Assembly (NCBI RefSeq): GCF_056746865.1
Contig: NZ_CM163382.1
Length of the DNA stretch: 64,000 bases
Reading direction: 5' to 3' (one strand)
Position 1 is the first letter of the stretch. Every line of letters starts with the position of its first letter. This document shows positions 1 to 64,000 of the stretch, piece by piece. The notes under the pieces are model-generated. The model was not told the origin of the DNA and ran no database searches. It saw only the letters and a list, made by a program, of their open reading frames with translations. The position numbers and the translations under genes are program-made.

Positions 1-2134
1 TTGGGCAATCATGGAGGAAGATCAGGTCAAGATCGGAACTGTAGCCTAACTCCCAGCCGCCCAGCTTGCCGTAGCCGACCACCGCAAAACCACGCCCTTC
101 GCGTTCGTTCAGGTGATTTGGCTTACCGTAGCGGACAACCATTTGAACCCACGCCTGCTGAACGACGGCATCTATCATAGCCTCCGCCAGCCAGGTTAAG
201 TGATCGCTCACTTTCATTACCGGTAGCGTACCGGCGATATCCGCTGCCGCAATACGTAACAGTTGCGCCTGTTTGAACTGACGCAGCGCCTCAAGCTGTT
301 GTTCTTCGTCATCTTCCGGCACGCGCAGCAAATACTGGCGCAGTTCATCACGGTAGGCATCCGTCGCCGTCGGCTGGTAGAGAGTGTTTGGATCGAGCAG
401 TTCGTCCAGCAATAATGGATAACGCGCCAGTTGGCTGGCAATCATCGGCGATGCGGCACACAGAGAAATCAAATGTTTAAGCGCCGCGGGGAATTCACTG
501 AGCAATTCTAAATAGGTGGTGCGGGTAACAATCCCCACCAGCAAGGCGGTAATGCGCGACAGCGTGACAGCAGCGTCTTCACGCGCACATACATCACTTA
601 GCAGATGCGGCATCAGATGGTCGAGCACCTGACGCCCGCGCGGCCCAATAGTGCGCTTATCCAGCTCTTTGCGGAAATCAGCAATCAGCGTCAGCACCTG
701 TTTGCGATCATCTTCGCTAAGATGCGCCAGCACTGGCGTAGTGTCATCTTCCTGCAACGCATCCTGCCACAGCTCACGCCACTGTTCCGACAGCGACTCT
801 TCCTGAGTTTCGCTTTCGTCGTCGCCAATCAATTCATTAAACACCCGGCGCACATTGGTCATATGTACGGTCAGCGCCCCGGTCAGTTGCGGCCAGTCAG
901 CAAAGTCCATCGCCCACGCCAGCCGCGCACGGTTAAGCTCATCAGAAGGAAGCGTCTGGGTTTGTTCGTCGTTAATACTTTGCAGCAGGTTTTCCAGACG
1001 CCGCAGGAACAGATACGCCACTCGCAATTGTTCAGCATCGTTTTCAGAAAGCAGATGCAGCGCGGCAATGGCGCTGAGCGTTGGCAGTAAAGAGCGCGAT
1101 TGCAGCGACGGTTCGCGCCCGCCGCGAATGAGCTGGAATACCTGGACGATAAATTCAATTTCGCGAATGCCACCCGCGCCAAGTTTGATGTTGTCGGTCA
1201 AACCACGTCGACGCACTTCGCGGGCAATCATCCCTTTCATATTGCGCAGCGACTGGATGACGCTGAAATCGATGTAACGGCGGAAAACAAACGGGCGCAG
1301 CATCGCACGCAACTCGTTAGCATAGACGCCTTCGCTATCGCCCATAATCCGCGCCTTGACCATCGCGTAACGCTCCCAGTCGCGCCCCTGCTCCTGGTAA
1401 TAATCTTCCAGCGCCGCAAAGCTCAGCACCAGCGGGCCACTTTCGCCAAACGGACGCAGCCGCATATCCACGCGATAGACGAAGCCATCCTGCGTTGGTT
1501 GATCCAGCACTTTAATCAGCCGCTGCCCCATGCGGGTAAAAAACTGCGCGTTATCCAGTTCCCGGCGTCCGCCCTGCGTACAACCATGTTCTGGCCAGGC
1601 AAAAATCAGATCGATATCTGAGGAGAAATTCAGTTCCCCACCGCCCAGCTTACCCATGCCTAAAATCAGCAGCGGTTGCGCTTCGCCCTGCGCATTGCAC
1701 GGCGTTCCCCACTCGCGGCAGCAAGCGTCATACAGCCAGTCACGCGCCGCAACAATCAGCGTCTCCGCCAGATGGCTGAGCTGCTGCAATATGCTCTCTT
1801 CAGTAACCAGTGCCAGCGTTTGCGCCCAGGCGATGCGCACCATAATGCGCCGCCGGAATAGCCGCAGTTCACGCATTAACCCGGCTTCGTCACTCACATT
1901 ACTGAGCGCCTCCTGCAACCAGGCAGCGTAATGCTGCCATTCGTCGGCCTGCGGCGGCTGGCTTTGCAGTTCCGTCAGCCACTCTGGATGCGCAATTACG
2001 CTGTCCTGCACAAAATCACTGAAAGTAAGTACTGACTTCGCCTGTGCGCTAAGTGATTCCTCGGCTAAAGGCTCTGGCAGCCGCTCAACAACGGTCTGCC
2101 AGTACTGCTGTAACGGTGAAGAGAGCGGCTTCAT
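1..2134 (-). CDS. glnE: Glutamine synthetase adenylyltransferase GlnE, partial (C-terminus runs off the window start)
   Basis: Minus-strand ATG at 2132-2134 translates [12 protein letters not shown]; frame stays open to position 1; sits next to ygiF as in E. coli. Not in the ORF track because no stop lies in the window. Confidence 0.85.
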
Positions 2135-2156
2135 AAGCGATTTTATCCTTGCCTGA

Positions 2157-3458
2157 TTAACGTTTTCCGCTGTGCAACCAGAACGGTTCCTGATTGTTTG
2201 CCTCATTACGGAAATGTTCAATTTCAATGCGTTGCCCGGTCGCAATAGCGTGACGCAGCCCCTGCCAGTTCTCCAGCCAGGCTTGCGCGACGAGAGGATC
2301 GTAGTAACCCGCCAGCAACAGTATTGAGTCAATATCACGCGTCAGGCGTGGCAACTGGTCACGGTAGCGATCCCCCAACGGCTGGCAGAAAACGCTTTTC
2401 AGTTCAGCGGCATGGCGGGAAAGATGGATATCGGCAAAGCGTTTGAAGGAATCGCTCATTTTACTCTGCGCTTTGGCATCTAAAAACGGCTGCCAGGCTT
2501 TGCTTACCAGCCATTCGGTCAATGCCAGCTTCGCCATTGCCGTTTCGGTAGAGTAGACCGCCGTCACGGCAGAAACCGCTGAAGCGATGGTCGCTTCGCA
2601 TTGAGTCAATAAATCACGTAAGTGAGTGCTCGCTTTACGCGGCACAATGCCACCGAACAACATCAGCGTATGACGGACCAGGCCAATGGCTGCCAGCACC
2701 TGCTCTTTCGCCGCATCATTGCCGCGTACCCATAGTTCTTCATGATACTGCCATTGCGCTAACGCCAGCTCGAGCGCCGCTTCCAGCCCCTGCTCGACAT
2801 CCGCTTTTGCCGCAACATGTAAAATGGTGGTCGGTTTAATTTCACGCGCGGGATTACCCTGCGCCAAATGATAGCCACGCGCCGCTTTGCTCAGGCTGCC
2901 CTGGCGTAATCCGGTTTGCGATACCAGTTGGTTCGCCAGTTTCAGCACCGCGCGCGTGTCGCCGCTAAGCAGTTCCAGTTCCAGCTCGCAGATAGGTTCA
3001 GCAAATTCACCCGCTTTCACTTCCCCCTGGTCGAGGGCGATTTCAATTTGGCTACCATCAACCTCTACCAGCCACTTTTCGCGATAAAAATCGGTGCTGA
3101 ACAGCGGTTGTACGCGGGAAGCGAGATCGGCAGGCAATTCGCCGTTCGGCCAGACTTCCGTCGGTAACTGCGCCAGGTCGAGCGTCGGTTCGCTCAACGA
3201 CACGTTATATTCCGGGCGCTGGTGTAAGCCGCCTGTCACTCTTCCTGCAACTTTCATGGTCATCTCATAGCGACCGTTTTCGCCACGAATACGCAAGCCC
3301 ATGTCGTGCCCACGCAGCCAGTTATCCGGCGTTTCGTAGTAAATATTCAACAACTGCACGGGGTCATGGTGCTCGCCGCCCAGCGTATTGAGATGGTCAC
3401 GCAACGCCTCAACGGCACTGTGATTAACAATAAACTTTAATTCGATTTCCTGAGCCAT
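2157..3458 (-). CDS. ygiF: Inorganic triphosphatase (CYTH domain)
   Basis: 433 aa [16 protein letters not shown]..., matches remembered YgiF; conserved position between glnE and ygiM. Confidence 0.9.
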
Positions 3459-3699
3459 GGCCTTTACTTATCGGTTATGTCACATAAGTGACGATGAACG
3501 GCGAACTTAATGCGATCTTTTTTGTCAGTAGATAGTATTTTGCGCCAAATTGCCATGCAACGGGCAATTTGACGGGCGTAAAAGTTTGAAGCAGTGGCAA
3601 GACCTGACACAGAGGATTCCGATTGATGTCGAATGCTTTGCGTAGCGACACTGATGCCACTACTATCGTTCCACTTTCCATGACAATAACGACAGCCTG

Positions 3700-4320
3700 A
3701 TGCCAAAATTACGCCTGATCGGATTAACTTTACTCGCACTTAGCGCGACTGCCGTCTCACACGCTGAAGAAACGCGCTATGTTTCCGACGAACTGAATAC
3801 CTGGGTCCGTAGCGGTCCGGGAGACCATTATCGCCTCGTGGGCACGGTTAACGCCGGCGAGGAAGTGACCTTATTACAAACTGACGCCAACACCAATTAT
3901 GCCCAGGTGAAAGACAGCTCTGGCCGTACCGCCTGGATCCCGTTGAAACAACTTAGCACAGAGCCAAGCCTGCGCACCCGTGTGCCAGATCTGGAAAATC
4001 AGGTCAAAACCCTGACTGATAAGCTCACCAATATCGATAACACCTGGAATCAGCGCACCGCAGAAATGCAGCAAAAAGTGGCGCAGAGCGACAGCGTGAT
4101 CAACGGGTTAAAAGAAGAAAATCAGAAACTGAAAAACGAGCTGATTGTCGCGCAGAAAAAGGTCGATGCCGCCAGCGTACAGCTGGATGACAAACAGCGC
4201 ACCATCATCATGCAGTGGTTTATGTATGGCGGTGGCGTGCTGGGGCTTGGCTTGCTGCTCGGTCTGGTACTGCCGCACCTGATCCCAACGCGCAAACGCA
4301 AAGATCGCTGGATGAACTAA
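3700..4320 (+). CDS. ygiM: SH3-domain membrane protein YgiM
   Basis: 206 aa, signal peptide, coiled-coil, C-terminal TM segment; divergent from ygiF. Confidence 0.85.
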   Translation: MPKLRLIGLTLLALSATAVSHAEETRYVSDELNTWVRSGPGDHYRLVGTVNAGEEVTLLQTDANTNYAQVKDSSGRTAWIPLKQLSTEPSLRTRVPDLENQVKTLTDKLTNIDNTWNQRTAEMQQKVAQSDSVINGLKEENQKLKNELIVAQKKVDAASVQLDDKQRTIIMQWFMYGGGVLGLGLLLGLVLPHLIPTRKRKDRWMN

Positions 4321-4383
4321 ATCGCCTTCTTCGTTGCACTGTCTTATTATTAGGAATTGTGTATTTGACGAAGGGAAAATGGC

Positions 4384-5622
4384 GTGAAGATTTATCTGGT
4401 CGGTGGTGCTGTTCGGGATGCATTGTTAGGGCTACCGGTCAAAGACAGAGATTGGGTGGTGGTCGGCAGTACGCCACAGGAGATGCTCGACGCGGGCTAC
4501 CAGCAGGTAGGCCGCGATTTTCCTGTTTTTCTGCATCCGCAAACCCATGAAGAGTATGCGCTGGCACGAACCGAACGGAAATCCGGTTCCGGTTACACCG
4601 GTTTTACCTGCTATGCCGCACCGGATGTCACGCTGGAAGATGATCTTAAGCGGCGCGATCTGACCATTAATGCGCTGGCCCAGGACGATAACGGCGAGAT
4701 TATCGACCCGTACAACGGTCTGGGCGATCTGCAAAATCGTCTGTTGCGCCATGTTTCCCCCGCTTTTGGCGAAGATCCGTTACGCGTACTGCGCGTGGCG
4801 CGTTTTGCTGCGCGTTATGCCCACCTCGGTTTTCGTATTGCCGATGAAACTCTGGCGCTGATGCGCGAGATGACCCACGCGGGTGAACTGGAACACCTGA
4901 CGCCTGAACGGGTGTGGAAAGAGACGGAAAGCGCCCTCACTACCCGCAATCCCCAGGTGTTCTTCCAGGTACTGCGCGATTGCGGCGCACTGCGCGTTTT
5001 ATTCCCGGAAATTGACGCCCTGTTTGGCGTTCCGGCCCCTGCCAAGTGGCATCCGGAAATCGACACCGGTATTCACACCTTAATGACGCTCTCAATGGCG
5101 GCGATGCTGAGTCCGCAGGTCGATGTCCGTTTCGCAACGCTATGCCACGATCTCGGTAAAGGACTGACGCCACCAGAACTTTGGCCGCGTCATCATGGTC
5201 ATGGCCCGGCGGGTGTTAAGTTAGTGGAACAACTCTGTCAGCGTCTGCGCGTGCCAAATGAAATTCGCGATTTAGCCAGACTGGTGGCTGAGTTTCACGA
5301 TCTCATCCACACCTTCCCAATGCTGAACCCAAAAACCATCGTCAAATTGTTTGATTCCATTGACGCCTGGCGTAAACCGCAGCGTGTCGAGCAACTGGCG
5401 CTGACCAGTGAGGCTGATGTGCGCGGCAGAACCGGTTTTGAATCAGCGGACTACCCGCAAGGCCGCTGGTTGCGCGAAGCCTGGGAAGTGGCACAGTCAG
5501 TGCCGACAAAAGCCGTCGTTGAAGCGGGATTTAAAGGTGTGGAGATTCGCGAGGAGCTGACCCGACGGCGGATTGCGGCGGTAGCCAGCTGGAAGGAACA
5601 GCGTTGCCCAAAACCTGAGTGA
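4384..5622 (+). CDS. cca: tRNA CCA-adding nucleotidyltransferase
   Basis: 412 aa beginning [15 protein letters not shown] from a GTG start at 4384; HD-domain motifs. Confidence 0.92.
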
Positions 5623-5636
5623 GTGTTGGATATTTT

Positions 5637-5670
5637 GCCGGATGCGGCGTGAACGCCTTATCCGGCCTAC
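5637..5670. repeat. REP (repetitive extragenic palindromic) element
   Basis: gccggatgcggcgtgaacgccttatccggcctac between cca and uppP, the canonical enterobacterial REP sequence. Confidence 0.7.
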
Positions 5671-5712
5671 GCAATCGTTGACAATTCCACGCATCCGACA
5701 CTGTTCTTTACC

Positions 5713-6534
5713 TCAAAAGAACACGACATACACCGCAGCCGCCACAATAAAGCGATAAATGGCGAACGGTATAAACGAAATGCGCTTAATCAATTGCAGG
5801 AAGGTTTTAATCGCTATCAGCGCCACCACAAAAGCGGTGATAAACCCAACGGCAAACATCGGGATATCGCCGGTTGTCAGGAAGCCCCAGCTTTTGTAGA
5901 GATCGAGCGCCGTTGCGCCCATCATCATCGGCACCGCCAGCAGGAACGAAAACTCGGAAGCAGCGTAACGGCTCACCCCCATCAGCATCCCACCTGAAAT
6001 GGTCGCCCCGGAGCGAGAGAAACCCGGCCACAGCGCCAGACACTGGAAACAGCCAATCATAAACGCCTGACGATAGGTCATATCATCGAGACCCGGCGCA
6101 CGCGGCTCTTTCGGCTTCAGGCATTCAGCGGCAATCAGCAACAGACCGCCAACGACCAGCGCATACATCACATTTATTGGATTAAACAACGACTTAATCG
6201 TGTCGTGGAACAACAGCCCCAATACTACCGCTGGGATCATGCCAAGCAGAATGTGGATCAGCGTTAAACGACCTTTGCTTTCTCCTTCGTGCTGCAACGG
6301 GCGGCCAAAGTGGATGCCAATCAGGCCAAACAGACGCCGCCAGAACATCACTACTACCGCCAGAATTGATCCTAACTGGATCACAACCTCAAAGGTTTTC
6401 GCCGTGTCGCCCTCAAACCCCAACAAGTGACCGACAATAATCATATGGCCCGTGCTGGATACCGGCAGAAATTCTGTCAATCCTTCGACCACACCCAATA
6501 TTGCCGCTATCAGCAGCGAGTGCATATCGCTCAT
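5713..6534 (-). CDS. uppP: Undecaprenyl-diphosphate phosphatase
   Basis: Polytopic membrane protein [30 protein letters not shown]...; start taken at the second Met of the track ORF. Confidence 0.9.
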
Positions 6535-6624
6535 CAATAAACCCCTAAATTATTAAAATGTACCGCTTGTCCGAACTACTGCAGTATGACCAGGTTTTAA
6601 CCGTTTGGTTTAACAGCTGTAAAA

Positions 6625-6993
6625 TTAATTATTTTCTTTCAGATTATTGCCACGCTCAATGATTACGCCAACATTCGCCGCCCGCGCCACTGCGCCTGGC
6701 TTGCTGAGTTTGATACGCACCCACGGCGAGTTGAAGCGTGCTAACAGCAGCTCCGCCACCTCTTCCGCCACACGTTCCACCAGCGCAAAACGCGCCCCCT
6801 CGACGTGGCTGACTACCGTTTCTGCAATGTCAGCGTAACTGAGGCAATCCGCCACATCATCACTTTTCGCCGCTTTACGGTTATCCCACGCCATTTCGAT
6901 ATCGAACACTAACTTCTGTTCGATGGTCTGTTCCCAGTCGTAAACACCAATAGTGGTGATTACCGAAAGTTGCTCTATAAATACAATATCCAT
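6625..6993 (-). CDS. folB: Dihydroneopterin aldolase
   Basis: 122 aa MDIVFIEQLSVITTIGVYDWE...; start at second Met of the track ORF. Confidence 0.9.
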   Translation of the reverse strand: MDIVFIEQLSVITTIGVYDWEQTIEQKLVFDIEMAWDNRKAAKSDDVADCLSYADIAETVVSHVEGARFALVERVAEEVAELLLARFNSPWVRIKLSKPGAVARAANVGVIIERGNNLKENN

Positions 6994-7097
6994 CACGTCC
7001 TGCCTGCTTTTTGGCTAACCGGATACCACTTCCGGCGAAATGTGCGTATTATCCACAGATTCATCGTTGAACACGAATTTTCAAAACGGAACAGCTT

Positions 7098-7715
7098 ATG
7101 AGTGCAATCGCGCCTGGAATGATCCTCATCGCGTACCTCTGCGGCTCCATTTCCAGTGCCATTCTGGTTTGCCGCTTGTGTGGGCTGCCCGATCCGCGAA
7201 CCAGCGGCTCCGGCAATCCAGGCGCAACCAATGTGTTACGTATCGGTGGCAAGGGAGCAGCCGTAGCAGTACTGATTTTCGACGTTCTGAAAGGAATGTT
7301 GCCTGTCTGGGGCGCGTATGAATTAGGTGTCAGCCCCTTCTGGCTAGGCTTAATTGCCATCGCCGCCTGCCTTGGACACATCTGGCCCGTTTTCTTCGGT
7401 TTTAAAGGAGGAAAAGGCGTTGCTACCGCTTTTGGTGCCATCGCACCAATTGGCTGGGATCTCACCGGAGTAATGGCGGGAACCTGGTTACTGACCGTGC
7501 TATTGAGCGGATACTCGTCGCTGGGAGCGATTGTCAGTGCACTGATTGCTCCGTTTTATGTCTGGTGGTTTAAGCCACAATTCACCTTCCCGGTTTCGAT
7601 GCTCTCTTGCCTGATCCTGCTGCGTCACCATGACAACATCCAGCGTCTGTGGCGTCGTCAGGAGACAAAAATCTGGACGAAATTCAAAAGAAAGCGCGAA
7701 AAGGATCCCGAGTGA
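7098..7715 (+). CDS. plsY: Glycerol-3-phosphate acyltransferase PlsY
   Basis: 205 aa membrane protein [24 protein letters not shown]... Confidence 0.9.
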
Positions 7716-7727
7716 TTTCTGGTGGAT

Positions 7728-8660
7728 CTACATAACCTGATAGCCTTCGTCGGGCTTGCCCAGCCGTTGCTGGCACCATGCCGCCAGAAATTCCACGCAG
7801 ACACGTAATTTCATGCTGCGATAGAGCGGCTCCCGGTAAACAGCCCAGATATTGGCGCTTTGTGCATACTCCGGCAATACTCGCACCAGTTTGCCACTCT
7901 CCAGAAACGGCAACACATCCCACTCGGAACGCAACATAATCCCTTTGCCCTCCAGCGCCCATTGCAACACTATCTCGCCGCTATTGGAGGAAAGATGCCC
8001 GCTTACCTTCACCGATTTTTTCTCCTGACCGTTCCCCAACTCCCATATTCCGTGGGTCATATCGCGCTCTTTGGTCACCAGACAATCATGACGACTTAAT
8101 TCCTGCAAGGATTGTGGCTGCGGATATTTTTGCAGATACTCAGGTGCAGCACATAATATTCGTTTATTTTTTGTCAAAAGATGCGCAATATAATAATCAG
8201 GAATTTCGTCATTAATACGAATATCCAGATCAATATTATCCTGCACTAAATCAATTTGCCGATCGAACAATTCAAAATGCACCTGTAACTCAGGATAATT
8301 GCGCATCAGTTCGGTAATAGCTGGCGCAATATGGCTGCGCCCAAAACCAAAACTACAGCCAATACGAATCATCCCCTCCGGGCGCGTTTTGATTTGCGTA
8401 ACGTCATCGACCAGTCGCTGATATTGGGTGAGGATTTCCAGCGCATGCTCGTAACAACGTTGGCCACTTTCAGTCAGCGCCACGCCGCGAGCGGAGCGGT
8501 TCAGCAGCGTTGTTGCCAGCGTATTTTCAAGGATTTGGATCCGCTTGGTGACAAATGCAGGCGTTTGCCCAAGCGTCGCCGCTGCGGCGCTAAAACTCCC
8601 GCTGTGGACGATTTCTACCAGTACCTGCAAATCTTTGGCTAAAGGCCAGCTATTCAGCAT
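7728..8660 (-). CDS. ttdR: LysR-family transcriptional activator of tartrate genes
   Basis: 310 aa with N-terminal HTH; divergent from ttdA. Confidence 0.88.
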
Positions 8661-8866
8661 CGTTAATTATCCGCAGTTGTGATAAGCGCAGTGTATTTCG
8701 CAAAACATTGCCATTCCCTGCTCTGGCGCAATATTCATTCTTATTTTCGCGTTGATTCACGAACTGTGAATTACATATTCACGGCGGCAAAAAATATAAA
8801 ACCACATTTTTAGTGGTAGTTTGTGGCGGTGAATTTTTCCAGACAAATACATAAACTGGAGTTGCC

Positions 8867-9778
8867 ATGATGAGCGAAAGTAATAAGCAACAGGCAGTGA
8901 ATAAGTTGACGGAGATTGTCGCTAACTTTACCGCCATGATTTCTACCCGAATGCCCGATGACGTGGTGGACAAACTAAAACAGCTAAAGGATGCCGAAAC
9001 GTCGTCGATGGGGAAAATCATCTACCACACGATGTTCGACAACATGCAAAAAGCGATCGACCTGAATCGCCCAGCCTGTCAGGACACCGGCGAAATCATG
9101 TTTTTCGTTAAAGTCGGTTCCCGTTTCCCGCTGCTTGGCGAGCTGCAAAGCATTCTTAAGCAAGCCGTGGAAGAAGCAACCGTCAAAGCGCCACTGCGCC
9201 ACAACGCGGTGGAAATTTTTGACGAAGTGAACACCGGCAAAAATACCGGCAGCGGCGTACCGTGGGTCACCTGGGATATCGTCCCCGACGGTGACGATGC
9301 GGAAATCGAAGTTTACATGGCAGGCGGCGGCTGCACGTTGCCTGGTCGTTCGAAAGTGTTAATGCCGTCGGAAGGCTACGAAGGCGTGGTGAAATTCGTC
9401 TTCGAAAATATCTCCACCCTCGCCGTAAACGCCTGTCCACCGGTACTGGTAGGCGTGGGCATCGCCACCTCGGTGGAAACCGCCGCTATGCTCTCACGTA
9501 AAGCCATTTTGCGCCCAATTGGCAGCCGCCACCCCAATCCGAAAGCGGCAGAGCTGGAGCTACGCTTGGAAGAAGGACTCAACCGTCTGGGGATTGGTCC
9601 ACAAGGGCTGACTGGCAACAGTTCAGTGATGGGCGTGCATATCGAATCTGCCGCTCGCCATCCGTCAACCATCGGCGTTGCTGTTTCTACAGGCTGCTGG
9701 GCGCATCGTCGCGGCACACTGCTGGTTCATGCCGATCTCTCCTTTGAAAATCTGTCTCACACCCGGAGCGCGTTATGA
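8867..9778 (+). CDS. ttdA: L(+)-tartrate dehydratase alpha subunit
   Basis: 303 aa; Fe-S hydro-lyase alpha family; stop overlaps ttdB start (ATGA). Confidence 0.9.
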
Positions 9779-10380
9779 AAAAGATCCTGACAACCCCGAT
9801 CAAAGCTGAAGATCTGCAAGATATTCGCGTCGGCGATGTGATCTACCTGACCGGTACGCTGGTGACCTGCCGTGACGTTTGTCACCGCCGCTTGATCGAA
9901 CTGAAACGTCCGATCCCTTACGATCTCAACGGCAAAGCGATTTTCCACGCTGGCCCCATCGTGCGCAAAAACGGCGACAAATGGGAGATGGTATCCGTCG
10001 GCCCGACAACCAGTATGCGTATGGAAAGTTTTGAACGTGAATTTATCGAACAGACCGGCGTGAAACTGGTGGTCGGCAAAGGCGGAATGGGGCCGCTGAC
10101 CGAAGAAGGCTGCCAGAAATTCAAGGCGCTACATGTGATTTTCCCGGCAGGCTGCGCAGTACTGGCGGCAACCCAGGTGGAAGAGATTGAAGAAGTGCAC
10201 TGGACAGAACTCGGGATGCCGGAGTCACTGTGGGTCTGCCGGGTCAAAGAGTTCGGCCCGCTGATTGTCTCTATTGATACCCACGGCAACAACCTGATAG
10301 CCGAAAACAAAAAGCTGTTCGCCGAACGCCGCGATCCCATCGTGGAAGAGATTTGCGAGCACGTCCACTACATCAAATAA
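9775..10380 (+). CDS. ttdB: L(+)-tartrate dehydratase beta subunit
   Basis: 201 aa; translationally coupled to ttdA. Confidence 0.9.
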
Positions 10381-10428
10381 CCCTCCCGGAGAGGCTCACC
10401 CCCTCTCCTTTTTCGCAGGCATAACACG

Positions 10429-11892
10429 ATGAAACCTTCCACTGAATGGTGGCGATACCTTGCGCCGCTGGCGGTCATCGCCATTATTGCTCTACTTCCG
10501 CTTCCCGCAGGGCTGGAGAGTCATACCTGGCTCTACTTTGCTGTTTTTACTGGCGTGATCGTTGGACTGATCCTCGAACCCGTGCCGGGTGCCGTGGTGG
10601 CGATGGTGGGTATCTCCATTATCGCCATTCTCTCTCCCTTGCTGCTGTTCAGCCCGGAGCAGCTCGCCCAGCCAGGTTTTAAGTTCACCGCCAAATCCCT
10701 CTCCTGGGCGGTTTCTGGTTTTTCTAATTCGGTTATCTGGCTGATTTTCGCCGCCTTTATGTTTGGTACGGGCTATGAAAAAACCGGGCTTGGACGTCGC
10801 ATCGCGCTGATTCTGGTGAAAAAGATGGGGCATCGTACGCTGTTTCTCGGCTATGCAGTGATGTTCTCCGAGCTGATACTTGCGCCTGTAACACCGTCCA
10901 ACTCGGCGCGTGGTGCGGGGATTATCTATCCCATCATCCGTAACCTGCCACCGCTCTATCAATCACAACCAAACGACAGCAGTTCGCGCAGCATTGGCTC
11001 GTACATCATGTGGATGGGGATTGTTGCCGACTGCGTGACCAGCGCCATTTTCCTGACGGCGATGGCACCTAACTTGCTGTTAATTGGCCTGATGAAAAGC
11101 GCATCTCACGCCACGCTGAGCTGGGGCGACTGGTTCCTCGGGATGTTGCCGCTCAGCATTTTACTGGTTCTGCTGGTTCCCTGGCTGGCTTACGTGCTGT
11201 ACCCGCCGGTACTGAAGTCTGGTGATCAGGTGCCGCGCTGGGCAGAGACGGAACTGCAGGCAATGGGCCCGCTCTGTTCGCGTGAAAAACGGATGCTGGG
11301 GCTGATGGTAGGCGCGCTGGTGCTGTGGATTTTCGGCGGTGATTATATCGATGCCGCGATGGTCGGTTACAGCGTGGTGGCGCTGATGCTGCTTCTGCGC
11401 ATTATCAGTTGGGACGACATTGTCAGTAATAAAGCCGCGTGGAACGTTTTCTTCTGGCTGGCCTCGCTTATCACCCTCGCTACCGGACTCAACAACACCG
11501 GTTTTATTAGCTGGTTTGGCAAACTGTTAGCAGGCAGCTTAAGCGGTTATTCGCCGACGATGGTGATGGTGGCGTTGATTGTGGTCTTTTATCTGCTGCG
11601 CTACTTCTTTGCCAGCGCCACGGCGTATACCTCCGCTCTCGCGCCGATGATGATTGCCGCCGCGCTGGCGATGCCGGAAATCCCGCTGCCGGTGTTCTGC
11701 CTGATGGTTGGCGCGGCAATTGGTCTGGGGAGCATTCTTACGCCATACGCCACCGGACCCAGTCCGATTTACTACGGTAGTGGTTATCTGCCAACGGTGG
11801 ATTACTGGCGACTGGGGGCAATTTTTGGGCTGATATTCCTCGTGTTGCTGGTGATTACCGGCTTACTGTGGATGCCCGTGGTGTTGCTTTAA
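10429..11892 (+). CDS. ttdT: Tartrate/succinate antiporter
   Basis: 487 aa polytopic membrane protein directly after ttdAB. Confidence 0.88.
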   Translation: MKPSTEWWRYLAPLAVIAIIALLPLPAGLESHTWLYFAVFTGVIVGLILEPVPGAVVAMVGISIIAILSPLLLFSPEQLAQPGFKFTAKSLSWAVSGFSNSVIWLIFAAFMFGTGYEKTGLGRRIALILVKKMGHRTLFLGYAVMFSELILAPVTPSNSARGAGIIYPIIRNLPPLYQSQPNDSSSRSIGSYIMWMGIVADCVTSAIFLTAMAPNLLLIGLMKSASHATLSWGDWFLGMLPLSILLVLLVPWLAYVLYPPVLKSGDQVPRWAETELQAMGPLCSREKRMLGLMVGALVLWIFGGDYIDAAMVGYSVVALMLLLRIISWDDIVSNKAAWNVFFWLASLITLATGLNNTGFISWFGKLLAGSLSGYSPTMVMVALIVVFYLLRYFFASATAYTSALAPMMIAAALAMPEIPLPVFCLMVGAAIGLGSILTPYATGPSPIYYGSGYLPTVDYWRLGAIFGLIFLVLLVITGLLWMPVVLL

Positions 11893-11934
11893 GTGAGGAC
11901 GGTGCCGGAAGTGACTCTCCGGCACCTAAGAGTT

Positions 11935-12948
11935 TTACGCGGCCGGTAACTCTGCCAGCGGCCAGCGCGGACGCACGCTAACGCCAAGATCCGCCGTCGC
12001 GCCTGCTTTAAACCGCACCATTCCGGCATAGGCGATCATCGCGCCGTTATCAGTACAAAATTCCGGACGCGCGTAGAACACTTCGCCACGGCGTTTTTTC
12101 ATCATTTCAGCCAGCTTCGCCCGTAACGTGCGGTTAGCACTCACGCCACCTGCCATTACCAGTCGCTTAAAGCCCGTCTGATCCAGCGCTCGCTTACACT
12201 TAATCATCAACGTATCGACCACCGCATCTTCAAAGGCGCGGGCGATATCAGCACGCGTCTGGTCGTCGGTGCCGTTATCACGAATGGTATTTGCCGCGAA
12301 GGTTTTCAGACCAGAAAAGCTGAAATCCAGCCCCGGACGGTCGGTCATCGGGCGCGGGAAGACAAAGCGCCCGGCAGTACCCTGAGCCGCCATTTTCGAC
12401 AGTAATGGCCCGCCAGGATAATCCAGCCCCAGCAGCTTCGCGGTTTTGTCAAACGCTTCCCCGGCGGCATCATCAATAGACTCGCCGAGCAGCTCATACT
12501 GACCAATGCCAGTGACGCTGATTAACTGCGTATGACCGCCGGAAACCAGTAGCGCCACAAACGGAAATTCCGGTGGGTTATCTTCCAGCATCGGCGCTAA
12601 CAGATGCCCTTCCATATGGTGTACCGGGATCGCCGGAACGTCCCAGGCAAACGCCAGAGAACGCCCCACGGTCGCGCCAACCAGCAGCGCGCCGACTAAT
12701 CCAGGGCCTGCGGTATAGGCCACAGCATCAATGTCTTTTGCCGTTAAACCAGACTCCTTTAGCGCCGCCTGGATCAACGGTACGGTTTTACGCACGTGAT
12801 CGCGGGAGGCCAGTTCAGGCACGACGCCGCCGTAGTCAGCGTGCAATTTCACCTGACTATACAATTGGTTGGCTAACAAACCTTTTTCATCGTCGTAAAT
12901 GGCGATGCCGGTTTCATCGCAGGAAGTTTCAATACCCAGTACACGCAT
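11935..12948 (-). CDS. tsaD: tRNA N6-threonylcarbamoyladenosine synthase TsaD
   Basis: 337 aa [20 protein letters not shown]...; divergent from rpsU. Confidence 0.92.
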
Positions 12949-13146
12949 GACTTGTTTTACCTCGCTTTATTACCGCGCAGTGTAGGACCAATGCGGGTTG
13001 ATGTAAAACTTTGTTCGCCCCTGGAGAAAGCCTCGTGTATACTCCTCACCCTTATAAAAGTCCCTTTCAAAAAAGGCCGCGGTGCTTTACAAAGCAGCAG
13101 CAATTGCAGTAAAATTCCGCACCATTTTGAAATAAGCTGGCGTTGA

Positions 13147-13401
<255 letters not shown>

Positions 13402-13448
13402 TTCCCCGAGAGCGTTGCTCTCCGATCAGACCGAGTTGTAGTTGTAAG

Positions 13449-13487
13449 GCCGTGCTTCCGAAAGGAATGCGCGGCTTATTTTCGTTT
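13449..13487 (+). terminator. Intrinsic (partial) terminator between rpsU and dnaG
   Basis: GC-rich stem gccgtgc ... gcgcggc (one G-U pair) followed by ttattttcgttt; matches the known attenuating terminator position in the rpsU-dnaG-rpoD operon. Confidence 0.55.
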
Positions 13488-13511
13488 ATGAATTGCTAAA
13501 AATCGGGGCCT

Positions 13512-15257
13512 ATGGCTGGACGAATCCCACGCGTATTCATTAATGATCTGCTGGCACGCACTGACATCGTCGATCTGATCGATGCCCGTGTAAAGCTGAA
13601 AAAGCAGGGCAAGAATTTCCACGCGTGTTGTCCATTCCACAACGAGAAAACCCCGTCATTCACCGTTAACGGTGAGAAACAGTTTTACCACTGCTTTGGA
13701 TGTGGCGCGCACGGCAACGCGATCGACTTCCTGATGAACTACGACAAGCTCGAGTTCGTCGAAACGGTCGAAGAGCTGGCAGCAATGCACAATCTTGAAG
13801 TGCCATTTGAAGCAGGCAGCGGCCCCAGCCAGATCGAGCGCCATCAGCGGCAAACGCTTTATCAGTTGATGGACGGTCTGAATACGTTTTACCAACAATC
13901 TTTACAACAACCTGTTGCCACGTCTGCGCGCCAGTATCTGGAAAAACGCGGATTAAGCCACGAGGTTATCGCCCGCTTTGCGATTGGTTTTGCGCCCCCC
14001 GGCTGGGACAACGTCCTGAAGCGGTTTGGCGGCAATCCAGAAAATCGCCAGTCATTGATTGATGCGGGGATGTTGGTCACTAACGATCAGGGGCGCAGTT
14101 ACGACCGTTTCCGCGAGCGGGTGATGTTCCCCATTCGTGATAAACGCGGTCGGGTGATTGGTTTTGGCGGACGCGTGCTGGGCAACGATACCCCCAAATA
14201 CCTGAACTCGCCGGAAACGGACATTTTCCATAAAGGCCGCCAGCTTTACGGTCTTTATGAAGCGCAGCAGGATAACGCTGAACCCAATCGTCTGCTTGTG
14301 GTCGAAGGCTATATGGACGTGGTGGCGCTGGCGCAATACGGCATTAATTACGCCGTTGCGTCGTTAGGTACGTCAACCACCGCCGATCACATACAACTGT
14401 TGTTCCGCGCGACCAACAATGTCATTTGCTGTTATGACGGCGACCGTGCAGGCCGCGATGCCGCCTGGCGAGCGCTGGAAACGGCGCTGCCTTACATGAC
14501 AGACGGCCGTCAGCTACGCTTTATGTTTTTGCCTGATGGCGAAGACCCTGACACGCTGGTACGAAAAGAAGGTAAAGAAGCGTTTGAAGCGCGGATGGAG
14601 CAGGCGATGCCACTCTCCGCATTTCTGTTTAACAGTCTGATGCCGCAAGTTGATCTGAGTACCCCTGACGGGCGCGCACGTTTGAGTACGCTGGCACTGC
14701 CATTGATATCGCAAGTGCCGGGCGAAACGCTGCGAATATATCTTCGTCAGGAATTAGGCAACAAATTAGGCATACTTGATGACAGCCAGCTTGAACGATT
14801 AATGCCAAAAGCGGCAGAGAGCGGCGTTTCTCGCCCTGTTCCGCAGCTAAAACGCACGACCATGCGTATACTTATAGGGTTGCTGGTGCAAAATCCAGAA
14901 TTAGCGACGTTGGTCCCGCCGCTTGAGAATCTGGATGAAAATAAGCTCCCTGGACTTGGCTTATTCAGAGAACTGGTCAACACTTGTCTCTCTCAGCCAG
15001 GTCTGACCACCGGGCAACTTTTAGAGCACTATCGTGGTACAAATAATGCTGCCACCCTTGAAAAACTGTCGATGTGGGACGATATAGCAGATAAGAATAT
15101 TGCTGAGCAAACCTTCACCGACTCACTCAACCATATGTTTGATTCGCTGCTTGAACTGCGCCAGGAAGAGTTAATCGCTCGTGAGCGCACGCATGGTTTA
15201 AGCAACGAAGAACGCCTGGAGCTCTGGACATTAAACCAGGAGCTGGCGAAAAAGTGA
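13512..15257 (+). CDS. dnaG: DNA primase
   Basis: 581 aa; zinc-ribbon CHC2 motif (CCPFHNEKTPSF), TOPRIM region. Confidence 0.95.
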   Translation: MAGRIPRVFINDLLARTDIVDLIDARVKLKKQGKNFHACCPFHNEKTPSFTVNGEKQFYHCFGCGAHGNAIDFLMNYDKLEFVETVEELAAMHNLEVPFEAGSGPSQIERHQRQTLYQLMDGLNTFYQQSLQQPVATSARQYLEKRGLSHEVIARFAIGFAPPGWDNVLKRFGGNPENRQSLIDAGMLVTNDQGRSYDRFRERVMFPIRDKRGRVIGFGGRVLGNDTPKYLNSPETDIFHKGRQLYGLYEAQQDNAEPNRLLVVEGYMDVVALAQYGINYAVASLGTSTTADHIQLLFRATNNVICCYDGDRAGRDAAWRALETALPYMTDGRQLRFMFLPDGEDPDTLVRKEGKEAFEARMEQAMPLSAFLFNSLMPQVDLSTPDGRARLSTLALPLISQVPGETLRIYLRQELGNKLGILDDSQLERLMPKAAESGVSRPVPQLKRTTMRILIGLLVQNPELATLVPPLENLDENKLPGLGLFRELVNTCLSQPGLTTGQLLEHYRGTNNAATLEKLSMWDDIADKNIAEQTFTDSLNHMFDSLLELRQEELIARERTHGLSNEERLELWTLNQELAKK

Positions 15258-15451
15258 TTTAACGGCTTAAGTGCCGAAGAGCGATCGGGAAGCCCCCGAC
15301 AGCCGCACTGAGAGGCAGCGGCAAATATATAAGTACGCCCTCGTAATTATCGTTGGCGGTAAACAACCGTTGGATTTCAGCGTTAACGGCTGAAGGACAT
15401 CGGGTCAATCGCCCAACACCAACCTCATGAAATAAGTGTGGATACCGTCTT

Positions 15452-17293
15452 ATGGAGCAAAACCCGCAGTCACAGCTGAAACTTCTTGTCACCCGTGGTA
15501 AGGAGCAAGGCTATCTGACCTATGCCGAGGTCAATGACCATCTGCCGGAAGATATCGTCGATTCAGATCAGATCGAAGACATCATCCAAATGATCAACGA
15601 CATGGGCATTCAGGTGATGGAAGAAGCACCGGATGCCGATGATCTGATGCTGGCTGAAAACACCGCGGACGAAGATGCTGCCGAAGCCGCCGCGCAGGTG
15701 CTTTCCAGCGTGGAATCTGAAATCGGGCGCACGACTGACCCGGTACGCATGTACATGCGTGAAATGGGCACCGTTGAACTGTTGACCCGCGAAGGCGAAA
15801 TTGACATCGCTAAGCGTATTGAAGACGGGATCAACCAGGTTCAATGCTCCGTTGCTGAATATCCGGAAGCGATCACCTATCTGCTGGAACAGTACGATCG
15901 TGTTGAAGCAGAAGAAGCGCGTCTGTCCGATCTGATCACCGGCTTTGTTGACCCGAACGCAGAAGAAGATCTGGCACCTACCGCCACTCACGTCGGTTCT
16001 GAGCTTTCCCAGGAAGATCTGGACGATGACGAAGATGAAGACGAAGAAGATGGCGATGACGACAGCGCCGATGATGACAACAGCATCGACCCGGAACTGG
16101 CTCGTGAAAAATTTGCGGAACTGCGCGCTCAGTACGTTGTAACGCGTGACACCATCAAAGCGAAAGGTCGCAGTCACGCTGCCGCTCAGGAAGAGATCCT
16201 GAAACTGTCTGAAGTATTCAAACAGTTCCGCCTGGTGCCGAAGCAGTTTGACTACCTGGTCAACAGCATGCGCGTCATGATGGACCGCGTTCGTACGCAA
16301 GAACGTCTGATCATGAAGCTCTGTGTTGAGCAGTGCAAAATGCCGAAGAAAAACTTCATTACCCTGTTTACCGGCAACGAAACCAGCGATACCTGGTTCA
16401 ACGCGGCAATTGCGATGAACAAGCCGTGGTCGGAAAAACTGCACGATGTCTCTGAAGAAGTGCATCGCGCCCTGCAGAAACTGCAGCAGATTGAAGAAGA
16501 AACCGGCCTGACCATCGAGCAGGTTAAAGATATCAACCGTCGTATGTCCATCGGTGAAGCGAAAGCCCGCCGTGCGAAGAAAGAGATGGTTGAAGCGAAC
16601 TTACGTCTGGTTATTTCTATCGCCAAGAAATACACCAACCGTGGCTTGCAGTTCCTTGACCTGATTCAGGAAGGTAACATCGGCCTGATGAAAGCGGTTG
16701 ATAAATTCGAATACCGCCGTGGTTACAAGTTCTCCACCTACGCAACCTGGTGGATCCGTCAGGCGATCACCCGTTCTATCGCGGATCAGGCGCGCACCAT
16801 CCGTATTCCGGTGCATATGATTGAGACTATCAACAAACTCAACCGTATTTCTCGCCAGATGCTGCAAGAGATGGGCCGTGAACCGACGCCGGAAGAACTG
16901 GCTGAACGTATGCTGATGCCGGAAGACAAGATCCGCAAAGTGCTGAAGATCGCCAAAGAGCCAATCTCCATGGAAACGCCGATCGGTGATGATGAAGATT
17001 CGCATCTGGGGGATTTCATCGAGGATACCACCCTCGAGCTGCCGCTGGATTCTGCGACCACCGAAAGCCTGCGTGCGGCAACGCACGACGTGCTGGCTGG
17101 CCTGACCGCGCGTGAAGCGAAAGTTCTGCGTATGCGCTTCGGTATCGATATGAACACCGACCACACGCTGGAAGAAGTGGGTAAACAGTTCGACGTTACC
17201 CGCGAACGTATCCGTCAGATCGAAGCGAAGGCGCTGCGCAAACTGCGTCACCCGAGCCGTTCTGAAGTGCTGCGTAGCTTCCTGGACGATTAA
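15452..17293 (+). CDS. rpoD: RNA polymerase sigma factor sigma-70
   Basis: 613 aa; acidic region 1.1, conserved regions 2 and 4. Confidence 0.95.
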
Positions 17294-17346
17294 TCGGTAG
17301 GCCGGATCAGGCGTTACGCCGCACCCGGCACTAGGCCCTCTGCACA

Positions 17347-17374
17347 AACGCCACCTTTTCGGTGGCGTTTTTTA
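17347..17374. terminator. Bidirectional intrinsic terminator between rpoD and mug
   Basis: Hairpin aacgccacc tttt cggtggcgtt flanked by T-run on plus strand and A-run upstream; convergent genes on both sides. Confidence 0.7.
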
Positions 17375-17878
17375 TCGCCCACGCACTACCAGCGCCTGGT
17401 CCAGCTCGCGATACGCTTCAACCAGTTTCTCCAGTGAAACGCGACTTAAACCACTGGGATTTGGCAGCACCCAAATCTGCGTCGAACCAATGGTGAGCGT
17501 TTGTTTCCCCCACTGTGCACCGCGCTGGCTGAATCCCTGTTCATATGCTTGTTTGCCCAGAATCGCCAACGCCTGTGGCTGATAATCTTCTATTTTTTCA
17601 ATTAGCTTACGCCCGCCTGCGTGCAGCTCCTGCTTTGAAACTTCATTGGCTTGCACCGTTGGACGGTCTACCAGTTTGGTGACGCCACAACGATAATCCA
17701 GCAGATGCTGTGCCTCCTGCGGCTTCAACTGACGGTCGGTAAACCCGGCCTGATATATCACCTTCCAGAAGCGATTTGCCGGATGAGCAAAGGGAAAACC
17801 AGTCCCGGCGGATGAAAGCCCAGGGTTGATACCGCAAAACACGACCCGTAACCCTGGAGCCAAAATATCCTCAACCAT
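17372..17878 (-). CDS. mug: G/U mismatch-specific DNA glycosylase
   Basis: 168 aa [20 protein letters not shown]... Confidence 0.9.
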
Positions 17879-18002
17879 ATTTACTCCTTTCTAACATCAC
17901 CAGGAAAAGTATAACGGATTGAAAATACATTGTTTATAAAAACAGCAGGCGCGCGGTAATGGCTGGATTGCGACACGGAGTTACTTTATAATCCGCTACC
18001 AT

Positions 18003-18078
18003 GGCCCCTTAGCTCAGTGGTTAGAGCAGGCGACTCATAATCGCTTGGTCGTTGGTTCAAACCCAACAGGGGCCACCA
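18003..18078 (+). tRNA. ileX: tRNA-Ile (anticodon CAU, ileX-like)
   Basis: 76 nt: 7-bp acceptor stem GGCCCCT/AGGGGCC, D-arm, anticodon loop CTCATAA, T-arm GTTGG-TTCAAAC-CCAAC, 3' CCA. Ile2 rather than Met assignment is from memory of ileX and from position after mug. Confidence 0.85.
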
Positions 18079-18089
18079 TACACAACAAA

Positions 18090-18126
18090 GGGTTAGCTAA
18101 TAAACCAGCTAACCCTTTTTCTTTTT
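18090..18126 (+). terminator. Intrinsic terminator after the tRNA
   Basis: Stem gggttagct / agctaaccc with 8-nt loop, followed by tttttcttttt. Confidence 0.6.
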
Positions 18127-18136
18127 CCTTTGAATT

Positions 18137-18159
18137 GGGTCAGGTAATGGGTCAGGTAA
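18137..18159. repeat. Tandem direct repeat (gggtcaggtaa x2)
   Basis: gggtcaggtaa t gggtcaggtaa read directly, between the tRNA terminator and the first island gene. Confidence 0.5.
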
Positions 18160-18176
18160 GCTTTTTTCCATCTGAC

Positions 18177-19022
18177 TCAGATGGCTGATAATTGTCCCGG
18201 ATAACGCTTTGCAATGATGTCATTTAGCCGATCAACCAGTTCTGGTTTTCTGAATGTGATATGCGCGGAGCCCTTCTTAAAGTATCTGATGCTGAACATC
18301 TCATCTTCATAGCTCTCTTTACCCTGAACAGACTGAATGTGCTCATCCAGACGAATAGTGATGTTTTCCCGATTGTCGGGGATTGGTTTACCGCTGAACA
18401 GGTGCAACATTCTTTCCAGATCGGCGAGTCGGTCAGCCTGTTGTCCGGTGATAAGATGAAATCCCCACCGGTCCCATCTCACCAGATTGTTGACGATAAT
18501 TTTACTGCCAAATTTACAGGGGCAATTGGTTTTGTAATTCCAGTTCAGCCCTCTGAAGACGTTGATCACCCCTCGCTCAAACACCTCATCCTTATTCTGG
18601 TGCAGTTGTTCAAATGTGCTCAGGATGTTCGCTTCGCTGATTTCCGGAAAATTATCGTACTCCAGTGACCGGTACCATGTCTCACGGGCCTGTGCATCCA
18701 TTAAGGAAAGCATCCCGGAACGTTGCATCAAGTCACGCCAGATTTCACGATCGAGATTGTGTGTGATGGCTTTCATTGCCGTTTCAGGTTTCTCCATGAG
18801 CCAGCAGCCACAGCGAAAATCCTGTTTCATCGCCCAGTCCAGTGCGGTTTTACCGCCAATACTTTCTGTCATTGCTGAGATTTCAGCCAGTTGCCGGATA
18901 AGTGTGTTGATTTGCAGCAGTGTACTTTTTCGTACAGCCAGAATGTGGCGGATACTGGTTGAGCAGATAACGTCCGTATGCCCGTTGACTACTTCCGGAC
19001 GGGAGGCTGTGATATCAGACAT
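18177..19022 (-). CDS. Conserved hypothetical protein of CP4-type islands (possibly DUF4942 family)
   Basis: 281 aa ORF at the distal end of the cbtA module; family assignment from memory only. Confidence 0.5.
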   Translation of the reverse strand: MSDITASRPEVVNGHTDVICSTSIRHILAVRKSTLLQINTLIRQLAEISAMTESIGGKTALDWAMKQDFRCGCWLMEKPETAMKAITHNLDREIWRDLMQRSGMLSLMDAQARETWYRSLEYDNFPEISEANILSTFEQLHQNKDEVFERGVINVFRGLNWNYKTNCPCKFGSKIIVNNLVRWDRWGFHLITGQQADRLADLERMLHLFSGKPIPDNRENITIRLDEHIQSVQGKESYEDEMFSIRYFKKGSAHITFRKPELVDRLNDIIAKRYPGQLSAI

Positions 19023-19118
19023 AATCGATATTCCTTTTTGCAGATAAATGAAAACGCCAGCCCTGTTCAGGCTGGCGTCAGTGGAATGAAGTCTGGTGAG
19101 TGAGATGATGAGTGAAAC

Positions 19119-19361
19119 TCACCGGTTCGGGGGCTGAAGCTGCAGTTGGCGCAGGGTACGGATATCCTCCCTGGCCTGTTCAATACAGGACAACAGGGCT
19201 GTCGAATCCGTTTTATCCTCATCGTTGTCAAAGATAATTCCGGATTCACAGTCGATATTGTCCTGCAGCCACGCAATCAGAATATCCAGCGCTGTTTCCG
19301 TGGTTAATGATTTCATGTTGTTTCTGGTTACCAGTCGAAAGTGGGTAAATCCGGCAGACAC
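19119..19361 (-). CDS. Small hypothetical protein (80 aa)
   Basis: ORF overlapping the 3' end of the upstream 162-aa ORF by 34 nt in another frame; may be real or a frame remnant. Confidence 0.3.
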   Translation of the reverse strand: MSAGFTHFRLVTRNNMKSLTTETALDILIAWLQDNIDCESGIIFDNDEDKTDSTALLSCIEQAREDIRTLRQLQLQPPNR

Positions 19362-19816
19362 CCGGCGCTGGCATCCAGATGAATAAGACTGACGCCATAA
19401 CGCCGGATGAGAGTGACAACCAGACGGCGGAAGGTTTTTGACAGGCCCAGACGTTTAAGGTGTAGCACCGGATACGACAAAGCATCGGTACGTAACAGAT
19501 ACCCTCTGCCTGTAAAATGAATCCATTCTGATTCGCCGGTGTCATTCGTCTGATGCGACAGCGAGTACAGCCAGGTGTTGTCCGTTTCCGTGATATGTGC
19601 GGTACTGCAGCGTATGCCGGTAAGGGCAGCAAATGGTGGCGTGCAGTCTGCTGAGGTCCGGTCAGATTCATCAACAACACGAAGGGAGTAGCCGTTATCG
19701 CAGATCATGTTAATCAGTTCAGCGAGATTAACACCATCAATGTCAACGACAATTCGCCCCATATTCAGTGCCTGTACGTTAACGCTGTCGGCTTCCAGTG
19801 TCAGGGTCAGTTGCAT
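19328..19816 (-). CDS. Hypothetical protein (YeeW-like position), translationally coupled to cbtA
   Basis: 162 aa; its ATG overlaps the cbtA stop codon (19807-19816), suggesting co-translation. Confidence 0.5.
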
Positions 19817-20190
19817 CGTTTCGACTCCTGATGCTTACCCAGGGTAATGTTATTTACCGTTCTGTAATTGTCGCGGGTCATCAGGCCGGTTGCCCGGCGA
19901 GCCCGGAGAATATCAATACTGTTTATTAACTGAGAGCGGGTACAGGCGCTGAATCCCGGCTGGTCGGTACGTACCAGTGCGTATTTTTCAACGAGAAAGT
20001 TCACCGCATCGCACAGTGAAATGCCTGCCTCAATATGCTGCTCAATCACACGTTCATCAGCGAACGGTGTGTCATTCAGCGTAAGGCCGTAATGCTGGTC
20101 CAGCAGTCGGGTGAGCAGTGTCTGCCAGATTTCAACCGGAGACGGGCGTGAACTGGCCGCCTGCCCGGGTAATACAGGTAATGTTTTCAT
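19807..20190 (-). CDS. cbtA: CbtA (YeeV) family cytoskeleton-binding toxin
   Basis: 127 aa from internal Met [23 protein letters not shown]... (the track ORF has a 47-aa upstream extension); matches remembered CbtA/YeeV. Confidence 0.85.
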
Positions 20191-20279
20191 ACTGAAGATT
20201 TTCCTGATATGCAGAGATGAAAAATGGAAAAGTGGCGTGGTGAAAGCACCAGGCCGGAGCAGAAGGTTATTCTGGATAG

Positions 20280-20648
20280 TTACCTTTTCGTTTCGGGCGT
20301 CGGATAAACAGCCATATAAACGTAGCCACAACTGCCGAGGGTGTCGGCTTCGCAGGTCAGCCCTTTTGCATACAGCGTGACGGTATGCTGATGGCGGGAA
20401 TTCAGTTCACCGCTGGTGAGCATGAGTTCCAGTTGTTTCATCAGCAGCGGAAAGGCCTGGTCCAGGTGGTACGAATCCGCGTCGCTGAACCGGCCTCTGA
20501 TACCGGCGCGGTCGGCAAGGTAATGCAACCGGTTGCCCTCCTGCACCAGACGGGCGCCAAAACAAGGTGTCACGGTACAGGGCAGCCCCCACCAGGGGCG
20601 GTCGTGATTGTCATCGGGATGCGTTGTCCCGGGCAGTGTGTCTGACAC
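20280..20648 (-). CDS. cbeA: CbeA (YeeU) family antitoxin
   Basis: 122 aa [49 protein letters not shown]..., immediately upstream of cbtA. Confidence 0.85.
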
Positions 20649-20727
20649 AATAAAATCCTCACAGAAAATTGGTTAAGAATGGTCCGGTGGTGGCGATAAT
20701 TCTGCTCTTCTGAATGCCCTTCCGGAC

Positions 20728-20949
20728 TCAGTTCAGGGTGACGCTCATCAGCCGGACATACGGACCAAAACTGTCCTTACGGCGTTCTGCAAACACAGCC
20801 AGCACACCGGGAATATCCTGCACTTCACGGCCGGTATATGTATCCGTGCTACCGTGCCAGCGGTATTTGCCGGTACAGAACGGAAAAAGACGGGATGCCG
20901 GATGTTGTTGGTGAATACGCATGGCTTCACCACGGGTGATGATTTTCAT
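20728..20949 (-). CDS. yeeT: YeeT-like protein (DUF987)
   Basis: 73 aa, position between yeeS and cbeA as in CP4-44. Confidence 0.75.
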   Translation of the reverse strand: MKIITRGEAMRIHQQHPASRLFPFCTGKYRWHGSTDTYTGREVQDIPGVLAVFAERRKDSFGPYVRLMSVTLN

Positions 20950-21017
20950 GGTGTGATACCTCTTAAGACAGAAGATAAAAGTGAAAACAGGTGTGATGTG
21001 GTGGTGACGGTGACGGG

Positions 21018-21494
21018 TTAAAGCAGACCGTGTTCCGCAAAGGAGAAAACCTGGCTGCCACCGACTATCAGATGGTCCGGTACCCGGATATCCACCAGGC
21101 CCAGTGCCTGTACCAGACGTTCCGTGATAAGGCGGTCTGCCTTGCTGGGTGTGACTTCACCGGACGGGTGATTGTGTGCCAGCACCACGGCAGCGGCATT
21201 GTGGTACAGGGCACGTTTAATCACTTCCCGGGGATGGACTTCCGTGCGGTTGATGGTGCCGGTGAAGAGGGTTTCACCGGCAATCAGCTGATTCTGGTTG
21301 TTCAGATACAGCACCCGGAACTCTTCCCGCTCCAGTCCCGCCATGTTCAGAATCAGCCACTCCCGTGCCGCATGCGTGGAGGTGAAGGCCACGCCGGGTT
21401 CATGAAGATGGCGGTCCAGGGTTTTCAGGGCCCGCTGAATGAGGCTGCGCTCGCCGGGCGTCATCTCTCCGGGCAGAAAAGAAAGCTGTTGCAT
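21018..21494 (-). CDS. yeeS: RadC-like JAB-domain protein (YeeS family)
   Basis: 158 aa with HNHPSG metalloprotease-like motif. Confidence 0.8.
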   Translation of the reverse strand: MQQLSFLPGEMTPGERSLIQRALKTLDRHLHEPGVAFTSTHAAREWLILNMAGLEREEFRVLYLNNQNQLIAGETLFTGTINRTEVHPREVIKRALYHNAAAVVLAHNHPSGEVTPSKADRLITERLVQALGLVDIRVPDHLIVGGSQVFSFAEHGLL

Positions 21495-21508
21495 TGTTCC
21501 GGCCCCTT

Positions 21509-21994
21509 TCAGTCAATGATGCGCATAATGGCGTTGCATTCCGGATGCTGCAGGGCGTAATCCCGCAGCCGGTAATAATGGACCGTCATGGCATAACACT
21601 CCGTACGACAGGCATGATGGCTGTACGTCATCAGACAGGCAGCAATGCCGGCGGCTTCCGGGCTCATTTCAGCGCGGTTACCGTTCATGGCACTGAACAG
21701 TACCCATGTTTCGTCATCATCGTCATCCGGTTCGGGTGCCATAAATGCCCCGCCGTTGTTCAGGGTGTACAGATTCCAGATACCACCACAGTAGTCTTCG
21801 CACAGACGATCCATCCAGCCGAAGACACGGGGCTCCAGGGTCACCCACTGTGGAATGAGGCCAAAATGCTGCGGCCAGAAGCTGATGCGCTGTTCATCAG
21901 GGACGAGGGTGGCAACCAGTTGAGGCGGGTTATTCTCTGATACAGCGGTTACGGAAACAGAAGGTGTGGTGGAATTATGCAAAACGGTTGTCAT
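21509..21994 (-). CDS. Antirestriction protein (ArdB/KlcA-like, YfjX-type)
   Basis: 161 aa with acidic stretch (EPDDDDDE); position and size typical of antirestriction proteins in CP4-type islands; assignment from memory. Confidence 0.6.
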   Translation of the reverse strand: MTTVLHNSTTPSVSVTAVSENNPPQLVATLVPDEQRISFWPQHFGLIPQWVTLEPRVFGWMDRLCEDYCGGIWNLYTLNNGGAFMAPEPDDDDDETWVLFSAMNGNRAEMSPEAAGIAACLMTYSHHACRTECYAMTVHYYRLRDYALQHPECNAIMRIID

Positions 21995-22084
21995 GAGATT
22001 ATTCCTTATAAAAAGTAAATGAATGGAAGAAGTCGCGGGGCAGGGACGGACATGAGTCAGAACTGCGCTTTCAGGGAAAAGGCA

Positions 22085-22903
22085 TCAGCGCATACTCTTC
22101 AGCAGTGTTTCTGCCATCACCCACAATGCGCGATTGAGCTTAATGTCGGTGTCGATGCTGTGAATGGCACGGGTATGGATACGTTTTCCTCTGGCACTGC
22201 GACCGGAAATCCCGCCTTTCAGCATATTCTCCTGGATGGTCTGATAAGCACTCCACAGGTCCTTACCGTAATCCTCCCGGCGTCGCGGTGTCAGAATGTC
22301 AGCAGCGGTGACGGGCTGATGTTCGTCACCATAACGGTAAGTCAGTGCCGCCTGTGCCAGCGCCTGGCGTGCCGGTGGCGGCAGGACCAGCGACTGCATG
22401 GCATCACGCTTCTCCTCAATCCGGTCAAAAACCCCCACCACCTCGTAAGCCCCTTCGATAACTTTCTCCACTACGTCTCCCCGGTGTGGAACACGCACTT
22501 CCCCCAGAGACTGACCACAGACGCATCCGTTCTGGCAGACGAACCTGAAGTAACCCGGCAGCATCTGGTAGCTGGAGGTACCGTCATGGGAGTTCAGCAG
22601 GATGATTTCAGGGACATGTTGTCCGTTTATCTCCCCGTCACGGCGCAGACGCAGCATGTGTTTGGTGTATCCCCGGCGGCCCGGGTCGCGCACGCGGGTC
22701 TGGCAGGCGAAGAATGGCTGGAAGCCTTCCCGCTGCAGGCTTTCCAGCACGGTGATGGTGGGGATCCAGGTATAGTTCTCGCTTCTGGATGTGTGTTTCT
22801 CTTCCCCGAATACGCTGGGGACGACCTGCATCAGTTCTTCACGGGTTAAGGGGCGGTCACGGCGTATCTGGTTCGCATAACCAAAACGACTGGCTAATCG
22901 CAT
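22085..22903 (-). CDS. DUF932-family protein (YafZ/YfjQ-like)
   Basis: 272 aa; conserved partner gene of CP4-type islands. Confidence 0.55.
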   Translation of the reverse strand: MRLASRFGYANQIRRDRPLTREELMQVVPSVFGEEKHTSRSENYTWIPTITVLESLQREGFQPFFACQTRVRDPGRRGYTKHMLRLRRDGEINGQHVPEIILLNSHDGTSSYQMLPGYFRFVCQNGCVCGQSLGEVRVPHRGDVVEKVIEGAYEVVGVFDRIEEKRDAMQSLVLPPPARQALAQAALTYRYGDEHQPVTAADILTPRRREDYGKDLWSAYQTIQENMLKGGISGRSARGKRIHTRAIHSIDTDIKLNRALWVMAETLLKSMR

Positions 22904-23175
22904 GATTTATTCCTTATGAATGAGTTAGCGGTGTAAATGAAAAAGCCGCGTCTCCCGGAGAAGACGCGGCCTGATGGACGAAATGAATGACGTTTATTGT
23001 CTGAGAAGCCCTTCACTGGCGAGCTGCGTATTTTTATGGAAGGAGATCACCCAATAACCCCATCGGGATCGGGCAATAACCGGCCAAATTGTGAACGATT
23101 CAGATGCCATTTGGCAGCAAAAGAGCCTTCGGCAATAAACGTGATGTACAACCCGGCATATCTGTTGCTCCCTGA

Positions 23176-23207
23176 AAGTAAAAAGCCCCGGTCATTATGA
23201 CCGGGGC
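23176..23207 (-). terminator. Intrinsic terminator after flu (agn43)
   Basis: Minus-strand hairpin gccccggtca/tgaccggggc (loop taa) followed by U-run (plus-strand aaaaa at 23180-23184), 20 nt after the flu stop. Confidence 0.5.
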
Positions 23208-23229
23208 CTGAAGGGGAGTGACCTGATTA

Positions 23230-26076
23230 TCAGAAAGTCACATTCAGCGTGGCCTGACCGTTATAGCCTTCAGCGCTGTTGCCGCTGACACTGTGGGCAT
23301 AACCGGCCTGAACGCCCAGAGTGATATTTTCCCGGACACGGGCTTCCAGTCCGGCCTGCAGGTCCAGTGACGTGCCATTCTGTGACGGTGAGAACGTCAT
23401 GTTACTGCCGGCTTCAGCTGTACCCATGCTCATGTCACCCCGGGAGCTGAAAGTGCGGATAACAGAAGGCTGTACCCACCAGTTCACCGGCAGTTCACTC
23501 ACACGGTGTTTTGTACTGTCGCGCAGAGTGTCACGGGATGAGGTGCCTTCGCCAAAGGTCATATCGTTGTGGCTGCCCAGACGGAAGCCGGCACGCACAT
23601 GTTGTGTACTGCCATGCCCGAACTTCACATAACCGGCGTTATCCTGGCCGTCATCCAGGGAGAGCCCCTGCCAGGTGTACTGCAGTTGTGGCTCCAGCAT
23701 CAGGTTGTCAGTGATACTGAAGGGCAGACCGGTTTCCAGTGAGCCCAGCCAGCCCCAGCCCCGGGCGCGGAAGTCGTTATTGTCCGATGACGCTTTCATG
23801 CTGTGGCGGGTTCCCTGTGCCACAATGTCAGCCCACAGGCCGGAGGACGTGTGTGTCAGATTCAGGTATCCGCCCAGGCTGCCGGCATCATCCCGGACTG
23901 TGCCGGCGCGGGAACCGTCATCATCCTTAACATCAACGGAAGAATGACCTGCAGCACCATACACCCCTGTCGTCAGAGACATACCTGCAACCTCTGTTCT
24001 CAGCAGGTCACCCTCCAGACGGACGAAGCCATAGCTGCCGCTGCTTTCCGGCGTGGCTCCACGGGCAATACCGCCGTTGTTATCGTGACCGAGATGACCG
24101 CCCTGAATGCTGAGACGGACGCTGTTATTTTCACCGTTTACACCGGTCTGATGGCTGCGGGAGCCTGCCAGAATCCGGTCATAGTCCATTGCCTGTGTCA
24201 GCATGGAGGCATACAGGGGGACTTCAGCACGATAAGCATTTTCACTGCGCAGGTACCAGTCTTCATCGCTGTCACGGTTCAGGGTGTAGTTAAAGGCACC
24301 GGCCTGAAGCGGGCGACTCAGGGCAAACGCACCTTCTTCTGTGGTGGCACCATTCTGTGCATCCACAACCCGGATACCCTGTCCGGAGGTTGCCACCCCG
24401 AGGTTACTGTTTCCGACATTTGTGAACGCAAGCCAGGTTTTGCCGGTTGCCTGACCACCATTAATCACCAGCTGGTCAGAGGCATTGCTGCCATCAAGGC
24501 GAACACGCATATTGATGGTGCCACCCTGACCGGTGAGGTTACTGGTTGTCAGTTTATGGAACGTTACCGGGGCGTTGCCTTTTGCAACAGCACGGCTCAG
24601 TATGGCATCCGGTGTTGTCTGATTGTCAAAGTAAATCTCCCCTGCGTTAACAATATCGCCGGTACTGACCACATCACCATTCAGTACCATGCTGGCGCCT
24701 TTACTGAGCTGTGTTCTGCCACTCAGACTTCCCCCGGCAGCCAGCATCAGTGTTCCACGATGTCCGACAGTGGTGTTGCCAGCCTGTCCCCCGGCATTAA
24801 CCGTAAAGCTGCCGCCATTTTCCAGCAGCAGGCCGCTGGCCTGACCGGATATGCCATCAATACTGAACTTACCGCTGGCATTGGTCCCCTCAACAGTGGC
24901 ACCACTGTCTGCAATCAGGGCACCACCGGATGTCATGGTGACACCTGTCGCCTTACCACCGGCAGACACTGCCAGGGTTCCGCCGTCATCCACCCGTGTT
25001 TTCTGCGCTGAATGGCCCTCCAGTACATCCAGGCGACCGCCGGACTCCAGAACAACACCGTCAGCCTTACCGTTTTCCACCGTGAAATTCCCCAGACGGT
25101 TGCTGCCGGTGACGGTTGCCGCCGTACTGGTGACCAGTGCGCCGCCCTGCTTCAGGGTGACATTCGTGGCTGTACCACCGGCGTTCACCTGCAGTTTGCC
25201 TTTCTGGTTAACGGTGGAGAAATCCGCCAGACCACCTTCCTTGATAATCTGCCAGCCGTCACTGTTTACAACAGTGCCAGACGCCGTACCGCCGTTGTGC
25301 ACATACTGGTACCCCCCATTCAGCGTGGTATCCAGTGCGTGACCATGTACAGTCTGGTCGCCGCCGGCATAAACCACAGTGGTATTTGCCGTTCCTTCAG
25401 CAGCCACAATCTGACGACCATTTTTATTGATGGTGGTGCGTACGGCATCTCCGTAGACGGTCTGCCCGGTATCACCATTTTCTGCATCCGGTCCCCCTTC
25501 CGCGCCGGTATTCACAACCGTGTCGGTTGCCATTGCGCCGGATTTGACGGCCTGCCAGCCCTTCTCATTAATGACGGTACCCGTTGCAATCCCGCCTTCA
25601 TGTATCCACTGCTCACCGCCGTTCAGAGTGGTGTTCACTGCCTGCCCCTGAAGGCTCTGTCCGCCTCCGGCACTGATAACCGTGTCTGAAACGCTTCCTC
25701 CGGCATTCACTCTCTGAAGACCACCACCGGTGACAGTAGTGTTGTTGGCGGTACCGCCATTTTGTATCCATTGGCCGCCGGTATTCGCCTCGTTATCCGG
25801 CCCATACTCCAGCCCGGTACTGATGGTCATTCCGTTGGCCGTACCGAAGACAATCTGGTTGTCATGATTTGTCAGTGTTCCGCCGCTCACGGTTTCTCCC
25901 GCCTGTACGACCGTGTCAGCAGCCAGTACCGGGACTGACGTGACAGCAGCAAGAGACAGCGCAACCGCCACACCGGTGCGTTTTCCCCGTGAGCGCGCCA
26001 GTTCGGAAGCCACCACCAGGGTGCCCGTAATGTGATTCCATACCAGCCTGTAGCTGGTGTTCAGATGTCGTTTCAT
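23230..26076 (-). CDS. flu: Antigen 43 self-associating autotransporter adhesin
   Basis: 948 aa from Met MKRHLNTSYRLVWNH... (26th codon of the track ORF); long signal peptide, repetitive passenger domain, C-terminal beta-barrel ending NVTF. Confidence 0.88.
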   Translation of the reverse strand: MKRHLNTSYRLVWNHITGTLVVASELARSRGKRTGVAVALSLAAVTSVPVLAADTVVQAGETVSGGTLTNHDNQIVFGTANGMTISTGLEYGPDNEANTGGQWIQNGGTANNTTVTGGGLQRVNAGGSVSDTVISAGGGQSLQGQAVNTTLNGGEQWIHEGGIATGTVINEKGWQAVKSGAMATDTVVNTGAEGGPDAENGDTGQTVYGDAVRTTINKNGRQIVAAEGTANTTVVYAGGDQTVHGHALDTTLNGGYQYVHNGGTASGTVVNSDGWQIIKEGGLADFSTVNQKGKLQVNAGGTATNVTLKQGGALVTSTAATVTGSNRLGNFTVENGKADGVVLESGGRLDVLEGHSAQKTRVDDGGTLAVSAGGKATGVTMTSGGALIADSGATVEGTNASGKFSIDGISGQASGLLLENGGSFTVNAGGQAGNTTVGHRGTLMLAAGGSLSGRTQLSKGASMVLNGDVVSTGDIVNAGEIYFDNQTTPDAILSRAVAKGNAPVTFHKLTTSNLTGQGGTINMRVRLDGSNASDQLVINGGQATGKTWLAFTNVGNSNLGVATSGQGIRVVDAQNGATTEEGAFALSRPLQAGAFNYTLNRDSDEDWYLRSENAYRAEVPLYASMLTQAMDYDRILAGSRSHQTGVNGENNSVRLSIQGGHLGHDNNGGIARGATPESSGSYGFVRLEGDLLRTEVAGMSLTTGVYGAAGHSSVDVKDDDGSRAGTVRDDAGSLGGYLNLTHTSSGLWADIVAQGTRHSMKASSDNNDFRARGWGWLGSLETGLPFSITDNLMLEPQLQYTWQGLSLDDGQDNAGYVKFGHGSTQHVRAGFRLGSHNDMTFGEGTSSRDTLRDSTKHRVSELPVNWWVQPSVIRTFSSRGDMSMGTAEAGSNMTFSPSQNGTSLDLQAGLEARVRENITLGVQAGYAHSVSGNSAEGYNGQATLNVTF

Positions 26077-26293
26077 CAGCTTTTCCTTACAGAGGGTGAA
26101 TAAAAAAGCCGGTACCCACAAATGTGGATACCGGCAGGTACAAAACAGCATGGTCAGATAAAGTGGTTTTTCCCGGACATAAATGCTTCCCCTCTCTCAT
26201 CCGCCAGAGAAGTATCAGTCCGTTGTGTGCAATTCCGTTCTGCATGATGAAGAGATTCAACTGCCTTTTCGCAGGCCATTAACCACTATAAAC

Positions 26294-26329
26294 GATCGAT
26301 AGTAACGATCGATACCTGTTTTATTGATC
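26294..26329 (-). promoter_or_regulatory. agn43 phase-variation switch region (three Dam GATC sites, presumed OxyR operator)
   Basis: GATC at 26294-26297, 26307-26310 and 26326-26329 within 36 bp, about 220-250 bp upstream of the flu ATG. Confidence 0.65.
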
Positions 26330-26448
26330 GTTTTATTCTATTGATTGCAAGGCGGTCACGCAAGAGAAACAGGAGGATCATGAGGTGTTTGTGTCATGTT
26401 TTCAGTTGGTTAACGCAATGTAATCAGGCATTTCCCCTGGCAGACTGT

Positions 26449-27321
26449 TCAGAAGAAAATCCAGTTCCATACAGCGCGGGCAACAGAGACCACCGAGTCA
26501 CGGACGGCACGCAGAACCGTGCGTGCAACAGAGGCAATACAGACGCTCTCCGCCGTGTCAAATATCCGGTCCACCGCACCGGTAAACTGTTCACGGGCCT
26601 GAGACCGGACAGATTCCGTGCGCAGCTCGTCCTGCAGGCGGGTCATCAGGGGACTGGCGGCATGGTCGGGAAGCGCTGTCATGAGCGCACTGACCAGCGT
26701 ATCCAGTTCCCAGCCGGTGCAGGCCGATACGGCCACAACCGGATGTACGGGTCGGAACAGCCGGAATACCGCATCTGTTTTCTCACGAATGTTCTGTGCC
26801 TGTGCGGGAGAAGGCTGAATGCCGGCCATATCCCATTCATGGCAGGGCTCCGTTTTGTCGGCCTGCGTCACCACAAACAGTACCCGCTGATGTCCCCGGT
26901 GCAGGATGTGTCGCCAGAAATACTCATCCACAGACAGGGCACGGTCATCGGCTTTAATCAGCCACAGTACCAGGTCAAGTTCAGGCAGAATGTTACGGTA
27001 CAGGGCTTCATACTCTGCATCCCTGTCCCGGCTCTCGCCCACCCCGGGCAGGTCAGTGATAATCATGCTGTGACCGTGGCCACTCAGACGGAAGCGCTGC
27101 ACTTCCCGGGTGCCGGCGTGAACATCACTGACCGGTGTGACTTCCCCCTGAAACAGCGCATTACAGAGTGAGGATTTACCGGCCCCGCTTTTACCCATAA
27201 TGCCAATCACGGGTTCGTGGCTGGTGAGTTTACGCAGATGTTCCAGGATGTGACGGGAAAGCGAATAAGGCAGGGAGGAGAGCGGTTTTTCAATTGCCTC
27301 AATGGCATCAGACGGATTCAT
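26449..27321 (-). CDS. YeeP/YfjP/YkfA-family GTPase
   Basis: P-loop GIMGKSGAGKSS and DxxG (TDLPGVGE); start taken at MNPSDAIEAI (14th codon of the track ORF). Confidence 0.75.
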   Translation of the reverse strand: MNPSDAIEAIEKPLSSLPYSLSRHILEHLRKLTSHEPVIGIMGKSGAGKSSLCNALFQGEVTPVSDVHAGTREVQRFRLSGHGHSMIITDLPGVGESRDRDAEYEALYRNILPELDLVLWLIKADDRALSVDEYFWRHILHRGHQRVLFVVTQADKTEPCHEWDMAGIQPSPAQAQNIREKTDAVFRLFRPVHPVVAVSACTGWELDTLVSALMTALPDHAASPLMTRLQDELRTESVRSQAREQFTGAVDRIFDTAESVCIASVARTVLRAVRDSVVSVARAVWNWIFF

Positions 27322-27584
27322 ATATGTATTCCCGGTGAAAAAAGACAAAACCCCGCGCACCGGAAAGGTGGCGGGGGATTCACGGAGATAATATCTGTCT
27401 GAAATTATTTAGAATGCACCTGGTGCACTGCAAAGGAAAGGCAGTATTCCGTTCCTCCTCCTTGTCGTGAATACCCCAGGTATCTCACAATGTACACCGA
27501 CTTACTCCGGGGCTGCCTGAACCACAAGATTGCTGTAGAATTGCCCCCAATGATTCAGGTCCAAACCAGGCAAATGGATTAAAA

Positions 27585-29141
27585 ATGACAAGTATTCAAC
27601 AACGAGCAGAACTGCACCGCCAGATATGGCAAATTGCCAATGATGTCAGAGGTTCTGTTGACGGATGGGATTTTAAGCAATACGTTCTGGGCGCACTTTT
27701 CTACCGTTTTATCAGCGAAAATTTTTCCAGTTATATTGAAGCCGGTGATGACAGTATCTGTTATGCGAAACTGGATGACAGCGTAATTACTGATGACATT
27801 AAAGACGATGCCATCAAAACTAAAGGCTACTTCATCTACCCCAGTCAGCTTTTCTGCAACGTAGCGGCGAAAGCAAATACTAATGACAGGCTGAATGCAG
27901 ATTTAAACAGCATCTTCGTTGCTATCGAAAGTTCTGCTTACGGTTATCCTTCAGAAGCTGACATCAAAGGTTTGTTTGCTGATTTCGATACCACCAGTAA
28001 CCGCCTGGGTAACACCGTTAAGGATAAAAATGCCCGCCTGGCTGCGGTTCTGAAAGGGGTTGAAGGGTTAAAACTTGGTGACTTCAACGAACATCAGATT
28101 GACCTGTTCGGTGATGCCTATGAGTTCCTGATTTCTAACTATGCGGCAAATGCCGGTAAGTCAGGCGGTGAGTTCTTTACACCGCAGCACGTCTCCAGGC
28201 TGATTGCACAACTGGCTATGCACGGGCAGACCAGCGTTAACAAAATCTACGACCCGGCAGCGGGTTCCGGCTCACTGTTGTTGCAGGCGAAAAAACAGTT
28301 TGATAACCACATCATCGAAGAAGGCTTTTTCGGTCAGGAAATCAACCATACGACCTATAACCTGGCGCGTATGAACATGTTTTTGCACAACATCAACTAC
28401 GACAAGTTTGATATCAAGCTGGGTAATACACTGACTGAGCCACACTTCAGAGATGAAAAACCGTTTGATGCCATCGTTTCTAACCCGCCGTATTCGGTGA
28501 AATGGATTGGCAGCGATGACCCGACGCTGATTAACGATGAACGTTTTGCCCCGGCTGGCGTTCTGGCCCCCAAATCAAAAGCTGACTTCGCCTTTGTACT
28601 ACATGCGCTGAACTATCTTTCTGCCAAAGGTCGCGCCGCGATTGTCTGCTTCCCGGGTATTTTTTACCGTGGCGGCGCGGAGCAGAAAATCCGTCAGTAT
28701 CTGGTCGATAATAACTATGTCGAAACCGTGATTTCACTGGCACCGAACCTGTTCTTTGGCACCACCATTGCCGTCAATATTCTGGTGCTGTCTAAACATA
28801 AAACGGATACCAAAGTTCAGTTTATTGACGCCAGCGAACTGTTCAAAAAAGAGACTAATAACAACATCCTGACCGATGCTCATATCGAACAGATTATGCA
28901 GGTATTTGCCGGCAAGGAAGATGTTGCTCATCTGGCGAAATCTGTCACGTTTGAGACTGTTGTCGCGAATGACTATAACCTGTCGGTGAGCAGCTATGTG
29001 GAAGCGAAAGATAACCGCGAAGTGGTGGACATTGCTCAGCTCAACGCCGAGCTGAAATCTACTGTCGCCAGGATTGACCAGCTTCGCAGGGATATTGATG
29101 CCATCGTCGCTGAAATTGAAGGCGAGGAGCAGGAGGCATGA
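27585..29141 (+). CDS. hsdM: Type I restriction-modification system, N6-adenine DNA methyltransferase subunit
   Basis: 518 aa; AdoMet motif [10 protein letters not shown] and catalytic NPPY ([11 protein letters not shown]); N-terminal HsdM domain. Confidence 0.92.
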
Positions 29142-30343
29142 GTAGCGTGAACTTCTTGGAAAAGCTGTTGGATGGCGTTGAGGTCGAGTGGAAGACACTT
29201 GGGCAAACTTGCAAAATTGAAACAGGAAAGCTTAATGCGAATGCGGCTGTTGATGATGGAGAGTATATGTTCTTCACGACAGCCAAAGAGACAAGCAAAA
29301 TTGATAAATTCCGCTGGGATACAGAGGCATTGCTGATTGCAGGCAATGCGAATGTTGGTGAGGTGAAGCATTACATCGGCAAGTTTGAGGCTTATCAGCG
29401 CACCTATGTTCTGACAAATTTCGACGAAAATGTAAGTGTTAGATTTTTGTATTTTGTGCTTAGCCATAGCCTGAAGAAATATCTCGAGGAAAGAACAAAT
29501 AGCGCGGCAATGACATATATCGTGCTATCAACCTTAGAGAATTTCCCTATCCCCATCCCCTGCCCAGGCAACCCCCAAAAATCCCTTGCCATCCAGTCTG
29601 AAATCGTTCGGATTCTGGATAAATTTACTGCACTTACCGCTGAGCTTACCGCTGAGCTTAACATGCGTAAAAAACAGTACAACTACTATCGCGACCAGTT
29701 GTTGAGTTTTAAAGAGGGTGAGGTTGAGTGGAAGACTTTGGGGGAAATTGGAGATTTTACATATGGATATGCAGCCAAAGCCATGGATTCAGGAGATGCC
29801 CGTTTCGTGAGAATTACTGACATAAATAAAGACGGGAAGCTATCGAAAGAAAACCCAATGTACGTTGAATTAAATGAGGAAAATGAGAAATATACCTTAG
29901 ACAAAAATGATTTACTCATGGCAAGAACTGGGGCAACCTTTGGTAAAACAATGATTTTTGAAGAAGATTATCCAGCAGTATACGCTGGTTTTTTAATAAA
30001 GTTGAACCTAAATAAAACGATTATTAATGCCAAATATTACTGGCACTTTGCACAAAGTGATTTTTTTTGGGAACAGGCTAATAAATTAGTATCTGGTGGT
30101 GGGCAACCACAGTTTAATGCTAATGCACTGAAACAAGTCAGAGTACCTATTCCATACCCATCTCACCCTCAAAAATCTTTAGACGAACAGGGGCGTATTG
30201 TGGATATTCTGGATAAGTTTGATGCAATCGCAGCTTCCATCACCGAAGGTCTCCCGCGTGAAATCGAGTTACGTCAAAAACAATACGAATACTATCGTGA
30301 TTTACTGCTCAGTTTCCCAAAACCTGAAACTGTCAGTAAATAA
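29138..30343 (+). CDS. hsdS: Type I R-M specificity subunit (type IC architecture)
   Basis: 401 aa; ATG overlaps hsdM stop; two variable recognition domains separated by a conserved central region with TAELTAEL and conserved distal region ([24 protein letters not shown]). Confidence 0.9.
29633..29656 (+). repeat. 12-bp tandem repeat cttaccgctgag x2 in hsdS (TAEL x2)
   Basis: Two perfect tandem copies plus a 4-nt partial third (ctta), read directly; encodes LTAELTAEL in the HsdS central spacer. Confidence 0.9.
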
Positions 30344-30464
30344 TTGACCATTGCTACCGACCGGGCCTCCTTAACATCCGGTCAGTATATAGACTATTTT
30401 TTACGCGCCGGAAGTCACTCTTAACGCCCTTCCGGCTCTTGCCAGGCGGCACAAAGGATGCGCT

Positions 30465-33400
30465 ATGACTCATCAAACACACACCATTGCTGAATCCAAT
30501 AACTTTATCGTCCTTGATAAGTACATCAAAGCTGAGCAAACAAGCGACAGCTACCAGAGCGAATCGGACCTGGAACGTGAACTGATTCAGGACCTGCGGA
30601 ATCAGGGTTATGAATTTATTTCCGTAAAATCACAGTCGGCAATGCTGTCTAATGTTCGGGAACAGCTTCAGAGCCTCAATGGTGTGATGTTTAATGACAG
30701 CGAGTGGCGGCGCTTCACGGAGCAGTATCTGGACAACCCCAGCGATGGTATTCTGGATAAAACCCGTAAAATCCATATCGACTATATCTGCGACTTTATT
30801 TTTGACGACGGGCGACTTGAGAACATCTATTTGATAGATAAAAAGAATCTCATGCGCAATAAGGTGCAGATTATCCAGCAGTTTGAACAGACGGGTTCTC
30901 ATGCTAACCGTTATGACGTCACGATCCTGGTTAATGGTTTACCGCTGGTGCAAATCGAACTAAAAAAACGCGGGGTGGCGATTCGTGAGGCTTTCAACCA
31001 GATACATCGTTACAGTAAAGAGAGTTTTAACAGCGAAAATTCCCTGTTTAAGTATCTGCAACTGTTTGTCATTTCTAACGGCACCGATACCCGTTATTTT
31101 GCCAACACGACAAAGCGCGATAAAAACAGTTTTGACTTCACCATGAATTGGGCGAAATCAGACAACACGCTGATTAAAGACCTCAAAGACTTTACCGCTA
31201 CCTTTTTCCAGAAACATACTCTGCTGAATGTTCTGGTGAACTACAGCGTTTTTGACAGTAGTCAGACGCTACTGGTGATGCGACCGTACCAGATTGCCGC
31301 CACCGAGCGCATTCTGTGGAAAATTAAGAGTTCCTTTACAGCGAAGAACTGGTCAAAACCGGAAAGCGGTGGGTATATCTGGCACACTACCGGTTCTGGT
31401 AAAACCCTCACCAGCTTTAAAGCCGCGCGTCTGGCAACAGAGCTGGACTTTATTGATAAAGTCTTCTTTGTGGTCGACAGGAAAGACCTCGATTACCAGA
31501 CCATGAAGGAATATCAGCGTTTTTCGCCAGACAGCGTCAACGGCTCGGAAAATACCGCAGGCCTTAAACGAAATCTGGATAAGGACGATAACAAAATTAT
31601 CGTCACTACTATTCAGAAACTCAATAACCTGATGAAAGCAGAAAGCGACCTGCCTGTATATAATCAGCAAGTGGTGTTTATATTTGATGAATGCCACCGC
31701 AGCCAGTTTGGAGAAGCGCAGAAAAACCTGAAGAAGAAATTCAAACGCTATTATCAGTTTGGTTTTACCGGCACCCCTATTTTCCCGGAAAACGCCTTAG
31801 GCTCAGAAACAACCGCCAGCGTATTTGGCCGTGAATTGCATTCGTATGTGATTACCGATGCGATTCGTGACGAAAAAGTGCTCAAATTCAAGGTGGACTA
31901 CAACGATGTGCGGCCACAGTTTAAGTCTTTAGAGACAGAAACTGACGAGAAAAAACTGAGTGCGGCTGAAAATCAGCAGGCGTTTCTTCACCCCATGCGT
32001 ATTCAGGAAATCACGCAATATATCCTGAATAATTTCCGCCAGAAAACCCACCGTACTTTCCCTGGTTCCAAAGGTTTTAATGCCATGCTGGCAGTAAGCA
32101 GCGTGGATGCTGCAAAAGCCTATTATGCGACGTTTAAACGGTTACAAGAGGAAGCCGCTAATAAATCTGTAACTTATAAACCGCTGCGTGTTGCGACAAT
32201 CTTCTCCTTTGCCGCTAATGAAGAACAAAATGCCATTGGTGAAATTTCCGATGAAACTTTTGATACCAGCGCAATGGACAGCAGTGCTAAAGAGTTTCTT
32301 GACGCTGCAATTCGTGAGTATAACAGCTATTTTAAAACTAACTTCAGCACCGACGGTAACGGTTTTCAGAACTACTATCGTGATTTAGCCCAACGGGTTA
32401 AAAATCAGGATATCGATCTGTTAATTGTCGTGGGAATGTTTTTAACCGGCTTCGATGCTCCAACATTAAACACGCTATTCGTCGATAAAAACTTGCGTTT
32501 TCACGGCCTGATGCAGGCATTCTCCCGCACCAACCGCATTTATGACGCGACTAAAACCTTCGGTAATATTGTCACGTTCCGGGATCTGGAACGCTCAACC
32601 ATTGATGCCATAACGCTGTTTGGTGATAAAAATACCAAAAATGTGGTTTTAGAAAAGAGTTATGCAGAGTATATGGAAGGCTTTACTGATGCTGCCACTG
32701 GTGAAGCTAAACGCGGCTTCATGACAGTAGTTTCAGAACTGGAACAACGGTTCCCTGACCCTACCAGTATTGAAAGTGAAAAAGAGAAGAAAGACTTCGT
32801 TAAACTGTTTGGCGAATACCTGCGTGCCGAGAATATCCTGCAAAACTATGATGAATTTGCCACGCTAAAAGCCCTGCAACAAATCGATCTTAGCGATCCT
32901 GTTGCGGTAGAAAAATTCAAAGCAGAACATTATGTGGATGATGAAAAGTTCGCTGAATTGCAAACAATTCGTCTCCCTGCTGATCGCAAGATTCAGGATT
33001 ATCGTTCTGCCTATAACGATATTCGCGACTGGCAGCGCCGTGAGAAAGAAGCTGAGAAAAAAGAGAAATCAACCACTGACTGGGATGACGTAGTTTTTGA
33101 GGTCGATTTGCTGAAGTCTCAGGAAATAAACCTGGATTATATCCTTGGACTGATTTTCGAACACAACAGACAAAATAAAGGCAAGGGCGAAATGATCGAA
33201 GAGGTCAAACGCTTAATTCGTTCAAGCCTGGGGAACCGTGCTAAAGAGGGCCTGGTGGTCGATTTTATTCAGCAAACGAACCTGGATGATTTACCGGACA
33301 AAGCCAGCATCATTGACGCATTCTTTACGTTTGCTCAACGCGAACAGCAACGTGAAGCAGAAGCCTTGATCAAAGAAGAAAATCTCAATGAAGAGGCGGC

Positions 33401-33581
33401 GAAACGCTATATTCGCACATCTTTAAAACGCGAATACGCCACCGAAAATGGCACGGAATTAAACGAGACACTGCCCAGACTCAGTCCTTTAAATCCGCAA
33501 TATAAAACGAAAAAACAGACTGTTTTTCAAAAAATTAGCGCATTTATTGAAAAATTTAAGGGGGTGGGTGGAAAGATTTAG
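30465..33581 (+). CDS. hsdR: Type I R-M restriction endonuclease/helicase subunit
   Basis: 1038 aa; helicase motif I (TGSGKT) and DEAD-like box ([12 protein letters not shown]); length and sequence recall EcoR124I HsdR. Confidence 0.92.
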
Positions 33582-33731
33582 GGAAGGTGCGAATAAGCAG
33601 GTCATTTCTTCCCAAGCTGACTCGCTGATTAAAATTTCGCGGATCTGGGCCGATTTTTTTCCCGCAAACACATCGAATCGGCCTGTTTAGGCTATTTTTT
33701 CCACCATTTCTGGCGTTATTTCCGGTTTTTA

Positions 33732-36015
<2,284 letters not shown>

Positions 36016-36184
36016 TCAGGAACTTGTTCGCACCTTCCCTAAAAAAAGCAGATGATTTTCATTATTATCGCAGGATAATTGTGCGCATATTTTCCATGCG
36101 GATAAGAATACTTATTCATGGAAATAATAATTTCCAGGTCATCAAGTGAAATCTGTTAACGCAAAGAGTGTTCCACCCTGCCCC

Positions 36185-36715
36185 TCACACCATCTCAAGT
36201 TTTACCGCGTCATAACCACACTGAACCAAACATTCACCGCAACCATTACATATTGCAGCATCGATTACAGGCATTCCGCTTTCGTTGATTGAGCATGCCT
36301 GAAGTGGGCATAGATCGACACACTGTTTGCAACTGCGCACCGGATTAACACAATTTGCTTTAAAAACGGGACGCAATCCGGTGTCGAAACGAGCCTGCGG
36401 ACGTAATGCCTCAGTGGAACATGCAGCTATACATAAGCCGCAGCCGTCACAACTGGCAAATTCAATCACCAATTGCGGATAGCCATCTTCATGCCGGTTG
36501 AGAATGCCCATGGGACAGGCATTAATACACAAATCACACTGCGTGCACTGCACACGAAACTGCGCATCAGGTAACGCGCCGGGAGGTAAGGAGTGCACAG
36601 GTAATATCGGTGTTGTTACCGGGCGTGCCGCGCTGACAAAGGCCCGAAATAGCCCACGTCGGCTAACATACCGATGAGACATTAACTCCTGATAATAATT
36701 TTCTGACTTACTCAT
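36185..36715 (-). CDS. Ferredoxin-type protein with multiple 4Fe-4S motifs (NapF-like)
   Basis: Several CxxCxxCxxxCP motifs; start taken at MSKSENYYQ... whose ATG overlaps the upstream chaperone stop (ATGA). Confidence 0.65.
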   Translation of the reverse strand: MSKSENYYQELMSHRYVSRRGLFRAFVSAARPVTTPILPVHSLPPGALPDAQFRVQCTQCDLCINACPMGILNRHEDGYPQLVIEFASCDGCGLCIAACSTEALRPQARFDTGLRPVFKANCVNPVRSCKQCVDLCPLQACSINESGMPVIDAAICNGCGECLVQCGYDAVKLEMV

Positions 36716-37308
36716 CCAAGAAAGAGCCGTTTGGTTGGAGGATTTAGTGCCTGTTGCTGCTGATAATCCTGCAGAAACAGTGTCGCAATCTGCGCCAACT
36801 TCGCGTAAAACGCACTGACAGGGTTGCGCTGTAATAACTCCAGATAACGATATCCCCACGGCAGCAAATGCGTTTCCAGCAATTGATTCGCTGCGCGTTC
36901 TTTCCCCTCTGCCAGCAAGGCGCTACAGGCAAGCAGCATCAGGCCAAACTGATCTTCCGGTTCATTTATACAGGAATCAAACGTCATTCCCTGATCACGA
37001 AGGAACTTCCGGTACTCGGCAGTGCTGTCCCCCATCAACAGATTATCTTTTTCGAGATATACCGAACCCCAGGGTGGTGCTGGCATTTCACCCTGTCCTT
37101 CAAAAAGAACAGAAAATTGCCAGAGATGCTGCTCCTCATCCGGGATTGACCAGTCAGAGCATAATTCAGCCACCTGGCGGGGATCGCGCCAGGGGTATAT
37201 CTCATCCAATGTCGGCAGACAGTCAAACAGTGCCCGAACTTCAGGACGCGTGGGAGAATAGTAAAACAGGGCACCAAGAATACGCACCAGTACGGCTGGG
37301 GAAGGCAT
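36712..37308 (-). CDS. TorD/DmsD-family redox enzyme maturation chaperone
   Basis: About 199 aa from MPSPAVLVRILGALFYY...; position after the membrane anchor as in dms/ynf operons. Confidence 0.6.
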   Translation of the reverse strand: MPSPAVLVRILGALFYYSPTRPEVRALFDCLPTLDEIYPWRDPRQVAELCSDWSIPDEEQHLWQFSVLFEGQGEMPAPPWGSVYLEKDNLLMGDSTAEYRKFLRDQGMTFDSCINEPEDQFGLMLLACSALLAEGKERAANQLLETHLLPWGYRYLELLQRNPVSAFYAKLAQIATLFLQDYQQQQALNPPTKRLFLG

Positions 37309-37362
37309 GATTAAACACTCCTGAAAGCAGAGGTGGCCGGGCAAACACCGGCCACTCACAGG

Positions 37363-38139
37363 TTACATAGGGATGGTCCAGAGGTTGTAGAAACCGATCC
37401 GACCAACCAGTTCAGCAGCAATAACCACCAGTGCAGTCATCGCCAGCACAGCTTGCCCACTTTTCATGCGTGCATAGAGCAGTGCCCCAATAACACCCAG
37501 CGCCAACAGAATGGCCTGAGCGGTAAACCAGGTGGACTGCGCAGCGGTAATAACGCCATCAGCACTCATTAGCGTGGAAATATAACCCGGACGCAAACAG
37601 AAACTCGCCAGAATCGCCAGTACACTTACCAGCAGCCCCAGACGACGAACGCCAAACAACGCCGCCAACATGCCGCCACCGATAAGTGCAGTTAGCACCA
37701 TCATCATGGTGGTGTAAGAGGTACTCCAGGTCGCTACCGTTGCCAACTGGTAAATACGCGGGATGGCAAAGATAAACACGACTCCAATCGCAGCGGCCAG
37801 CCATACCAGTACTTTACAAAGCATTGCACCACCGCGATTTAACAGCAAACCGAGAGATCCCAGTCCTCCGGCTGCGGCAAAACATGCCGAAAGCACGATT
37901 TCGTTACTCATAGGAGAACTGCCGACACGGAATAGCATATTCAGCGCTCGCAGCGGCTGCCCGACATGAATGGTGCCAAGCACAACACCCACACCAAACA
38001 AGCACATCACCGAAAAGAGACCAATCGCCATACGACGTGGCTCAATTAATCCCATGGCACCGCCAATCAGCAGCAGAATAAACGCCCCCACTGCGCTCTG
38101 GGTAAATACGGTGAAAAAGACCAGTGGTAACTCATGCAT
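37363..38139 (-). CDS. DmsC-like membrane anchor subunit
   Basis: 258 aa, eight predicted hydrophobic segments; overlaps the B-subunit stop by 8 nt. Confidence 0.75.
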   Translation of the reverse strand: MHELPLVFFTVFTQSAVGAFILLLIGGAMGLIEPRRMAIGLFSVMCLFGVGVVLGTIHVGQPLRALNMLFRVGSSPMSNEIVLSACFAAAGGLGSLGLLLNRGGAMLCKVLVWLAAAIGVVFIFAIPRIYQLATVATWSTSYTTMMMVLTALIGGGMLAALFGVRRLGLLVSVLAILASFCLRPGYISTLMSADGVITAAQSTWFTAQAILLALGVIGALLYARMKSGQAVLAMTALVVIAAELVGRIGFYNLWTIPM

Positions 38140-38758
38140 GGCGCACCTCCCGAATGTTCATGATCGCCCCTTCTTTGTCGCCCGTAGGTCGCGCCAGCGG
38201 ATGCGGTTTAATTATCAGGTTAGGATGCGTAAACGAAGCGGCAGGTAACGGTGCGATTTCATTTTCACTGCCATATTTCGCCCGCAATTCGTCGATAGGA
38301 CCAAAATCCAAAGCTCGCTGTGGACAGGACTCAACACAAATAGGCGGGAGATTTTTCTCCAGTCGGTCAAGGCAACCATCACACTTACGCATCACTTTAG
38401 CTTGTGTATCAAACTGCGGTGCACCATAAGGGCAGCGCATTTCGCAGTAACGACAGCCCACACAAACACTGTCATCCACCAGCACCAGGCCATCTTCTTC
38501 GCGTTTGTGCATCGCGCCGGTTGGGCAACCTGCCACACAGGTCGGTTCATCGCAGTGATTGCAGGCAATCGACAAATAGTAAGTGAAGGTATTGTTGTGC
38601 CAGCTTTCACCTTCTTTCACCCAGCTACCGCCACCATATTCATACACGCGGCGCAGCTTCGGTCCGACATCCAAATCTTTATTATCCTTGCAGCTTACCT
38701 GGCAGGTTTTGCAGCCAGAGCAACGCGAGGAGTCAACGTAAAAACCATACTGTTTCAT
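38132..38758 (-). CDS. DmsB-like 4Fe-4S electron-transfer subunit
   Basis: 208 aa with four Cys-cluster motifs (CSGCKTCQVSC, CNHCDEPTCVAGCP, CVGCRYCEMRCP, CDGC...C). Confidence 0.85.
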   Translation of the reverse strand: MKQYGFYVDSSRCSGCKTCQVSCKDNKDLDVGPKLRRVYEYGGGSWVKEGESWHNNTFTYYLSIACNHCDEPTCVAGCPTGAMHKREEDGLVLVDDSVCVGCRYCEMRCPYGAPQFDTQAKVMRKCDGCLDRLEKNLPPICVESCPQRALDFGPIDELRAKYGSENEIAPLPAASFTHPNLIIKPHPLARPTGDKEGAIMNIREVRHA

Positions 38759-38771
38759 TGCGGATCACTCC

Positions 38772-41207
38772 CTAAGCGCGTTTGATTTCAACCAGGTTGG
38801 TATGTTGCGGGTTCCCTTTCGCCAGCGGCGACGGCAGGTGGCTGGTCAATGTGTTAATACATCCACCCACGTCCACACCGTTGCTGTCCAGTCGGGTCCA
38901 CGCGCCTTGCGGCATTGCCACCACGCCCGGCAGGATGCGCTGTGTCACCTTGCAGGGGATCTCCACCACACCGCGATCGTTGAATACATGGACCATATCG
39001 CCTGATTTCAACTGACGCACGCTGGCGTCTATCGGGTTGATCCAGACTTCATCCGGTACCGCTTCATGCAGCATCAGCACACTGGCATATGTTGAGTGCG
39101 TGTGACCTTTGGTGTGAAAACCGCTCATCTGTAGCGGATACTTTGCTGTCAGACTCTTGTTCAGATGGGACTCTGTCACTATACAAAATTCAGGAACAGC
39201 CGGAATGCGATCTCCTTCCGGTAGTGTCCAGGCTTTAGCCAGTTCCGCCAGAGTGTGCGAGTAAATCTCAATCTTCCCGGAAGGTGTCGTCAGTGGACTG
39301 GCAACCGGATCATGGCGGAAATCAGCAAGGATAATACTGTCCTCATCACGAGTACCTTGCTGATCGATAACCCCCATATTCATTGCAACTTCCCATTCAG
39401 GCAGATATGATCGCTTCTCTTTAACTTGTCCGTAATGCTTCGCCATCCACTCTGCCTGAGTACGCCCCTCAGTAAAACGCTCTCTTACCCCAAGATGCCC
39501 CGCAATATCTGCACAGATATCATAGGTACTGCGTACTTCCCACATCGGTGTGATCGTTTTTTGCATTGCAATCATGTAATGGTGAGAACCGGCTGCATAG
39601 GAACTGTCCACCAGATCCTCGGCTTCTAAGTAGCTAGTTTCTGGAAGAAGGATATCGGCAAAGCGGGCACTGGCAGTCATATGATTATCAATAACCACGA
39701 TAGTTTCGCACAGGCTGTCATCTTCAAGTATTTTGCGTGTACGATTGATATTTCCATGTTGATTCAGAAGTGCATTCCCGGCCTGGTTGAAGAACAGTTT
39801 AATACCGGTTTTCAGTTTATCCGCGCCTTTAACCCCCATAGTGGTGGCTGTCATTTTTTCCGGACTTTGAATCGCATCTGTCCACAGATAGCAGGGGATT
39901 GACACCTTAACGGGATTTTCACCAATCGGCAGAGCAGGAACACCATAAGGTGTTCCGTATGTCCAGTTCCCATTGTTGGTTCCTGGCAATCCAAAATGAC
40001 CCGTCAGGGCAGGAAGTATCTGAACCGCTCTGGAAGTCTGTTCACCATTTGCATGACGCTGTGGCCCCCATCCCTGGGCAATGAAACAGGCCCGAGCTTC
40101 GGCCATTTCACGTGCCAACTGGCGAATACGAATAGCCGGGATGCCACAGATATCTGCCGCCCATTCAGGTGTTTTTTCGACGCCGTCATCACCGTTACCC
40201 AGAACATAGTCTTTATAACTGGCATTTGGTTTCGCCGTTTCCGGAAGGGTGCTACGATCATAACCGACACAATAAGTATTGACTCGTTCTTCGTCGATCA
40301 GATTTTCTTTTATCAACGTGTGTGCAATAGCTGCTACCAGTGCAGCATCGGTTGTAGGGCGAATTGGTAACCATTCAGCATGTTCTGTAACAACAGAGTC
40401 TGTATAGCGCGGATCGATGATAATCACCCGGGCGCCTGATATTTCCAGCGCACGGCGCAGTTCTTCAACTTGCCCACCACCGGACATCCGAGTCTCAGAT
40501 AAATTCAGACCAAAAAAAACCACAAGATCAGAATGCGCAATCTGGCTAAAATGACTGGCAAACTGTACTCCTGTAGCACCATACGTGTAAGATGTGGCGG
40601 TAAAGTTTTGAGCGTTTGAGTAATTATTGTAATACTGCAGAAAACCGCCATTCAGGTTCAATAACCTTTTCCATGCGGGTGTTCCTTGGTTATGATAATA
40701 CGCGCCAGATTGATAATTAAAATAGATTGCTTCATTTCCATATTTTTCAGAAACGCGCTTTAATTCAGCGGCAATAAAGGCTGTGGCCTCATCCCATGAA
40801 ATACGTTTAAATTTCCCTTCTCCGCGTTTACCAACACGTTTCATCGGATATTTAATCCGGTCAGGGCTATAAACACGCCAGCGGCTGGAACGACCACGTA
40901 GGCAAGGTCGAATCTGATGTTCACCAAAAACAGAGTCGTCCTTCGCGTCCTCGGCTTCAATACGAACAATGCGTCCGTCTTTTACGATAACTTTTAATGG
41001 ACAACGACTTCCGCAATTCACCAGGCAAGCACTATGCCTGACGGTTTCAGCATTTTCGTTGGTTTTACCGGTATCCGATGTTTCGGCCCTGACGGTTGTG
41101 GAAAAAGGCAAAGTGATGGCGTTGCTTAGTGCAACGGCAGCTCCCAATTTTGCAGTTGTAGTCACCGCATCACGTCGGGAGATTGTTGTATTTAACAACT
41201 CTTTCAT
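38772..41207 (-). CDS. DMSO reductase-family molybdopterin oxidoreductase catalytic subunit (DmsA/YnfE-like)
   Basis: 811 aa; twin-arginine signal (TISRRDAVTT), N-terminal Cys cluster (HSACLVNCGSRCP), molybdopterin domains. Confidence 0.85.
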   Translation of the reverse strand: MKELLNTTISRRDAVTTTAKLGAAVALSNAITLPFSTTVRAETSDTGKTNENAETVRHSACLVNCGSRCPLKVIVKDGRIVRIEAEDAKDDSVFGEHQIRPCLRGRSSRWRVYSPDRIKYPMKRVGKRGEGKFKRISWDEATAFIAAELKRVSEKYGNEAIYFNYQSGAYYHNQGTPAWKRLLNLNGGFLQYYNNYSNAQNFTATSYTYGATGVQFASHFSQIAHSDLVVFFGLNLSETRMSGGGQVEELRRALEISGARVIIIDPRYTDSVVTEHAEWLPIRPTTDAALVAAIAHTLIKENLIDEERVNTYCVGYDRSTLPETAKPNASYKDYVLGNGDDGVEKTPEWAADICGIPAIRIRQLAREMAEARACFIAQGWGPQRHANGEQTSRAVQILPALTGHFGLPGTNNGNWTYGTPYGVPALPIGENPVKVSIPCYLWTDAIQSPEKMTATTMGVKGADKLKTGIKLFFNQAGNALLNQHGNINRTRKILEDDSLCETIVVIDNHMTASARFADILLPETSYLEAEDLVDSSYAAGSHHYMIAMQKTITPMWEVRSTYDICADIAGHLGVRERFTEGRTQAEWMAKHYGQVKEKRSYLPEWEVAMNMGVIDQQGTRDEDSIILADFRHDPVASPLTTPSGKIEIYSHTLAELAKAWTLPEGDRIPAVPEFCIVTESHLNKSLTAKYPLQMSGFHTKGHTHSTYASVLMLHEAVPDEVWINPIDASVRQLKSGDMVHVFNDRGVVEIPCKVTQRILPGVVAMPQGAWTRLDSNGVDVGGCINTLTSHLPSPLAKGNPQHTNLVEIKRA

Positions 41208-41287
41208 TTTATTTTCTCACATTGTTTTCATAATTATTATTAATACGACATATGAGGTAATCATAAAGAATTAGTAATTCATCATGA

Positions 41288-41301
41288 TTGATTATGATCA
41301 A
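41288..41301. promoter_or_regulatory. FNR-box (TTGAT-N4-ATCAA) upstream of the molybdoenzyme operon
   Basis: ttgattatgatcaa is a perfect match to the FNR consensus, centred about 87 bp upstream of the ATG at 41207; a second FNR/CRP-like site gtgatcattatcaa lies at 41337-41350. Confidence 0.5.
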
Positions 41302-41413
41302 GTGAGATTTGGTGCTTAGCACAAATATAAATATTTGTGATCATTATCAAAATGTAAATGATAACGCATCTTTATTATCATTTGAGATTAAATATCACGC
41401 AGCGTTAATCTAA

Positions 41414-43870
<2,457 letters not shown>

Positions 43871-44465
43871 CAAGAGAACGCAACAGCGCACTTGCTTTGC
43901 CACAGTTGAATTTTGTGCCGTAACGATGTGCAAGCATGTAAGCATAAGGAGTCAAGGTATAGCGTGTTACTTAGTTACTCGGATTAACAATCCCAACGTA
44001 CAGAGCGGCGGATTTAGAGAGTCAGCGCAGTCCCTGCTCCGGCAGTCAGTGGCAGGCGGCGTACTGAAGCAAACCATTATCGATACCGGCATCGGCGATA
44101 CCATCGGCATGCTGATGTCACACGGCAATATTTCTCCCTACATCATGGCGTGGTTGATAACCGTGCTGATCCGTCTGGCAACGGGTCAGGGCGTGGTCTC
44201 AGCCATGACGGCGGCGGGGATTATTAGCGCAGCAATCCTCGACCCGGCAACCGGTCAACTGGTGGGCGTCGACCCGGCGTTGCTGGTGCTGGCAACAGCG
44301 GCTGGCTCCAACACGCTGACCCATATCAACGATGCTTCGTTCTGGCTGTTCAAAGGCTACTTTGATCTGTCGGTGAAGGATACGCTGAAAACCTGGGGTC
44401 TGCTGGAGCTGGTAAACTCCGTGGTTGGCCTGATAATCGTGTTGATCATCAGCATGATTGCATAA
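43871..44465 (+). pseudogene. GntP-family permease, C-terminal fragment truncated by IS5
   Basis: The 303-aa track ORF starts inside IS5; only the distal ~198 codons look like a gluconate-type permease C-terminus. Confidence 0.6.
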
Positions 44466-44514
44466 CGTTGATACCGCTCTGGCGCACAGCGCCAGAGCGG
44501 TTTTCCATCCTGCC

Positions 44515-45210
44515 TCAACAATCCTCAATAATCAGATATACCGCCTTCACCGGACCATGCACCCCAACCACCTTGATAAGCTCAATATCCGCCGTCGAGC
44601 TGGGTCCACTGATGATATTAATGCACGATGGCATACGCTCACCGGCCTGTGCTTTCTGATGCAGTTTTTCTGCCAGCTGCGCCACGCGCGGCAGGATGGT
44701 GCTTTTACGCAGCACGAAAATAGAGGACTCCGGCAACAGGCTCAGGGAGCGCCCGCGCTCCGGTGCGGAAAACAGCACCACGCCGCCGGACTCGGTCAGG
44801 CCATATTCGGCATACACCACGCCGACTTTCGCCTGCTCGGCCTGGGTAATATTTTCGCTACCACGCGCCGGATCCCAGACCACGGCGTTGCATTCCTGCT
44901 GCAAGCGTTCGGTGATGCCCAGCTCCACCAGCCGGCTGTCGCCGCTCAGCACCACCGGCTGCTGACCCAATTCTTCGCACAGGCGCAGTGCCGCGTCTGC
45001 GGCCTGGTCCTCGCTGGTCAGTTCGCAGCGGGCCAGCATCACTTCGCTGGCAAACTGGATAAACGCAGAGCAGCGCTGCTCGGGGCTAAGCTCGGTCAGG
45101 CGCTCGTTGGCATAGTTGTTAACCGGTGCGGCATCCGCTTGCGGTTCGAAGCGCAGCGGGCGACCCAGCGCCTGGGCGATGGTGTTTAAAAACGCGGTAC
45201 GGTTATCCAT
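44515..45210 (-). CDS. ykgG: Lactate utilization protein C (LutC/YkgG family)
   Basis: 231 aa from MDNRTAFLNTIAQALG...; start overlaps ykgF stop. Confidence 0.85.
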   Translation of the reverse strand: MDNRTAFLNTIAQALGRPLRFEPQADAAPVNNYANERLTELSPEQRCSAFIQFASEVMLARCELTSEDQAADAALRLCEELGQQPVVLSGDSRLVELGITERLQQECNAVVWDPARGSENITQAEQAKVGVVYAEYGLTESGGVVLFSAPERGRSLSLLPESSIFVLRKSTILPRVAQLAEKLHQKAQAGERMPSCINIISGPSSTADIELIKVVGVHGPVKAVYLIIEDC

Positions 45211-46630
45211 TCTTTTTCTCCTGCGCCTGATGTTTCTTAAACCAGCTGCGGAAGCTCTCGCCGTCAGCATCAGGCAGATCGCGCGCCTCCATCCAGTCAC
45301 CAATCGCGCCAACCTTGAGCGGGGTTTTGCCGCCATTGATAAACCAGCTCGCCGCATGCGCGCCCGCCATCATCCCGACTTTCCACAGCCCCGGATGGCT
45401 ATTGGCATAGGCGAACATCTTGATCGCCCGTCGCTCGGCTTTCGGCGTAATGCCCTCCTCGGCCATCACCCGGCGATGACGCAGGATCAGTTTTGACAAC
45501 GGAATACGCACCGGGCAGACGCTGTCACAAGCCGTGCACAAAGAACAGGCGTACGGCAGGTCTTTAAAATCTTTATAGCCGCCGAGCAGCGGAGAAATCA
45601 CCGCGCCGATAGGGCCGGGATAGATAGAGCCATAGCCGTGCCCGCCGATGTGGCGGTACGCCGGACAGGTGTTCATACAGGCTCCGCAGCGGATGCAGCG
45701 CAGCACATCGCGAAACTCTGAGCCCAGCACCTGCGAGCGACCGTTATCGACAATCACCAGATGGAACTCTTCCGGTCCGTCAACGTTGTCCGCATCACGC
45801 GGGCCGGTCAGCCAGGTGTTGTAGCCCGTCAGACGTGCGCCCACGGCGCTGCGCGCCAGCATGGTAATCAGCACATCCACCTCGGCAAAGGTCGGCGCGA
45901 TACGCTCCATGCCCATCACCGCAATGTGCGTTTTCGGTAGCGTGGTGCACATGCGCGCGTTGCCTTCGTTGGTCACCAGACACACCGAGCCGGTTTCCGC
46001 CACGGCAAAGTTACAGCCAGTAATACCGATTTCGGCACTGAGGAAATCCTCGCGGATCTTCTGACGAATGAACAAGGTCATAGCTTCCGGGGTTTCCGGG
46101 CCGTCGTACCCCAGACGTTCGTTCAGCACGCGGCGGATCTGGTAGCGATCTTTATGAATCGCCGGAACCACGACGTGCGAAGGCGGATCCTGATCCAACT
46201 GCAGGATATATTCCCCGAGATCGGTTTCGATCACCTGGATTCCGGCATCCTGCAACACATGGTTGACGCCGATTTCTTCGGTCACCATCGACTTGGACTT
46301 CACCACCTTCTGCGCATTTTTACTCTGCGCGACCTGCAAAATGTAGCGAGTGGCATCTTCTTTGGTTTTGGCGAAATAGACGTGTCCGCCGTTTTCCGTC
46401 ACTTTCTCGGAGAGTTGGTACAGGTAAGCGTCGAGGTTGCTCAGAACGTGATCGCGGATCTGGCTGGCACGATCGCGCCATTCTTCCCAGTGGCCTAACT
46501 CATCGACCATTTTTTGCCGATTCGCGCCGATACGCTCCTGCGCATTAGCCACGGCTTTGCGCATAATCGGATCTTCTATCTGCTGACGAATACGCAGTTT
46601 AAATTCTACATCGCTGGTTTTTATCGACAT
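45203..46630 (-). CDS. ykgF: Lactate utilization protein B, iron-sulfur (LutB/YkgF family)
   Basis: 475 aa; two 4Fe-4S motifs (CIRCGACMNTCP, CSLCTACDSVCP). Confidence 0.9.
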   Translation of the reverse strand: MSIKTSDVEFKLRIRQQIEDPIMRKAVANAQERIGANRQKMVDELGHWEEWRDRASQIRDHVLSNLDAYLYQLSEKVTENGGHVYFAKTKEDATRYILQVAQSKNAQKVVKSKSMVTEEIGVNHVLQDAGIQVIETDLGEYILQLDQDPPSHVVVPAIHKDRYQIRRVLNERLGYDGPETPEAMTLFIRQKIREDFLSAEIGITGCNFAVAETGSVCLVTNEGNARMCTTLPKTHIAVMGMERIAPTFAEVDVLITMLARSAVGARLTGYNTWLTGPRDADNVDGPEEFHLVIVDNGRSQVLGSEFRDVLRCIRCGACMNTCPAYRHIGGHGYGSIYPGPIGAVISPLLGGYKDFKDLPYACSLCTACDSVCPVRIPLSKLILRHRRVMAEEGITPKAERRAIKMFAYANSHPGLWKVGMMAGAHAASWFINGGKTPLKVGAIGDWMEARDLPDADGESFRSWFKKHQAQEKKNG

Positions 46631-46640
46631 CTCTTTCCCC

Positions 46641-47360
46641 TCAGCGGCTCATCAGCACTTCAGCAATATGCATCACTTTGACCGGCTGGCCTTCCCGTTG
46701 CAGTCGACCGCCAATGTTCAGCAGGCAGCTAACGTCTGCGCCAATCAAAAATTCCGGCTTTGCGTCCATCAGATGTAATACTTTCTCTTTCACCATCTCA
46801 CCGGATATCTCGGCCATCTTGACCGAGAACGTCCCGCCAAAGCCGCAACAGGTATCCTGATCGGCAAACGTCAACAGCTCCAGTCCGCGCACGTTTTTCA
46901 GCAGCGTAAGCGGCTCTTCCTTCACTCCCAGTTTGCGGGTCAGGCTACAGGAAGGATGATACACAGCGCGGCCCTGCAGGCTGGCACCAACGTCCACCAC
47001 ACCCAGTTTGTTGACGATAAAGGAGGTGAGATCCTGCATACGCGCGGAAACTTTCTCAGCACGCAGCGCCCATTCCGGTTCATCGGCCAGATACGTCGGG
47101 TAGCTTTTAACCGCGTAGGTGCAGGAGCCCGCCGGGGAGATAATCGGATCGTCGTTGTCTTCCAGCGCGGCGATCAGGTTTTTCATCCCGGGGATCGCCT
47201 CTTTGATGTAACCGCTGTTGATGGCTGGCTGACCGCAACACCCTTGCTTCTCGGGGAAATTAACGCGACAACCCAGTTTTTCCAGCAGCAATACGGAGTC
47301 TCGTGCCATCCGTGATTTCAGTGCGTCACCAATACAGGTGACAAAGAAATTTACATTCAC
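46641..47360 (-). CDS. ykgE: Lactate utilization protein A (LutA/YkgE family, CCG domain)
   Basis: 239 aa; cysteine-rich CCG motifs. Confidence 0.9.
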   Translation of the reverse strand: MNVNFFVTCIGDALKSRMARDSVLLLEKLGCRVNFPEKQGCCGQPAINSGYIKEAIPGMKNLIAALEDNDDPIISPAGSCTYAVKSYPTYLADEPEWALRAEKVSARMQDLTSFIVNKLGVVDVGASLQGRAVYHPSCSLTRKLGVKEEPLTLLKNVRGLELLTFADQDTCCGFGGTFSVKMAEISGEMVKEKVLHLMDAKPEFLIGADVSCLLNIGGRLQREGQPVKVMHIAEVLMSR

Positions 47361-47434
47361 AATAACTACTCCATTGCTTCATTTCTGTTTATTGCGCTTG
47401 ATATCGCGATATCAAACAAATGTTCATTCGTATT

Positions 47435-49132
47435 TCATGCCCAGTTTTTATGTTTGCTGGTTTTACCAATACCTGGATTCATAGTGTTGGTCGGATCATT
47501 TTCCTGATAAAAACGTGCCAAATTTTCCGGCGCTTTATACAGATGGCCGACATTGTGTTCCGCCGGATATTGCGCTCCGCGTTGGCGCAGTAATTCCAGC
47601 ATCTGTTCTTTTAACGCGTGGGCATCTACGCCTTTTTTAACGATATAATCCTGATGGAATACATGGCACATAAAATGGCCGTAATAGAGTTTATGCACCA
47701 ACTGACTGTCAATTTCCGCAGGTAAATACTCATACCATTCGGTATCATTGCGGCGTAATGCAATATCCAGCGCGAGAATATCCTCAACCTCGTCAGAATG
47801 AACGGCCTGATAACGAATGGCAGCACCCGCGGCGGCAAAACGATGCAGAAACGCCTTACTGCCCTCTTCCGCGGTACAGGTAAAGAACGCGCCCTCGGCC
47901 GATTTAAAATAGTCCGTTAACCATGCCTGGGCTTCGGCCACACCCTCGCCGGACATTTTCAACATCAGATGGTGTTCATAGTTATCGCGCCAGGTCTTCA
48001 TCCGCGCCGGGAGATGGCTCGGGAACAGATGGCTAAAAGCCTGCATCGCGCGGTCAGTAAAGTGCGGGCGAAAGATCTTCACCTTCTCAAGTATGGCCTC
48101 GGTACGCCCCTTCAGGTTGAAGAAGAACGGCATTTTGTCCGTGCCAAGTTTGTCGATCATCAGGAAGGTATCTTTGCTGTATTTCTCTGCAATATCATAG
48201 ATATCGCGGTGCATATACTCCCCAGCAACCGGCAGGTTTGTAAAATTCGCCAGGATGTGGCGGCGAATCTCAGTCAGGACATCAGTCTGATTGGTACCGA
48301 TATAAAAGACCTGCTGGTTCTTCTCGGCTTCAAAGGTATCCAGACGTACGGCAAACACCGCTAACTTGCCCGCGCAGCCAGAGGATTCAAACAGGCGATC
48401 CGGGTCAGCGTTGTAACGTGCTGGCGTGTCGGCATTGATGTCCCGCACGCGGCTAACATAGTCGTGATCGTGCGCGTGACGTCCGTCATGGTTGACGAGC
48501 GCGGCTTCAATCACATTGTTATCCAGCCGGGCAAGGATTTGCTCTGGCGTCTGACCTAGCTCAATGCCAAGGTGATTGACCAGCTGCAAGCGTCCCTGTT
48601 CATCAATGCGGGCAAACAGCGACATCTCGGTGTAAGCCGGGCCTCGCTGGACCAGAGAACCGCCCGAGTTATTACAGATACCGCCGATAACCGACGCGCC
48701 GATGCACGAAGAGCCGATCACCGAATGCGGCTCACGGCCAAACGGCTTCAGCGCCCTTTCCAGCGAGTACAGCGTGGTGCCCGGATAAGCCAGCACCTGC
48801 TTGCCCTCATCCAGCACATGCAGACTGTCCAGCCGCAGCGTGCTGATAATGACGATCTCGCGGTCGTAGTCATTACCATTTGGCGTCGAACCCTCGGCCA
48901 GGCCTGTGTTCGACGCCTGCATCAGGATTATTTTATCAGCCTCAACGCAGGCGCTGAGGACTTTCCAGAGTTCAAGCAAAGAGCCGGGGATAACCACCGC
49001 CAGAGCATCACCCTGACCCGAGCGGAATCCCTTACGGTAACGCGCAGTTTTTGACGGTTCGGTGAGGATATGAGCAGGGCCAACCAATTGGGTAAGAGTC
49101 GTCAAAAAGGTCTTATTATCAGTATGTTTCAT
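47435..49132 (-). CDS. FAD-dependent quinone-linked D-lactate dehydrogenase (Dld-like)
   Basis: 565 aa; FAD-binding region (IGSSCIGASVIGGICNNSGGS); collinear with remembered E. coli Dld. Confidence 0.85.
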   Translation of the reverse strand: MKHTDNKTFLTTLTQLVGPAHILTEPSKTARYRKGFRSGQGDALAVVIPGSLLELWKVLSACVEADKIILMQASNTGLAEGSTPNGNDYDREIVIISTLRLDSLHVLDEGKQVLAYPGTTLYSLERALKPFGREPHSVIGSSCIGASVIGGICNNSGGSLVQRGPAYTEMSLFARIDEQGRLQLVNHLGIELGQTPEQILARLDNNVIEAALVNHDGRHAHDHDYVSRVRDINADTPARYNADPDRLFESSGCAGKLAVFAVRLDTFEAEKNQQVFYIGTNQTDVLTEIRRHILANFTNLPVAGEYMHRDIYDIAEKYSKDTFLMIDKLGTDKMPFFFNLKGRTEAILEKVKIFRPHFTDRAMQAFSHLFPSHLPARMKTWRDNYEHHLMLKMSGEGVAEAQAWLTDYFKSAEGAFFTCTAEEGSKAFLHRFAAAGAAIRYQAVHSDEVEDILALDIALRRNDTEWYEYLPAEIDSQLVHKLYYGHFMCHVFHQDYIVKKGVDAHALKEQMLELLRQRGAQYPAEHNVGHLYKAPENLARFYQENDPTNTMNPGIGKTSKHKNWA

Positions 49133-49563
49133 GGAGGGCGGCTCTCCGCTCCTTATATCAGGGCCAGTGAAAATGGCTATAAGTTCATTTGTATGACAAA
49201 GCAGAATATTCCCTCAATCAATATCCACATGCAATACCCCATTTTATTTCTTTCGGTACCGCTCACATTTTTTAATGAAATTACCACCGCCATATAATTC
49301 ATACCTCGCCCTTTGAGGGGATGCCAAAACACTTATTTATTGCAAAGATCATCCCATACCTATTAATGATTAACTCTAATGGGTGTTGTAATATTTAGTG
49401 GTTATTCATATTTAATAAAAAAAATAACATTATTTATACAATTATTAACCTTTATAACTTTATTTCACTGAAGCGATTCAGTTAGCATTTTTTATTTTAT
49501 TATTCAGGTAGCTTCCTTCCCCATAAATATAGCTCAGTCTAAAAAAGTAAATCGGGAATTGTA

Positions 49564-64000: not shown

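Follow-up and report, generated by a model that had tools for sequence, protein, structure and literature searches.

ISKpn26 is an insertion sequence (IS) of the IS5 family, IS5 group, which was first described in Klebsiella pneumoniae. It is 1196 bp long and is flanked by a 4-bp duplication (PMC8023600). IS5 itself targets YTAR, with a 4-bp duplication, is biased to sites outside coding sequences and drives recombination between IS copies (PMC5009759). Among the type I restriction-modification (RM) systems, the closest described relatives of the one discussed below are EcoR124I and EcoR124II, which are of type IC and whose restriction subunit is available as structures 2w00 and 4be7 of the PDB.

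In the window, that is the whole stretch of 64,000 nucleotides that was analysed, a copy of ISKpn26 stands directly behind the stop codon of an intact hsdR gene of this type (Table 1). We favour, with a probability of roughly 0.7, the reading that ISKpn26 inserted long ago at the hsdR stop, and that the DNA on its far side was exchanged afterwards by recombination between IS copies.

Table 1. Coordinates in the window of the RM genes, the insertion sequences and the DNA segments beyond hsdR.
Feature	Coordinates	Strand	Basis
hsdM, methyltransferase subunit, type I (EcoR124 / type IC-like) RM	27585..29141	+	518 aa ORF; TIGR00497 hsdM, 647 bits
hsdS, specificity subunit	29138..30343	+	401 aa ORF; NCBIfam S-subunit models match weakly; matching genomes annotate restriction endonuclease subunit S
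hsdR, intact	30465..33581	+	1038 aa ORF; TAG stop at 33579-33581
TTAG, IS target tetranucleotide (YTAR), contains the hsdR stop	33578..33581		junction sequence; empty site in L007 (E. coli 3908) gatTTAG/tagtaac
Stretch replacing 916 bp of native DNA 3' of hsdR	33582..51542		about 18 kb; reference is the E. coli 3908 locus, free of the IS
ISKpn26 copy 1 (IS5 family)	33582..36038	-	2457 bp including nested IS; terminal repeats 33582-33597, 36023-36038; flanks TTAG/CTAA
Nested IS3-family element, 1258 bp	34516..35773	-	TG...CA ends; NF033516 IS3 family transposase
DMSO/selenate-reductase family (dms) operon: A, B and anchor subunits, DmsD-like chaperone, 4Fe-4S protein	36039..41413	-	TIGR02166 (A subunit), annotation of locus L004; CTAA at each end
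ISKpn26 copy 2	41414..43870	-	same nested element at the same position; flanks CTAA/CAAG
Lactate-utilisation cargo: truncated GntP-family permease gene, lutC, lutB, lutA, dld, lctP	43871..51538		annotations of loci L003 and L009; lctP TIGR00795

The type I R subunit is accompanied by hsdM and hsdS, in the order hsdM, hsdS, hsdR on one strand. The hsdR gene is the only long open reading frame (ORF) that ends at this TAG. Its product matches the hsdR model TIGR00348 with 765.9 bits, and its residues 1-1038 align to residues 1-1038 of EcoR124I HsdR (PDB 2w00_A) with 2272.8 bits, which agrees with the statement of the initial annotation that the coding sequence is preserved. The C-terminal domain is included, since residues 881-1038 also align with the C-terminal construct 5j3n. 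Nine hsdR alleles, from chromosomes with the IS, chromosomes without it and P1-like plasmids, were compared: all of them (9/9) encode 1038 aa and end in ...GVGGKI before the stop, including the IS-free alleles of E. coli 3908 and of P1-like plasmids. The comparison with IS-free homologues that the initial annotation had proposed as a check thus reveals no longer native C-terminus. The HsdR protein is predicted to be unchanged by the insertion, the TAG and all 1038 codons being kept because the target tetranucleotide remains on the gene side of the junction. In annotations, hsdR at this locus should be called intact.

Positions 33567-33601 of the window read ...ggt gga aag att TAG followed directly by GGAAGGTGCGAATAAGCAGG, and 33582, the base after the hsdR TAG, is the first of the inverted repeat GGAAGGTGCGAATAAG, which belongs to an element of the IS5 family. 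In E. coli 3908 (locus L007) the last 1000 bp of hsdR are 100% identical to the window and no IS is present: the sequences agree up to ...gatTTAG, after which E. coli 3908 goes on with tagtaacaaaagg. Since this allele continues natively past TTAG, the window leaves the native sequence exactly at 33582, and the earlier claims that the IS terminus lies one base past the TAG and that the stop falls inside a 4-bp TTAG flank of the YTAR form are both borne out. At least 40 further genomes have the empty site at 100% identity.

In its native form the gene ends with a triple in-frame stop, TAG TAG TAA (L007 9998..10006). With ISKpn26 in place the two back-up stops are lost, and the frame is closed next by a TAA four codons on, which comes from the terminal repeat of the IS (window 33579..33596). 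A 63-codon ORF on the minus strand (33556..33747) starts in the IS and crosses its terminus to finish within the last part of hsdR; in many genomes it is found as the RefSeq hypothetical protein WP_306417990.1. It owes its existence solely to the junction and is most likely spurious. Of the 362 YTAR sites that the window contains, nine (2.5%) coincide with the stop of an ORF of 200 aa or more. YTAR contains TAA or TAG, so the coincidence with a stop codon is unremarkable by chance, and an IS5-family insertion flush with a stop is an expected minority outcome.

A scan for intrinsic terminators was carried out on both sides of the comparison. The segment 33300..34600, which covers the 3' end of hsdR and the first kb of the IS, has four weak terminator sites versus 1.8 +/- 1.4 in shuffled sequences, which gives no terminator beyond the level of chance, and the site nearest the stop (33680-33693) consists of a 5-bp stem followed by ATTTTTT. 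The native stretch scanned has one site (1.9 +/- 1.6 in shuffled sequences), located about 980 bp past the stop and beyond the 916 bp that were lost. The scan supports neither the loss nor the gain of a terminator, and the claim that a native terminator had been replaced is left without support, the lost 916 bp having no detectable intrinsic terminator. An Rfam search found no RNA family at the junction; its matches lie elsewhere in the window. It is plausible that hsdR transcription reads through into the IS, antisense to the transposase gene, and the effect of the insertion on hsdR expression would be expected to be small.

With its 2457 bp, the unit next to hsdR, copy 1, is double the length of an IS5-family element. 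The window contains four instances of the 12-mer GGAAGGTGCGAA, which form two inverted pairs, one at 33582/36038 and the other at 41414/43870, versus 0.39 matches on average in shuffled sequence. The terminal repeats are imperfect and about 16 bp long (GGAAGGTGCGAAYAAG), with 15 of 16 positions matching in copy 1 and likewise in copy 2. A 261-aa C-terminal fragment of the transposase (33729..34514, minus strand) matches the IS5 family transposase model NF033581 with 310 bits (cut-off 140). The end of copy 1 proximal to hsdR is the 3' end of the transposase gene; as this gene is on the minus strand, it converges with hsdR.

Without the nested element and the 3-bp duplication that goes with it, copy 1 amounts to 934 + 262 = 1196 bp. 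This reconstructed sequence is identical at 1187 of 1196 positions to the intact copy of strain PEC148 that RefSeq annotates as ISKpn26, versus 92.6-95.4% identity to copies annotated as IS5. The name IS5 given initially was thus right for the family to which the terminus belongs and wrong for the element, which should be annotated as ISKpn26 with a nested IS3-family element. Neither copy is bordered by a direct 4-bp duplication of the YTAR form, and the TTAG on the left of copy 1 alone fits. The missing duplication can be ascribed to later recombination and does not count against the identification as ISKpn26.

The nested element has the ends TGTAGTGG and CCACTACA and a 3-bp target duplication, ATG, at 34513-34515 and 35774-35776. 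The intact ISKpn26 of locus L003 aligns to the window up to 34515 and resumes at 35774, with an overlap of 3 bp, and intact copies at the same junction elsewhere do likewise. The insertion splits the transposase gene into parts of 261 aa and about 65 aa, so copy 1 cannot make its own transposase. Full-length Rfam matches (150 bits) to isrC (RF01387), an Hfq-binding sRNA, are located on the minus strand at 35583..35705 and 43415..43537, inside the nested element and over the start of its first ORF.

The two ISKpn26 copies differ at 7 of 2457 bases, six of which are in the approximately 500 bp by the left terminus. All seven differences are in the ISKpn26 parts; the nested element does not differ at all between the copies, and the ATG duplication is present in each. 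Copy 1 is a mosaic: its first ~500 bp share their SNPs with the hsdR-junction lineage, and the remainder matches copy 2. In strain CS5L, the nested IS is present in copy 2 only, while the surrounding 6.7 kb are 100% identical to the window. These sequences suggest, as the simplest reading, that the nested IS spread between the direct repeats by gene conversion. The reciprocal SNP pattern in copy 2, sought as the trace of a crossover that integrates a dms circle, was not found, and the SNP mosaic does not single out unique crossover points.

The native sequence resumes far beyond the junction. Positions 10917..19000 of L007 match 51543..59626 of the window (99.7%), and L007 10001..10916 (916 bp) has no counterpart. 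The earlier statement that the native 3' region was replaced therefore holds in that this flank is absent from the window; its absence seems to result from a later IS-mediated rearrangement and not, as had been supposed, from the insertion. A simple-insertion intermediate would have ISKpn26 followed by TTAGtagtaacaaaagg, that is TTAG, the IS, TTAG and then tagtaac. This reciprocal junction was searched for with a chimeric query (right end of ISKpn26, TTAG, native flank) and is missing from all of the 5426 complete genomes of E. coli searched. In the window, too, a TTAG is lacking beyond the IS, so that the plain insertion initially described is one no more.

The dms segment between the two ISKpn26 copies is 5.4 kb long. 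It is 89.9% identical to the module of the P1-like plasmid pL37-2, in which both CTAA sites are uninterrupted; the two ISKpn26 copies thus mark two independent insertions around dms. In P1-like phage-plasmids, dms (L006 3444..8809) has on one side cre, which is annotated as a site-specific integrase, and on the other the gene of the c1 repressor. The dms-bearing P1-like phage-plasmids also carry hsdMSR, with about 96.7% DNA identity, adjoining phd/doc.

The lactate cargo (7.7 kb) ends at the terminus of an ISEc52-like IS3-family element, at 51539. Positions 44084..52025 of the window are 98.1% identical to the Klebsiella IncF plasmid p69-1, and the match runs into the ISEc52-like element, which is also carried by the island. 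As the island and the Klebsiella plasmid share this element, the right-hand crossover can be placed inside it. The lactate cluster is a second, accessory one, which shares about 82% identity with the core ykgEFG genes and is found in only 97 of the 5426 E. coli genomes. The outer right flank of copy 2, CAAG, is not a YTAR site. No intact GntP-family permease gene was found, the Klebsiella plasmids examined having an even shorter gntP' fragment.

The 13,429-bp circular sequence pRHBSTW-00386_2 (CP056566.1) was deposited as a plasmid and has no replicon type in PLSDB. It contains one IS5, the same junction between the IS and CAAG-gntP', the lactate module and the chromosomal genes fbpC, mmuM and mmuP, and it looks like a circle excised by recombination between IS copies, or an assembly product. 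A group II intron (Rfam match at 52026..52112; ltrA at 52116..53639) splits the ISEc52-like element (51539..~55000), in whose region an ALIL frameshift pseudoknot is located, at 54639..54755. The intron-interrupted structure is present in the empty-site genome too. The tRNA-Met(CAT) gene (18003..18078), just 3' of rpoD (15452..17293) and ahead of the Ag43 / GTPase / hsdMSR island, is probably the attachment site of the island. An IS102 RNA match (RF00124) at 26095..26331 adjoins the Ag43 gene.

The junction between hsdR and ISKpn26 occurs in 203 of the 5426 complete E. coli genomes. An assembly artefact is rejected on this ground, and the junction, present and annotated in about 200 public E. 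coli genomes, is already known. None was seen on plasmids among the 5000 best-scoring PLSDB matches listed. The six loci inspected all have one and the same left junction, and their right flank varies (CTAAaaaaagc, CTAAgactcag, CTAAgataatt or CAAGagaacgc). This flank consists of the dms operon in the window and in CS5L, of two unrelated sequences in CP131_Sichuan and NT1N25, and of the truncated permease gene in PEC148 and strain 165. The element at the junction of NT1N25 is an ISKpn26/IS5 hybrid. The presence of several right flanks among the 203 genomes points to an old insertion followed by IS-mediated recombination.

Other explanations have to be weighed against this one. That the IS shortened or altered hsdR, the TAG being a stop made at the junction and the enzyme defective, would agree with a terminus that abuts the stop, and was otherwise an a priori possibility raised by the initial annotation; it is ruled out by the native TAG of the IS-free loci, the alignment with the crystallised EcoR124I HsdR over its full length and the equal length and C-terminus of the nine alleles. 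The TTAG at the hsdR stop might also be a recurrent hotspot, in which case the 203 genomes would reflect many independent insertions of ISKpn26 or IS5. YTAR is indeed a preferred target and insertions that spare a gene survive (PMC5009759), the hsdR alleles that carry the junction range from 97.9 to 100% identity, and one IS copy is largely IS5-like. However, the orientation of the IS and its ISKpn26-type first ~75 bases are the same in all six loci (6/6), even in the IS5-like hybrid, and the TTAG duplication which fresh independent insertions would show is seen in 0/6, so that recurrent insertion appears very improbable.

A one-step arrival deserves more credit, although we consider it unlikely. 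On a plasmid of the Klebsiella type, ISKpn26 would already have been joined to the lactate module when it attacked TTAG in a replicative or cointegrate-type event. The product would have been resolved via the shared ISEc52-like element, and a simple insertion would never have existed in the island. The lack of the reciprocal junction in all 5426 genomes is what this route predicts, and ISKpn26 has been suggested to spread in a replicative-like manner (PMC8023600). The lactate module, moreover, is attached to this IS at the E. coli loci examined, and is otherwise typical of Klebsiella IncF plasmids, where it adjoins ISEc52. Against it, ISKpn26 is absent from the gntP' end of those Klebsiella plasmids that were examined, whose gntP' fragment is shorter, and the CAAG between the IS and gntP' is a non-canonical target. 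The right flanks of CP131_Sichuan and NT1N25 (L002, L008), which correspond to neither module, are more easily accommodated by a resident IS with later recombination.

In the favoured history, an old insertion followed by exchange between IS copies, the transposase-distal end of ISKpn26 would have been joined to the TTAG overlapping the hsdR stop in an ancestor of the E. coli lineage. The DNA beyond the IS would later have been exchanged by homologous recombination between IS copies. One exchange, using ISKpn26 on the left and the ISEc52-like element on the right, would have brought in the lactate module, of the type known from Klebsiella plasmids, at the cost of the second TTAG and of 916 bp of native flank. 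In another exchange, the dms-family operon would have come to lie beside hsdR along with the ISKpn26 insertions that it carries at two CTAA sites, leaving two direct copies of ISKpn26. The IS3-family element may then have entered one ISKpn26 copy, from which gene conversion would have copied it to the other. The order of these events and the recombination routes are what we infer from the comparison of the loci; that the insertion came first is deduced, no simple-insertion intermediate being present in the 5426 genomes.

A broader reading can be offered tentatively, at somewhat less than even odds: the ISKpn26 at the hsdR stop might have served as a permanent docking site at which recombination took place, capturing cargo from other replicons in turn, and CP056566.1 could be an excised intermediate. 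The cargo would comprise the dms-family operon, which is also found on P1-like phage-plasmids, and the lactate module of Klebsiella IncF plasmids, and the nested IS would then have spread between the copies by gene conversion.

The observation that started this analysis is thus confirmed and its interpretation partly supported: the element is known and the junction ordinary. In itself the junction matters little, since YTAR holds a stop codon, so that insertions flush with a stop are expected, and they persist because the gene is spared. The locus is a clean worked example of a single IS junction that stays fixed while the DNA beyond it is repeatedly swapped.

Copy 1 shares with ISKpn26 the terminal repeats GGAAGGTGCGAA(T/C)AAG, the length of 1196 bp, a flank of the YTAR type and a DDE transposase of the IS5 type. 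It departs from the reference element in that its transposase gene is split, the direct 4-bp duplication is absent and its sequence is mosaic with copy 2. The IS5 of E. coli K-12 (insH copies) is of the same family, has the same terminal repeats and YTAR target, and is also a known substrate of recombination between IS copies, but the ~150 bases that adjoin hsdR are of the ISKpn26 type. As in a composite transposon, two direct copies of ISKpn26 bracket the dms operon, each at a CTAA site. Unlike in a composite transposon, both transposase genes are broken, and the outer flanks, TTAG and CAAG, do not form a duplication, which indicates that the ISKpn26-dms-ISKpn26 unit was not placed by transposition from its outer ends.

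The RM system resembles EcoR124I and EcoR124II, whose HsdR of 1038 aa is matched here over its full length, and the same hsdR gene is annotated as "EcoR124 family" in some genomes. Unlike these systems, the one described here is chromosomal, on an island adjoining a tRNA-Met(CAT) gene, and its specificity subunit varies among strains. The hsdR alleles of P1-like and other plasmids end in ATA-TAG, whereas the allele of the window ends in ATT-TAG. The resulting ATAG is not a YTAR sequence and hence no IS5 target, which may explain why the IS is absent from the plasmid copies examined.

Follow-up and report, generated by a model that had tools for sequence, protein, structure and literature searches.

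Within the window, the whole stretch of 64,000 nucleotides that was analysed, a segment of 5375 bp (36039..41413, minus strand) is enclosed by two insertion sequence (IS) copies, bears CTAA at either end and comprises a promoter followed by five genes. All five open reading frames are intact and lie on the minus strand between 36185 and 41207. The first, A (38772..41207, 811 aa), encodes the catalytic subunit, a Tat-exported bis-MGD molybdoenzyme, and is followed by B (38132..38758, 208 aa), a four-cluster [4Fe-4S] electron-transfer subunit, and by C (37363..38139, 258 aa), predicted to be a DmsC-type membrane anchor and menaquinol-oxidising subunit, with an overlap of 8 nt between the B and C reading frames. 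Two accessory genes complete the set: D (36712..37308, 198 aa), a Tat-proofreading chaperone of the DmsD/TorD family, and F, a NapF/DmsE-like poly-[4Fe-4S] protein whose coordinates are 36185..36715 (176 aa) or 36185..36682 (165 aa). The start ATG of the 176-aa form overlaps the D stop codon (ATGA), and F spans 531 nt in the record of phage RCS47; PGAP starts the gene at the ATG at 36682.

Genes and promoter of the captured segment

Profile scores and alignments bear out all five gene assignments made in an earlier note on this DNA. The catalytic subunit covers the NCBIfam model TIGR02166 (dmsA_ynfE) from end to end (positions 1-794 of 794) at 1131.7 bits, the cut-off being 777.7. It stays below the cut-offs of the exception models NF011566, NF041885 and NF041884 for DmsA, YnfE and YnfF (897.7/1600, 929.8/1675 and 867/1650), and its only NCBIfam assignment is to the joint 'DMSO/selenate family' subfamily. 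It carries a twin-arginine leader (ISRRDAV...VRA/E), the FS0 motif C-x3-C-x3-C...C (CLVNCGSRC...C) and a YS(N)AQ motif with the Mo-ligand serine, YSNAQ, that aligns with YSSAQ of DmsA; we take the DmsA serine to be Ser176, known as a Mo ligand from mutagenesis.

The electron-transfer subunit scores 277.8 bits with TIGR02951 (DMSO_dmsB, cut-off 214.1), the anchor matches Pfam PF04976 (DmsC) at 7e-34 over model positions 5-275 of 275, and D passes NF008632 (DmsD) marginally, with 164 bits for a cut-off of 162. The F protein has an SRRGLF motif at its N-terminus, four Cys clusters and Pfam matches to Fer4_7/9/10. It covers the napF model TIGR00402 over its full length with 95.7 bits, just under the cut-off of 102.2, yet its SRRG motif and all its Cys clusters align with those of K-12 NapF (28% identity, full length), and for these reasons we call it NapF-like. 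Across all genes of the module, dN/dS values of 0.03-0.13 indicate purifying selection.

The perfect FNR site that the earlier note had seen upstream of the operon is indeed present at 41288..41301 (TTGATTATGATCAA, or TTGATCATAATCAA read on the coding strand), its centre lying 87 bp 5' of the A ATG. It is the sole TTGAT-N4-ATCAA in the 64-kb window, for which the chance expectation is 0.07, and at least one such site was present in 7 of 100 shuffles. A putative -10 hexamer read from the sequence, TATGAT (41260..41265, minus strand), would set the transcription start of A at about 41253 and the FNR box 41.5 bp 5' of it; a spacing of about -41.5 is that of a class II FNR promoter. A second, putative FNR-like site with one mismatch, TTGATAATGATCAC (41337..41350), lies 49 bp 5' of the first, at about -90.5, and is also found in the version of the operon on P1-like plasmids such as pL37-2 that we call allele 2. 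The perfect box is kept at -87/-88 in allele 2 and 5' of Salmonella STM4305, where it is equally far from the start codon and followed by the same TATGAT.

Upstream of K-12 dmsA, whose promoter is FNR-activated, there is an FNR site with one mismatch, and within 440 bp upstream of the Intestinirhabdus alba A gene no FNR box was found with up to two mismatches. Generic scans for sigma-70 promoters and terminators showed no excess of matches and did not pick up the putative FNR promoter; a class II promoter without a -35 element would be expected to escape them. Candidate NarL and ModE sites, sought by eye, were too weak to count as features. In the gap between C and D, a match to the terminator-like scan coincides with a GC-rich hairpin (37333..37355, minus strand; -21.2 kcal/mol, z = -2.1), the number of terminator-like matches around it being not above chance. 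This hairpin could act as a partial terminator, or as a processing or stability element that splits ABC from DF; in Haemophilus influenzae, dmsABC and dmsDE are two transcription units (PMC8340005).

Relatives of the operon and the chimeric catalytic gene

The K-12 enzymes DmsABC and YnfEFGH have the same subunit architecture as the module. They share with A the Tat leader, the FS0 motif and the serine Mo ligand, and likewise have a four-cluster B and a DmsC-type C, whereas the module holds its chaperone within the operon and adds the NapF-like gene. A is 50, 49 and 49% identical to DmsA, YnfE and YnfF, B about 61 and 60% to DmsB and YnfG, C 37 and 40% to DmsC and YnfH, and D 36% to DmsD. The phylogeny that the earlier note had proposed for the catalytic subunit sets it apart: in a neighbour-joining tree DmsA, YnfE and YnfF cluster together (50/50 bootstraps) to the exclusion of A.

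At the active site, A has the loop QSGAYYHNQ--GTPAW in place of GTGTLGGTMTRSWPPGNT in DmsA, which makes it about 5-6 residues shorter than in K-12 and Tyr-rich, and the motif that follows from the Mo-ligand serine is YSNAQNF. The serine ligand and YS-x-AQ are common to all aligned members. A search of the PDB returned no DmsABC-type heterotrimer, and our reading of the active site is therefore drawn from alignment to soluble DorA/TorA-type enzymes and from general knowledge.

Closer relatives are found in other genera. Salmonella enterica STM4305-STM4308 comprises the orthologues of A, B, C and D in the same order, with 81, 92, 80 and 73% identity, so that about 19% of residues differ between the two catalytic subunits. 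These are the first genes of 'genomic island 4305', adjoining dcuSR and pheU, an island viewed as horizontally acquired (PMC1360685). The Salmonella operon is fixed in the chromosome, whereas the module is IS-flanked and borne by phage-plasmids, and a tblastn search downstream of STM4308 found neither a NapF-like fifth gene nor a remnant of one. Intestinirhabdus alba displays the same five-gene synteny, its fifth gene being 68% identical to F.

The H. influenzae operon dmsABCDE has the same five-gene layout (catalytic, Fe-S, anchor, DmsD, DmsE) and is likened to the module by layout; its DmsA is presumably closer to E. coli DmsA than A is. It is chromosomal and without IS brackets, whereas the module is IS-bracketed. 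Its induction is anaerobic and FNR-linked, and its DmsE is a NapF homologue (PMC8340005). The fifth gene that the earlier note singled out as an extra ferredoxin is truly there, but is not unusual for such an operon.

Identity profiles and an informative-site scan revealed a recombinant tract in A (38761..40863, minus strand), extending from about codon 116 to 11 nt past the stop codon. Over this tract the sequence matches, at 100% identity, a divergent operon of the type found on metagenome contig L013 and in E. coli EC2641; outside it, the module is identical to allele 2 of the P1-like plasmids. The scan counted 541 consecutive sites of the L013 type, with flanks of the allele 2 type at 207/210 and 135/135 sites. 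From these alignments, A codons ~116-811 are seen to be swapped in from a divergent orthologue, a detail that is new.

At least two deeply divergent alleles of A (84% amino-acid identity) thus occur in an otherwise identical module. The swapped core, which has YSNAQNF beside the Mo ligand, is of the I. alba/L013 lineage, and the closest named chromosomal relatives of A are those of I. alba (85%) and Salmonella (81%). A cluster representative with 96% identity lies on a metagenome contig, and this contig is IS-associated too. No donor species emerged among the relatives compared.

Insertion sequences and the spread of the module

The IS flanks recognised in the earlier note proved to be direct repeats of 2464 bp (33576-36039 and 41408-43871, 99.6% identical by self-BLAST), each made of an ISKpn26 (IS5 family) that is split by ISEc31, an IS3-family element with orfA/orfB and a frameshift. 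The boundaries read from the sequence set the left, downstream copy of ISKpn26 at 33582..36038 and the right, upstream copy at 41414..43870, both on the minus strand and in direct orientation. ISEc31, seen as a gap against intact ISKpn26, occupies 34516..35773 (minus strand) in the left copy, and an identical insertion occupies 42348-43605 in the right one. The ISKpn26 halves overlap by 3 bp at this site when aligned to the intact element, and the terminal repeats of the left ISKpn26 are GGAAGGTGCGAATAAG and CTTGTTCGCACCTTCC. The left IS is collinear with the intact ISKpn26 of RCS47. PGAP names for these IS are found in W2-5, PEC148 and pEF7-18-51_1, and in W2-5 the insertion of ISEc31 into ISKpn26 is also annotated. 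Rfam isrC matches fall inside both IS copies.

Queried with 36100-41400, RCS47 (Escherichia phage, Punavirus, P1-like; FO818745 / NC_042128) matches at 100% identity along the entire stretch, as do plasmids and chromosomes of E. coli. The RCS47 record annotates dmsA, dmsB, dmsC, a TorD-family chaperone and a ferredoxin, and shares the inner ISKpn26 junctions of the window. Its ISKpn26 copies are without ISEc31 and the upstream one carries IS1, whereas ISEc31 is present in both copies of the window. In RCS47 the unit framed by ISKpn26 interrupts imcA and is flanked by a 4-bp duplication, CTAT, which marks it as a true composite transposon, and in pEF7-18-51_1 the unit lies in imcA with the same duplication. 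In contrast, the unit of the window is chromosomal and shows no target-site duplication around the whole: the 4-mers flanking the left ISKpn26 are TTAG (outer) and CTAA (inner), those flanking the right one CTAA (inner) and CAAG (outer). Of the hallmarks of a composite transposon, the window thus has the paired IS; the target duplication is seen in RCS47 and pEF7-18-51_1.

Isogenic 'empty' sites with one ISKpn26 exist, and PEC148 is such a site, with a single ISKpn26 between the same outer flanks, TTAG and CAAG, as in the window. This identity of flanks argues for an arrival by IS homology, and the module of the window was probably received by recombination with a resident ISKpn26. The 5.4-kb segment is read as the cargo of an ISKpn26 composite transposon that inserted in imcA of RCS47-type P1-like phage-plasmids; in the window it entered a chromosomal island at ileX, adjoining hsdR, most likely via homologous recombination with an ISKpn26 already in place.

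Among 5426 complete E. coli genomes, 73 (1.3%) contain the module, which is found on chromosomes and on plasmids and in most cases on P1-like phage-plasmids. Together with the empty sites and the composite unit of RCS47, this distribution lends strong support to the horizontal acquisition proposed in the earlier note. The AT-richness invoked there is marginal for the locus as a whole (GC of 50.1% in the operon and 48.8% in the segment, against 52.6% in the window) and holds clearly only for A (48.6%) and the promoter region.

Searches of the full-text literature found nothing relevant linking DMSO reductase with ISKpn26, P1-like phage-plasmids or RCS47; the original RCS47 paper (AAC 2014), which was outside this search, is said to describe a DMSO-reductase operon as acquired DNA. 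In a survey of P1-like phage-plasmids the module is unmentioned. The deposit of the RCS47 genome had already made identical DNA public, so the locus adds little as a discovery; the module is a well-documented accessory element and not a novel type of system.

Proposed function and significance

We read the locus, with a probability of about 80%, as encoding an accessory paralogue of the DmsABC menaquinol:S-/N-oxide oxidoreductases that is horizontally mobile, belongs to the STM4305-4308 lineage, spreads as set out above and works as follows. In the absence of oxygen, FNR occupying its site at about -41.5 would switch on the class II promoter. The A precursor would gain its FS0 [4Fe-4S] cluster and bis-MGD in the cytoplasm, where D, the operon's own DmsD-type chaperone, would hold it by its twin-arginine leader and F would, by analogy with NapF and NapA, assist its maturation. 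The A-B dimer would then be exported by Tat and dock on C. Menaquinol would be oxidised by C, and the electrons would travel along the four clusters in B until they reach the Mo centre, which would reduce an S- or N-oxide, DMSO being the only substrate with support from an orthologue.

This support comes from Salmonella STM4305-4308; nowhere else in the lineage are there functional data. A triple dmsA mutant regains anaerobic growth on DMSO when STM4305 is supplied, deletion of STM4305 alone has no DMSO phenotype, and the gene is unable to substitute for the main DmsA in Salmonella (bioRxiv 10.1101/2022.11.29.517730). The silent deletion and the failure to replace the main DmsA suggest that DMSO may not be the physiological substrate. 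The substrate, which the earlier note gave as unknown, is therefore not entirely so, as an 81%-identical enzyme supports growth on DMSO.

Three other explanations deserve to be weighed. Gene order and protein families would suit a core dmsABC or ynfEFGH-dmsD locus that had been displaced or duplicated, but the near-identity to dmsABC or ynfEFGH by which the earlier note expected to recognise such a copy was not observed. Identities to K-12 reach only 36-61%, the scores of A (898/930/867 bits) fall far under the exception cut-offs (1600/1675/1650), the tree assigns A to a separate lineage, and the NapF-like gene occurs in neither core locus; such an origin has practically no chance of being right and was rejected on the low identity values. 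An improbable view is that, like YnfEFGH, the enzyme reduces an oxyanion, be it selenate, tellurate or chlorate, or serves another acceptor that is not an S- or N-oxide, with DMSO turnover in Salmonella as a side activity. It draws on the equal similarity of A to YnfE/YnfF (49%) and DmsA (50%), on its placement only in the joint 'DMSO/selenate family', on an active-site loop unlike that of DmsA and on the absence of a DMSO phenotype in the STM4305 single deletion. However, the only experiment in the lineage concerns DMSO-dependent growth, all members keep the serine Mo ligand and YS-x-AQ, and the DmsA+YnfE+YnfF clade (50/50 bootstraps) leaves A out, which speaks against a specific affinity to selenate reductases.

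It could also be argued that in E. coli the operon is silent or in decay, carried along between IS copies and on phage-plasmids and adding nothing to respiration. The rarity of the module, the IS activity all around it, the truncation of some copies (H44-H46; EC2641) and the several S-/N-oxide reductases that E. coli already owns (PMC12096835) are in keeping with this. Five intact frames that are 100% identical across many unrelated replicons, the low dN/dS, a promoter and FNR box kept between IS and gene, and a recombination in the catalytic core that left the frame intact all point the other way, and we give decay very little credence. The accessory S-/N-oxide reductase of the STM4305-4308 lineage remains our preferred reading.

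Overall, the finding is known and ordinary: the module is an intact predicted DMSO-type reductase operon in an E. coli genomic island, and its enzyme class, regulation and maturation logic are all textbook. Of modest interest is the vehicle, a whole anaerobic respiratory complex being the cargo of an IS5-family composite transposon that passes on P1-like phage-plasmids to chromosomal islands. More speculatively, and with odds clearly against it, the module may be an IS-mobilised respiratory cassette of phage-plasmids whose core is exchangeable by recombination, A codons ~116-811 being swapped against a fixed background of leader, FS0 domain, B, C, D and F, and which is maybe specific for a gut- or diet-derived S-/N-oxide other than DMSO. 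If this were true, lysogeny by P1-like phages would change how E. coli can respire and help it to colonise, for instance, poultry. The allele pair of A also represents a natural domain swap, usable for mapping the determinants of substrate specificity in DmsA-type enzymes.

Gene content and relatives of the operon

Five closely spaced ORFs, all intact, occupy 36185-41207 on the minus strand, and the identities proposed for them in the earlier note proved sound. The catalytic subunit A (38772-41207, 811 aa) matches NCBIfam TIGR02166, a model titled 'DMSO/selenate family reductase complex A subunit', with 1131.7 bits against a cut-off of 777.7. The 4Fe-4S subunit B (38132-38758) matches TIGR02951 (DMSO_dmsB, 277.8 bits, cut-off 214.1), the membrane anchor C (37363-38139) gave no NCBIfam match and is recognized by Pfam DmsC (7e-34), and the chaperone D (36712-37308) narrowly passes the DmsD model (164 vs 162). 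The NapF-like ferredoxin F holds several 4Fe-4S dicluster domains and covers the full napF model TIGR00402, with a score slightly under the cut-off (95.7 vs 102.2). Its alignment with K-12 NapF covers the full length of both proteins (28% identity) and matches the N-terminal SRRG and every Cys cluster. Its start is set at 36682 by the RefSeq annotation (PGAP) and most likely lies at 36715, where the start codon and the D stop overlap as ATGA, in agreement with the annotation of Escherichia phage RCS47. All genes are under strong purifying selection (dN/dS 0.03-0.13).

The possibility that this operon is a displaced near-copy of the core dmsABC or ynfEFGH loci is refuted by the subunit identities to K-12, which range from 36 to 61%: A shares 50% with DmsA and 49% with each of YnfE and YnfF, B 61% with DmsB and 60% with YnfG, C 37% with DmsC and 40% with YnfH, and D 36% with DmsD. 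It is also refuted by the scores of A, far under the NCBIfam exception cut-offs defining true DmsA, YnfE and YnfF, and by the catalytic-subunit phylogeny that the earlier note had proposed. In this TorA-rooted neighbour-joining tree of 32 sequences, STM2530 and the Haemophilus influenzae DmsA not among them, K-12 DmsA, YnfE and YnfF form a separate clade (50/50 bootstraps) and A clusters with Salmonella, Intestinirhabdus, Trabulsiella, Citrobacter, Providencia and Pectobacterium sequences.

The Salmonella protein, 81% identical to A, is encoded next to dcuS, dcuR, dcuB and fumB, upstream of srgE and rtsAB-type genes. This locus is the STM4305-4308 operon (gene table in PMC1360685), whose products are 81, 92, 80 and 73% identical to A, B, C and D; neither a fifth gene nor a remnant of one was found there. 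Intestinirhabdus alba has the same five-gene synteny, with 85% identity for A and 68% for the NapF-like gene. In H. influenzae, the operon is dmsABCDE, and DmsE, which is homologous to NapF, has been described as a maturation chaperone (PMC8340005). The 'extra ferredoxin' thus conforms to a layout that is already known and not unusual.

An IS-bounded mobile module

The IS flanks reported for the operon are 2464-bp direct repeats of 99.6% identity, each consisting, according to the annotation of RefSeq relatives, of an ISKpn26 (IS5 family) broken by an ISEc31 (IS3 family). With termini read from the sequence, the left copy spans 33582-36038 and the right copy 41414-43870, enclosing a captured segment (36039-41413) with CTAA at each end. 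The AT-richness attributed to the locus is marginal, GC being 50.1% in the operon, 48.8% in the captured segment and 52.6% in the window.

The horizontal acquisition proposed in the earlier note is well supported. A module match occurs in 73 of 5426 complete E. coli genomes (26 chromosomal, 47 plasmid), 36 complete E. coli genomes being 100% identical over 36100-41400, and the full module is carried by 61 PLSDB plasmids, including Salmonella plasmids, and by the P1-like Punavirus RCS47. The inspected carrier plasmids are P1-like phage-plasmids with c1, coi, a cre-type integrase, ref and phd/doc. In RCS47 (280-8830) and PLSDB plasmids, the module sits within imcA, between lox/cre and c1. The inner junctions of ISKpn26-dms-ISKpn26 in RCS47 and plasmid pEF7-18-51_1 match those of the window, and there the unit interrupts imcA, with 4 bp (CTAT) duplicated on its two sides, which makes it a bona fide composite transposon. 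The imcA-ISKpn26 junction is found in at least 117 PLSDB plasmids vs 61 with the full module; many plasmids therefore lost the module by recombination between IS copies or never carried one.

In the window, the outer IS flanks (TTAG and CAAG) display no target duplication. E. coli PEC148 is collinear with the window to the left and right of this site and carries just one ISKpn26 there, located between its hsdR and truncated gntP-family genes and bordered by the very same TTAG and CAAG. In the simplest history, an ISKpn26-dms unit would have recombined with a resident ISKpn26 at the hsdR site.

The ISEc31 inserts (34516-35773 and 42348-43605) are mutually identical and interrupt the two ISKpn26 copies at one and the same position; in strain W2-5 only the upstream ISKpn26 is interrupted by ISEc31 and in RCS47 neither is, a pattern that suggests gene conversion or recombination between IS copies. 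Rfam 'isrC' matches (35583-35705, 43415-43537) fall within the ISEc31 elements. On inspection of the genome and PLSDB match lists, poultry turns up often among carriers of the window allele. The surrounding genomic island (about 18100-53000) adjoins rpoD, mug and a CAT-anticodon tRNA (18003-18078; tRNA-Ile in the W2-5 annotation). It carries CP4-like toxin-antitoxin, antirestriction, Ag43 adhesin and GTPase genes and a type I restriction-modification system, hsdMSR (hsdR 30465-33581). Directly right of the IS, the gntP-family permease gene cut by ISKpn26 precedes a lactate-utilisation cluster (44515-51117: lutC, lutB, lutA, dld, LctP-family permease). A group II intron follows at 52026-53639 (Rfam Intron_gpII, 64.9 bits), with a reverse transcriptase/maturase ORF (TIGR04416, 336.6 bits). 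Rfam matches to IS102 RNA (26095-26331, 74 bits) and to ALIL, a frameshift pseudoknot of the IS3 family (54639-54755, 111.7 bits), mark further IS-related sequence. The stretch 55104-63995 holds a fragment of an IS256-family transposase and, after it, a cluster for sugar utilisation (LamB-like porin, fructokinase, GH32 sucrose-6-phosphate-hydrolase-family enzyme, oligosaccharide MFS transporter, glycosidase) that resembles the fos (fructo-oligosaccharide) locus described in avian E. coli.

A recombinant catalytic gene

Many P1-like plasmids carry a second, '89.7%' allele (allele 2), whose divergence is uneven along the module. Identity to the window is 98-100% over the promoter, codons 1 to ~115 of A and the genes B, C, D and F, and drops to only 65-82% over 38800-40800, the two A proteins being 84% identical. 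A divergent orthologous operon on a metagenome contig (L013) displays the reverse pattern, with 100% identity to the window over 38700-40800 and 64-83% elsewhere. A scan of informative sites located the two switches at 40863/40869 and 38744/38761; the 541 informative sites lying between them are L013-type without interruption. The recombinant tract (38761-40863, codons ~116-811) matches the operon type of L013 and E. coli EC2641 at 100% identity. Most parsimoniously, the window/RCS47 allele would derive from an allele-2 module whose catalytic core was replaced by an L013-type core in one event. L013-type operons are themselves mobile; on the EC2641 chromosome (L015, 4146-14404), a third version of the operon has been truncated by IS903B, which also flanks it. 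Its neighbours code for a C-S lyase of the PatB/MalY type, a transporter of aromatic amino acids and an AsnC regulator, a trio also present on Klebsiella plasmids (94% identity), and a link to sulfur-amino-acid or sulfoxide metabolism is possible.

Regulation and probable function

The perfect FNR site reported upstream is indeed present: TTGATTATGATCAA, at 41288-41301, is the sole TTGAT-N4-ATCAA in the 64-kb window (0.07 expected by chance), its centre lying 87 bp upstream of the A ATG on the coding strand. From a candidate -10 hexamer, TATGAT (41265-41260), transcription would start near 41253 and place the box at -41.5, the classical class II geometry. Salmonella STM4305 and allele 2 have a perfect FNR box at -87/-88 from the start codon and a -10 identical to that of the window, and the promoter is probably FNR-dependent. 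The perfect box is preceded, at a distance of 49 bp, by a second FNR-like site with one mismatch, TTGATAATGATCAC (41337-41350, about -90.5), which is found in allele 2 too; tandem FNR sites can modulate activation. In the C-D gap, a GC-rich hairpin (37333-37355, -21.2 kcal/mol, z = -2.1) may separate expression of ABC from that of DF, as in H. influenzae, where dmsABC and dmsDE are two transcription units (PMC8340005).

Subunit A has a conserved twin-arginine leader (ISRRDAV ... VRA/E) and FS0 motif (CLVNCGSRC...C). Its YS-x-AQ serine is conserved as well and aligns with DmsA Ser176, the Mo ligand known from DmsA mutagenesis. Across the whole STM4305-like clade, the DmsA loop GTGTLGGTMTRSWPPGNT is replaced by a shorter, Tyr-rich QSGAYYH(N/T)Q--G(T/S)PAW, in a region that corresponds to Rhodobacter DorA Tyr114/Trp116 and DmsA T148/R149. 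The PDB yielded no structure of a DmsABC-type complex.

We favour, with a probability of about 0.8, an FNR-induced, Tat-exported, menaquinol-dependent DmsABC-type S-/N-oxide reductase with its own DmsD-type chaperone and NapF/DmsE-type Fe-S maturation factor. FNR would induce the operon, A would be exported by the Tat system and menaquinol would feed S-/N-oxide reduction, D and F presumably assisting as chaperone and maturation factor. In Salmonella, STM4305 supplied in trans restored DMSO-dependent anaerobic growth to a triple dmsA-homologue mutant, and its single deletion had no phenotype (bioRxiv 10.1101/2022.11.29.517730). In view of this weak DMSO phenotype and the altered loop, the physiological substrate may not be DMSO; specificity for an oxyanion or another acceptor is unlikely. 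That the module is a silent passenger is less probable still, with five intact genes under purifying selection.

This kind of system is already known, as indicated by the Salmonella genetics, the H. influenzae layout and the public RCS47 record, in which the identical DNA, bracketed by two insH genes, is annotated as dmsA, dmsB, dmsC, a chaperone of the TorD family and a ferredoxin; the 2014 RCS47 paper reportedly described the region as acquired DNA. The present analysis adds the imcA target duplication, the recombinant nature of the catalytic core and a probable route, by IS homology, into the ileX island of the chromosome.

Follow-up and report, generated by a model that had tools for sequence, protein, structure and literature searches.

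A truncated Citrobacter-type gntP gene in an Escherichia coli genomic island: a Gp2–gntP recombination junction that probably predates the neighbouring ISKpn26

The window analysed here is a stretch of 64,000 nucleotides (contig NZ_CM163382.1, RefSeq assembly GCF_056746865.1) that contains a 5'-truncated gluconate permease gene, gntP', close to an insertion sequence (IS) of the IS5 family. Very probably, the region around gntP' is a scar of three parts, left in a mosaic genomic island by a history of three steps, and the gene was not cut by the IS. The features are as follows, with strand as plus or minus.

33582–36038, minus: ISKpn26 (IS5 family) copy 1 with nested ISEc31, 2457 bp, delimited by inverted repeat search and self-BLAST
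41414–43870, minus: ISKpn26 copy 2 with nested ISEc31, 2457 bp, its right inverted repeat abutting 43871
42348–43605, minus: ISEc31 (IS3 family), 1258 bp, interrupting the transposase gene of ISKpn26 and flanked by a 3-bp duplication, ATG
43554–44465, plus: long open frame of 303 codons, from GTG at 43554 inside ISEc31 to the stop at 44463–44465
43871–43951, no strand: stretch of 81 bp, probably intergenic
43926–44465, plus: chimeric ATG open reading frame (ORF) of 179 codons (P0001, 179 aa), reported by automatic gene callers
43952–44063, plus: degenerate 3' remnant of a Gp2/YagK-YfjJ gene, about 38 codons with two in-frame stops
44052–44465, plus: gntP' pseudogene, the last 137 codons and stop of a Citrobacter-type GntP (residues 311–447 of 447)
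44055–44063, no strand: crossover microhomology GGCGGCGTA, 9 bp, common to the Gp2-type gene and Citrobacter gntP
44474–44500, between the convergent gntP' and lutC stops: GC-rich hairpin CCGCTCTGGCGC-ACA-GCGCCAGAGCGG, followed by TTTTCC
44515–45210, minus: lutC/ykgG, first gene of the lactate module lutCBA-dld-lldP, which extends to about 51117

The translation of 43872–44462 matched PF02447 (GntP_permease; E = 9.7e-48) over profile positions 309–440 of 440, and the match was confined to residues 60–196 of the 197-aa translation, which correspond to 44052–44465 of the window. The gntP' translation also matched the NCBIfam model NF007459 ('gluconate permease GntP'; E = 4.5e-81) over positions 311–446 of 447, scoring 273 bits against an equivalog cutoff of 647 bits and thus falling short of full-length membership, whereas the intact Citrobacter gene (447 aa, C. 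portucalensis, locus L010) scored 896 bits. In BLAST comparisons with 18 loci that have an intact gntP of Citrobacter or Escherichia, the DNA homology started at 44052 every time. Because the GntP family models cover only residues 60–196, the permease part is 44052–44465, that is, 137 codons and a stop, and the approximately 198 permease codons of the preliminary description are too many; the positions given there for the end of the IS (43870) and the end of the GntP fragment (44465) hold. What is left amounts to 31% of gntP, and the start codon, the promoter and the N-terminal 310 residues are absent from gntP'. The Citrobacter and Escherichia orthologues all lie in open frames of at least 450 codons, the close orthologues being 447 aa long; the intact gene emerged from a search of genome contigs, and a protein search with the 138-aa fragment gave short fragments only. 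The gene is, as first described, a 5'-truncated member of the GntP family and not a naturally short one.

The same 414 bp are already annotated in RefSeq by PGAP as 'gluconate permease; incomplete; missing N-terminus', a partial pseudogene, for example as D0R13_RS14645 (NZ_CP031833.1), A9C00_RS24160 (NZ_CP015912.1) and HZR83_RS00320 (NZ_CP058661.1), and gntP' is a known kind of object, a remnant at the border of captured DNA. Most of these genomes share with the window the 414 bp, the spacer and the ISKpn26 junction at 99.8–100% identity; the window differs in that the adjacent ISKpn26 carries ISEc31 and occurs in duplicate around a dms-type operon. The PGAP annotation records neither the Gp2 remnant nor the cause of the truncation. 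gntP' contains no disabling mutation. Judged from its sequence, it is probably a non-functional passenger pseudogene that is kept beside lutC and presumably not expressed, and a fragment representing roughly the last third of the protein would be expected to be unable on its own to transport gluconate or another sugar acid.

Between the end of ISKpn26 at 43870 and gntP' lie 181 bp (43871–44051), or 193 bp when counted to 44063, of non-GntP DNA. The first 81 bp showed no Gp2 or GntP similarity in any of the six frames, and no match to them was found in E. coli genomes and plasmids outside the present junction. In three IS-free contigs (L090, L093 and L094, considered below), these 81 bp are continuous on their left with the 3' flank (55 bp) of a GTPase gene (418 aa, MMR_HSR1). 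The remainder, read in the frame of 43871 and not in the GntP frame, is the Gp2 remnant. An HMM built from 118 Gp2 homologues matched 43952–44065 with E = 2e-10 at model positions 152–189 of 191, and no other frame or strand of the spacer matched it. The homologues in this set were named inovirus-type Gp2, YagK/YfjJ or rolling-circle replication-associated (Pfam PF23343/PF11726), and the 3' third of the spacer also matched genes annotated 'inovirus-type Gp2 protein'. At the nucleotide level, 43986–44063 was 94% identical over 78 bp to an intact Gp2-type gene of strain 23AR0998 (L003:3514–4089); the match stops 26 bp before the gene end, 8 codons short of the stop codon, and the last 8 codons and stop of Gp2 (L003 4064–4089) are replaced by gntP'. 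The remnant has the similarity of a Gp2 family member but not the intact frame of about 190 aa. Pfam and NCBIfam searches with the stop-masked translation of the spacer gave no match, and the intact Gp2 protein itself scored below the cutoff for PF23343 (24.9 versus 27.8 bits) and matched no NCBIfam family. Of 5426 complete E. coli genomes, 86 have the 181-bp spacer, and in each of them it lies in the present context.

The break was located by aligning the window with the intact Gp2 gene, with core E. coli gntP and with three gntP genes of Citrobacter. The window tracks the Gp2 gene to ...GGCAGGCGGCGTA and gntP from GGCGGCGTACTGAAG... onward, and GGCGGCGTA lies at the aligned crossover both in the Gp2 genes (L003 and L090) and in Citrobacter gntP (L005, L010, L014 and L015). 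With one mismatch allowed, the microhomology lengthens to 12 bp (44052–44063). Where the two parent genes are joined at random, identity of at least 9 bp occurs with a frequency of 5e-5. The A at 44054 is that of the Gp2 parent and of E. coli gntP and not that of the sampled Citrobacter genes, and the crossover can thus be placed only within 44052–44063. Both unrecombined parents were recovered, L090 for the left side and intact Citrobacter gntP for the right. The 9-bp microhomology is a signature of illegitimate, microhomology-mediated recombination and not of transposition. Junctions of this kind at the borders of captured DNA in genomic islands reflect a general mechanism, and with 9-bp identity at the crossover and both parents at hand, the present one has nothing unusual about it.

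The elements to the left were named from the PGAP annotation of related RefSeq genomes ('IS5-like element ISKpn26 family' and 'IS3-like element ISEc31 family'). The right inverted repeat of ISKpn26 copy 2, CTTGTTCGCACCTTCC, ends at 43870. The bounds of ISEc31 were set where copy 2 ceases to be collinear with the uninterrupted 1196-bp ISKpn26 of E. coli 2452 (L001). Transposase fragments of copy 2 matched DDE_Tnp_1 and DUF772, and ISEc31 has rve and HTH domains. Copy 1 has the same nested structure as copy 2, with seven differences that all lie in the ISKpn26 part and none in ISEc31. The two copies form a direct repeat around a dms/ynf-type DMSO-reductase operon (33582–43870). Insertion of IS5-family elements generates a 4-bp duplication at YTAR targets. 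The ISKpn26 flanks are TTAG/CTAA at copy 1 and CTAA/CAAG at copy 2, so that both inner flanks are CTAA; at the single IS in L001 and in E. coli 005008 (L095), they are TTAG/CAAG. A 4-bp target-site duplication is therefore absent at each ISKpn26 copy, at the outer pair and at the single IS in L001 and L095, suggesting that ISKpn26 took part in some rearrangement. The left flank of copy 1 is the 3' end of hsdR (...GATTTAG).

Genomes with a single ISKpn26 bear on the age of the truncation. E. coli 005008 carries one 1196-bp ISKpn26 flanked by ...GGAAAGATTTAG (the hsdR end) and CAAGAGAACGC..., and these flanks are identical to the outer flanks of the two-copy unit in the window, indicating that the truncation is older than the two-copy IS/dms unit. 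E. coli 2452 also has a single ISKpn26; it is bordered on the left by a porin gene, and its right junction is that of the window. Both of these inspected genomes lack the dms segment beside ISKpn26. Recombination within the IS may thus have added or removed the dms segment and the second IS copy while the gntP' side stayed untouched; the pattern agrees with an 'IS + cargo' unit that was gained or lost through such recombination in a resident IS. Other E. coli genomes carry the IS-dms-IS unit as well, with different flanking DNA.

Metagenome contigs were scanned by exact match with 32 bp of the 43871–43951 stretch, and five contigs were found, among them the IS-free OKVW01000218.1, OQDA01001800 and ERZ773225 NODE-2737. 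In L090, the 193 bp comprising the 81-bp stretch and the Gp2 remnant stand 3' of the GTPase gene and continue into the normal 3' end of Gp2 and the DNA downstream of it, AGCGGAGCTGA...; this contig has neither gntP' nor an IS. L093 and L094 have the same GTPase-side upstream DNA as L090, followed by the identical Gp2'–gntP' fusion and lutCBA, again with no IS. In L091, in L092 and in the E. coli genomes, ISKpn26 is located precisely at 43870/43871. Since the IS-free L093 and L094 already carry the fusion, the truncation is older than ISKpn26. As a separate observation, L090 (2585–3382 and 8415–8608) has both a full-length Gp2-type gene (about 70% identity to that of L003) and the degenerate remnant, with a gene for a TnsA-like/ResIII protein of 908 aa nearby, which suggests tandem or nested island modules.

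These three states bear directly on the cause of the truncation. The preliminary description attributed the loss of the 5' part to the IS5 insertion or to the recombination that brought in the composite unit. An ISKpn26 insertion, or recombination of the two-copy IS/dms unit, into an intact permease gene, with the 5' part lost across the IS, would be in keeping with an IS end only 181 bp from the breakpoint, with a frame that is open from the IS region into gntP', and with the missing target-site duplication, by which the IS must have joined in some rearrangement. However, 181–193 bp with Gp2-family homology separate the IS from the breakpoint, the breakpoint coincides with the Gp2 microhomology and with no IS end, and the single-IS genomes inspected (L001 and L095), which lack the dms unit, share the identical junction. 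The same truncation in the IS-free L093 and L094 refutes an origin by the IS, and we regard both routes as very improbable. Compared with gene disruption by an IS5-family element as usually seen, the locus is alike in having such an element adjoining a broken gene, but the IS end does not abut the gene, there is no 4-bp duplication, and the IS-free alleles are already broken.

IS elements can also mobilise adjacent DNA, and the missing target duplication would be compatible with ISKpn26 having carried the 193-bp stretch along by aberrant or one-ended transposition before inserting into gntP. In the IS-free L093 and L094, however, the 193 bp are joined leftwards to the GTPase flank exactly as in L090, which has no gntP', and none of the three contigs has an IS; the 193 bp were thus in place before any IS. 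In addition, the joint with gntP lies at the Gp2/gntP microhomology and shows no IS-like end, and the searches met the 193 bp in the present context only. Carriage of the stretch by the IS is accordingly a highly unlikely origin, and recombination between the Gp2-type gene and gntP before the arrival of ISKpn26 remains the preferred explanation.

The frame of gntP' is open far beyond the permease part, and the preliminary description placed its start inside IS5. The frame is indeed open from the IS region, but its start lies in the nested ISEc31 and not in the IS5-like part. Gene callers give products of 175–208 aa at this place, with many database members, and an identical 179-codon ORF is present in the metagenome contig L093. 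Together with the open frame and a GntP part that differs from that of Citrobacter sp. wls619 in two synonymous codons and nothing disabling, this might suggest that the ORF from ATG 43926, or a longer form of it, is a functional gene in its own right, with its own start and a membrane protein product that is short by nature. Several results speak against this. The first 42 codons of the 43926 ORF come from intergenic DNA and the Gp2 remnant, read out of frame. The orthologues are all 447 aa long. ATG 43926 is the sole in-frame ATG of a called ORF, no Shine–Dalgarno-like sequence was found upstream of it, and the in-frame starts upstream of 44052 all lie in Gp2-remnant, intergenic or IS DNA. 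A promoter and terminator scan of 43400–44700 detected nothing promoter-like, and its only terminator-like site, at chance level, lay inside gntP'. The score of 273 bits against the cutoff of 647 and the pseudogene call by PGAP point the same way, and the nonsynonymous changes in other E. coli alleles (two in L095 and one in L088) do not argue for constraint. The synonymous-only differences and the intact frame go back to selection that acted in the Citrobacter donor lineage. A short functional protein is thus a reading to which we give very little credence, and the long open frame and the 175–208-aa 'proteins' of annotation pipelines are chimeric artefacts. The hairpin at 44474–44500 failed the T-run rule of the terminator scan; from its position between the convergent stops, it was probably the original bidirectional terminator shared by gntP and lutC.

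The DNA to the right of the junction is of Citrobacter type. The 414 nt of gntP' were 99.5% identical to those of Citrobacter sp. wls619 (two differences, both synonymous) and 98.1% identical to those of C. portucalensis A60, compared to 84% for core E. coli gntP, and the segment from gntP' through lutCBA (44052–47505) was 97.1% identical to C. portucalensis. The gntP' protein was 100% identical to GntP of C. werkmanii, C. youngae, C. portucalensis and C. braakii, with one genome scanned per species. It shares with the GntP of the C. freundii complex and E. coli residues 311–447 and, as in Citrobacter chromosomes, a position convergent to lutC, but it lacks their start and N-terminal 310 residues and falls below the equivalog cutoff. 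In C. portucalensis L010, the intact 447-aa gntP lies between a 394-aa ORF, which from its position and size is probably uxuA, and lutC. The intact locus that the preliminary description suggested seeking in related strains was found in Citrobacter; no intact Citrobacter-type gntP was found among complete E. coli genomes.

At the protein level, gntP' is also 98.6% (about 99%) identical to E. coli GntP over 137 residues, as would be expected if it were a remnant of the native gntP locus of E. coli. The nucleotide identities (84% to core gntP versus 98–99.5% to Citrobacter) are against such an origin. Furthermore, core gntP sits between uxuA and fimH, E. coli genomes with gntP' show a second matching place, the neighbouring lutCBA-lldP genes follow the Citrobacter synteny, and the locus is in an island beside a tRNA gene. 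A native origin is therefore extremely improbable; the nucleotide identities, the synteny and the island location together indicate that gntP' is acquired island DNA. The preliminary description had taken this side for the original chromosomal side of the junction, which does not agree with Citrobacter-type DNA inside a mosaic island.

In E. coli 2452, the locus is in a mosaic island at tRNA-Ser/ghrA with CP4-like backbone genes, hsdMSR, IS remnants, a group II intron and sucrose genes. In the window, the CP4-like backbone is beside a tRNA gene with the anticodon CAT (18003–18078; tRNA-Met by ARAGORN). The different tRNA genes suggest related islands at different tRNA sites, or tandem islands. 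At and around 52116–53639, the window has a group II intron reverse transcriptase/maturase and IS3 and IS1414 remnants, followed by a sucrose (scr-like) porin/kinase/hydrolase cluster; this intron-sucrose region is further cargo of the mosaic island and is 99.95% identical to E. coli 2452. The lactate module has its own peculiarity. In the window and in the plasmid module described below, dld (47435–49132) lies between lutA and lldP, where it is absent from most of the Citrobacter loci compared (L005–L010, L014, L015 and L021) and present in Citrobacter sp. Res13 (L013), suggesting that the exact donor arrangement is not among the sampled Citrobacter type genomes.

A second truncation variant (variant B) was also observed. 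In variant B, the Citrobacter-type gntP' starts at the equivalent of position 44084 of the window, 32 bp further in, and has higBA upstream. It was found in 32 records, mostly plasmids and some chromosomes, for example E. coli H15 plasmid A (L088:5930–6382) and the chromosome of S1-INA-02-B (L089). Just left of its junction is a 9-bp inverted repeat, GCCGGTAAC...GTTACCGGC, the right arm of which runs into gntP'. Strain 005008 (L095) has the junction of the window (junction A) together with a module allele 99.2% like that of variant B, and junction type and allele are thus uncoupled. As the junction of variant B lies 21–32 bp further into gntP, this end of gntP could be a recurrent boundary of a mobile lactate module and no coincidence.

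A lactate-utilisation cluster (LctP, Dld and YkgEFG) has been described on the P1-derived IncY plasmid pFec10 and its relatives (PMC7984374), where a gntP remnant is not mentioned. The plasmids found in our searches are probably pFec10-like, given their gene content (ars genes and the lactate cluster). The gntP'-lutCBA-dld-lldP module of plasmid H15-A is 97.8% identical over 6.4 kb to that of the window, but its left junction differs, with gntP' starting at the 44084 equivalent and higBA in place of the Gp2 remnant and ISKpn26. In the literature, we found the plasmid lactate cluster only and no description of the Gp2'–gntP' junction.

Considering these results, we propose the following scenario for the region. 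In the first step, a CP4-like integrative island carrying a Gp2/YagK-YfjJ-type gene that was already degenerate would have recombined illegitimately, through the 3' end of that gene, with gntP of the C. freundii complex, convergent to lutCBA. The crossover at GGCGGCGTA would have broken gntP at codon 311 and fused the island backbone to a gntP'-lutCBA-(dld)-lldP lactate-utilisation segment. The parents and the junction are observed, and from them this recombination appears to be how the island captured the lactate segment. Capture by deletion in situ in Citrobacter may have been involved; no Citrobacter genome with the island adjoining gntP was found. In the second step, ISKpn26 would later have come to lie in the intergenic DNA 181 bp upstream of the breakpoint, joining the segment to the hsdR end of the island. 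The IS-free and IS-bearing states and the missing duplication point to an IS-mediated rearrangement on the left side. In the third step, in the lineage of the strain, ISEc31 would have inserted into ISKpn26, and the dms-type reductase segment with the second IS copy would have come in by within-IS recombination that left the outer junctions unchanged; the direction of this step, entry of the dms unit, is suggested by the identity of the flanks with those of a single-IS genome.

The finding that gntP' does not owe its truncation to the IS next to it corrects an inference made at the level of annotation and matters little in itself. The reconstruction of three states, namely the parent, the fusion and the fusion with the IS, documents an island backbone fused to Citrobacter chromosomal DNA. 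Only tentatively do we suggest that the Gp2'–gntP' joint is the capture scar by which a CP4-like island took up the Citrobacter lutCBA-dld-lldP segment, which then spread to E. coli chromosomes and P1-like plasmids. The stretch 43700–44465, made up of the spacer, gntP' and 171 bp of IS sequence, was matched in 86 of 5426 complete E. coli genomes at a threshold of at least 80% coverage. The results identify the C. freundii complex as the source of the lactate-utilisation module, which is now present on plasmids and in no fewer than 86 complete chromosomes of E. coli.
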